From contig CALKOM010000005.1 of NCBI GenBank assembly GCA_938091905.1, forward strand, positions 1 through 33,919: a stretch of DNA of 33,919 nt. Direction: 5' to 3'. How positions within the stretch are numbered: position 1 is the stretch's first letter; every line of letters begins with the position of its first letter. This document shows, piece by piece, positions 1 through 33,919 of this stretch. The notes below the pieces were generated by a model. The model was not told where the DNA came from. It searched no databases and saw only the letters and a list, made by a program, of their open reading frames with translations. Made by a program: the position numbers and the translations under genes. The DNA comes from an uncultured Verrucomicrobiales bacterium. GTDB lineage: Bacteria > Verrucomicrobiota > Verrucomicrobiia > Verrucomicrobiales > DEV007.

Positions 1-713
1 AGACGATTGATAGAGCGCTCATACTTCTGCAAAGCTTTCTTTGGATTCTTCCAGGGATTGTATCGCGTAGGCGCCTGCGGCAAGCCCGCCAAGTAGACGG
101 CTTCAGCCAGCGTGAGGGCACCACACCGTTTCCCAAAGTAGGAAAGCGAGGCACTTTCTGCTCCAATCCGCCGGTTCCCATAGTCCAAGCGGTTCAGATA
201 GCCTTCAAGCACCTGCCTTTTCGTCCACTCACGCTCTAACTTTAACGCAAGGATAGCCTCCAACCACTTTCGACGCCAGTCACGACCACGCTTCCCCAGA
301 TCTTGCTTAATCACCTGCTGAGTAATGGTCGAGCCTCCCCTTCGCAAACGACTCGCGCGAATATCAGACCAAGCTGCCGCCACAATCGCATAGGGATCCA
401 CTCCACTGTGATCATAGAAACGATGATCCTCCAAAGCCACGGTCACTTCTGGCAACCATCGCCCCATTTCTGACAGTTTCCCCACGACACGCGAGCGGGC
501 TCCTTTCTCCGCCAAGGTCGCCAGAACACCTCCCTCCGCATCATAGATCACGGGAGTGCCGTTCAATGGCTCTTTCGTCGAATCCGGAAATCGAGTGGTG
601 TGAATGAGGATCTCAAGAAAGACCACGCCAAGCAGGCCCAGCCCAACAAGCCAGAGAAACCCACGCCGAAGACGAGTTGGCCAAGGAATCTTCGTTTCAG
701 GTGCGATAGCCAT
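1..713 (-). CDS. Bifunctional penicillin-binding protein, GT51 transglycosylase domain (PBP1C-like); 3' end runs off the window
   Basis: Absent from the ORF track. Manual translation from ATG 713 (in-frame TGA just upstream) gives MAIAPETKIPWPTRLRRGFLWLVGLGLLGVVFLEIL (one TM), then VALEDHRFYDHSGVD, RGGSTITQQVIK, KWLEAILALKLE, YLNRLDYGN and LAEAVYLAGLPQAPTRYNP. These are the GT51 motifs. Confidence 0.92.
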   Translation of the reverse strand, partial: MAIAPETKIPWPTRLRRGFLWLVGLGLLGVVFLEILIHTTRFPDSTKEPLNGTPVIYDAEGGVLATLAEKGARSRVVGKLSEMGRWLPEVTVALEDHRFYDHSGVDPYAIVAAAWSDIRASRLRRGGSTITQQVIKQDLGKRGRDWRRKWLEAILALKLEREWTKRQVLEGYLNRLDYGNRRIGAESASLSYFGKRCGALTLAEAVYLAGLPQAPTRYNPWKNPKKALQKYERSINR

Positions 714-785
714 TCATTGGTAGCCTTACTCAGTATCAACAGGGTTTCACCTCGATTCGTCGCCCATTCGGCACTAGAAACTGTC

Positions 786-3700
786 ATGCACCGGCAACTC
801 ATCTCGCTTCTATGCACACTCCTACTCGCGCAGGCCCAGGAGGAGGCCTCAACCTGGAATGTCGACGAGCCTCCCGGCCCCAAGCGGGTGCAGATTATCG
901 ACGTGGACGAAGGCACCTGGATCAGCGTCGACATCAGTCCCGATGGCAAGACGGTTGTCTTCGATTTGTTAGGCAATCTTTACCTCATGCCAATCGCAGG
1001 GTCCGCCAATCCTAACAAAATCACTTCAGGAATGGCTTGGGACATGCAGCCACGTTTCAGTCCTGATGGAAAAACGATCGCTTTCACAAGTGATCGTACG
1101 GGCAAAGCTGGTCACGGAGGCAACAATCTCTGGACAATCCAACCGGATGGCAACGGGCTCACCCAGGTTACCGACGAAGATACCCATTTGGTCAATGGGC
1201 CCACGTGGTCCATGGATGGCGACTACCTGGTCGCGCGAAAGCACTTTACAAGTCGGCGTTCCTTGGGTGCCGGGGAAATGTGGATGTATCACCGGAGCGG
1301 GGTCGAGGGCGATGCCGCAGGCGGTGTGCAGCTGACGAAGAAGCCCAATGAACAGAAGGACGTAAATGAACCGGCCTTTTCACGCGACGGCAAGTTTCTC
1401 TACTACTCTCAAGACTCCACCCCAGGCGACACGTTTGAATACGACAAGGATTCGAACAAACAGATCTACGTCATCAAACGGCTCAACCTCGAGACCGGAG
1501 AAACCATCAATCTGATCTCAGGCCCAGGAGGCGCGTGTCGGCCCACGCCATCTCATGATGGGAAACAGATCGCATTCGTGCGCCGCGTGGGAGCGAAGAC
1601 AGGCCTGCACGTCTTCGATCTTGCCTCTGGCGCCATTCGGTTAGTCAATGATCAGTTAGAACGCGACATGCAAGAGGCCTGGGCCATTCACGGCGTGTAT
1701 CCTGCCTTTGCCTGGACACCCGATGATCAGTCGATCGTCCTGTGGGCACGCGGAAAGATTCGTAAGATCGCCATCGCAGATGGTAGCGAATCCGTCATTC
1801 CATTCCGGATCCAAGATGAACGCCAAGTCGTTGAAGCCCTCCGCACACCGGTCAAGGTTGCAGAAGACACCTTCTCTACCCGCATGCTCCGTTGGGTGCG
1901 AGTATCACCGAACGGCCGCCAAGTCGTCTTCCAAGCGTTGGGCTATCTCTATGTCAGGGACTTACCCAACGGGTCACCACAGCGACTCACGAGTCAGAAT
2001 GATCACTTCGAGTTCTGTCCCAACTTCTCTCGAGATGGCAAGGTACTGGTCTACACCACATGGAATGACAAGACGTTAGGCCAATGTCGAATCCTTGACC
2101 TTTCCACGAAGCAAAGCCGCGTGATCACGTCTCAACCTGGCCATTATCTCGATCCCGTCTTCTCCCCGGATGGCCAGACCATCGTGTTTCGCAAGGCGGG
2201 GGGAGGCTACTTGCGCTCCCATCTATGGTCCCAGGATCCTGGCCTTTACCGCGTCAACCAGTCCGGTGGCGAAGCCGAGCAGGTAAGCAAACGCGGGAAA
2301 CACCCGCAGTTCGCTGAGACCAACGACCGTATCTTCTTTATCGTGTCGTCCCCTGACAAAGACGCGGATCACGTGCGACTCATTTCAACCGACCTTGATG
2401 GCCATGAGGAACAAGAACACTACTCTAGCAAATGGGCAACCGACTTTGCTCTCTCGCCCGATGGGAAACGCATTGCCTTTATCGAGCGATTCAATGTCCA
2501 CCTCGCACCCTTTGTCCGGGCAGGCAAAGCCATCGAGGTTGGGCCAGAAGCCAAGGGCATCCCGGTTACAAAGGTTAGCGAACAGGCCGGCGATTGGATC
2601 CATTTCTCTGCCGATGGCACTCAGCTTCACTGGGCTCTCGGATCTCAGATGCACACCAAGGACCTCAGCGATCTTCAGAAGGCCTCGACCATGCAGGACC
2701 TCTCCTGGGAAGTGCCACATGCCAAGCCGACGACCACTTACGCCCTCACGGGCGCAAAGGTCGTCACGATGTCAGACAAAGGCATTCTCGAAGACGCTTC
2801 CATTCTCGTAGAAGGCAATCGTATTGCGGCAGTCGGCACACGTTCAGAAGTTGAGATTCCTGACACTGCCATACAGATCGATATTGCCGGCCAAGTCATT
2901 CTACCAGGATTCATCGACACGCATGCGCATGGCTCTCAAGCGAGTCAAGGGATCACGCCACAACAGAACTGGGTGGATCTTGCCCGACTGGCCTTTGGAG
3001 TCACCACCGTTCATGACCCATCCAATGACACGAAAGAGATCTTCGCCGCCAGTGAGATGACGCAAGCGGGCGTCATCACCGCACCACGGACGTTCTCCAC
3101 TGGCACCATTCTATATGGCGCAAGGGGAAGTTTCCGAGCAGAGGTGAACACCTTAGAAGATGCCACGTTTCATTTGGAACGCATGCAAGCCGTCGGTGCG
3201 TTCACAGTCAAGAGCTACAATCAACCCCGGCGGGATCAGCGGCAGAAGGTCCTTCAGGCAGCACGTCAGTTAGACATGATGGTCGTGCCCGAAGGCGGCT
3301 CCCTCTTCATGAACAACATGACCATGATCGTCGATGGCCACACCGGGATAGAGCACACGCTTCCTGTGCAGTATGCCTATGATGATGTGATGGATCTCTG
3401 GAGAGGCACGGGCGTTGGCTACACGCCCACGTTGTGTGTCGCTTTCGGAGGAATGTCAGGCGAGATCTACTGGTATCAGGAAGCCGACCTTTGGAAACAT
3501 CCACGCCTCCAGACATTTATCCCTCCACACGTGCTCGAACCACGCTCGCGCCGCCGGGAAACGGCTCCGATTGAAGATTTCAATCACATCAAAGTTGCTA
3601 GCATTACCAAACAACTAATCGACCAAGGGGGTCTCGTCCAGGCAGGTGGTCACGGTCAGCTCAACGGCATTTGTACCCACTGGGAAATGTGGAGCTATGT

Positions 3701-4046
3701 TCAAGGTGGCATGACGCCACTCGAAGCGCTTCGTTGTGGCACCCTGAATGGAGCCAAATACATTGGACTCGATGGCGATCTCGGATCCTTGGAGCCCGGC
3801 AAACTCGCCGACCTCATTGTGATCGCTAAAGACCACGATCCTACCATCAACATTCGCCATTCGGAGAACATCCAATGGGTCATGGCCAACGGAAACCTCT
3901 ACGACGCTAGCACGATGCGGGCGATCGACGGTGAGGAACGAGCGCCGTTCTTCTGGGTTCATCATGGTCCCGGGTCGGATCTCAGCGCACTGCCAACGTC
4001 AGGCTGTCAGCATTGTCGCCCCGGTGCCGGGACACTTCGCCATTAA
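786..4046 (+). CDS. Secreted amidohydrolase with N-terminal TolB-like/PD40 beta-propeller repeats
   Basis: Signal peptide from ATG 786 (MHRQLISLLCTLLLAQA). Repeated P-x-F/W-S-P/R-D-G units. Amidohydrolase motifs ILPGFIDTHAH, GVTTVHDP, VKSYNQP, GIEH and LGSLEPGKLADLIV. The ORF-track start at 600 overlaps the PBP gene and is unlikely. Confidence 0.88.
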   Translation: MHRQLISLLCTLLLAQAQEEASTWNVDEPPGPKRVQIIDVDEGTWISVDISPDGKTVVFDLLGNLYLMPIAGSANPNKITSGMAWDMQPRFSPDGKTIAFTSDRTGKAGHGGNNLWTIQPDGNGLTQVTDEDTHLVNGPTWSMDGDYLVARKHFTSRRSLGAGEMWMYHRSGVEGDAAGGVQLTKKPNEQKDVNEPAFSRDGKFLYYSQDSTPGDTFEYDKDSNKQIYVIKRLNLETGETINLISGPGGACRPTPSHDGKQIAFVRRVGAKTGLHVFDLASGAIRLVNDQLERDMQEAWAIHGVYPAFAWTPDDQSIVLWARGKIRKIAIADGSESVIPFRIQDERQVVEALRTPVKVAEDTFSTRMLRWVRVSPNGRQVVFQALGYLYVRDLPNGSPQRLTSQNDHFEFCPNFSRDGKVLVYTTWNDKTLGQCRILDLSTKQSRVITSQPGHYLDPVFSPDGQTIVFRKAGGGYLRSHLWSQDPGLYRVNQSGGEAEQVSKRGKHPQFAETNDRIFFIVSSPDKDADHVRLISTDLDGHEEQEHYSSKWATDFALSPDGKRIAFIERFNVHLAPFVRAGKAIEVGPEAKGIPVTKVSEQAGDWIHFSADGTQLHWALGSQMHTKDLSDLQKASTMQDLSWEVPHAKPTTTYALTGAKVVTMSDKGILEDASILVEGNRIAAVGTRSEVEIPDTAIQIDIAGQVILPGFIDTHAHGSQASQGITPQQNWVDLARLAFGVTTVHDPSNDTKEIFAASEMTQAGVITAPRTFSTGTILYGARGSFRAEVNTLEDATFHLERMQAVGAFTVKSYNQPRRDQRQKVLQAARQLDMMVVPEGGSLFMNNMTMIVDGHTGIEHTLPVQYAYDDVMDLWRGTGVGYTPTLCVAFGGMSGEIYWYQEADLWKHPRLQTFIPPHVLEPRSRRRETAPIEDFNHIKVASITKQLIDQGGLVQAGGHGQLNGICTHWEMWSYVQGGMTPLEALRCGTLNGAKYIGLDGDLGSLEPGKLADLIVIAKDHDPTINIRHSENIQWVMANGNLYDASTMRAIDGEERAPFFWVHHGPGSDLSALPTSGCQHCRPGAGTLRH

Positions 4047-6568
4047 CGACAGATCAACTTCCACAAATCGATCATCCCACTCGGCCGAATCCCCACCTCA
4101 CGATTTCGAGCCCCAATCTCGAAAGCGATCTGCCACTGCTTGAACAGCGTCCGGTAGGCATGCCACAAACCATGCTTGGGATCGTAGATGTTCGTGGACT
4201 CCGACGTGACCCCATTGAGCTCTAGCACTTTCAGGTTCCGGCCTTGCTGGAAGTCTTCTTCACTGGGCACACGAATATCATAACGTCCAAAGTAGAAGCC
4301 TGCAAAGCCACGACTCATGAGATCGATGCTCTTTCTAAGCGACTCGGTCAGATGCTCGCCACCATCGAGAAATAAGGCTCCTCGACAATGGGTGCCGACC
4401 TCAGTCAGAGCGACCCATTCGCCAGCCCTGGGAACCTCCAAGAGACGTGCTCCCAATTGGCTGATGAAGAACGGGGCCATGCAGACCGCCCGATCATCTG
4501 CGAGCAGCAGCGCTTCCAAATTCCGCACACCATCGCCTGCCACGCCAATCAATCGCTTGTCCGTAATCGAGAAGAGGTGCCCTTCCGCTTCATCAGGATA
4601 ACGATAGTAGAAGACCCCAAACTCCCGTCCCCCAATGTACTCCTGAACAATCGTCGGTTCTATGGCTTGAGCGAAGTAGGCTTGCGCCTCGTCCTCGGAC
4701 GGCACCACCTTCACACCACTGCCACGTTCCCCGACGTCGGGTTTCAGAACGACGGGAAACGTCAGCGACTGGAGGGCCATAAACTCCAGCATGTCAGCTA
4801 ACATCACTTCGGCATCCTGATGCCCAATCAAGCGCCACCGAGCCACTTCCGGGATATCACCCAGCCCCTCAAGAATCTCGCTCTTCGACTCCTTGACCAC
4901 GCCGCTGTGCGGAATCGAGGGATTCGCTGCGGTGAATAGCGTGAGACTCCGGTAGCGAATCGCAAGCCAAAGCAGATACAGGACGACCGGCGGATAGAAG
5001 AGCCACATCGGCCAGAACTCCCAGCGGATCTTGCGTCGCCAAGAAGACAGCAGAAGTCGTCGTCCGCGATAACTGCACAGTGGCACGACGAGCTTCAGCA
5101 TAGCCCAAAGAATCAACACCACCGCAACCAGACCTAACAAAGCGTAAGTTTCGAAACGCTCAAACCACCCCAACAACGGTCCGCCGATCCAACAAGCCAT
5201 TCCTACTAGCAAAGGCGTCCAGACGGCTGCTGCTAGCAAGAACCAACCGGCAAACTTCAAAAACGGCGCACGAAACATCCCCGACGCAAAGTAGGTCGGC
5301 AGGCGTGTTCCTGGGACAAAGCGGGTGGCAATGACGAGGGCTGGCCCCTGCTTCTGAAAGAACGCCGCCCCACGCTCAACTTGATTCCTCTTGAACATCC
5401 ATTTCAAGGGGGCACGGCGAAGCGCCGGCGGTCCGATCCACCGACCAGCCGTGTAGAGAAGCATGTCTCCGATGAATATCCCAAGGAGACAGCCCATCGT
5501 CGCAGGCACGAAATCCATCGCCCCACGCGCAACAAGTAGTCCAGCCCCAATGCACGTCAGGTCTTCCGAGACCAAGGTCGCCAGGGCTAACAAAACCATC
5601 ATAAAGATCACCGTTCCCCAGGCATCTCGCTGAGGGCGATGCTGGTCAAAGGGTTCGCTTGCGAGACTCACGCGACTGGGCACCGCCTGGGTGCGCGACG
5701 TCCCCTGCCCTGCTTCTACCCGATTCACAAAGTCGATCACTGGCGCGGCTACTTTCTCAGGCTGCCGAATGACCGTGATGTGATCTCCATCCTCGATCGT
5801 AGCCAATTCACTCTGCGGGACGAGCCGGTGGTGCTCCACTGCAGCGTCATAGGGCACCAGAAAGTCATTCTCCCCATGCACAATCAGTGTGGGATGCTCC
5901 AGCTTTTCTAGATAACTCCGATAAGGACGCTGATCGGTATCGTAGAAATTGCGGGCGTAGGATCGGTTCAAGGGAAACCGATCCATCCATCCGAAATGCG
6001 GCACGCTCGCTTGCAATCCGCTCAGGGCAGCGAGCTGCAATCCATGCACCGCATGATTTAAAGTGTAGTCTCCAAGCAACTCTAACTCTTGCACACCAAC
6101 CGACGAGACCATCACTATTGAAACCACGCGCTCCGGCTTCATCTCCATCATCTCCAACGCCACACCACCACCCATACTATAGCCTAACAGGTGCGCTTGA
6201 TCGATCTGCAGATGATCCATCAGCTCAAAGACCGCAAACGCGTGAGCACGCGTTGAATAGTCTTCGACATCTAACGTGGAGCCACCAAAGCCCGGCAGAT
6301 CAGGCACAATGAGCCTGGCATTCCCTTCAAGCTCATTCATGAGCGGCGTTAACGACACTGCAGCCACTGGGCTCCCATGCAATAGCACGAGATTTGGTAG
6401 CGAAGCCTCGCTACGATCGCGGTAGGAAACCTCGACCTCGCTCGATATCGTCACCGTCTGAGCACCATCCGGCGCCACGCCCGTCGTAACCTCTCGTCGC
6501 ACACAATGCGAGGCGCCTAGCAAGAGGCAATAAATCACCAAGAAGCTTCGAATGAGAACACGCCGCAT
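4043..6568 (-). CDS. Three-domain fusion: alpha/beta-hydrolase + DedA/VTT membrane domain + ATP-grasp (Ddl-like carboxylate-amine ligase)
   Basis: N-terminal hydrophobic leader (MRRVLIRSFLVIYCLLLGA). Hydrolase motifs LLHGSP, PDLPGFG, GYSMGG, HGENDF, GDH. DedA motifs SEDLTCIGAG, GDMLLY, ATRFVPGTRLP. ATP-grasp motifs FPVVLKPDVGERGSGV, IVQEYIGGREFG, GRYD, LELNG. ATG 6568 lies 2 nt after the NRDE stop. Confidence 0.85.
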   Translation of the reverse strand: MRRVLIRSFLVIYCLLLGASHCVRREVTTGVAPDGAQTVTISSEVEVSYRDRSEASLPNLVLLHGSPVAAVSLTPLMNELEGNARLIVPDLPGFGGSTLDVEDYSTRAHAFAVFELMDHLQIDQAHLLGYSMGGGVALEMMEMKPERVVSIVMVSSVGVQELELLGDYTLNHAVHGLQLAALSGLQASVPHFGWMDRFPLNRSYARNFYDTDQRPYRSYLEKLEHPTLIVHGENDFLVPYDAAVEHHRLVPQSELATIEDGDHITVIRQPEKVAAPVIDFVNRVEAGQGTSRTQAVPSRVSLASEPFDQHRPQRDAWGTVIFMMVLLALATLVSEDLTCIGAGLLVARGAMDFVPATMGCLLGIFIGDMLLYTAGRWIGPPALRRAPLKWMFKRNQVERGAAFFQKQGPALVIATRFVPGTRLPTYFASGMFRAPFLKFAGWFLLAAAVWTPLLVGMACWIGGPLLGWFERFETYALLGLVAVVLILWAMLKLVVPLCSYRGRRLLLSSWRRKIRWEFWPMWLFYPPVVLYLLWLAIRYRSLTLFTAANPSIPHSGVVKESKSEILEGLGDIPEVARWRLIGHQDAEVMLADMLEFMALQSLTFPVVLKPDVGERGSGVKVVPSEDEAQAYFAQAIEPTIVQEYIGGREFGVFYYRYPDEAEGHLFSITDKRLIGVAGDGVRNLEALLLADDRAVCMAPFFISQLGARLLEVPRAGEWVALTEVGTHCRGALFLDGGEHLTESLRKSIDLMSRGFAGFYFGRYDIRVPSEEDFQQGRNLKVLELNGVTSESTNIYDPKHGLWHAYRTLFKQWQIAFEIGARNREVGIRPSGMIDLWKLICR

Positions 6569-6570
6569 GA

Positions 6571-7287
6571 CTAGGAAGCGCGCGGCATTCGCGTGCACGT
6601 GGTCTCTAGCATCTCTGCAAACTCTCTTGCCTGAGGCTCGTAGTTCACCACGACCTCCCCCGCCGTCACACAAATGTGGCTGATGCTCATGGTCTGAGCA
6701 TCGTCACGCCTCATGAACACAGCATACGGCGATCCATGCACCGAGCCACTGCGATGGAACGCAGAGAGCGCCTTCGTGTCAGGATCCGATCCCAAACCTT
6801 TGAAAGCTTGCGCACGTAAGGAAATGGCTCGTCCGGAGTCGTAGGATGAGGTGGTCAGTGGCCGATCTTTCTCACCAAGTCTGAATGCCTGTAACGATGC
6901 CCCATTCCAGATCCAATGCCTCGGCACTTCCTCCGGAGCCACACACACCAAATGGAACGGTCGATACCGATCCAAGTTCATTGATTCCAAAGAGACGCAC
7001 TCCTCGGACGCCAACTGGAACGGCAAACGCCCTCGGCTCATCGGATGCTCTGGAGACGGCCGAATCGCAGCAAGATCGTAGTGATTCAGAAGAGCAAAGG
7101 TAACGCCCCGATCATTCACGGCCAACCAGGTGCCGCCGTGATCCGCATCGCGCGGGGCGATCAACCGCACGCCATTCTCTTCCATCACGGTTGGACTCAA
7201 CTCAGGTAAGCGAGTCTTTTTCTCATCACGATTGAAGAACACATGATAGGCGCCATCGGCCTCATGCTTCCAGGTCAACGTGCACAT
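6571..7287 (-). CDS. NRDE / TANGO2 family protein (Ntn-hydrolase-like fold)
   Basis: Starts MCTLTW (N-terminal Cys) at ATG 7287. Contains FFNRDE, GGTWLAVN, LLN, SRGRL, YRPFHL and TSS. The start overlaps the 3' end of the DinB gene. Confidence 0.9.
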   Translation of the reverse strand: MCTLTWKHEADGAYHVFFNRDEKKTRLPELSPTVMEENGVRLIAPRDADHGGTWLAVNDRGVTFALLNHYDLAAIRPSPEHPMSRGRLPFQLASEECVSLESMNLDRYRPFHLVCVAPEEVPRHWIWNGASLQAFRLGEKDRPLTTSSYDSGRAISLRAQAFKGLGSDPDTKALSAFHRSGSVHGSPYAVFMRRDDAQTMSISHICVTAGEVVVNYEPQAREFAEMLETTCTRMPRAS

Positions 7288-7799
7288 GCCTGGCTCGCTT
7301 GCGCTTGGCGGAACTTCAACGTACTTGGAGCCACACCAAAGTCTTGCGGTACCGCATGGCATTGCATTCGGCAAATCATGCCAATCAGCGCATAGTGATG
7401 CACCGTGTGACTGAGAAGAAACTGAAGTTCACGCCGAACGGATGATGCTGACCATTCAGACTCGCCACCACAGTCCATCTTGACCTGCAGATCTCGATCG
7501 AGGTCCGCAGGCTGGATCTCAGATAAGTCTGTCACCACCCCCTCAAGGATGGCTTTGGCCAAAGGCAACTCTCGCTCCAATCGATGGTCCCTCACACGAT
7601 GGTCATAATCCACACGCCCATCGGCCAGTCCCTGGCAGAAGCAATGATAGTGATCGATGTTGTGCCGAAGATGCGCTCCGATTGAAGCCTCATAGGCCGG
7701 CTTCTCCACCCGAACAAATTGCTCAGATGACAAGGTATCGAGCAAGGCGATGGCCTGCTGGACCGAACCAGTGTTGTCGAGAAGTATGGAAGCCAACAT
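7275..7799 (-). CDS. DinB family protein (His-ligated metal, four-helix bundle)
   Basis: SIGAHLRHNIDHY, VDYDHRVRD and RELQFLLSHTVHHYALI motifs. Probable start ATG 7799 (MLASILLD). Confidence 0.85.
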   Translation of the reverse strand: MLASILLDNTGSVQQAIALLDTLSSEQFVRVEKPAYEASIGAHLRHNIDHYHCFCQGLADGRVDYDHRVRDHRLERELPLAKAILEGVVTDLSEIQPADLDRDLQVKMDCGGESEWSASSVRRELQFLLSHTVHHYALIGMICRMQCHAVPQDFGVAPSTLKFRQAQASQACAR

Positions 7800-7998
7800 G
7801 AACTCGGGATTTGAATAGCGGATCAGCCGACTTGAGGCAAGCGAATCTGCCAAGGAGAAGAGCGAGAATTCACCCGAGATCAAGCACTCAGAAATTCTGG
7901 GAATAACTCCGTTTCACCCTCGTCATGCCAGGTCAGAGGGGCATCCGGCACGCAGGAACCCGCTCGACATCACCACGGTTTCGAGCCATCTTCCTGGC

Positions 7999-9429
7999 AT
8001 GAACCACGCTCACGCCCAGGATCTGTTTCGCCAGCACCGGCGCACCTTTCTCAAGCAATCCGGCATTGGCATCGGTGGCCTCGCCTTAAGTTCCCTCATT
8101 CAGGCGACTGGCAAGACCATGGCGATGGAAGATCACTGGTCTGGGATGATCGATCCCATGCACCTCGCGCCCAAAGCAAAGCGGGTGATCTTCCTTTGCA
8201 TGGCGGGTGGTCCTTCCCACCTGGAAACGTTAGACTACAAGCCCAAGCTAGCAGAAATGCACGGGCAACCCATGCCCGAGTCGTTCACGAAGGGGCAGCC
8301 AATCGCTCAACTCCAAGGAAACAAGAAGCTCACTTGCTTCGCACCACAACATCCGTTCGAACAATTCGGCGAATCTGGCCAACAGATTTGCTCCAAATTC
8401 CCTCACATTGGTAGTATCGCGGATGACATTTGCATCATCCGGTCGATGAAGACCGAACAGATCAATCACGATCCCGCTCATACGTTTATGAATACCGGGT
8501 CGTCCGTATCCGGTCGTCCCAGCATGGGATCCTGGGTACTCTACGGATTGGGGAGCGATGGGCAAGACCTGCCGGGCTTCGTCGTTCTCACCTCCAGTGG
8601 TGGTGGCCAAGATCAACCGATCGCTGCTCGTCAGTGGCACAGCGGCTTCCTCCCGAGCCGGTTCCAAGGCGTGCAGTTTCAATCAAAGGGCGATCCCGTT
8701 CTCTATGTCGGCCGCCCAGATGGCGTCAGTGAGCGTGATCAACGGCAAGTGTTAGATGCCGTCAATAAACTCAACCAAGTGCACAATGATCAAGTCGATG
8801 ATCCCGAGATCGCCACGCGCATCAGCCAGTATGAAATGGCCTTCAAGATGCAGGCCAGCGTCCCTGGCCTCATGGACATCTCGGACGAACCCCAGAGCGT
8901 GTTAGACATGTACGGCACCAAAGGCGGCGATGGCTCCTTTGCCTCCAACTGCCTGCTCGCCCGCAGGCTTGCCGAGCGCGGTGTCCGGTTCATCCAACTT
9001 TATCACCGCGGCTGGGATCACCACGGTGGAATCAAAAACGGCATCAACACCACGTCTCGACTCGTCGACCAAGGCTCCGCTGCCCTCGTCCGCGACCTCA
9101 AGCAACGCGGCATGCTCGAAGACACTCTCGTTGTCTGGAGCGGTGAATTTGGACGCACGCCCATGGCGCAAGGCTCCGGTCGCGATCACCATATCAAAGG
9201 CTTCTCCATGTGGATGGCCGGCGGCGGAATCAAAGGCGGCACCAGCTATGGCAACACCGATGAACTCGGCTACAACGCCGTCGAGAACGTCGTCCACGTA
9301 CACGACTTCCACGCCACCATGCTCCATCTCTTGGGCATCGAACATAAGCGTATGACGTATCGCTTCCAAGGCAGAGACTTCCGTCTAACAGACGTGCATG
9401 GCAACGTCGTGAAGGCGATTCTTAGTTAG
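7999..9429 (+). CDS. DUF1501 domain protein (sulfatase/alkaline-phosphatase-like), Tat-exported
   Basis: RRTFLK twin-arginine motif; AKRVIFLCMAGGPSHLETLDYKP, CLLARRLAERGVRFIQL, WDHH, GEFGRTP, GRDHH, FRLTDVHG. Confidence 0.92.
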   Translation: MNHAHAQDLFRQHRRTFLKQSGIGIGGLALSSLIQATGKTMAMEDHWSGMIDPMHLAPKAKRVIFLCMAGGPSHLETLDYKPKLAEMHGQPMPESFTKGQPIAQLQGNKKLTCFAPQHPFEQFGESGQQICSKFPHIGSIADDICIIRSMKTEQINHDPAHTFMNTGSSVSGRPSMGSWVLYGLGSDGQDLPGFVVLTSSGGGQDQPIAARQWHSGFLPSRFQGVQFQSKGDPVLYVGRPDGVSERDQRQVLDAVNKLNQVHNDQVDDPEIATRISQYEMAFKMQASVPGLMDISDEPQSVLDMYGTKGGDGSFASNCLLARRLAERGVRFIQLYHRGWDHHGGIKNGINTTSRLVDQGSAALVRDLKQRGMLEDTLVVWSGEFGRTPMAQGSGRDHHIKGFSMWMAGGGIKGGTSYGNTDELGYNAVENVVHVHDFHATMLHLLGIEHKRMTYRFQGRDFRLTDVHGNVVKAILS

Positions 9430-9441
9430 CAAAGAGCGAAC

Positions 9442-9477
9442 ATGGTGTCGCTCAACAAGAAATGGCGACACTCCCAT
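9442..9477 (+). terminator. Stem-loop after the DUF1501 stop (possible terminator or processing hairpin)
   Basis: GTGTCGC (9445-9451) pairs with GCGACAC (9465-9471), extendable by ATG/CAT. No strong U-tract. Confidence 0.35.
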
Positions 9478-9505
9478 CTTCGCATTGGCAGCGCTTCTAT
9501 AGCCC

Positions 9506-9726
9506 GGGCAATCCCGACGCCGCTGGCTCTGAAGCTTCCCCCTGAAAACACGGACACAGACCGGCAGGTCTGACAAAACCAGATACATTCGAAACCCAGG
9601 AGAACAAGATAAGACCTACACGAAGAAGTTCCTGGAAGAAGCCGTAGACCTGCCGAGAACCAGCGACAAGCCGCCCTCTGAGGTAGCCCAAAACACGAGC
9701 AGGCGCAAACCGGTCGGGAGTAACCC
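9506..9726 (+). ncRNA. Candidate structured non-coding RNA, ~220 nt (6S-like rod or an unknown cis-regulatory RNA)
   Basis: Nested helices: TCCCGAC 9512-9518 / GTCGGGA 9713-9719; CGCTGGCTCT 9521-9530 / AGAACCAGCG 9656-9665 (9 of 10); CGGCAGGTCT 9562-9571 / AGACCTGCCG 9646-9655 (10 of 10); CCAGGA 9596-9601 / TCCTGG 9630-9635. Linkers are A-rich. No credible CDS here. The family is not established. Confidence 0.5.
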
Positions 9727-9801
9727 AGCTCTATGCTGAGCATCCATCGTAGCTTCTTTATAACTCGTCTGCAGCATGCGCATCTGCTTGGATGCCAAGC
9801 C

Positions 9802-11469
9802 ATGAACGCTCTTCTGTCGTTGTTGCCGATTCTGGTCGTCGCTATCTTTCTGGTCGGTCTGAGGTGGCCGGCTAGCCGAGCCATGCCTCTCTCCTTTGCA
9901 ACAGTCGTGGTGTTAGCCTTGGGTTGGTGGAAGATTGCGCCGATGCAAGTGTTGGCGGCATCATTGAAAGGATTGGTGATTACGGGGACGTTGCTCTACA
10001 TCATCTTTGGAGCTATTCTCTTACTCAACACCTTGCGGGAAAGTGGGGGGTTGGCCGCCATTCGCAAGGGGTTCACGGACATCACTCCTGACAGGCGAGT
10101 CCAGGTGATCATCATCGCCTGGCTCTTTGGCGCCTTTATCGAAGGGTCAGCCGGATTTGGAACCCCGGCCGCCGTTGCCGTGCCCTTGTTAGTGGGCTTG
10201 GGGTTTCCCGCCATGGCGGCGGTAGTGGCTGGGATGCTCATTCAGAGCACGCCTGTCTCGTTCGGTGCCGTGGGCACGCCCATTCTGGTTGGGGTAAACA
10301 AAGGGTTGGATGGTTCGCCACAGGTGTTGGCCTTTGCCGAGCAACAAGGGTTGACCGATTGGCAGGCTCTTCTTCCTATCATTGGCGCGAAGGTCGCCAT
10401 TCTTCACGCAGTGGCGGGCACACTCATCCCGCTCTTCGTGGTAGCTTTCATGACACGCTACTTCGGGCCCAACCGAAGTTTCCGCGATGGACTGCGGATC
10501 TGGAAGTTCGCCTTGGCGGCGGCCTTTGCCATGACCGTGCCTTATGTAATCATCGCACATCTGCTAGGACCTGAGTTTCCATCCTTGTTAGGCTCGCTTG
10601 TTGGCCTGGCCATCATCGTGCCGATTGCGAAACGTGGGTGGTTGTTGCCAAAGGACGACGGCGCTTGGGATTTCGCACCTCAGGATCAATGGGAATCATC
10701 TTGGCAAGGTGCCGCTCCCACGGAGATCCAGGGTGAGGGTGCGCCGAAACTTAAGCTGTGGGTGGCGTGGTTCCCGTATCTGATGATTGCGATTCTCCTT
10801 GTAGCGTCGCGTCTCCCTGCACTCGGAATCGGTGACTTGCTAAAACGGGTCGCCATTGGAAGCGAGCAGTTTCTCGGCACGACGATCGGCGTGAATGTGC
10901 AACCTCTCTACCTGCCTGGCACTGTCTTTGTAACAGTGTGTTTAATCACTTATGTGCTGCATCGGATGACACCGCAGGCGTTTGGCCGTGCGTTTAAGCA
11001 ATCGACTAAGATGGTGGTGGCGGCATCAGTCGCGCTCGTTTTCACGGTGCCCATGGTTCAAGTCTTCATCAATTCTGGGGGTGGTAATGCTGGTTTAGCG
11101 TCCATGCCTGTGGTATTGGCGGAGGGCGTCGCTTCTTTGGTGGGTGGGGCTTGGCCATTGTTTGCCCCGCTGATTGGCGGCACGGGTGCGTTCGTCGCCG
11201 GAAGCAATACCATCAGCAACATGATGTTCTCTCTCTTCCAGTTCGAGGTGGGCACCCGCATTGGCGTGGATCCCAGTTTGGTAGTGGCTTTGCAAGCAGT
11301 TGGTGGCGCTGCTGGCAATGTCATTTGTGTTCACAATGTAGTGGCAGCATCTGCAGTCGTGGGGCTGGTCGGCCGAGAAGGTGATGTGATCCGCAAGACG
11401 GCTCTGGTGTTTCTTTACTACGTCGCCATCACGGGGATGTTGGGCTTCGTCATCACCCGATTGGCCTAA
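9802..11469 (+). CDS. lctP: L-lactate permease (LctP family)
   Basis: Multi-TM protein with [49 protein letters not shown] and [12 protein letters not shown]. Probable start ATG 9802. Confidence 0.92.
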
Positions 11470-11580
11470 CGATTCGATCAGCACTTCCAGAACTTAGCTC
11501 TGCTGAATTCTTAGTTTCGTACACGCAAACGTCACCTTTGTGATTTGCGCTTTGGAATGGCTGTAGGAGGCTTTCTCATC

Positions 11581-12036
11581 ATGACCGTCAAAGAACTGAA
11601 AGAAAAGCTGGCGCAGTCTCCAGACCAACCCGTGACCTTCCAGTTGCCCGAGGGAAGCTTGGTCCCCGCTCACTTTCACATCACAGAAGTGGGCTTTGGG
11701 AAGAAGACTTTTATCGATTGCGGCGGCGAAATTCGCGTGGAAGGCAAGTGTCTGATCCAAGTATGGGTGGCAAACGACACTGAACATCGTGTGGACAGTA
11801 GCCGCTTGGTGAAGATCCTTGACCACGGCAAACCGGTGCTCCCTTCAGAAAGTCTTCCGGTGGAGGTCGAGTACAACAATCCCAGCCTAACACACATGCT
11901 CTTGGAGCAAGTGGATGTTCGGGAAGCCGGGGTGTTCTTAATCCTCGCTCACAAACAGACCGATTGCTTAGCCAAGGATGTCTGTGGCATCACGGCAGAG
12001 AACGATTGTTGCACGCCGGGCTCAGGCTGCTGCTAG
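11581..12036 (+). CDS. DUF6428-like protein with Cys-rich C-terminus (putative metal/metalloid-binding)
   Basis: AGGAGG at 11565-11570 precedes ATG 11581. Motifs VPAHFHITEVG, FIDCGG, TDCLAKDVCG and terminal CCTPGSGCC. Confidence 0.75.
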   Translation: MTVKELKEKLAQSPDQPVTFQLPEGSLVPAHFHITEVGFGKKTFIDCGGEIRVEGKCLIQVWVANDTEHRVDSSRLVKILDHGKPVLPSESLPVEVEYNNPSLTHMLLEQVDVREAGVFLILAHKQTDCLAKDVCGITAENDCCTPGSGCC

Positions 12037-12080
12037 TAGGGACGGAATCAATGGGATAGAAGAATAGTCCCCTACTATTT
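12034..12080 (+). terminator. Inverted repeat at the end of the DUF6428 gene
   Basis: TAGTAGGG(AC) from 12034 pairs with (GTC)CCCTACTA ending at 12077, with a long loop and a short TTT tail. Confidence 0.35.
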
Positions 12081-12086
12081 ACCGCC

Positions 12087-12115
12087 ATTGGCGTCTATTC
12101 GCGTGCATTCGCGGT
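12087..12115. repeat. Short 10-bp-period triplet repeat (REP-like half element)
   Basis: ATTGGCGTCT-ATTCGCGTGC-ATTCGCGGT, ending about 20 nt before upp. Confidence 0.55.
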
Positions 12116-12134
12116 CCTGATTTCCTATTTTGGT

Positions 12135-12770
12135 ATGATGAGTTCGCCTCTTGTTTCCACAGTTGAGCATCCGCTCATTGCTCGCAGCCTCACCATCCTG
12201 CGTGATGCAACGACAGACTCGGCGACGTTTCGGTCTCATCTCCGATTGATCGCACGTCTCATGACGGCTGCAGCCACACAGAACGCGCCCACTCGCGGAA
12301 TCAAGGTCACCACACCACTGGAAGAAACAGATGGTTACGAACTGACCCACCCTATCGTGGTTGCGCCGATCCTGCGTGCCGGTCTCGGCATGGCCGAGGG
12401 CGTACTCGAAATGATCCCTGATGCCCAGGTCGCCCACCTGGGACTCTTTCGCGATGAGGAAACGTTAGAACCCAAGGTCTATTACCAGAGCTTTCCCAAC
12501 GATTTTACAAATAGCGAGATCCTTCTCATTGATCCCATGCTAGCGACCGGTGGGAGTAGCATCGCAGCCGCGTCCTTGCTAAAAGAACAAGGAGCCAAGT
12601 CCATTCGCTTTCTCAACCTCGTAAGCTGCCCGCCCGGAATCGAGGCGTTTCACAAGATCCATCCAGACATTCCTATCATCACTGCATCAATCGATGCTCG
12701 TCTGAACGAGCAAGCATACATTGTACCTGGTCTCGGGGACGCTGGGGACCGGTATTTTGGGACGGTGTAA
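12135..12770 (+). CDS. upp: Uracil phosphoribosyltransferase
   Basis: HPLI, PILRAGLGM, GLFRDEETL, IDPMLATGGS, YIVPGLGDAGDRYFGT. Confidence 0.97.
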   Translation: MMSSPLVSTVEHPLIARSLTILRDATTDSATFRSHLRLIARLMTAAATQNAPTRGIKVTTPLEETDGYELTHPIVVAPILRAGLGMAEGVLEMIPDAQVAHLGLFRDEETLEPKVYYQSFPNDFTNSEILLIDPMLATGGSSIAAASLLKEQGAKSIRFLNLVSCPPGIEAFHKIHPDIPIITASIDARLNEQAYIVPGLGDAGDRYFGTV

Positions 12771-12848
12771 CGAGCGACCGAGGGAACTCTGGTGAGTTCC
12801 GCAACCTACAAGCATTCGATTTCGTAGAATTCGACTATTCTGAGAATG

Positions 12849-13640
12849 CTAAGGCTTCGCTTCTTCCTGACGGCTCTTCAGCCACTGATCAAAGAAGCGC
12901 TCTTCCTGGACCCGTTCGTGATCTTCCATCAGATCTCGTGTGCGACGGCCTAGGCGAACATCCACCTCGAGCATGCGCGGCTTACCGCCCACATTACGTT
13001 GGAGCTTTAGGGTCACCTTCGTGCCTTTCTTTCGACCACCAATGTAGTCCTTGAACAGCTCAAGCGACGCTGACGTCCGAAAGCGACCAGCAACGGCACC
13101 CGGCTGTCTGGCACGGGGCACGCCATCAAACGTGAGTTCATCCACTTGGATGATCTGATCCCCCGAACGCACGCCAGCTCGAGCGGCGGCCGAGTCTTTG
13201 AGCACCTGACTCACCTGAATGCTAGAGATCATCTTCTTGTTTACCGTGATGGCACTGTTCAGCATGATGATCCCGAGAAAGCCGCTGTGTTCCATTTCAT
13301 CGACCACCGCATCGTAGATGACTTCGGCCAAACGATAGCGCACTTCCGCATCCACAGACTCCAAGTAACTCGGAGCCAAACCCTCCTTCACTTTGTTAGG
13401 AAATTGCCGCGCATACTTGGCCAGCGCGGCTTGCGATTTCTCGCGAATCTTAAAACTCTCGGAGGCGAGCCCACTCGCGATCTTCTGCAGATCCTCGGCC
13501 TTGGGCTCAGCCAGCTGGACTTCAGTGGACTTGACCGGCGGCTCACCACCCGCTGGCTGGGGTTGCACTTGGATCTGCTGCGCCAACACTGAAGTGAGCG
13601 AAACTAGGCCGATCAGAAGGTGCATCGCGGGACGTCTCAT
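12849..13640 (-). CDS. Exported PDZ-domain protein with short N-terminal HEAT-like helices
   Basis: Signal peptide (MHLLIGLVSLTSVLAQ; start 13640 or 13625). PDZ motifs GFLGI and VSQVLKDSAAARAGVRSGDQIIQVD. Confidence 0.75.
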   Translation of the reverse strand: MRRPAMHLLIGLVSLTSVLAQQIQVQPQPAGGEPPVKSTEVQLAEPKAEDLQKIASGLASESFKIREKSQAALAKYARQFPNKVKEGLAPSYLESVDAEVRYRLAEVIYDAVVDEMEHSGFLGIIMLNSAITVNKKMISSIQVSQVLKDSAAARAGVRSGDQIIQVDELTFDGVPRARQPGAVAGRFRTSASLELFKDYIGGRKKGTKVTLKLQRNVGGKPRMLEVDVRLGRRTRDLMEDHERVQEERFFDQWLKSRQEEAKP

Positions 13641-13681
13641 AGATAACAAACCTAACAACAATTGTGCTCAGCGCAACCGCC

Positions 13682-14800
13682 TCAACGCGCGGCTTTCTGT
13701 TTGCGAAATCTCCCTTTCGTCTTGCGGGCAAGAGCCTTGAGCATGCGCTCTTCTTCACGGTCGTCCTTGCCGGTGACGTAGTAAATGGTGTGGATTCTGG
13801 GCACTTGGGGCAAGTCTTCGGCAGACTTGTCGATCAATTCCGTCAGCTCCTTCGCCTCAATGACCTCAAACTTTCCCCGCCCCTGGCTGCGCGTGGCGTT
13901 GCCATCGGTGAGCATGAAGGCAACCTCGGCTCGCAGCTTGAGAAGGGCCTCCAGGGCATAGTCATGGCGTGTCCCCCCCGGCCTACCGCCTCGCGGCCCC
14001 GCCTTGTTGTAATCGACCCGGCTTTGAATGTGCTCTTTGGCCAAAGCTCGGTTTGCTTTCGTCGCAGGAACCAGACTTTCCTTCCACAGCCTCGCGCTTC
14101 CCGACCAATGGATGACCCCAAAGAGCGTATTCACACTGAGACTATCAATAAGCTGCGACGCTTCATCTCGAATCGTTTGGAAGGCTTGATCCTTACCCTT
14201 GCGCACAAGCTTGCTCGAGCTGTAATCAAGATCACCTGTCCTCCCAAACATTGATGCGGAGACGTCGATCATGATGACGACGCTACGGGCGTTGTCCTTG
14301 ATATTGAAGAAACTCATCCCACTGCCGGTCCCTTGACCTCCTGCCAAGCCTTTACCAAGCGCCGTTCCCAAACCGGGACTTCCAGAGAGACTGGCTAACT
14401 GATCCGAGATCAGCTCAGATGGATCCAAGGGAATCATTTGATCGACTGGAACTTCAGGCAACTCAGGCAACGCAAACTCTGTCGGCCGAATACTGACTAA
14501 CTTTTGATCAAAGACTGGCTTCGGCGTCATGGCCATGTGCTTTGCCATGTTCATTTTGTGTTCCCGCGTCTGCGCGGGGACGACAATTCGCTTCTCGACC
14601 GTAAACGTAGCTTCTGGTTCTTTGAAATACTCTGCGATCTTGAAGAGACCAAATAGCACCAAACCGATTGCGTGTACGGCAATGCTTCCCAGAACGATCG
14701 TCACGATGAGCCCGCGCTTGCGATTGCCATCACGAGGCTTGGGTTTCTTCGACTTGCGTTTCCGCATGGGAGTTAGGCGGTCTCGATTTGCTTCGATCAT
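13682..14800 (-). CDS. Membrane-anchored vWA domain protein with Pro/Gly-rich linker
   Basis: Basic N-terminus, one TM containing S-x3-H (GSIAVHAIG), then PELPEVP and a Gly-rich linker. MIDAS elements VVIMIDVSASM, GGT and FMLTDG. Confidence 0.8.
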   Translation of the reverse strand: MIEANRDRLTPMRKRKSKKPKPRDGNRKRGLIVTIVLGSIAVHAIGLVLFGLFKIAEYFKEPEATFTVEKRIVVPAQTREHKMNMAKHMAMTPKPVFDQKLVSIRPTEFALPELPEVPVDQMIPLDPSELISDQLASLSGSPGLGTALGKGLAGGQGTGSGMSFFNIKDNARSVVIMIDVSASMFGRTGDLDYSSSKLVRKGKDQAFQTIRDEASQLIDSLSVNTLFGVIHWSGSARLWKESLVPATKANRALAKEHIQSRVDYNKAGPRGGRPGGTRHDYALEALLKLRAEVAFMLTDGNATRSQGRGKFEVIEAKELTELIDKSAEDLPQVPRIHTIYYVTGKDDREEERMLKALARKTKGRFRKQKAAR

Positions 14801-15252
14801 AAGGCAGATTCGTTAGATTGATCAGCAAACGTGACACCGTTGATCCCGGCACGAGCACAGGCGCCGAGAACATCGACGATGCGTTGATGAAGGACGGCAT
14901 CGTTAGGATCTAAGGTGACCATCGCCTTGGACTTACTCAAATCGGCGGCACGTTTGAGCCGCGTGAGAATGCGCACTAATTCAGGAAGCTCGCTCGAGGT
15001 CGGGTCATCAATGGTCATGTCATTGAGTATGATCTGCCCATTAGCCTCGATTTTAATGCGTTGTTCATCAGGCAGATCAACAGCTTCCTCTTGGCTTATG
15101 CTCCCTGGCAACGTCATCTTGATATCGCTCTCTGGCTGAGTCGGTTTCGCCGTGACCATGAAGAATACCAGCAAGAGAAACGTCATATCTATCATAGGAC
15201 CCATCTGCATCTCAACGAGATCCATTCGGCGTTGGCGGCGGCGTATGCTCAT
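14797..15252 (-). CDS. exbD: Biopolymer transporter ExbD/TolR family
   Basis: MGPMIDMTFLLLVFFMVT TM with the conserved Asp. ATG 15252 overlaps the upstream stop (ATGA). Confidence 0.9.
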   Translation of the reverse strand: MSIRRRQRRMDLVEMQMGPMIDMTFLLLVFFMVTAKPTQPESDIKMTLPGSISQEEAVDLPDEQRIKIEANGQIILNDMTIDDPTSSELPELVRILTRLKRAADLSKSKAMVTLDPNDAVLHQRIVDVLGACARAGINGVTFADQSNESAL

Positions 15253-15662
15253 GACTCGGACCGATAACTCCCTATGATGATGTCTAACGCACCTGCTTCG
15301 GTGCACATGCGGAGCAGCTCTTTCAACTTGCGAGCCGGCGTCTTCTTATCGGCTCGGATGTAAACGCGCAAGGGTGGAAAGTCTTTGAACTGCCGCTTGA
15401 GGTGAAACATGACCTTCTCTTTCGATGCCAGATCGTTCTTAAGATAGTAGTCGCCCACATCGTCGATGTTGATGATATCGCGATTGCTCATGTCACGCGG
15501 CGTCTTCGCTGTCAGAGTCACCGGCAGATCAATATCGAGCTTCACCTCTTCCTTGGACATCTTGAAGGTGACCATGAAGAAGATGAGCAAGAGAAACGTC
15601 ATATCGATCATCGGCGTGATCTGAAAGGTCATCTGACCGTGCTGTCGCTTCCGCCGCCTCAT
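15249..15662 (-). CDS. exbD: Biopolymer transporter ExbD/TolR family
   Basis: ITPMIDMTFLLLIFFMVT, IDLP and VYIRADKK motifs. Confidence 0.92.
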   Translation of the reverse strand: MRRRKRQHGQMTFQITPMIDMTFLLLIFFMVTFKMSKEEVKLDIDLPVTLTAKTPRDMSNRDIINIDDVGDYYLKNDLASKEKVMFHLKRQFKDFPPLRVYIRADKKTPARKLKELLRMCTEAGALDIIIGSYRSES

Positions 15663-15667
15663 GGTAT

Positions 15668-16429
15668 TTAGTCTTCGGACTGCCCGGACAATTTAACTTC
15701 GCCACTCAGAACATCGATGAGGAAACTTGTCTGCTTTTGAATAGAACTGATGATCGCCGTAAGCCGATCCCGAAAGAAGAAGTAGAAGAACATCGATGGA
15801 ATACCTACTAACAAGCCTCCTGCTGTGGTCACCATGGCTTTGCGGATACCGCCAGCCAATTGAGAGGGTTCGGAATTGGCCTGCTCCAACTGCTGAAACG
15901 ACTCGATCATCCCCACCACCGTTCCCAGGAGACCGATCATGGGGGCCAAGGTGGCGAAGACGTTGAGGTAGTTGACCCAGAGCATGTAACGGGTCTCTTC
16001 CTGATCAAGTGCTTCACCAGCCGCCTCCATCATGGACTCCTTGTTCGCGCGATCTCGATCAAAGTTCACCTTTAGCAAAGCCGAGGACAGGACTTCCGAG
16101 TAGCTGCTCGGATTCGACTGACAGAGTTCGTAGGCATGCGTCACATCGCGTTTCTCCATGTACTTTGTCATGTTCTCTGCCAGCGCTACTGGGGCCATCT
16201 TCTTCGTATTAACCTGAGTGAAACAGTAAACGGCCACTGCTATGGTGCCGACCGAACAGAGAAGCAGCACGTGCATCATCCAGCCACCGTCTTGGTAGTA
16301 ATCTAGCAGTGAAACCGTACGCTCTGGCACGGGTTCCGCCACTTCTACATCCGCCTCTTGAGCAGAGACCTGAAGTAGAAAGCAGCCCAACAGGCAGAGA
16401 ATAAGGAGGAGGGAATGTCGTCGATTCAT
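15668..16429 (-). CDS. exbB: MotA/TolQ/ExbB proton channel family protein
   Basis: Signal peptide; GGWMM; ATLAPMIGLLGTVVGMIESF; LAGGIRKAMVTTAGGLLVGIP. Confidence 0.92.
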   Translation of the reverse strand: MNRRHSLLLILCLLGCFLLQVSAQEADVEVAEPVPERTVSLLDYYQDGGWMMHVLLLCSVGTIAVAVYCFTQVNTKKMAPVALAENMTKYMEKRDVTHAYELCQSNPSSYSEVLSSALLKVNFDRDRANKESMMEAAGEALDQEETRYMLWVNYLNVFATLAPMIGLLGTVVGMIESFQQLEQANSEPSQLAGGIRKAMVTTAGGLLVGIPSMFFYFFFRDRLTAIISSIQKQTSFLIDVLSGEVKLSGQSED

Positions 16430-17361
16430 GATTTCGGGGAAGCCTCATCGAGTAACTGCCTAGCAAGGCCGCTCTCATTGGAGTCAGGGTAAAGTTTCAG
16501 GAGATCCTCGGCAGTAGACTTGGCCTTGTCTGGCATCTTCCCGTGGAGATAAACCTCGCATACCTGCCAGAGCCCACTCGCAGCCGGTTCGCGAAGCGCA
16601 CCTTGGAAGAGGCTGCCATAGAGAAAGTGATCGATGGCTTCATGAAACAGGGCATGCCGTTGAGAGAAGATCTCGTCATCCTCCATCCACCGGGGGTGGG
16701 CTTCGACGAGTTCTTTCAGCGCGTCGAACGCCGCATAACCTAAAACCTGCCGAGCTTCCACCGTGACTTGGGGATCGGTCGTCTCCTCAAGCAATCGTGT
16801 TGCCGCCTTCTTGGCCTCTTCCGCTCGCCCCGTGAGGACAAGTGCTTTGAGTCGTCGTTGCTGAGCTCGACTACGCCTAACGTCATCCCAATCAGCTGAA
16901 ATGATCTTATCGAGCAAGAGCAGCGCTGCCCTGGCGTGGTCCTCGCCACTCGCAAGCCATTGCTCAGCTAACAAGATTCCATAACTACCAGCTGGACTAT
17001 TCGCCTCTGCCAAATAGCTCTCATGCCTCACCCAAAGACGACGAAGCTTCTCGACATCGGCTGATCTCTTTCCTTCAACAATGGCCAAGTTCTCCTCTGT
17101 TTGCTCAAAGTCGATGAAGGCAACGTCTTTACGAGGAAGCCGCTTGCAAGATTCGCCACGGCCCCTAGGGCCATCGATGATGACGTTAAACTCGACCCAT
17201 TCCTCGTTAGTCGAAAGGGTCTTTCCATCGAAGGAATCGCCAGAATGGAAATGAACGACGTCTTGGGCGTGGGCGCACGTTGCAATCAGTGCTAGCATAT
17301 AGAATACGATCCGACACCTACTGGAAGCCAGTACGACATTGCGCTTTGCCAGAGATCTCAT
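16426..17361 (-). CDS. Exported protein with N-terminal beta domain and C-terminal TPR-like repeats
   Basis: Signal-like segment ending AHA-QDVV; helical repeats; C-terminal LLKLYPDS typical of CpoB/YbgF-type TPRs. Overlaps both neighbours by 4 nt. Confidence 0.7.
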   Translation of the reverse strand: MRSLAKRNVVLASSRCRIVFYMLALIATCAHAQDVVHFHSGDSFDGKTLSTNEEWVEFNVIIDGPRGRGESCKRLPRKDVAFIDFEQTEENLAIVEGKRSADVEKLRRLWVRHESYLAEANSPAGSYGILLAEQWLASGEDHARAALLLLDKIISADWDDVRRSRAQQRRLKALVLTGRAEEAKKAATRLLEETTDPQVTVEARQVLGYAAFDALKELVEAHPRWMEDDEIFSQRHALFHEAIDHFLYGSLFQGALREPAASGLWQVCEVYLHGKMPDKAKSTAEDLLKLYPDSNESGLARQLLDEASPKS

Positions 17362-20120
17362 CCGCTTACTCGTGCCTTGGCCAAGGCGTACTCCGGATAA
17401 GTTTTCAGGTCTTCGCGCGCGACAAACTCTCGGTAGACTTCTTGCGCCTTCTCGGCTTCACCTAATTTCTCTAACAATTGTCCACGCGACCAGTAGGCCG
17501 TCGAGACCAAGGGCGCATAGCGCCCATAGACTAAATAGACGCGCTCGAAGTAGGCCAGGGCTTTGTTCTCCTCTTTGCCCTCGGCCAACCATTGGCCAAT
17601 GCGCATGAGAGCTTCTGCTTTCTGACCGCTAGTAACTGATTTCTCAGCTAACAGACCATCTAGCGTCTTAAGACCAGCGCCACGATCTCCGGCAAGGTCC
17701 TGACAAGAGGCTTTGACCAAGAGCAGCTGACCTAAAGGAACGACGCCACTTTGTCGACGTTCAACGCGAGAGAAATGACCCAGCGCTTTCGCATAATCTC
17801 TCGCCCGCATTGCTTCTTCGCCCAGGCCAACCTCGGCTCGATCACGCTCAAGCGCCTTCGGATGCCACTTGACAATGTCTTGATAGATAGTTGCCGCTTC
17901 TGGCATCGCTTCCGTCTGCGCAAAGGCGTCTGCCACATCCACCAACAAACGCGCGCTATGAATCTCGGGATTCAGTTCCGGCGCCATCTGCCGCAAGAAC
18001 ACGGCCGCCTGCGCAGGTGAACGCCCTTGGAGAAGCATGCCTCTGGCCCACAGGCAGCACATCGCATAAGTCGCCTGTTTCGATTCCAAGGCCTCGACAC
18101 GCTTCGACTCCCACGCCTTGCTCAATGTCTCCCGCTCATCGCTATCATAGAGTTTCTGCAAGCCCAAGATCAAGTCCAGCACCGTAGACTTCTCAGCATC
18201 ATCACCATACTCGTCCAAGGCTTTCCAATAAGCCAACCGGGCTCCCTCGAGGTCGCCTGCGTGCTGCTTCAACCATGCAAGGTGATGCAAAGCTTCGGGC
18301 AAGCGAGCACTTTTAGGGTAGGCCTCGACGAAGTTCTGGTAATGAGCCGCCATGTCTTCGTAGCGCTCACTCAGTTTCAGTGCTTTGCCTGACTTGAAAT
18401 AGCCTTCTTCAAAAAAGCGAGTCGATTCGGGAGACACAGAAGCATATGCAGCCATTCCGTCCTCCAATTCACCTTGGGCAAAGTAGGCATCGCCTAGCAG
18501 AAGCTTAGCCTCATCTGCATAGGAGCTATCAACATGGTTTTTGATAAACGCTGTCAGACTTATAATTCCTTGATCGTACAAGGCCAACGCGTGCTCCGAG
18601 AAAGCAATTCGAAACGTGGCATCGACGTGGTAGTAGCCCTGCGGGTGTTTCTTAAGTAGACCTTGCATTAACGACAGACAGCGCTCGTGCTCGCCGGCAA
18701 AGGAATGAGCCATGCCTTCCCAATACTTCGCGCCTTCAACCAGTGCTAGTTTGTCAGGAAAGGACACAGGCACACCTCGAAACACCTGGATCGCTTCAGG
18801 ATAACGATCCAACTGAAGCAAACAAATCCCCCGCATGAAGGACGCGTTCGAAGCCATCTCCCCCTTGGGATAACGCTGCAGGCAATCGTTAAAAACCTCG
18901 AGTGCCGCATCATAGTTCCGCGCGCTCTGCCACGCCTGCCCTTTCATGAACAATACGGTGGCGGAACTCTTCGCCTCATAACCAAAGCGCTTCAGATACC
19001 TATCTGAAGAAGCAGCGGCACGATCCCACCTCGACTCCTGCATCCAACATTGGACCAGATTGACCGAAGCGCCTTCGACGATCTCGTTTAGCTCCATCTC
19101 AGCTAGCATGCCTTCCATGATCAGCGCGCCCTGCCGATACCGCTGCAGCCCTAGGTAAGCACTCGCAAGCCGCATCCGTAAGGCTTCATTGTAATGCTCC
19201 ACCTTGGAAAAGTGCTCCAGCTCACGGGTGATCCGTGTGAGAACGCCATCTAACTGAAAGACCAAAGCATCGGCATTTCCACGCGCTTTCAACATGCGCA
19301 GACGTCTCTCCAACCGCTCCTGCCGACTCGTCTGGAGATCGAGCAACTGCTGCTGAGGCCAGACATAGTGAAAGCAACGGATCGCTTCATAGTATTGTTC
19401 TTCATCGAGCAATCGCGAGCCTAGCTGCAGAATGAGCGACTGAAGCCCAATAATCTGCACAAACTGATCAAACTTCTCCGACGCACGCAGTGTTAGCGCA
19501 ACGGCCTCTTCCAATTCATCTGTTTGTATGAGCGCGTGAAGCTGCAAGGTGATCATGCGCGCCGCAGCCTCAGGAGCATTCGCTTCAAGCTCCTCAACCC
19601 GAGACCGGAAGAAGGCGATAGCATCAGGATACTGTTCCTGAATCAAATACCCTGTCCCAAAGAGAATGGCGGCTTCGATCCGGCGCGGATCCGTCTTTGG
19701 CGCGTGTTTGTAATAGGTCCCAAAGGATACTTGTGCTTTTGCATGGTCAGCTGCCTGCAACTGACACACCCCTTGCCAAAACGTGAGTTCAAGTCGCATC
19801 GCTTGATCGACTCCCTCCGTTCCTAGCACTTGCTTGATGACGCCCAACGCTTCACCAAACTCACGTATGCGAATCAAACAGATGGCAAAGAGCGGCCGCA
19901 CAGCGTGAACGGCTTCCTGCGCTTCCCCGGAATCGCCATAGTCCGTGAGGAAGGTTCCAAAGTGTGCCTGCGCCGTCTCGTAGTCACGCTGACCGTAGGC
20001 TGCTTGCCCGGCTTGGACTAACTCAAGCGCCGTCATCGGCTCGCTCTTTTCCACCGCTCTACTCTGCGGGGCGAAGAGCGCCAGAGAGAGCATGAACAAC
20101 AATGTGAGAAGAAGCCTCAT
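17358..20120 (-). CDS. Large exported tetratricopeptide-repeat protein (BamD/CpoB-like repeats)
   Basis: Signal peptide (MRLLLTLLFMLSLALFAP). Many TPR units ending in RYPKG, SFPDK, KHPQG, AYPKS. Start is ATG 20120 or GTG 20141. Confidence 0.85.
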   Translation of the reverse strand: MRLLLTLLFMLSLALFAPQSRAVEKSEPMTALELVQAGQAAYGQRDYETAQAHFGTFLTDYGDSGEAQEAVHAVRPLFAICLIRIREFGEALGVIKQVLGTEGVDQAMRLELTFWQGVCQLQAADHAKAQVSFGTYYKHAPKTDPRRIEAAILFGTGYLIQEQYPDAIAFFRSRVEELEANAPEAAARMITLQLHALIQTDELEEAVALTLRASEKFDQFVQIIGLQSLILQLGSRLLDEEQYYEAIRCFHYVWPQQQLLDLQTSRQERLERRLRMLKARGNADALVFQLDGVLTRITRELEHFSKVEHYNEALRMRLASAYLGLQRYRQGALIMEGMLAEMELNEIVEGASVNLVQCWMQESRWDRAAASSDRYLKRFGYEAKSSATVLFMKGQAWQSARNYDAALEVFNDCLQRYPKGEMASNASFMRGICLLQLDRYPEAIQVFRGVPVSFPDKLALVEGAKYWEGMAHSFAGEHERCLSLMQGLLKKHPQGYYHVDATFRIAFSEHALALYDQGIISLTAFIKNHVDSSYADEAKLLLGDAYFAQGELEDGMAAYASVSPESTRFFEEGYFKSGKALKLSERYEDMAAHYQNFVEAYPKSARLPEALHHLAWLKQHAGDLEGARLAYWKALDEYGDDAEKSTVLDLILGLQKLYDSDERETLSKAWESKRVEALESKQATYAMCCLWARGMLLQGRSPAQAAVFLRQMAPELNPEIHSARLLVDVADAFAQTEAMPEAATIYQDIVKWHPKALERDRAEVGLGEEAMRARDYAKALGHFSRVERRQSGVVPLGQLLLVKASCQDLAGDRGAGLKTLDGLLAEKSVTSGQKAEALMRIGQWLAEGKEENKALAYFERVYLVYGRYAPLVSTAYWSRGQLLEKLGEAEKAQEVYREFVAREDLKTYPEYALAKARVSG

Positions 20121-20231
20121 ACGATTTGAGGTGATCCTCACACAGACTCGAAGATGGCGTCAACTCGCCATTCTTGGATTCTTACAATGGTCGGCGACTA
20201 TCACCCATTCGACTCCGGCAGGATGCCAGAG

Positions 20232-21137
20232 CTACCTTTCAGCTTGGCCTCGCTGTGTGGGACTGAGCCAGTTCAGTGCTTTCTTGGGATCGACGCGGCA
20301 CCAAGCGTTCACTTTGGTTGCCTGCGCCCCATTGAGATCAAGCTTAGCAAAGACAGTGCCCTGAAGTTGTCGTCGCTGGTCGCTCACTGGCGCTTTCCCA
20401 TAGTCTTTCGAAAAACGCACGGTCTTGGCACCCTTCACACTCGCGGATCGCTTCTCCAGGTAGACTTGTTCTGCACAACTTAACTTGCTTGCTTTGCTAA
20501 TTAAACTCCTCAACGTCAACCGGCTTGGGTCGAAGGTAACTAAGGTAACCTCATGCCCATCGATAAACCCTGCTTCGGTTTCTAACACACCATCTAACTG
20601 TCCTAGCTTCATTTCGCCGGTCCAGAAACAATGCATGGCTAGAGCGACTTGAGATTTCCGGGAAGTGTCGAGATGATCATCGGCGAGAGCTTGCAAGTAA
20701 TTCGGCACAGGACGCTTTGCCGCCTTGAGAGAGGCGAGTATGCGGCGAGCCAACGGTCCTGTTGCCCACACCTTGTCTTGCCGCGGAATGAGATCCTTCC
20801 CCTTGGCGGTCAGGAAACGAACGACTTGGTAATTCCAAGCAGATTCACCAAACCGCTTGAGAATCTTGGCATCAGCACCAGGGCGGTTGTTGACAATCAG
20901 CAGTGGCACGAAGGCCTCCTCTATCGCGTCGACGAGTAGAGGTTCTGTAAGGACGTTCTGACCGAACGTCTTGCAACCAGCTCAACCCGGTACTTCTTGA
21001 AACAGGGCAAAGATCGGTTTGCTGGATTTCTTGGCAACTGCGACTGCTCTATCGTAGTCGCGCTTCCACGTGACGTTGCCAACCTCCACCGCGTTTCCTG
21101 AGTTCGGTGAATTTGCGGATTGCAGTCCTTTCCCCAT
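20232..21137 (-). CDS. Selenoprotein: thioredoxin-like UxxC domain (VPGU-type) fused to an MsrA-like domain; UGA at 20984-20982 read as Sec
   Basis: The frame of ORF 20232..20909 continues upstream: EVGNVTWKRDYDRAVAVAKKSSKPIFALFQEVPG-TGA-AGCKTFGQNVLTEPLLVDAIEEAFVPLL. The TGA sits at the first Cys position of a Trx CxxC and is followed by a SECIS. The C-terminal half has ALAMHCFWTGE, LDGVLETEAGF and GHEVTLVTFDP (MsrA-like). Start is uncertain (ATG 21137, GTG 21143 or ATA 21182). Confidence 0.88.
20946..20975 (-). promoter_or_regulatory. Bacterial SECIS element
   Basis: mRNA reads UGA GCUGGUUGCAA GACGUUC GGUCA GAACGUC CUUACA. This gives a perfect 7-bp stem with a G-initiated GGUCA loop starting 18 nt after the UGA, plus an imperfect lower stem. 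Confidence 0.85.
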
Positions 21138-21209
21138 GGCCACAAAGGAAACCGCGACGATGATGTAGTCTTGCCAGCGTATGCGAATGAGATGCTTGGT
21201 TATCCTGTT

Positions 21210-21800
21210 CTATTCCCGAGTCCGCTGGCGCAGAGCTTCGAAGAGGGTAACGCCTGTGGCAACAGAGACATTGAGACAATCCACCCGACAATTCAGTGCC
21301 ATCGGAATAGACACAAGGAAATCGCAGTGCTCCCTCGTGAGGCGACGTAGGCCAGTCCCTTCCGCTCCCATGACGATGCCCATCGGGCCTTTGAGATCCA
21401 CATCGTAGAGTGTTTGAGTCGCTTCATCTGCCGTTCCCAACAACCACACGCCCATTTCCTTCACGCGGGCCAAGCACCGCGAGAGATTGGTCACTTGAAC
21501 GAATGGCGTGTGCTCTGTCGCCCCGCAGGCCACCTTGCGAGCTGCTTCCGTTAGGCCGGCAGACTTGTCCTTCGGCACAATCACCGCAAGGACGCCAGCG
21601 GCATCTGCTGAACGCATGCAAGCGCCAAGGTTATGAGGGTCCTGGACACAGTCTAGCACAAGCAGCAGAGGTGCCTCTGCCTGAGCAAGCTGCTCGTAGA
21701 ATTCATCCTCCGTCCAGCAGAGGGCGCTTTTATCGAGGCTTGCGTGCCGGTTAGCCCGTTCCTTGCGTTCGTTCAAAGCGCGCGTCGGACGTCTAGCCAT
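21210..21800 (-). CDS. rlmB: SpoU/TrmH-family 2'-O-ribose RNA methyltransferase, RlmB-like (short form)
   Basis: LLVLDCVQDPHNLGACMRSADAAG, KVACGA, VMGAEGTGLR, LNVSVATGVTLFE. At 196 aa it has little room for the N-terminal RNA-binding domain. Confidence 0.8.
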   Translation of the reverse strand: MARRPTRALNERKERANRHASLDKSALCWTEDEFYEQLAQAEAPLLLVLDCVQDPHNLGACMRSADAAGVLAVIVPKDKSAGLTEAARKVACGATEHTPFVQVTNLSRCLARVKEMGVWLLGTADEATQTLYDVDLKGPMGIVMGAEGTGLRRLTREHCDFLVSIPMALNCRVDCLNVSVATGVTLFEALRQRTRE

Positions 21801-21817
21801 GCAACGAAGATCGAAAC

Positions 21818-22297
21818 CTAGAGGCCAGCGTCAGGAACAAGCGTCTCCACCTTTGTCTCAAGGATCCTGCCATCCACGTAGAGTAGAATACTCTCGTCGG
21901 GGCCATACTTGCTCGTCACTTTCGCCCCTTGCTCAACGATGGGATCCCCAATCAACTCGAAGCGGTCGTGGAAGGCATCATAATAAATCGCTTGGGCACG
22001 ACCCACCGTATTCACCCTAGAATGCAAAGGCACTTGTGTTGACGTTAGCGTTGCTCCACCCTGAGCGGACGCACGCAATACTTGCCGCTTCGTTTGATCA
22101 CGTGTCACACTGATCGCATTACCTTCAAGATGCCAACCACTCATATCGACATAGTTGGCGCCTCTCTCCTCCGGAGGATCCCGCACGACCACATCATCAG
22201 CTTCGATGGAGTAGCCTGCGCTAAAACTGCTTTTGAATGAGGCACAGCTCGCCAAAGCCAACGAGAGCAACACGGTGATGAAGGAAAGAAGACGCAT
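21818..22297 (-). CDS. Lipoprotein, possibly LptA/OstA-like beta-jellyroll
   Basis: MRLLSFITVLLSLALAS-C lipobox from ATG 22297. Beta-rich GRAQAIYYD...FELIGDPIVEQG resembles the LptA C-terminal strands. The fold call is weak. Confidence 0.6.
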   Translation of the reverse strand: MRLLSFITVLLSLALASCASFKSSFSAGYSIEADDVVVRDPPEERGANYVDMSGWHLEGNAISVTRDQTKRQVLRASAQGGATLTSTQVPLHSRVNTVGRAQAIYYDAFHDRFELIGDPIVEQGAKVTSKYGPDESILLYVDGRILETKVETLVPDAGL

Positions 22298-22353
22298 GAC
22301 TGAAATTTGCTGGTTATCCACGAGAAGTAAGCGGCAGCCCACCTCGTCTTTGT

Positions 22354-22923
22354 TTAATTGCGAGCTCGAGGTTCGCGACTGATGGACCCGGCCGTGGATG
22401 GCTGGGTGACAAAGGGCCCCCCCTCGAGGGGTGCGACCCCAGTGAATGCGACGTCAGGCATCTCACTCGGCTTGCCCGCGAGCGGAAATTCCTTCCGGAG
22501 CGGATAGAACGGGTAGCCTTCCCACATGAGGATACGGCGCAAGTCCGGGTGATCAACGAATTTGATGCCCATCATGTCGTAGACTTCGCGCTCATGCCAA
22601 TTGGCAGTCGCCCAGAGATCGGTGACGGTTGGCACCACAAGGTTGTCCTCGGATACAGAAGTTCGGACACGCAAATACACCTTGGCGCTGAGCGAGTAGA
22701 GTTCGTAGACCATCTCGAATCGAGGCTCTTCGCCCAGGTGATCAAGGCTGGAAACATCAGTCAGCGTATCGAAACCAAGCTTGCCTTGGCAATGCGCGAG
22801 GATGTCGTGGAGCTTCTCGAGACTTACCACGAGGGTGTGCTCGTCGCGGAATTCTACCGTGGACAGAATGGCTTTTCCAAACTGGGATTTCAGGGTCTGG
22901 GCTGCGTTGCTTGCCATCGTCAT
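22354..22923 (-). CDS. nuoC: NADH-quinone oxidoreductase subunit C
   Basis: RFEMVYEL, ANWHEREVYDMMGIKFVDHPDLRRILM, YPLRKEFP. Confidence 0.95.
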   Translation of the reverse strand: MTMASNAAQTLKSQFGKAILSTVEFRDEHTLVVSLEKLHDILAHCQGKLGFDTLTDVSSLDHLGEEPRFEMVYELYSLSAKVYLRVRTSVSEDNLVVPTVTDLWATANWHEREVYDMMGIKFVDHPDLRRILMWEGYPFYPLRKEFPLAGKPSEMPDVAFTGVAPLEGGPFVTQPSTAGSISREPRARN

Positions 22924-22927
22924 CTCT

Positions 22928-23503
22928 TTAAACCTTGGCGAGTTGCGAAAGGAGTTCCTTCTTCTGTTCTACGAAGGATGGCTCCTCGTCAATCTTCCGC
23001 TGTAAACGGAGCATGCCCTCAATCAGCGCCTCAGGACGCGGCGGGCAGCCGGAAATGTAGATGTCCACAGGGATCAGTTGATCGATTCCCTGAAGGACAG
23101 CGTAGCTCCGATACATGCCACCGCTGGAAGCACAGGCTCCCATCGCAATCACCCACTTAGGTTCAGGCATCTGGTCGTAGATTCGCTTCACCGCGAGCGC
23201 CATCTTGTAAGTCACCGTGCCAGAAACGATCATGACGTCAGCCTGGCGAGGCGAGAAACGCATGACCTCGGCTCCAAATCGGGAGATATCAAAGCGAGAC
23301 GCTCCTGTGGCCATGAGCTCGATCGCGCAACAGGCGAGGCCCATAGGCATCGGCCAAAGCGAGTTCTTCCGCATCCAGTTGATCGCCGTATCAAGGCGGG
23401 TAAAAATGACATTTCCCTCGATCTTGGAATCGTAGGCGGCCTCAGCTGGAGCAAGTTCGGTATCCACAGGTAATAAAACGTTCATGAGCGAGGAATCGCT
23501 CAT
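22928..23503 (-). CDS. nuoB: NADH-quinone oxidoreductase subunit B
   Basis: [49 protein letters not shown]. Start is 23503 or 23485; the ORF-track start at 23551 falls inside the operator palindrome. Confidence 0.96.
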
Positions 23504-23540
23504 CAAAAGCCTAGATTCCGCCAGAAGCCTCGCAAGCCCT

Positions 23541-23558
23541 TTGTGAAACATTTCACAA
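23541..23558. promoter_or_regulatory. Rex-type operator (NADH/NAD+-sensing repressor site)
   Basis: Perfect palindrome TTGTGAAA-CA-TTTCACAA matches the Rex consensus TTGTGAA-N4-TTCACAA. It lies 37 nt upstream of the nuoB ATG at 23503, in the divergent promoter region. Confidence 0.8.
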
Positions 23559-23633
23559 GCCCTCAGCGGTCGCGACGATTCCTAGAGAATGGGTTCCATT
23601 ACAGAAGAGAATCTAGTACATCAGCTTTCTTCT

Positions 23634-26261
23634 ATGGCCTCCTACATCCGCATTGCTCTTGCACTCAGCCTCGCTCTCGCCGCCGCTTCAGGCGAGGAAC
23701 TCCGGAGCCGGATCGGTCTGATGGCCCTGTATGATTTCAATGAGAGCCAGGGTACCGACATCAAAGACGTGGCTGGCGTCGGCGCTCCACTCGACCTTGA
23801 GATCGAGAAGATCACCCAGGTGACCCGCCAGAAGGGTGCTCTCAAGGTCACGGCCAGGGCCACGATCAAGTCAAAGAAACCAGCAGCTCGGTTCCAAGCG
23901 GCTGTGAAGCGCACCGGCGAACTCACTCTCGAAACCTGGGTAGAACCCGCCAATCTCAAGCAGAGCGGCCCTGCGCGTATTGTCACCCTGTCCAAAGATG
24001 GCAGCAACCGGAACCTAACCTTGGGCCAGGAGGGCAATCAATTCTCCGTTCGGATGCGGACGAAGAAGACCAGCGCTAACGGCATTCCATCCGTCGATTC
24101 TGACAAAGGCACCGTCAAGACAGCTCTGACACACGTCGTCTACACCCGCGACCGCAGTGGCCGAACCCACCTCTACCTTAACGGCGAGAAAGTAGAAGAG
24201 AAAACCATCGATGGCAGCACGAGCAATTGGGCACGGGATTACCATCTCGGCTTGGCCAATGAGATGAGCAATGATCGCCCCTGGCTAGGAACGTTTCACT
24301 TGGTCGCACTCTATAGCCGCGACCTCCTTCCCCACGAAGTGCGCAATCACTTTCAGTTAGGCCCCGATGCAGAAACAGCACCCGCTCCTGAGCTGGTCAA
24401 AGTCGATCCCAATGAGCAACTTTTCGACGAAGCCATCGCGCCGATCTTCGCCAAGCATTGTCTCGAGTGTCACGACGCCGCGACGAACAAAGGGAAGCTG
24501 GATTTGTCTAGCAAAGTGGCCGCTACAAAGGGGGGCTCTGAAGGCACGGCCATCGAAGCTGGTCACGCCGATCAAAGTCTCTTGTGGGACGTGGTCCAAG
24601 CAGACGAGATGCCTCATGATCGCGAGCCTCTTTCTCCCACCGAGAAGGCCTTGCTCAAAGAATGGATCGATGGCGGGGCAAAGTGGGCCTCGCCGACGAT
24701 CGATCCCCTCGCCCACAAGCGTGACCGGCGGGCCACCGAGAACTGGGTACGCAGACTGACGCTTTCCGAATACATCGATACCGTGCGTAGCTCAGTCGGC
24801 GTCGATATCAGGAAGGAAGCGACCGAACTCCTTCCGAAAGATCTGCGGGCGGATGGCTTCAACAACACGGCCTACAACTTGGGCGTCGATTTCAAACACA
24901 TCGAATCCTATGCCGAGCTAGCTAGCATCATCGTCAGTCGAATGGACATGAAGGCATTCACCAAGCGTTTTAATCGGCGCATTCAGTTCACAGATAAGGC
25001 CATGGCCACGCTTCTACAGCGGATGGGCACCTGGCTCTTGCGAGGCCCGTTGGAAGATCACGAGATCATCGCCTACCGTGGTATTTCCACCACTGTCGCC
25101 AGTGGAGGTGGCTCCTACGAGGAAGCCGCCGCTTACATCGTGGAAGCCATGCTGCAATCTCCCCGCTTCATTTACCAAGTGGAGAATCAACGCGGTGACG
25201 GCCAAGTATGGCCTGTCAGCGAGTATGAGTTAGCGTCGCGCTTGAGCTACATGCTTTGGGGCAGCTCACCTGACAAGACACTCATGGACGGGGCAGAGAA
25301 AGGGCGCCTCTATGACCGGGTCGAAGTCGAGAAAGAAGTCGACCGCATGCTCGACGATCCTCGCACCATCACCCGTTCGCTCGAGTTCGCCAGCCAGTGG
25401 TTGAATCTTGGACGACTACAAAACCTGCGACCCAACGCAGACAAGTTCCCCAGCTGGGATCCAGCCCTAGCAGAAGACATGAAAGCCGAGACCCTAGCCT
25501 TCTTTAAAGAAGTCGTCTGGGAAAACGGCCGTCCTCTCGGCGATCTTTTGAACGCTCCCTACACCTTCACCACACCACGACTTGCGAAGCACTACAATCT
25601 TGCCGTTACGATTGACAATACGCCGAACAGTCTCCAACGCGTTAACTTGGAAAAAGACAAAGCCCGCGGCGGACTTCTCACGCATGGCAGCATCCTCACG
25701 ATCGGCGGCGATGAAGCCTCCACCGTAACACGTGGTCTCTTCGTCCTCCATGACCTTCTACGCAGCGGAGTAAATGATCCCCCGCCTGGGGTGGACACCA
25801 CCCCCGTACCATCCGAACCCGACCGCACCCAGCGCTCCATTGCGGAAGAGCGTATCCAAAGCAAGTCCTGTGGAGGCTGTCATCAGAAGTTTGAGCCTCT
25901 CGCCTTTGGCATGAGCAAATTTGACGGACTTGGCACGTTCTTGGAGAAAGATCACTTTGGCAATGCACTCCAAGACGATGGCGAGATCCTCTTCCCGGGC
26001 GATTCGAAAGCCATTCCCTTCCAGTCGTCAGCCGAGCTGATGGACTTGTTAGCCAAAAGTTCCTTGGTGCAAGAGAATCTCACGTGGAAAGTCGCCCAGT
26101 TTGCCCTCGGTCGACCGCTGGTCGGCAGCGACACCCCACACATCAAGGAGATCCATGCCCAAGCGCAGAAAGAGGGTGGCACCTACAAAGCCATTCTCAA
26201 AGCCATCGCTCTCAGCGACTACATCCAGAGCACACGCACTGAAGCCACAAACGAATCCTAA
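23634..26261 (+). CDS. Exported LamG + planctomycete cytochrome c + DUF1587/DUF1592/DUF1588-type multidomain protein
   Basis: Signal peptide from ATG 23634. LamG motifs (ALYDF, LTLETWV, THVVYT, LYLNG). Heme motifs CLECH and CGGCH. Also VRRLTLSEY, MLQSPRFIY, ELASRLSYMLW and RGGLLTHGSIL. Confidence 0.88.
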   Translation: MASYIRIALALSLALAAASGEELRSRIGLMALYDFNESQGTDIKDVAGVGAPLDLEIEKITQVTRQKGALKVTARATIKSKKPAARFQAAVKRTGELTLETWVEPANLKQSGPARIVTLSKDGSNRNLTLGQEGNQFSVRMRTKKTSANGIPSVDSDKGTVKTALTHVVYTRDRSGRTHLYLNGEKVEEKTIDGSTSNWARDYHLGLANEMSNDRPWLGTFHLVALYSRDLLPHEVRNHFQLGPDAETAPAPELVKVDPNEQLFDEAIAPIFAKHCLECHDAATNKGKLDLSSKVAATKGGSEGTAIEAGHADQSLLWDVVQADEMPHDREPLSPTEKALLKEWIDGGAKWASPTIDPLAHKRDRRATENWVRRLTLSEYIDTVRSSVGVDIRKEATELLPKDLRADGFNNTAYNLGVDFKHIESYAELASIIVSRMDMKAFTKRFNRRIQFTDKAMATLLQRMGTWLLRGPLEDHEIIAYRGISTTVASGGGSYEEAAAYIVEAMLQSPRFIYQVENQRGDGQVWPVSEYELASRLSYMLWGSSPDKTLMDGAEKGRLYDRVEVEKEVDRMLDDPRTITRSLEFASQWLNLGRLQNLRPNADKFPSWDPALAEDMKAETLAFFKEVVWENGRPLGDLLNAPYTFTTPRLAKHYNLAVTIDNTPNSLQRVNLEKDKARGGLLTHGSILTIGGDEASTVTRGLFVLHDLLRSGVNDPPPGVDTTPVPSEPDRTQRSIAEERIQSKSCGGCHQKFEPLAFGMSKFDGLGTFLEKDHFGNALQDDGEILFPGDSKAIPFQSSAELMDLLAKSSLVQENLTWKVAQFALGRPLVGSDTPHIKEIHAQAQKEGGTYKAILKAIALSDYIQSTRTEATNES

Positions 26262-26275
26262 CTGAACGCTAAATC

Positions 26276-27712
26276 ATGAGCAAATCCTCACTCAATCGCC
26301 GCGCCTTTCTCCGAGGAATGGGAGGCATCACTGTAGGCATGCCCTTCCTAGAAGAGATGCTGGCCACCTCGGCGTCCGCAGCTGCCGCAACCGCGGCCAA
26401 TGCAAGTGCCGTGCCGGTCCGGGCGTTTAACGTCTTCTTTGGACTAGGAATTCCGTCGCCGCTACAGAGTGAGGGCTATGATGGCGTGTTAGAACCTCTC
26501 AAGGCACTCAAGGATCAACTCCTCATCATGCGGAGTCTCGATCACGTGCGCTGTGACGAATCCGGTATCAATGCCCACTTCGATGGCGCCTCGGCAGCCT
26601 TCACTGCCGAACCACCCAGTGGCGAAGCCAAGTCAGGTGGCCCATCCATTGATCAAGTCATCCGGCACTCACATTATGCTGACGGGCTCCCTCCCGGCAT
26701 GGTCCCCACGCTCGTCGGCGGCACCTTCTTTCGACGCAGCAGGGTCAGTCGCTATGTCCACAGCTACAACTTGGACGGCACCGTGGCTGCAACCATGCAA
26801 GAGCGTCCACGCGACCTCTTTGATCGCGTCTTTGGCAAGCTCGACGTTGCTGACAACGATGTGAGGAAAGAACGCCTCAAGCGGAGCGTGCTCGATTCCG
26901 TCGTCGATCAGTACAAGTTTTACACGGGGGCACATTCGCCCTTGGGCAATGTGTCCAAAGGGCGGATCAAAGATCATCTCGATCGCGTGCGTGAGTTTGA
27001 GCAACGGGCGTACGCTATGAAGGAACACGCCGCCGATGCGCCCGATCTTCCACCCGAGTCCAAGCTCCTCCACGGCGGCTCAGCTGATCCCGGCGGCGAA
27101 GGCATCGACATCACGCTAGACGAACTCACGACGGAGTGGCGGCTCATGGCAGACCTTTACGCACTCGCGATTCAGTGCGACCGCGTCCGGTTCGGCTCTC
27201 TCACCTTCCTTGCTGCGGGAGAACGCATCCGTCTCACTGGCGACTACATGTTCAATGGCAAGAAGCGTTTCGAGTTTGATGACGCCAATCAGCTCCGAGC
27301 CTCTGGCTCTGCAGGTTGTAGCCATGAGTGGTGGCATCGGTTCAACCCGAAGAAGGACAATAAACAGCTTCGCATGCACGCCCACATGAAGATGCGCGAA
27401 GTGGCTTACTTCCTCCAACGCCTCAACGAAGACGAGACACGTGAAGCCAATGGAAAGACTTTGTTAGAAAACGCCCTAATAACCGTGTCGACAGAGTCAG
27501 GCGATGGCCGCCACAACGACGTCAAACGCGAACTCTCCGGCGTTTTCCATGCTGTCAGTGGTGCCAATGGTCGCTTCAAAACGGGTGAGATCGTCGACGT
27601 AAAGAGCGAAGGTATCGATGTCTACAATACGATGCTGGGTGCCATGGACGCCAAGCGGCACATCGGCCCAGCCGACCGCGAGAAGCGTCCTGTGGATAGC
27701 ATCCGGGCTTGA
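26276..27712 (+). CDS. DUF1552 domain protein, Tat-exported
   Basis: LNRRAFLRGMGG...MPFLEEM, PSIDQVI, PRDLFDRVFG, SVLDSV, HLDRVREFE, EANGKTLLEN. This is the usual position downstream of a DUF1592 gene. Confidence 0.85.
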   Translation: MSKSSLNRRAFLRGMGGITVGMPFLEEMLATSASAAAATAANASAVPVRAFNVFFGLGIPSPLQSEGYDGVLEPLKALKDQLLIMRSLDHVRCDESGINAHFDGASAAFTAEPPSGEAKSGGPSIDQVIRHSHYADGLPPGMVPTLVGGTFFRRSRVSRYVHSYNLDGTVAATMQERPRDLFDRVFGKLDVADNDVRKERLKRSVLDSVVDQYKFYTGAHSPLGNVSKGRIKDHLDRVREFEQRAYAMKEHAADAPDLPPESKLLHGGSADPGGEGIDITLDELTTEWRLMADLYALAIQCDRVRFGSLTFLAAGERIRLTGDYMFNGKKRFEFDDANQLRASGSAGCSHEWWHRFNPKKDNKQLRMHAHMKMREVAYFLQRLNEDETREANGKTLLENALITVSTESGDGRHNDVKRELSGVFHAVSGANGRFKTGEIVDVKSEGIDVYNTMLGAMDAKRHIGPADREKRPVDSIRA

Positions 27713-27797
27713 TCGCCTCACGAGAGTTAGCGGACCTTCCAAAGCCACCTAAACCACGCGCTCTCTCCAACGCAACTTTGGAAAGTTGGGCCACGCG

Positions 27798-30700
27798 CTA
27801 ACGCACCGACACGCGAAGGCGCCAGTAGGCAGATTCGCCGGGCAGTGAGATCGAGGCTCGTTCCATGCCGGGCAACGAACCAATCACCTGAGGTTCAGCC
27901 GCCTCTGGGAGCCACTCCTTTAAGTCACTTGATGACTCTAGGACCCAATCAATCCCATCCAGACCAAGACGGCGTGTGTATGTCAGCGCCCTGCCCAACT
28001 CCGTCTCAGAAATGCTCGCCGTGATCGCCGCTGCGTTACTGAAGTCATCGATCCCAAAGGCGTAATAGAGCAGGGCAGGCTGATCGTCAGGACCGACCGG
28101 ATCAAGGCTGCCCATTAGACTACGCGCGGTGAGCCACTCGACCAAACCCTCACCAGAAGGCGTGGACTGATCGGCCGCCCCGGGACTGCCCCCAGCAGGC
28201 CCAGAGGTCCAATTCCCTGGATGAGCGATGCTTGCACCTGCACCACCGACATAGGTAAGGGAGCGCCCTTCGCTTGGATCCCAGCTCGGCCACGGCGCCT
28301 TATCGTTATAAGTGACGGTATGCAGGAGTACCCCATTACGGTCTCGAATCGTCAGCCGCTCGCCATTGTTGTCCAAGTTACTCGCATCGGCAAATTCACC
28401 AATAAGATTCTTCGTCGCAACCGCTGGATAGCGAAGTTGGAAAGCAGCCTCATTGGCTGCGATAATCGCGAAAGCATTGGGAGAAAGCGTCGCCTTCCTC
28501 TCATCCTCAATCGTCACGTCAACGCCGTCGCTAAAGTGAACTCCGGAGAGATCGATCGTCTTGTCAGAAATGTTCGTCAGTTCTAGGAACTCGAAGTCAG
28601 GCGTGGCAAACCCTGCGGCTTCTTCCTCCGCGGTGGCGGGAGTCGGTGCATAGTGCAATTCCGAAATGGAGAGAGAGTCACTTGTTGGAAGTTCCGCCAA
28701 GTGAAAGAACGCCTCCGCAATAGGCGACCACTCGCCGCCAGCACTATCATAAACACGGGCCTTCATGGTGAGGGAGTGACTGATCACCGGTAGCTCAGTC
28801 CGATCATACACGACTGCCTGAGGATGCAGAGAGCCGTCGGGAAGGCGCGGATCCGTCCCGTCTACCGTGTAATAGATATCGCCAATAACCGGGTTGAAGA
28901 TCGTCGCGTTGAAGACCTTCATCGTCACAGGAATCCCCGCAATGACAGTACCCCCGAATGGCTGAAACTCCGGGAAGCTCATTCTACTTGGGATGAAATC
29001 GCGATCAGCCAATTGATCTAACAGAATATTTGTTCGGGCGGGAAACCAAGATTCGTTCTCCTTATCAAGCTGCGTCTGCCAGTTCCCCTCTCGGGTTTCC
29101 GGCGTACTCACATGGAGATCCCCCCAACGCGCACTTTCTGCAATGAGCGGTTCATAGACCAAATCCGCAAGATCGTTCCATGACTTCGCCGCCCCTTCCG
29201 GTGTGAGCTCGCCCCCATTGAAGAAATGTTTGACCACACGATCCGCGAAGCGCAAATGATAGTCCGGATTTTCATGCATTTCGGAATTGAGAAGCGACGG
29301 TCCCAGCGCAGTCCTCTTGGCAGTCGTGTCCTGCGTAAGGTTCTGGTTGCTAAGACCGTTGAAACCCGCCCGTTCAGAGTCCCAGGCGAAATAGGTCCAC
29401 CCATTGCCCACTGCGCCATTCTCTAACGGAACCCGGCGTCGTGCGTAGCGCATGTTCTTGTGATCCCAGTCTTGGTTACCACTGTAGAAATTGATCAAGA
29501 GATAGTCGATCTGGTTATCCACATCGACATACTGAAGAAGCTCGTCGTAGTTTTCCTCTACGGTGAGGTCTTTCTTCGCCAGTTCATGAGTCTTGCGAAA
29601 TGCGACGTCATCGCCATTCACGACAATGTCTTGAAATGCCGGCGTGTCCTGTAACGCATCCCAATCTTCTTCGTCTCCACCAAAGTGTTCTGAGAGTAGG
29701 CTCGCCTCAAAACGTTCGAACACGTGATACATTCCCCAATAAAGACCATTGATGTAGACGTGGGCATAGATTTGCGATTGGTTAGGCATCGACATCCGCC
29801 GCTGGACTTCGCGATGCCACTGATCCCGTATGTATTGTGCCCGCACTCGCACTCCAGGGTGAATCCACGAATCCCCATTACTGCTGCGAAGGTTGATACT
29901 ATTAAAACGGCTCACCTCGGAGTCTTCAAAGAGACGAAAGTTCAATTTCCCGGGGCCATAGTCAGACCGAAAGATCACTCTCATGTTGTGCTTCACGCGG
30001 TTGGGACTTCGACTCGCGTTGCCTTGCATCCGAATACCGGCATTCGCTTGCACCGTCTGGCCATGCGGAAAGCCAAACAACTCAACAGATACAGGACGTT
30101 CCCACTTGTCCAGGATGCCGTCGTTTACCAGGTCTTTGGACTGGCTATTCGTGTAAATACCATCCCTGGCAAAGAGGTTGTCATTCTCCGTGACAAGAGA
30201 AATGCTCGGCACCGATCGCAGCGCCGCTTTCACCTCTTCATTTGAGTAAATAGGCCCAACGACATCTGGGTCCATTCCGTAGTCCGGGTTACGGGAACCC
30301 CATTTTTCAGGAAATCCCTCTGGCTGATCGGGCTGCCCTAACACGTCGTCGAGGAAGATGTAACTCTGAGTTCGAAGTACACTATCTTCCATGCCCGTCT
30401 TCTTTGCCACAGCCCTTACAATCGTCGTCTGCGTAATCTCGATTGGCTCCGTATAGGGGTCGCCAACCGGTCCTGTGAAGATTGTCCCCGAGCCAGCTTC
30501 ACGGTCGTCCAAGGTGTAAACAATCTCCGCCCCTTCCGTCGCCGTCGTCAGCTCGAGCATGAATGGCGCATCATGAAAGCCATGCTTCACCGAAAAGGCC
30601 ACGTCTTCAACAAAGCCCGTGACACCATGGCCATTCTTCGCACCCGGCGTCGGCGGATCCGCGTACTGCAAAGTGCCATCATCGCGATACCCATACGAGA

Positions 30701-31130
30701 TATCGCGTCTCTGATCAGGAAAGGTAGGTGTGAAGTCTGTAACAATGGTAAGACCATCTTGCGCAATCAACGCGAGACGTTCACCATTACTGTTGAGCTT
30801 GAAGCTCGCATGCAGCTCGTCGCCAACCGATTCCTTCGCTCCCGATGCAAACACAATCAGGTAACCGTCTGCGGCCAAGTCAACCTGCGGAAACTGCCAG
30901 AACGTCTCGGGATCTTCTGGAGTAAAGCCCTCGTCATCTGTCAGGTAGTAACCTTCAAGATCAACACTCTCTGGACCACTGTTATAGATCTCAATCCAGT
31001 CTTCCACCGCTCCATCCGTCGTCGTGAGACTCTCAGAATTCGCAGCCAAGAACTCGTTGATCCTTAGTTCAGCACACAACGACACAAATGGCAGACCGGC
31101 CAGGAGACAGACAAGGAGCAGGGATTTCAT
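27798..31130 (-). CDS. Secreted lamin-tail-domain / CotH kinase-like protein with Fn3-like linkers
   Basis: Signal peptide. Two LTDs (LRINEFLA...DWIEIYN; ISELHY...EFLELTN). IVYTLDD and IYYTVDGTDP linkers. CotH motifs INGLYWGMY, DWDHKN and AWDSE. C-terminal ESSSDLKEW...YWRLRV tail. Confidence 0.85.
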   Translation of the reverse strand: MKSLLLVCLLAGLPFVSLCAELRINEFLAANSESLTTTDGAVEDWIEIYNSGPESVDLEGYYLTDDEGFTPEDPETFWQFPQVDLAADGYLIVFASGAKESVGDELHASFKLNSNGERLALIAQDGLTIVTDFTPTFPDQRRDISYGYRDDGTLQYADPPTPGAKNGHGVTGFVEDVAFSVKHGFHDAPFMLELTTATEGAEIVYTLDDREAGSGTIFTGPVGDPYTEPIEITQTTIVRAVAKKTGMEDSVLRTQSYIFLDDVLGQPDQPEGFPEKWGSRNPDYGMDPDVVGPIYSNEEVKAALRSVPSISLVTENDNLFARDGIYTNSQSKDLVNDGILDKWERPVSVELFGFPHGQTVQANAGIRMQGNASRSPNRVKHNMRVIFRSDYGPGKLNFRLFEDSEVSRFNSINLRSSNGDSWIHPGVRVRAQYIRDQWHREVQRRMSMPNQSQIYAHVYINGLYWGMYHVFERFEASLLSEHFGGDEEDWDALQDTPAFQDIVVNGDDVAFRKTHELAKKDLTVEENYDELLQYVDVDNQIDYLLINFYSGNQDWDHKNMRYARRRVPLENGAVGNGWTYFAWDSERAGFNGLSNQNLTQDTTAKRTALGPSLLNSEMHENPDYHLRFADRVVKHFFNGGELTPEGAAKSWNDLADLVYEPLIAESARWGDLHVSTPETREGNWQTQLDKENESWFPARTNILLDQLADRDFIPSRMSFPEFQPFGGTVIAGIPVTMKVFNATIFNPVIGDIYYTVDGTDPRLPDGSLHPQAVVYDRTELPVISHSLTMKARVYDSAGGEWSPIAEAFFHLAELPTSDSLSISELHYAPTPATAEEEAAGFATPDFEFLELTNISDKTIDLSGVHFSDGVDVTIEDERKATLSPNAFAIIAANEAAFQLRYPAVATKNLIGEFADASNLDNNGERLTIRDRNGVLLHTVTYNDKAPWPSWDPSEGRSLTYVGGAGASIAHPGNWTSGPAGGSPGAADQSTPSGEGLVEWLTARSLMGSLDPVGPDDQPALLYYAFGIDDFSNAAAITASISETELGRALTYTRRLGLDGIDWVLESSSDLKEWLPEAAEPQVIGSLPGMERASISLPGESAYWRLRVSVR

Positions 31131-31192
31131 AGGGGTGTCTATGAATCTAGCGGATCCCTCCCTTTATGGGAAGTGTTTCCTCCTTGCCCTCC

Positions 31193-33919
31193 CTACGGCG
31201 TCGCCTGCGCTTCTATCACAAATGGGACGAATCGGCGACGATTCCACTGCTCCTCATGATCCGCCCAAAGCGTCCACCTTAGGCTGCTCATGATCTTAAC
31301 CCGTTTGTCATGGAGGAGGCGAGTAGGGGCAGCAGACTTTATGTGCTTATTGAGCAACTGGAGGGCATCTCCAAAACGCTCATGCCTGCGAAGCCAACGG
31401 ATATGGGCGAGAATGTAGTCTGCGTTCTTGGTATCCACCCACTGCCCAAGCGCGGCAAAGGCATCTTCAAACGGCTCCTCATCAAATGTCTCACCAGCTT
31501 TCTCATGCTCTCCGTCATGATAGGCAATGGCGCGGCACTTTCGATAAAGGGTGTCCGTAAGGATCTCATACTCACGATCAAACCGTGCCCCTGCTTTCTT
31601 AGCCTCGTCATCATCTTTCTCATGACGGCGCCCGCGATGACGCGCCAGCGCATCTCCATCGATCTCTGCCAAGACTTCGTCACAGAGCGAGACAATCTTG
31701 AGGTGATCCTCTTTGCGGGTTTTCACCGTGTCAGTCTTGGCTAGCTCCCTGACCTTGGCCTCAAGTTCGCCTTCTAGATCGGGCTCTTTGTCAGGCTCCT
31801 GCGACACCTTCTTCGTAGGAGCCAAGACGGAGATCACGCGGGCAACCGATTCAGGAGCGTCGGGATGCAGCTTGAGCTCCCCCACCAGCTGAACCGCCTT
31901 GATCGGGAGATTACTCGGAGCACCCGAATCAGGCATGGCCACAAAGAGAGGTCGACGTTGCCCCAGACGCAGTGTGGTCGCTGCGAATCCCGACTTACGA
32001 CGACCATCTTTGAAAATTTGCAAACCAACGCCACTGGAGAGGCGTCCTTCCAACGTCAGCGGCAACTTTGTTAGATCTTTCAACTTGTCCACATCCTCAT
32101 GTCGCCACTCATAGTGGATCCGATAGTCCCCCTTTCTCAAACGAACAGAGCCTGGCTCCCAACCATCGTCGGCGTCCACACGGTGCCCATTTCCATCCGT
32201 AATGGTGTAAATCTGTTTCTGCACATCTGCCTCATAGAGCCTACCATTTAGCCCAGGGAACCGCGGCGTCACCGATGCCGCGGTCTCCAACGTGAACTCG
32301 TAGGAGACGGTCGCTTCGTAGCGTTGATCACCATCCTCCACCGGCAATCGTTCCTCCACGATTGCTTCAATCTTGCTCTCTTTAGGCTCCAGCCATGCCT
32401 GCCAGTGAGTGAGTTTCGCACTCGGCTCTAGCTCTTGGCGTATCTGCAAGGCCTGCACGTCGACCCGCGTCATGGGCGCAGCCGCCGAGAGATGGAGGGC
32501 CTCGCTGCTCGCGGACAAGCCATGGAAGTCAAGTTTCAACTCATACTCCATGACGGTCTCGTTCGACCAGAACGACGCCAGTGCCACTTCAAGGGTATTG
32601 CCAGGCGTGATTGGCAACACCTGCCTCATCACTTCGTTCGGCTGAAGCATGCCTCGCAAGCGTCTGCCGGATTCGGGATGACGACGCTGCGGCAGCGTTT
32701 GCATACAGTGCAAGACGACATTCTGCGCTTTCTCTGATCGATTCTTCAAGCTTATCTCCATCCACGTGATTCCGTCAGTATTCAGGAAATGACGCCCGAT
32801 CTCACCCGGATCTAGCATGCCCTCATGAAACCACTGAGACGACGGTGTCTCCGAGCGAATGACAGTCATGGGGAATCGGAACAAAGGTCCAGCCTCATCC
32901 CTGGCATCATCAAACGCGAGCACTTCACCAACGTGAACTCCAGGCGGCAAGAGTGCCGGATCGGTATCGAGAAGAAAGGACGAACGGCGATGCGTTAGAA
33001 AGAGGTAGTCTGGGCATGTCGCCCAGGCCACCGAACTCTCTAACCGTAGTCGCTGATTGAACTGCAACTTGCTCTCGTTCAGCGTCTCCTTGCGAAACAC
33101 GGGTGTCACGGAGACACTGAAAGTTTGCGCCGCCTCGGTGTCATAGGACTCGCGGAGATAGAGTCCACGAGCATTATCACGACCAGGAACCCGGACTGAA
33201 TAACGGGGCTCTGTTGGAACGGCATCTTCCCGCAACAGCTCCAAGGCACGGTCCACCCGAAGAAGCCCCTGCCCCTCCGCAAACACCTCTTCTTGATCTA
33301 AAGGTTCCGCCGTGTGCTCGATCACCCGTTTCACAGAACTGGGCGAGTAGGCGATGTCCTCAGCCTCTAGCCCAGCTAGCAAGACAGCCAAACTACCACA
33401 AGCGTTGGGGGAGGACATGGAGGTGCCATTCGCGTGCTGATTTCGCAGCAACGTGTAGGCAGGCACCGGCGAATAAGCGCCCCCAGGCGCACACACACTC
33501 ACCCCCAAGCTACCGTCCTTCGCTGGACCTCGAGACGACCACGTGTAGGCGAGATCTGGATGGGTGCGCCGCATGGCATAGCCGGCCTTCATCATGGCAG
33601 GCGTCACATAGGCACCCACACCAATGACAGAAGACGTGGTGCCTCCAGGAGCCCCCAACGTGCTCAAGGCAGGGCCAGCATTACCCGCCGAAGACACGAA
33701 GATCACACCGTGCTCGTAGACAAGCTCATTAATCTTCTCCAAAACCCGTCCACGATTTGGCAAGCGTGTGGGTTCGCCATAACTCATGTTGATCAACTGA
33801 CAACCATGCGCTCTTGCCACTTCCAGCCCCCGGATGACGGCCGAACCCGTTTCCATCCCACCAAGCCGGGTATCGCCAATCTTGACCGAGACAATCTGCA
33901 CCCCCGGAGCCAGGCCATT
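31193..33919 (-). CDS. Tripeptidyl peptidase II-like S8 (subtilisin) serine peptidase; 5' end outside the window
   Basis: The frame is open to the window edge (NGLAPGVQIVSVKIGDTRLG). Motifs LINMSYGE, FVSSAGNAGPALSTLGAPGGTTSSVIGVGAY, YTWSSRGP and catalytic NGTSMSSPNACG, followed by a long TPPII-type C-terminal region. Confidence 0.9.
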   Translation of the reverse strand, partial: NGLAPGVQIVSVKIGDTRLGGMETGSAVIRGLEVARAHGCQLINMSYGEPTRLPNRGRVLEKINELVYEHGVIFVSSAGNAGPALSTLGAPGGTTSSVIGVGAYVTPAMMKAGYAMRRTHPDLAYTWSSRGPAKDGSLGVSVCAPGGAYSPVPAYTLLRNQHANGTSMSSPNACGSLAVLLAGLEAEDIAYSPSSVKRVIEHTAEPLDQEEVFAEGQGLLRVDRALELLREDAVPTEPRYSVRVPGRDNARGLYLRESYDTEAAQTFSVSVTPVFRKETLNESKLQFNQRLRLESSVAWATCPDYLFLTHRRSSFLLDTDPALLPPGVHVGEVLAFDDARDEAGPLFRFPMTVIRSETPSSQWFHEGMLDPGEIGRHFLNTDGITWMEISLKNRSEKAQNVVLHCMQTLPQRRHPESGRRLRGMLQPNEVMRQVLPITPGNTLEVALASFWSNETVMEYELKLDFHGLSASSEALHLSAAAPMTRVDVQALQIRQELEPSAKLTHWQAWLEPKESKIEAIVEERLPVEDGDQRYEATVSYEFTLETAASVTPRFPGLNGRLYEADVQKQIYTITDGNGHRVDADDGWEPGSVRLRKGDYRIHYEWRHEDVDKLKDLTKLPLTLEGRLSSGVGLQIFKDGRRKSGFAATTLRLGQRRPLFVAMPDSGAPSNLPIKAVQLVGELKLHPDAPESVARVISVLAPTKKVSQEPDKEPDLEGELEAKVRELAKTDTVKTRKEDHLKIVSLCDEVLAEIDGDALARHRGRRHEKDDDEAKKAGARFDREYEILTDTLYRKCRAIAYHDGEHEKAGETFDEEPFEDAFAALGQWVDTKNADYILAHIRWLRRHERFGDALQLLNKHIKSAAPTRLLHDKRVKIMSSLRWTLWADHEEQWNRRRFVPFVIEAQATP

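Follow-up and report, generated by a model that had tools for sequence, protein, structure and literature searches.

A DinB–TANGO2–hydrolase/DedA/ATP-grasp gene module with a possible accessory role in bacterial aminolipid metabolism

A conserved three-gene locus

Three co-directional genes occupy positions 4043..7799 of the window (the whole 33,919-nucleotide stretch of DNA analysed here), all on the minus strand (Table 1). They encode a DinB-like protein (P0003), a TANGO2/NRDE-like protein (P0002) and a fusion (P0001) of an α/β-hydrolase, a DedA-type membrane domain and an ATP-grasp ligase. The source organism is a marine bacterium; the module that the three genes form is widespread. A first-pass annotation had described the three genes as tightly coupled, and the coordinates agree at both junctions: the DinB and TANGO2 genes share 13 nt (7287..7275) around the stop of the one and the start of the other, and the fusion gene begins after a gap of 2 nt (6570 and 6569) behind the TANGO2 stop.

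Similar junctions are found elsewhere. The DinB and TANGO2 genes overlap in 21 of 31 same-strand loci, 12 of those 21 with the identical 13-nt overlap, and in 20/34 loci there is a 4-nt overlap between the TANGO2 stop and a candidate fusion start, chosen heuristically. Because gene order and junctions recur over many loci, a chance run of open reading frames is ruled out and the observation is confirmed as real. The trio genes recur in both GTDB loci and genomes of the window's phylum, the point on which the first-pass annotation had proposed to stand or fall. Its further statement, that it knew of no characterised pathway of this composition, is in line with our literature searches, which returned no description of the module and no characterised pathway combining DinB, TANGO2 and hydrolase/DedA/ATP-grasp.

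Table 1. Genes of the trio and features of the fusion protein
Feature	Position	Strand	Details
DinB-like gene, P0003	7275..7799	-	ATG at 7799, TGA 7277-7275; 174 aa; first of trio
TANGO2/NRDE-like gene, P0002	6571..7287	-	ATG at 7287, TAG 6573-6571; 238 aa; N-terminus Met-Cys
Fusion gene, P0001	4043..6568	-	ATG at 6568, stop ends at 4043; 841 aa
N-terminal hydrophobic helix, putative signal anchor, aa 2-23	6500..6565	-	hydropathy peak aa 4-22; helix 2-23 in full-length model
Alpha/beta-hydrolase domain, aa 37-285	5714..6460	-	Pfam Abhydrolase_1, Abhydrolase_6; triad Ser131-Asp235-His263
DedA/VTT membrane domain, aa 317-497	5078..5620	-	Pfam VTT_dom; helices in model
Lys/Arg-rich amphipathic helix and short hydrophobic helices, aa 500-538	4955..5071	-	model helices 500-514, 521-524, 526-538
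ATP-grasp ligase domain, aa 544-841	4046..4939	-	model, profile and fold matches

Domain identities and conserved residues

The domain calls of the first pass proved right on comparison with Pfam, profile searches, an AlphaFold2 model and fold searches. The fusion family retains about 50% identity across phyla. P0001 matches Abhydrolase_1 at 87 bits (cut-off 25.8) and VTT_dom at 49.7 bits (cut-off 33.9). The hydrolase triad is invariant in 71/71 full-length homologues, as are E335, D336, R416 and R422 of the DedA domain. The nearest folds to the hydrolase are esterases and lipases, including PhaZ (8ynv), the membrane phospholipase A PlaF (6i8w) and ABHD6 (7ots), while for the DedA domain NCBIfam ranks first the undecaprenyl phosphate transporter UptA (49 bits) and then DedA (40 bits), each well under its cut-off (250 for UptA). 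Since the loops at residues 372–440 and 495–516 are Lys/Arg-rich (12 and 8 K/R, respectively), the ligase side is probably cytoplasmic, and with the N-terminal anchor ahead of it the hydrolase would then lie on the opposite side. From the charge counts and the model, the hydrolase is thus predicted to face the periplasm, and the helices at residues 500–538 may hold the ligase at the membrane surface.

The ligase domain gave a Pfam ATP-grasp_3 match of only 16.6 bits (cut-off 23.2). A profile built from 70 homologues matches cyanophycin synthetase 2 (7ta5, E 5e-10), CphA1 (1.6e-7), GshAB (1.8e-6) and a RimK-domain protein (2.2e-6); the AlphaFold2 model of the domain has a mean pLDDT of 92.5, and the top Foldseek matches are GshF, CphA and Ddl. 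The weak Pfam call is therefore upheld by the profile match, the model and the fold searches. VIA-align gave Z scores of 15.2 and 14.4 for LysX/ArgX, 14.2 for CphA, 14.1 for VanA and 13.5 for RimK; the fold ranking fixes no substrate for the ligase, because VanA, DcsG, synapsin and Ddl all score no more than about 2 Z units below the best match. K609, E649, R762 and D764 are invariant in 71/71 full-length homologues, and E783 and N785 are present in 70/71. By its sequence, the domain looks intact and active. In the model its N-terminal substrate subdomain appears strongly reduced, the usual soluble form being absent. The profile recovered 1567 cluster representatives at E<=1e-30, and among the best 150 of these, 54 are 500–779 aa long and keep DedA and ATP-grasp without the hydrolase.

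P0002 matches Pfam TANGO2 at 45.6 bits (cut-off 22.6) and carries the motif N19-R20-D21-E22 alongside its Met-Cys N-terminus. In 36/36 complete homologues the conserved Cys comes immediately after a start codon; C2, T3, R20, D21 and E22 show no variation among 37 family sequences, and N19 is kept in at least 90%. This conserved Met-Cys start, together with the invariant R-D-E, argues for catalysis. A profile of the homologues matches human TANGO2 (8sv7, 9bwa; E 9.3e-8), whose crystal structure is reported to favour a Cys Ntn-hydrolase with fatty-acid derivatives as its substrates (PMC13044924).

P0003 scores exactly at the Pfam DinB_2 cut-off (24.8 bits). Its Atlas neighbours are DinB clusters, and a profile of 50 homologues has a single match, the DinB-like protein 3dka (E 0.008), in an alignment that pairs up the His positions. 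Residues H46, H131, H134, H135, R45, Y65, R68, R70, R123 and E124 are invariant in the profile, which includes a putative 3-His metal site at H46, H131 and H134/H135.

Genomic neighbourhoods and phyletic distribution

A search of GTDB species genomes yielded 640 loci encoding fusion relatives, and the best 80 were taken for neighbourhood analysis. Upstream DNA of 1500 nt or more was available at 70 of these: DinB is found at 48, TANGO2 at 34, both at 32 and neither at 20. Where at least 4000 nt upstream were available (59 loci), an OlsB-like GNAT N-acyltransferase (PF13444) lies in the same gene run at 45, an OlsA-like PlsC O-acyltransferase (PF01553) at 38 and a ferric-reductase/Rieske protein at 19; all five partner genes are absent at 6. 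The best NCBIfam models for the acyltransferases are OlsB (138 bits) and OlsA (136 bits). Operons from other phyla encode a protein that joins a ferric-reductase-type (heme b-type) membrane domain and a Rieske domain; no heme protein of this kind lies beside the trio in the window or in class-level relatives. Clustering of the open reading frames at the 80 loci gave a DoxX-like cluster at 15 loci and no recurring genes for the synthesis of peptidoglycan, undecaprenyl phosphate (Und-P), phospholipids or thiols.

A genome of the same class (G099) has a single operon encoding an ECF sigma factor, DUF3379, DoxX, YHS, DinB, TANGO2, DedA::ATP-grasp, OlsB and OlsA, in which the ligase protein is a 536-aa form without the hydrolase domain. 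DoxX and YHS adjoin DinB in this genome and in G001. The link to aminolipid genes was absent from the first-pass annotation.

The distribution was also surveyed in a sample from the window's phylum, 151 genomes in all. Of these, 17 carry the ATP-grasp module and 95 have PF13444 (OlsB/OlsF-type), namely all 17 module carriers and 78 of the 134 non-carriers. The TANGO2 subfamily occurs in 14 genomes and the DinB subfamily in the identical 14, all within the 17 ligase carriers; 0/134 others have either. Fisher tests on this nesting gave p = 2e-4 and p = 3e-17, values that are overstated, the genomes being related. PF13444 adjoins the ligase gene in only two carriers (G099 and G150) and is unlinked in the other 15/17; because the synthase gene is usually unlinked, the aminolipid link in this phylum rests on co-occurrence. 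The window's own genome has one PF13444 gene, on contig C201 (the trio is on C5), for a 596-aa OlsF-like protein (PF19576 and PF13444) that matches NCBIfam OlsF over its full length at 400 bits, under the equivalog cut-off of 620. According to a 2026 review, neither OlsF activity nor ornithine lipid is backed by functional evidence in Verrucomicrobiales.

A possible role in aminolipid metabolism

The first-pass annotation had proposed ligation of an amine or amino acid to an acyl or lipid acceptor, followed by translocation and editing. Its checkable parts all held, which supports the proposal, while the ligate, flip and edit chemistry is still what we infer. The acceptor can be narrowed towards an aminolipid: the module shares operons with OlsB/OlsA- or OlsF-type aminolipid synthase genes in most phyla and co-occurs with them in genomes of the window's phylum. 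Our preferred reading, held with about as much doubt as confidence, is that the module is accessory to the metabolism of ornithine-lipid-type acyloxyacyl amino-acid lipids, contributing ligation, DedA flipping, an outward esterase and DinB/TANGO2 tailoring.

From the gene structure, domain identities, conserved catalytic residues, synteny and nested phyletic pattern we infer a substrate, a transport direction, an esterase orientation and a series of chemical steps. An OlsF-like synthase encoded elsewhere in the genome would make an N-acyl amino-acid lipid at the cytoplasmic face. The membrane-tethered ATP-grasp domain would activate a carboxylate, most plausibly the lipid head group's free alpha-carboxylate, as an acyl phosphate and couple an amine or amino acid to it, so that the head group is extended. 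The lipid may then cross the inner membrane via the DedA domain of the same polypeptide and be deacylated or transacylated there by the N-terminal Ser-Asp-His esterase, predicted to face outward. An obligate cytoplasmic pair, made up of DinB as a metal protein with three His ligands and the N-terminal-Cys enzyme of TANGO2 type, would further tailor the head-group amide or reverse it, through an amidase or transamidase and a metal-dependent, possibly redox, step. We know of no ATP-grasp-made lipid head group described in any module carrier.

The same synteny and phyletic data would also apply to aminolipid turnover or remodelling instead of head-group extension. Here the esterase, which resembles the membrane and lyso-lipid lipases PlaF and ABHD6, would cut an ester-linked fatty acid, DedA would carry the lyso-lipid back to the inner leaflet, the N-acyl amide would be cleaved by the TANGO2-like Ntn enzyme, and the ATP-grasp domain would re-ligate or salvage the amino acid. 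The structure report likens TANGO2 to three enzymes that cut lipid amides: acid ceramidase, NAAA and bile-salt hydrolase (PMC13044924). We consider turnover unlikely, however: pure salvage leaves no obvious job for the ligase, the most conserved and defining part, hydrolase-less forms retain DedA and ATP-grasp, and the module sits within biosynthetic OlsB-OlsA operons. A different membrane substrate, with aminolipid genes as neighbours only through shared envelope adaptation, would instead involve tRNA-independent phospholipid aminoacylation (an MprF-like logic) or modification of an Und-P-linked precursor before flipping. The UptA match, the high rank of D-Ala-D-Ala ligases and VanA among the fold matches, the unlinked synthase in most phylum carriers and the ECF sigma factor heading the G099 operon, which fits a general envelope-stress role, all point that way. 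This too seems improbable, since PF13444 accompanies the module in every carrier genome and lies in the same gene run at most loci, whereas envelope-synthesis genes do not recur and the UptA match falls far short of its cut-off.

At the level of folds, a DinB protein, an Ntn-Cys hydrolase and an ATP-dependent ligase might also parallel EgtA/EgtB/EgtC in a small-molecule thiol or gamma-glutamyl-type pathway, in which the ligase would add a transient amino-acyl handle, DinB perform a metal- and thiol-dependent step, the Ntn enzyme remove the handle and DedA export the product. Redox and metal partners (DoxX and YHS beside DinB, ferric-reductase/Rieske proteins) would suit it, but we regard it as very unlikely, given the lack of recurring thiol-biosynthesis genes, a ligase that is fused to a lipid-transporter-type domain and lacks the usual soluble substrate subdomain, and an acyltransferase tie that points to lipid. 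The TANGO2 homologue could, finally, take no catalytic part in lipid chemistry and serve the heme proteins of the operon as a chaperone, like HtpA of Shewanella, the sole characterised bacterial homologue, which is reported as a heme-trafficking protein that binds heme and aids cytochrome c maturation (PMC10470608). Operons of other phyla do encode such a heme protein, but in the window and its class-level relatives the trio has none beside it, the conserved N-terminus and R-D-E argue for catalysis, heme binding by human TANGO2 is reported as nonspecific (PMC13044924) and an eLife 2026 abstract disputes the heme role (PMC12782551); we give this reading hardly any weight.

For the aminolipid role, ATP-dependent transfer of taurine to the carboxyl of ornithine lipid, forming cerilipin, is described as a known activity whose gene is unknown (PMC12971839), and such chemistry therefore has an orphan enzyme. 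P0002, for its part, is related to TANGO2, a human disease protein. The closest folds to the ligase domain are those of LysX/ArgX, cyanophycin synthetase, RimK and Ddl. These enzymes, like GshF, join an amino acid to the carboxylate of a large or anchored acceptor.

Layout of the trio and its surroundings

The window is contig C5 of an assembly of 212 contigs and 6.19 Mb, and the three genes of the trio lie on its minus strand, all co-directional. The DinB and TANGO2 genes overlap by 13 nt and the TANGO2 and fusion genes are separated by 2 nt, so that the tight coupling reported by the first-pass annotation is borne out by the coordinates. The 13-nt overlap of DinB stop and TANGO2 start (window 7275-7287) recurs in 12 of 31 related, distant loci, and from this recurrence the overlap itself appears to be conserved.

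The flanking genes are unrelated. On one side a PD40/amidohydrolase gene runs towards the fusion gene, the two stops overlapping by 4 nt (4043-4046), and on the other a DUF1501 gene diverges from the DinB gene; the operon in this genome is thus the trio alone. A promoter and terminator scan of 3800-8200 returned one promoter-like and four terminator-like sites, not above shuffled expectation (1.8 and 4.6, respectively). Two RNA-Seq metatranscriptome runs of a single study yielded short contigs over 4965-5300, 6186-6444 and 7674-7960; as DNA carry-over is possible, these contigs give at most a weak hint that the trio is expressed. The DUF1501, PSD/PSCyt and DUF1552 families found elsewhere in the window are typical of Planctomycetota and Verrucomicrobiota, in support of the phylum assigned from the labels of homologues. 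Sixteen runs from 11 studies contain DNA near-identical to window 4000-8000; their labels are marine, seawater, plankton, ballast-water or plain metagenome, and one run possibly represents the source sample. From this the organism appears to be widely distributed in sea water.

Features of the window and parts of the fusion protein (nucleotide positions are those of the window; residue ranges are from the full-length model of P0001)
Feature	Position	Strand	Size	Remarks
PD40 beta-propeller repeats + C-terminal amidohydrolase	600-4046	+	1148 aa	
Fusion gene (P0001)	ATG 6568 to stop ending at 4043	-	841 aa	alpha/beta-hydrolase + DedA/VTT + ATP-grasp
TANGO2/NRDE-like gene (P0002)	ATG 7287 to TAG 6571	-	238 aa	Met-Cys start
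DinB-like gene (P0003)	ATG 7799 to TGA 7275	-	174 aa	
DUF1501	7999-9429	+		
ORF without Pfam match	13682-14800	-	372 aa	
ORF without Pfam match	16426-17361	-	311 aa	between MotA/ExbB gene and gene for 927-aa TPR protein
PSD/PSCyt protein	23589-26261	+		DUF1592/1588/1585/1587/1595 + planctomycete cytochrome c
DUF1552 protein	26276-27712	+		
Lamin-tail + chitobiase C-terminal + CotH kinase protein	27798-31130	-	1110 aa	
Tripeptidyl-peptidase II-like S8 subtilase	31193-33901	-		neighbour of CotH kinase protein; reaches window end
P0001, N-terminal helix	aa 2-23			
P0001, hydrolase	aa 37-285			
P0001, bundle of membrane helices	aa 317-497			
P0001, amphipathic helix	aa 500-514			Lys/Arg-rich
P0001, short hydrophobic helices	aa 521-538			
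P0001, ligase	aa 544-841			

The fusion protein and its TANGO2 and DinB partners

A word-indexed search with the fusion protein P0001 returned 3204 proteins at E ≤ 0.001 among the 8000 candidates scored. The family is large and its conservation striking: full-length relatives share ~50% identity and carry the labels Verrucomicrobiota, Opitutae, Acidobacteriota/Blastocatellia and KSB1. With a profile of the ligase domain, an exhaustive search found 1567 representatives (50%-identity clusters) at E ≤ 1e-30 among 1.84 billion. Sorted by length, the best 150 of these 1567 comprise 70 of at least 780 aa, which are the three-domain form, 54 of 500-779 aa, which are DedA plus ATP-grasp without the hydrolase, and 26 shorter ones that are probably fragments.

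All three parts of the protein look functional, since each retains invariant residues across 71 full-length homologues: S131, D235 and H263 of the hydrolase, together with its G-Y-S131-M-G motif, the charged E335, D336, R416 and R422 of the DedA part, and K609, E649, R762 and D764 of the ligase (71 of 71 in every case; E783 and N785 of the ligase in 70). The hydrolase matches Pfam Abhydrolase_1 at 87 bits and has the alpha/beta-hydrolase fold and triad, with esterases retrieved by Foldseek at E 2e-13. The membrane part matches VTT_dom at 49.7 bits (gathering cut-off 33.9), and its conserved acidic and basic membrane residues are, we presume, the equivalents of essential residues in E. coli YqjA. 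NCBIfam models fit this domain weakly, UptA at 49 bits (cut-off 250) and DedA PRK10847 at 40 bits (cut-off 236).

The full-length model has a pLDDT of 83.3 and a pTM of 0.52. Lys and Arg residues number 12 in the loop 372-440 and 8 in the loop 495-516, and both loops would be cytoplasmic by the positive-inside rule, as the ATP-using ligase requires. Given these loops and a signal-anchor-like helix ahead of the hydrolase, the latter would face outward, an orientation deduced from charge counting only. PlaF, the inner-membrane-anchored phospholipase A of Pseudomonas aeruginosa (6i8w), is built likewise, its alpha/beta-hydrolase lipase domain coming after one N-terminal anchor, and its match spans P0001 residues 25-288 (E 2.1e-12; Foldseek E 1.3e-12). 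Identity is, however, ~22%, many soluble esterases score equally, and the P0001 hydrolase differs in being fused to DedA and ATP-grasp domains.

The ligase domain is a member of the ATP-grasp superfamily by fold and profile, outside every curated family. Searched as a single sequence it reached no Pfam cut-off, the best score being that of ATP-grasp_3 (18.6 bits against 23.2), with RimK, Dala_Dala_lig_C and CPSase_L_D2 all below threshold, and no ATP-grasp model is among the best 25 of the 53 NCBIfam matches for P0001. Three further lines confirm its identity: a profile built on 70 sequences (E 5e-10 to 7ta5), a structural model of pLDDT 92.5 and two fold searches. Profile matches to ATP-grasp relatives range from E 5e-10 to 1e-5, the nearest solved structures being cyanophycin synthetases, GshF, a RimK-domain protein and Ddl. 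Foldseek likewise returned GshF (3ln6, E 2.8e-10), CphA and Ddl, and VIA-align ranked LysX/ArgX highest (Z 15.2 for 5k2m, and 14.4), then cyanophycin synthetases (14.2 for CphA 7lgm, and 14.0), VanA (14.1) and RimK (13.5), followed by DcsG, synapsin and Ddl.

Judging by entry titles, most of these top-ranked relatives attach an amino acid, through its amino group, to the carboxylate that ends a protein, peptide or polymer; the ranking does not fix the substrate, because rows within ~2 Z units include other chemistries. LysX/ArgX (acting on LysW), the G domain of cyanophycin synthetase, RimK, the ligase domain of GshF and D-Ala-D-Ala ligase share with the window's ligase the fold and the catalytic Lys, Arg-x-Asp and Glu-x-Asn, which we take, by assignment from Ddl, to be the ATP- and Mg-binding positions. 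The window's ligase differs from them in its low identity (~15-19%), in an N-terminal substrate subdomain reduced to a few elements and in being welded to membrane helices. In the model, membrane-surface helices take the place of this reduced subdomain, an arrangement that would fit a substrate delivered from the membrane.

P0002 matches the Pfam TANGO2 model (PF05742) at 45.6 bits against a cut-off of 22.6, its residues 1-119 aligning to profile positions 1-127 of 257. A profile of its homologues matches human TANGO2 structures (8sv7) at E 9.3e-8 with the NRDE motifs aligned, over profile positions 14-123 and hence the N-terminal half only; the single P0002 sequence gave nothing useful against the PDB, and NCBIfam holds no matching model for P0002 or P0003. 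A start codon (ATG or GTG) immediately precedes the conserved Cys in 36 of 36 complete homologues, the 37th being cut by a contig end, and removal of the Met would expose this Cys as an Ntn nucleophile. The 37 sequences show no variation at C2, T3, R20, D21 or E22, and at least 90% of them retain N19. The N-terminal Cys and N-R-D-E motif (Cys2 and N19-E22 in P0002) are shared with human TANGO2, which in turn resembles Cys Ntn-hydrolases (bile-salt hydrolase, NAAA, acid ceramidase and isopenicillin-N acyltransferase).

The biochemical function of TANGO2 is disputed, with heme carrier, acyl-CoA binder and Ntn hydrolase all proposed. The 2026 crystal-structure paper makes the case for human TANGO2 as a Cys Ntn-hydrolase whose large amphipathic pocket would suit fatty-acid derivatives; it assigns the protein Cys2, an Asn25-Glu28 motif and the second-half catalytic residues Asn157 and Lys166, and holds its heme binding to be nonspecific (PMC13044924). 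HtpA, the only bacterial homologue known to be characterised, is reported to be a heme-trafficking protein (PMC10470608).

The DinB-like P0003 is a borderline match to Pfam DinB_2, scoring exactly the cut-off of 24.8 bits; homologues score higher, that of locus L005 for example at E 2.8e-9. All of the 50 sequences compared keep H46, H131, H134 and H135, together with a set of Arg, Tyr and Glu residues, and the four His align with those of the uncharacterised DinB-like structure 3dka, the only structural match. They form a putative metal site of the four-helix bundle. In other genomes DinB repeatedly has redox or metal proteins as neighbours (DoxX, YHS, ferric-reductase/Rieske), a pattern that suggests, as no more than a lead, some metal-dependent and possibly oxidative step. 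A joint complex prediction of the ATP-grasp domain with TANGO2 and DinB, with an alignment for each and DinB as the scored partner, returned a score of 0.00, which speaks neither for nor against binding. Proteins in which the TANGO2 homologue forms part of a longer chain were sought by a Rosetta-stone search, with none at E ≤ 1e-10, a weak form of evidence. The long frame of 466 aa that seems to enclose DinB in G098, a genome of the phylum sample, is explained by upstream read-through of an ORF and was rejected as a fusion.

Neighbourhoods and nested occurrence

When GTDB was scanned at one genome per species, 640 loci encoding relatives of the fusion protein emerged, the best 80 of which were fetched. 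In these 80, tblastn found a TANGO2 homologue in 38 (37 at E ≤ 3e-19 and one at 7e-4) and DinB in 50. Many of the loci are cut by contig ends, and partners were then counted by unsupervised ORF clustering with a minimum upstream length. Seventy loci extend 1500 nt or more upstream: 48 of these have DinB and 34 have TANGO2, 32 have the two together, and 20 lack both. Among the 59 with at least 4000 nt upstream, a PF13444 GNAT lies just upstream in 45 and a PF01553 acyltransferase in 38, a ferric-reductase/Rieske membrane protein occurs in 19, and 6 have none of the partner genes. The top NCBIfam models for the GNAT and the acyltransferase are OlsB (138 bits; equivalog cut-off 320) and OlsA (136 bits; cut-off 300).

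The commonest order is OlsB-like, OlsA-like, DinB, TANGO2, fusion, with 15 loci having exactly these four partners. A cultured bacterium, Rohdeia mirabilis Pla163 (locus L041, NZ_CP036290.1), carries the five genes in this order as a single run. Submitter labels, which may be unreliable for MAGs, place the loci in Acidobacteriota, Gemmatimonadota, Verrucomicrobiota, Planctomycetota, Chloroflexota, Calditrichota, KSB1, Bacteroidota/Rhodothermia and proteobacterial groups. In Gemmatimonadota, Acidobacteriota and others (19 of the 59 loci; for example L005 1200-2998 and L046 822-3832) the operon is headed by genes for a small membrane protein, an unknown protein of 160-200 aa, a ferric-reductase domain fused to Rieske and an unknown protein of ~278 aa; this head may provide redox or hydroxylase functions acting on the same lipid.

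For the window's own phylum we used an evenly drawn sample of 151 genomes. The ligase domain occurs in 17 of them and PF13444 in 95, all 17 included. Fourteen genomes have a TANGO2-subfamily gene; the very same 14 have a DinB-subfamily gene, and all of these fall inside the 17 that bear the ligase. In 13 of the 14 the DinB and TANGO2 genes are neighbours, the exception being G033 with the two on separate contigs, and all three trio genes stand together in 10. The pair DinB and TANGO2 is thus nested within DedA-ATP-grasp, and this within OlsB/OlsF, a pattern that speaks for dependence of the ligase on an aminolipid synthase and for joint action of DinB and TANGO2 as a pair needing the ligase. 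Fisher p-values for the pattern are 2e-4 and 3e-17, and overstate it because the sampled genomes are related. This constant pairing with DinB (14/14 genomes) is unlike anything found for human TANGO2, for which the literature searched yielded no description of a DinB-type partner.

An OlsB-type gene adjoins the ligase gene in only two of the 17 ligase genomes, G099 and G150. In G099, a same-class relative of the window's organism, the module is under an ECF sigma factor: the operon (locus L085, G099:C4:902000-912000, 1644-9244, minus strand) reads ECF sigma, DUF3379, DoxX, YHS, DinB, TANGO2, DedA::ATP-grasp (536 aa, without hydrolase), OlsB and OlsA, and is followed by a FecR-domain gene. G001 carries the same trio as the window, preceded by a gene with a weak YHS domain. 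G110 contains the adjacent DinB-TANGO2 pair twice (G110:C24:1784-2985 and G110:C26:19899-21091). The window's genome has one PF13444 gene, on contig C201 and unlinked to the trio; it encodes a 596-aa OlsF-like protein with N-terminal PF19576 and C-terminal PF13444 that matches NF052615 (OlsF) over its full length at 400 bits (cut-off 620). In the phylum sample, a genus of the window's order (g2; 14 genomes of 1.9-3.2 Mb) has an OlsF-like gene, in open frames of ~600-660 aa, in 14 of 14 genomes, and ligase, TANGO2-subfamily and DinB-subfamily genes in none of the 14, so that the module must count as optional even in a group whose every genome has the synthase.

A proposed aminolipid role and comparison with known systems

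In environmental bacteria, aminolipids are major membrane lipids that contain no phosphorus. The first-pass annotation had proposed a membrane ligation and flipping pathway, to be given up if its genes failed to co-occur elsewhere. They do co-occur in other genomes, and the OlsB/OlsA-like neighbours sharpen the proposal to aminolipids. Its domain calls hold too, those of hydrolase, DedA, TANGO2 and DinB_2 at or above Pfam cut-offs and that of ATP-grasp by profile, model and fold searches. Its further statement, that no characterised pathway of this composition is known to it, agrees with the literature searched (subscription journals and supplements lay outside the search), where we found no description of the module: the parts come from known superfamilies, and their combination and predicted chemistry are without a characterised counterpart there.

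We give even chances to the general reading, a module that would ligate, flip and tailor an aminolipid head group; its main weakness for this window is that the aminolipid synthase is unlinked. The specific version, with a ligase acting on the head-group carboxylate and TANGO2 as amidase, seems to us about half as probable. It would be a bold and rather unlikely outcome that the DedA::ATP-grasp protein founds a class of ATP-dependent aminolipid head-group ligases, synthesis and flipping in one polypeptide, of the kind missing for cerilipin-type lipids, and that its TANGO2 partner, in obligate pair with the DinB metalloprotein, is an amidase or transamidase for an N-acyl amino-acid head group. 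Were this true, the TANGO2 family, human disease protein included, would gain its first genetically anchored substrate class. Independently of that, a TANGO2-family enzyme with intact catalytic Cys and NRDE is placed in a defined lipid operon with a fixed DinB partner, so the disputed function of TANGO2 becomes testable in bacteria. The module, from a large family (1567 representatives, 640 loci), is also a concrete candidate for two aminolipid roles, that of flippase and that of ATP-dependent head-group extension.

The consulted sections of the aminolipid literature describe synthesis by OlsBA, OlsF and OlsH/OlsI and five modifications of ornithine lipid (PMC12971839, PMC11631085, PMC12493201). 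Word searches of the accessible text of the 2024 and 2026 reviews and of PMC12493201 returned no DedA, TANGO2, DinB, ATP-grasp pathway enzyme or flippase, and 'flip' and 'transport' had no match in that of the 2026 review (PMC12971839). The same passages of this review present cerilipin as an ornithine lipid with taurine on the head-group carboxyl, transferred in an ATP-dependent step whose gene "remains unknown", and give no known gene for ATP-dependent head-group extension of aminolipids (PMC12971839); the listed titles and abstracts of the 8 papers containing 'cerilipin' likewise name no taurine-transferase gene.

The OlsB/OlsA and OlsF pathways have tailoring enzymes of their own (hydroxylases OlsC/D/E, methyltransferase OlsG), and in most phyla the module shares operons with OlsB-like and OlsA-like genes. 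Its three proteins have no homology to known Ols enzymes, and no ATP-grasp, DedA, TANGO2 or DinB protein is known among aminolipid enzymes. The most fitting reading of the module is one more tailoring and transport step for OlsBA/OlsF-type lipids. The taurine transferase of Gluconobacter cerinus forms an ATP-dependent amide bond at an aminolipid head-group carboxylate, which is the chemistry the ATP-grasp ligase would perform, whereas the module carriers we found belong to other phyla. MprF is an aminoacyl-phosphatidylglycerol synthase fused to a flippase, with a periplasmic hydrolase partner of the AcvB/PA0919 type. It has no sequence relationship to the module, and its synthase and flippase domains are absent from the Pfam matches of P0001 at E ≤ 0.01. 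Moreover, the module would spend ATP via an acyl phosphate where MprF uses aminoacyl-tRNA, its flippase is of the DedA type and its hydrolase is fused. The likeness is one of logic: a cytoplasmic head-group synthase, a flippase on the same polypeptide and an outward-facing hydrolase able to trim the product.

Follow-up and report, generated by a model that had tools for sequence, protein, structure and literature searches.

A Verrucomicrobiales gene with an in-frame TGA and its probable product, a selenocysteine-containing fusion of thioredoxin-like and MsrA-fold domains

Neisseria PilB consists of a thioredoxin (Trx)-like domain combined with MsrA and MsrB domains, is located outside the cytoplasm and is reduced through DsbD. 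In MsrA, a loop tyrosine binds the sulfoxide oxygen. Bacterial SECIS elements (bSECIS) are stem-loops that lie shortly downstream of the UGA and contain a G or GU in the apical loop; in the E. coli fdhF-type SECIS, the hairpin is located within the coding sequence soon after the UGA and presents GGU(C) in a small apical loop.

Selenoproteins with a VPGU motif are represented among the NCBI annotation models by NF041383 (“VPGUxxT family thioredoxin-like (seleno)protein, type 2”), and the selenoprotein table of a 2026 review (PMC13188914) includes the same family as “hypothetical protein OS_HP5”. The review attributes the family to a 2007 paper, the main text of which does not contain the name “OS_HP5”. 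As far as these sources go, the family was known beforehand, both from the NCBI models and from a published selenoprotein catalogue, and Haloferula homologues already bear the NF041383 family name at NCBI. In the parts of the literature covered, the names VPGUxxT and NF041383 occur solely as a table entry in a review, and nothing relevant, by title or abstract, was found on an exported Trx-MsrA protein containing selenocysteine (Sec).

The gene described here lies on the minus strand of the window, by which we mean the whole analysed stretch of 33,919 nucleotides from the genome of an uncultured Verrucomicrobiales bacterium. The original prediction for this locus pointed to a VPGUxxT family, and the read-through protein indeed matches NF041383 over its full length: it scores 373.6 bits, where the cut-off is 275, and aligns to model positions 1-285 of 287, and the six-frame genome search gives 366.6 bits. 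The sister model for type 1 (NF041382) reaches 130.3 bits, short of its cut-off of 350, and its match is confined to the N-terminal half. Given the full NF041383 match and the presence of the family in the 2026 review, the gene is a new member of a known family, with which it shares the VPG-U motif, the Sec/Cys column and the two-domain layout. In contrast to the family name VPGUxxT, the motif in the window protein is VPG-U-A-G-C, with Cys rather than Thr as the +3 residue; the pattern across the NF041383-family representatives is VPG-C-x-[T/G]-C. The family encompasses 1076 representative clusters at E <= 0.001 and 296 at E <= 1e-30, in records labelled Verrucomicrobiota, Planctomycetota, Bacteroidota, Myxococcota and others, mostly from marine metagenomes, and is rare in the phylum sample (5 of 401 genomes, the source genome included). 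No ORF family within 3 kb is common to more than 4 of the 48 loci compared, and the neighbours in the window (SpoU methylase, LptA-like, NuoB/C, TPR, ExbB and ExbD genes) display no functional link to the gene.

The reading frame and its TGA codon

The region 21182-20232 of the minus strand is one gene, and the two ORFs called within it are parts of one redox protein. The gene runs for 316 codons from the conserved start position to its TAG stop (20234-20232). Between that stop and the TAG of the upstream gene (21212-21210), positions 21209 to 20235 form an open frame interrupted by a single TGA at 20984-20982, and the six-frame genome search likewise returned an open frame of 325 codons with one TGA. 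The codons around the TGA read CCG GGT TGA GCT GGT TGC, that is, P-G-U-A-G-C, within the context FQEVPG-U-AGC. The prediction had described exactly such a frame, with one in-frame TGA and no other stop, and the strings that it quoted (LFQEVPG, HCFWTG, GHEV and KAPVSDQ) are all found in the translation. Residues are numbered here according to P0001, which begins 5 codons upstream of 21182, such that the putative Sec is residue 72 (U72; 20982-20984) and the second residue of the UxxC motif is Cys75 (20973-20975).

Under table 11, the gene is cut into ORFs of 53 aa (20982-21143) and 225 aa (20232-20909), the split that the prediction ascribed to the ORF caller. The TGA could be a true stop, resulting from a nonsense mutation or an assembly error, in which case the locus would encode a 53-aa leftover and a 225-aa protein, or be a pseudogene. 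Table 11 ORF calling yields exactly these two pieces, public gene callers split the nearest relatives in the same manner (the closest database proteins, with 95, 85, 79 and 67% identity, are C-terminal pieces of 225-234 aa), and Rfam at gathering thresholds returns no matches in the window. The 225-aa product, however, would start from the GTG at 20909, within the Trx-like domain, and conservation across the family extends upstream of the TGA. (ARAGORN finds no tRNA in the window.)

The homologues address the same question. Across 65 homologous loci, the column aligned with the TGA is TGT or TGC in 50, as anticipated if Cys replaces Sec, and TGA in the other 15, all of which come from Verrucomicrobiota and Planctomycetota records and are each accompanied by a hairpin. 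The motif FQE[VI]PG[UC]xxC is present in 47 loci (the window itself, 4 genomes from the same phylum and 42 of the 47 loci that the species-genome scan supplied), 9 of them with TGA and 38 with TGT/TGC; among the metagenome loci, 18 of 20 have the motif, 6 with TGA and 12 with Cys. Some of the rows counted are duplicates (over the segment, L029 is identical to L056 and L084 to L085), and L078 nearly reproduces the window. Because the column is Cys or TGA in all 65 loci and both of its flanks are conserved across the family, the TGA pattern is, on the evidence of these alignments, beyond chance. The TGA is not an assembly error, because contigs from runs X4, X5 and X7, which belong to three other studies, are identical to the window at 20982-20984.

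Downstream of the TGA, the minus strand of positions 20952-20970 can form a SECIS-like hairpin, GACGUUC-GGUCA-GAACGUC, with a perfect 7-bp stem and a loop that begins 18 nt past the UGA, in agreement with the bSECIS features outlined above. A short hairpin with GGU in the loop is found shortly 3' of the TGA in all 15 TGA forms, in two classes. Among the 9 TGA forms with the motif, 8 have a GGUC(A/G) loop in a constant position, closed by a stem of at least 5 bp, which in 7 of the 9 measures 7-8 bp; in the 38 Cys forms, stems reach 4 bp at most, and the window-type (class-I) hairpin does not occur. In the second class, represented in the remaining TGA forms L061, L080, L082, L084, L085 and L092, an AGGU loop is located 7 nt further on. 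As read off the printed sequences, the stems vary on both sides (GACGUUC/GAACGUC, ACGGUUU/AAACCGU, ACAGUUC/GAACUGU), and the 3' arm occurs in two registers, with 4-nt and 5-nt loops. The median local minimum free energy is -7.9 kcal/mol in the TGA forms versus -2.1 kcal/mol in the Cys forms (Mann-Whitney p = 3.7e-5, a value that overstates the case because kin are not independent). The two groups are separated by this local hairpin test only: the 54-nt energies are alike (means -12.6 vs -12.4, p = 0.96), and the whole-region fold of the window is ordinary (z = -0.67 for 66 nt). The hairpin resembles the fdhF-type SECIS in its position within the coding sequence and in its small GGU(C) loop, but differs from it in matching no Rfam family and in belonging to one of two positional classes within a single protein family. 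The 7-bp GGUCA-loop hairpin probably directs UGA decoding.

The Sec machinery of the genome is complete, as the proposal of a Sec-using organism would require: selA (489.2 bits, cut-off 267.9), selB (284.8, cut-off 242.25), selD (266.8, cut-off 125) and tRNA-Sec, the selC product (68.5, cut-off 47; identified by ARAGORN as tRNA-SeC with anticodon TCA), are all found above their cut-offs. An exported Sec-MsrA with a GUFWG motif is encoded elsewhere in the genome, so that Sec is in use. With the Cys and TGA forms of the column, the hairpin in each of the TGA loci, the agreement among assemblies and the complete machinery all against it, the true-stop or assembly-error reading is close to refuted, and the apparent stop codon is almost certainly decoded as selenocysteine. 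Taken jointly, Sec decoding and NF041383 membership are, from the sequence comparisons, very highly probable.

The two fused domains and their relatives

The fold model of the read-through protein (pLDDT 91.7, pTM 0.85) consists of a Thioredoxin_7/DsbD-gamma-like domain (residues 41-162, 20712-21077; Pfam PF13899, 36.5 bits against a cut-off of 27) followed by an MsrA-fold domain (residues 180-321, 20235-20660). The best structural matches of residues 41-162 are the Bacteroides protein 3f9u (VIA Z 15.5, rmsd 1.9 over 119 residues to 3f9u_A), DsbD-gamma and DsbH (Z 12-13.5 for the latter two), with a CxxC-type site in the same place; according to the secondary structure of the model, the UxxC motif is positioned at the expected helix start of the thioredoxin fold. 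The window protein differs from these structural matches, with which it shares 14-17% identity, in that its first Cys is replaced by Sec and that the domain is fused to an MsrA fold.

The structures nearest to the C-terminal half are those of the Clostridium oremlandii MsrA, a natural selenoprotein (4lwl, 4u66, 4lwj). The MsrA resemblance noticed in the prediction extends to the entire fold: model residues 177/180-321 superimpose on 4lwl with Z 15.1 and rmsd 2.5 over 139 residues, and on 4u66_A with Z 14.9 and rmsd 2.2 over 140 residues, and the profile of the domain matches MsrA among PDB sequences with E 1.6e-8. The catalytic Cys of the x-C-F-W-x-x-E motif and the active-site Glu align with those of the C. 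oremlandii enzyme, the identity being about 16-17%. The differences from MsrA are as follows: a 13-residue loop is deleted in the window protein, the domain is fused and the protein is predicted to be exported, and Sec resides in the fused Trx-like domain rather than at the MsrA catalytic position.

The MsrA domain of PilB (3bqh, 3bqf) is also among the fold and sequence matches, and the overall arrangement, an N-terminal thioredoxin-fold domain ahead of an MsrA-fold domain in a protein that is extracytoplasmic (as predicted here), resembles that of PilB. Unlike PilB, the window protein ends with the MsrA-fold domain, no MsrB/SelR domain being present among the Pfam or NCBIfam matches; furthermore, its Trx-like domain is of the Thioredoxin_7/DsbD-gamma type, Sec takes the place of Cys, and the MsrA domain is degenerate.

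Conservation was assessed in the query together with 150 representatives. Two positions, one per domain, are near-universally Cys: column 72 (140 of 142 representatives) and Cys190 (20628-20630; 143 of 144), which lies within M-H-C-F-W-T-G-E and aligns with the MsrA catalytic Cys/Sec. Cys75, by comparison, is retained in 124 of 142 representatives, the other 18 having V, S, N or A instead, and Cys241 is semi-conserved (100 of 137). The residue after Cys190 is Phe or Tyr in 144 of 144 and the next core residue is Trp in 136 of 144, and Glu216 (20550-20552), which aligns with the Glu of the MsrA D-H-S-E motif, is Glu in 136 of 142. In the profile alignment, the Tyr-bearing MsrA loop that precedes this Glu coincides with the 13-residue deletion, and the alignment ends before the QYRS-type motif and the region of the C-terminal resolving Cys. 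Pfam PMSR (PF01625) scores 23.7 bits, equal to its cut-off, for residues 184-216 only (model positions 2-34 of 153), and the MsrA model TIGR00401 gives 17.8 bits on the read-through protein, far below its cut-off of 108.1. The model and alignments thus depict an MsrA fold that is complete but stripped-down, with the catalytic Cys-Phe-Trp and Glu kept and the Tyr loop lost.

Because the 13-residue Tyr loop is absent, activity on methionine sulfoxide is uncertain. The protein might instead be a Sec oxidoreductase whose MsrA-fold domain does not reduce methionine sulfoxide; the substrate of that domain may be protein sulfenates or a different oxidised compound of sulfur or selenium, or the domain may serve only as a Cys-bearing partner or sensor for the Trx-like domain. 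Apart from the missing loop, the unaligned QYRS-type motif and the low equivalog scores, this reading is favoured by the residues R127 and R139 in the N-terminal half and E195, which are invariant in the family and have no counterpart in MsrA, and by the presence in the genome of two ordinary genes for exported MsrA, a Sec form and a Cys form. The retention of the MsrA core and of the full fold is, on the contrary, what would be expected if sulfoxide chemistry persists, and we regard a function other than methionine sulfoxide reduction as possible, with the balance on the doubtful side.

Leader, start codon and alleles

The export that the prediction considered possible finds support in the N-terminal sequences. 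A putative signal peptide or membrane anchor, I/M-RWQDYIIVAVSFVAMGKGLQSA, is located at 21114-21182; it is a hydrophobic stretch that lacks a lipobox Cys. Among family proteins whose N-terminus extends far enough, hydrophobic leaders occur in 103 of 115 and in 129 of 131, which makes export likely for the family.

The start assigned in the prediction, 21182, stands as the conserved start position, but the codon there (21180-21182) is ATA, not ATG, a point that the prediction missed. ATA is found in the window and in the X7 contig, and ATG in the contigs of X4, X5 and X15, in L078 (98% identical) and in L062 (78%); X15 is an RNA-library run, with contigs over 20668-20813 and 21152-21300 only, and is not proof of transcription. 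Given that the first canonical in-frame start is the GTG at 21143, translation might begin there, and the product would then be a cytoplasmic Sec protein that has no leader and relies on cytoplasmic thioredoxin reductase, not DsbD, for its recycling. Such a start is very unlikely, considering that the stretch ahead of 21143 is conserved in L062 and L078 and has the form of a typical leader, that family members almost always possess a leader and that, as read from the sequence, nothing resembling a Shine-Dalgarno sequence precedes this GTG.

The substitution of ATA for ATG, together with changes at conserved positions, also underlies another view, namely, that the Sec codon and the family are real whereas the copy in the source genome is a weakly expressed or decaying allele that yields little or no exported protein. 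From the canonical starts that follow, GTG at 21143 and ATG at 21137, the product would lack the leader, and the latter codon is CTG in X5 and L078. The window and L078 differ in the ORF by 7 non-synonymous and 2 synonymous changes, and across the four run contigs 10 of 13 differences are non-synonymous; the window allele departs from the family majority in G59S, P119S (Pro in 133 of 150) and R267G (Arg in 91 of 150). However, these counts are small, and in the flanking TPR gene, too, non-synonymous changes (3) outnumber synonymous ones (1); L078 itself has the substitution R46C where 129 of 150 representatives have Arg, so that the excess of amino acid changes is not restricted to the window allele, and Ser119 recurs in 3 other representatives. 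Moreover, the gene contains neither a frameshift nor a further stop, its TGA and perfect 7-bp hairpin are preserved, and the presence of ATA in two assemblies implies that the allele circulates. The table 11 initiators include ATA and also ATT, which occurs nearby at 21188, so that some initiation is possible. The window copy may be poorly expressed or under relaxed constraint, judging from these differences; a decaying or barely expressed allele nonetheless appears unlikely to us.

Possible chemistry and implications

The preferred explanation is that a single Sec-decoded gene encodes an exported two-domain protein that functions as a self-recycling reductase, an account that we favour as a whole, if without great confidence. 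In its most specific form, that of a periplasmic sulfoxide reductase, it is plausible. The protein would act outside the cytoplasm, where Cys190 would attack a sulfoxide, either Met-S-sulfoxide or a smaller methyl sulfoxide, and become a sulfenic acid. This would be resolved by the selenolate of U72 in the fused Trx-like domain, possibly but not necessarily via the semi-conserved Cys241, with the formation of a Se-S bond, a relay that would require U72 and Cys190 to come into proximity. Cys75 would then free Cys190, and the resulting U72-C75 selenenylsulfide would be re-reduced by a membrane electron transporter of the DsbD type. The genome has one such gene, for a 674-aa protein with DsbD_N and DsbD_TM domains on contig C171, the product of which is a possible reductant. 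We attach somewhat less than even credence to sulfoxide-reductase chemistry combined with intramolecular recycling.

A further extension of this scheme is a long shot. The family could constitute a new class of extracytoplasmic reductases with a composite active site, in which the minimal MsrA core (Cys-Phe/Tyr-Trp plus Glu, with no Tyr loop) would be served directly by the Sec or Cys of the fused DsbD-gamma-like domain as the resolving residue for the sulfenate. The second Cys of CxxC, which 18 of 142 representatives do without, would be dispensable. The substrate would not be Met-sulfoxide in proteins but some oxidised sulfur or selenium compound that is common in sea water, such as a small methyl sulfoxide. 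As a separate matter, the polymorphism between ATG and ATA starts would act as a natural switch for the expression of a protein that is costly in selenium.

The TGA gene leaves the knowledge of Sec decoding unchanged. In annotation, the two called pieces should be fused into one selenoprotein gene, and the same correction is applicable to the public fragments of 225-234 aa. For the family, the almost invariable combination of one Cys or Sec in the Trx-like domain with the catalytic Cys of a simplified MsrA fold provides a concrete hypothesis that is cheap to test.

The in-frame TGA and its protein family

The gene under study (21182-20232, minus strand) contains a TGA at 20984-20982, within the minus-strand sequence CCG GGT TGA GCT GGT TGC. 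When TGA is translated as selenocysteine (Sec, U; residue 72), the frame runs open, with no other stops, from just past the stop of the SpoU-methylase gene upstream (TAG, 21212-21210) to its own TAG at 20234-20232, and the product contains ...KPIFALFQEVPG-U-AGCKTFGQNVL.... Standard ORF calling yields two pieces, of 53 aa and 225 aa; the minus-strand sequence, the frame translation and the ORF calls thus bear out the original prediction of a gene split by the ORF caller at a single in-frame TGA. The suggested link to VPGUxxT thioredoxin-like (seleno)proteins also holds: the read-through protein scores 373.6 bits (cut-off 275) against NCBIfam NF041383 ('VPGUxxT family thioredoxin-like (seleno)protein, type 2'), in a match that covers 285 of the 287 model positions.

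This large family is represented by 1211 matches in a 90%-clustered protein set and by 1076 representative clusters at E <= 0.001, 296 of them at E <= 1e-30. The closest database entries (95-67% identity) are fragments of 225-234 aa, which are Sec forms cut by gene callers; the full-length entries, of ~300-312 aa, are Cys forms. Two proteins, P0188 (722 aa) and P0216 (636 aa), are roughly double the normal length; the family match lies within the first 245-315 residues, and they may be fused forms with an additional C-terminal part. The selenoprotein table of a 2026 review (PMC13188914), where the family appears as 'hypothetical protein OS_HP5', credits it to a 2007 paper, in the main text of which a search for 'OS_HP5' found nothing; a 2022 review has an OS_HP5 entry without domain or motif. 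A literature search by titles and abstracts found no functional study of the family.

Evidence for a Sec codon

In a six-frame search of 401 genomes of the same phylum with the family model, the gene was found in 5, including the source genome; in the remaining four, the codon in the Sec column is TGT or TGC. Further loci came from scans of one genome per species (47) and of metagenomes (20). Homologues have either Cys or TGA at this column, as the original prediction called for checking: among the 65 sequences with a locatable FQE[VI]PG[UC] motif, 50 have a Cys codon and 15 have TGA, the locus counts including duplicate or near-copy rows (L029 = L056, L084 = L085, and L078, which is close to the window). 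The motif was not locatable in L065, L068 and L070, which have Cys at the Sec column and a differing continuation, in L075, L089 and L097, which are cut, and in L076, a TGA form that looks frameshifted. This last copy (L076:4001-4397), from the record of a complete Rubritalea chromosome, has VPR-U and leaves the family frame ~25 codons on; either it is a pseudogene with a frameshift, or long-read sequencing introduced an error.

The source assembly (6.19 Mb, 95% complete) encodes the Sec machinery on which the original prediction depended: selA, selB, selD and selC, the tRNA-Sec with anticodon TCA, are all above curated cut-offs. The other threat to that prediction, that the TGA is an assembly error, is ruled out by contigs of sequencing runs X4, X5 and X7, from three other studies, which are identical at 20982-20984.

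Shortly beyond the UGA lies a SECIS-like hairpin, GACGUUC-GGUCA-GAACGUC (20970-20952, minus strand), with a perfect 7-bp stem and a loop that starts 18 nt past the UGA. In a first set of 47 loci with the motif, a stem of at least 5 bp occurs at exactly that position in 8 of the 9 TGA forms (7-8 bp in 7 of 9); in the 38 Cys forms, no stem exceeds 4 bp. The median local MFE is -7.9 kcal/mol for TGA forms versus -2.1 for Cys forms (p = 3.7e-5, an overstated significance since the relatives are non-independent). Between loci, the stems vary by paired changes, and the GGUC of the loop is constant. SelB recognises hairpins of this kind, with G or GU in the loop. An Rfam search returned no model matching the SECIS-like hairpin. 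TGA forms without the first hairpin (L061, L080, L082, L084, L085, L092) have a second one 7 nt further downstream, for example, GGCCAGC-AGGU-GUUGGCC. Two positional classes, with GGUC(A/G) and AGGU loops, respectively, are therefore present in one protein family, and the encoded residues track the class (FGQ-x-V vs GQQVL).

On four independent lines, namely the homologues, the SECIS-like element, the Sec machinery and the other assemblies, the TGA is almost certainly a Sec codon, as predicted from sequence.

The source genome has a second Sec gene, encoding an exported MsrA with a G-U-F-W-G active site (in-frame TGA) and a hydrophobic N-terminal leader (L023, contig C146, ~2818-3234, minus strand), as well as an MsrA of the Cys type whose leader is lipoprotein-like (L024, contig C53). 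Its SelD is a fused form: within a 793-aa ORF (L001:416-2797, minus strand, contig C162), SelD makes up the C-terminal part, behind an N-terminal half that consists of a pyridine nucleotide-disulphide oxidoreductase domain (Pyr_redox_2, 107 bits).

Domain architecture and a possible recycling mechanism

Pfam detects Thioredoxin_7 (36.5 bits) and, borderline, PMSR (residues 184-216) in the read-through protein. In a confident AlphaFold2 model built from a 46-sequence alignment (pLDDT 91.7, pTM 0.85), residues 41-162 match DsbD-gamma-type thioredoxin domains (3f9u_A, Z 15.5, rmsd 1.9, 119 residues; DsbH and DsbD-gamma, Z 12-13.5). Residues 180-321 match MsrA over its entire fold (C. oremlandii MsrA, Z 15.1/14.9, rmsd 2.5/2.2, 139/140 residues), in agreement with the proposed MsrA-like C-terminal domain, the profile of which alone finds MsrA among PDB sequences at E 1.6e-8. 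The profile alignment places Cys190 (M-H-C-F-W-T-G-E) on the MsrA catalytic Cys/Sec and Glu216 on the active-site Glu; a 13-residue deletion removes the Tyr-containing loop of MsrA. The domain is homologous to MsrA, yet is no regular MsrA, because the read-through protein scores 17.8 bits against TIGR00401 (MsrA; cut-off 108.1). The missing Tyr loop and the two ordinary exported MsrA genes already in the source genome argue against plain MsrA function.

In an alignment of 150 representatives and the query, the Sec column is Cys in 140/142 and Cys190 is kept in 143/144, as are Trp192 (136/144), Glu195 (133/144), Glu216 (136/142), Arg127 (146/150) and Arg139 (143/150). Cys75, the second Cys of UxxC, is present in 124/142 (the other 18 have V, S, N or A) and Cys241 in 100/137. 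Three distant members without the second Cys read VPGCSTV, VPGCSIA and VPGCSTA. Such members (L065, L068, L070, also L093 and L094, with VPGCSTS as a fourth form) keep the first Cys and an intact MHCFWTGE, and are labelled Myxococcales, Thermodesulfobacteriota, Dadabacteria or metagenome contigs.

The near-invariance of column 72 and Cys190 implies one indispensable Cys per domain, the main reason to consider a putative exchange of redox bonds between domains. Possible export, as originally suggested, gains from the signal-peptide-like N-terminus, (I/M)RWQDYIIVAVSFVAMGKGLQSA, and from a hydrophobic stretch that a simple hydropathy rule finds in 103/115 and 129/131 family proteins with enough N-terminus, some of these leaders having a lipobox-like Cys. 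We infer a periplasmic self-recycling reductase, in which a sulfoxide would oxidise Cys190, U72 would resolve the sulfenate, perhaps via Cys241, Cys75 would free Cys190, and a DsbD-type transporter would re-reduce the thioredoxin-like site. A 674-aa DsbD_N + DsbD_TM protein encoded elsewhere in the source genome could be the electron source. The same recycling logic is known from Neisseria PilB.

A search for conserved gene context found no neighbouring ORF family common to more than 4 of 48 loci, and the window neighbours are unrelated in function (SpoU methylase, LptA-like, NuoB/C, TPR, ExbB, ExbD). Directly downstream (13682-20141, minus strand) are genes for a 927-aa TPR protein, a 311-aa ORF, ExbB, two ExbDs and a 372-aa ORF, probably one operon, given that successive ORFs overlap or almost abut; the 311-aa and 372-aa ORFs match no Pfam family, and the set is not conserved beside the selenoprotein gene in other genomes. 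At 23589-27712 (plus strand) lies a Planctomycetes/Verrucomicrobia-type pair, PSCyt1-PSD3-PSD5-PSD4-PSCyt3-PSD2 with Laminin_G_3 (890 aa) and then DUF1552/HXXSHH (478 aa).

The start codon and the state of this allele

The conserved start (21182-21180, minus strand) is ATA in the source genome, a detail that the original prediction missed. ATA also occurs in the X7 contig; the X4, X5 and X15 contigs have ATG, as do L078, which is 98% identical, and L062, which is 78% identical and follows the same gene. This copy might be poorly translated or under relaxed constraint; 7 of the 9 sites that differ from L078 in the ORF are amino-acid-changing, as are 10 of 13 differences across the four run contigs, and the allele differs from most of the family at G59S, P119S (where 133/150 have Pro) and R267G. 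However, the differences are few, L078 has an odd change of its own (R46C), the adjacent TPR gene likewise has 3 non-synonymous changes of 4, and the gene is intact apart from the start codon and the substitutions, so that we consider such decay unlikely. Correctly called, this is a real hidden selenoprotein gene that extends a known, uncharacterised family by one member; its domain architecture and start-codon polymorphism give it modest interest.
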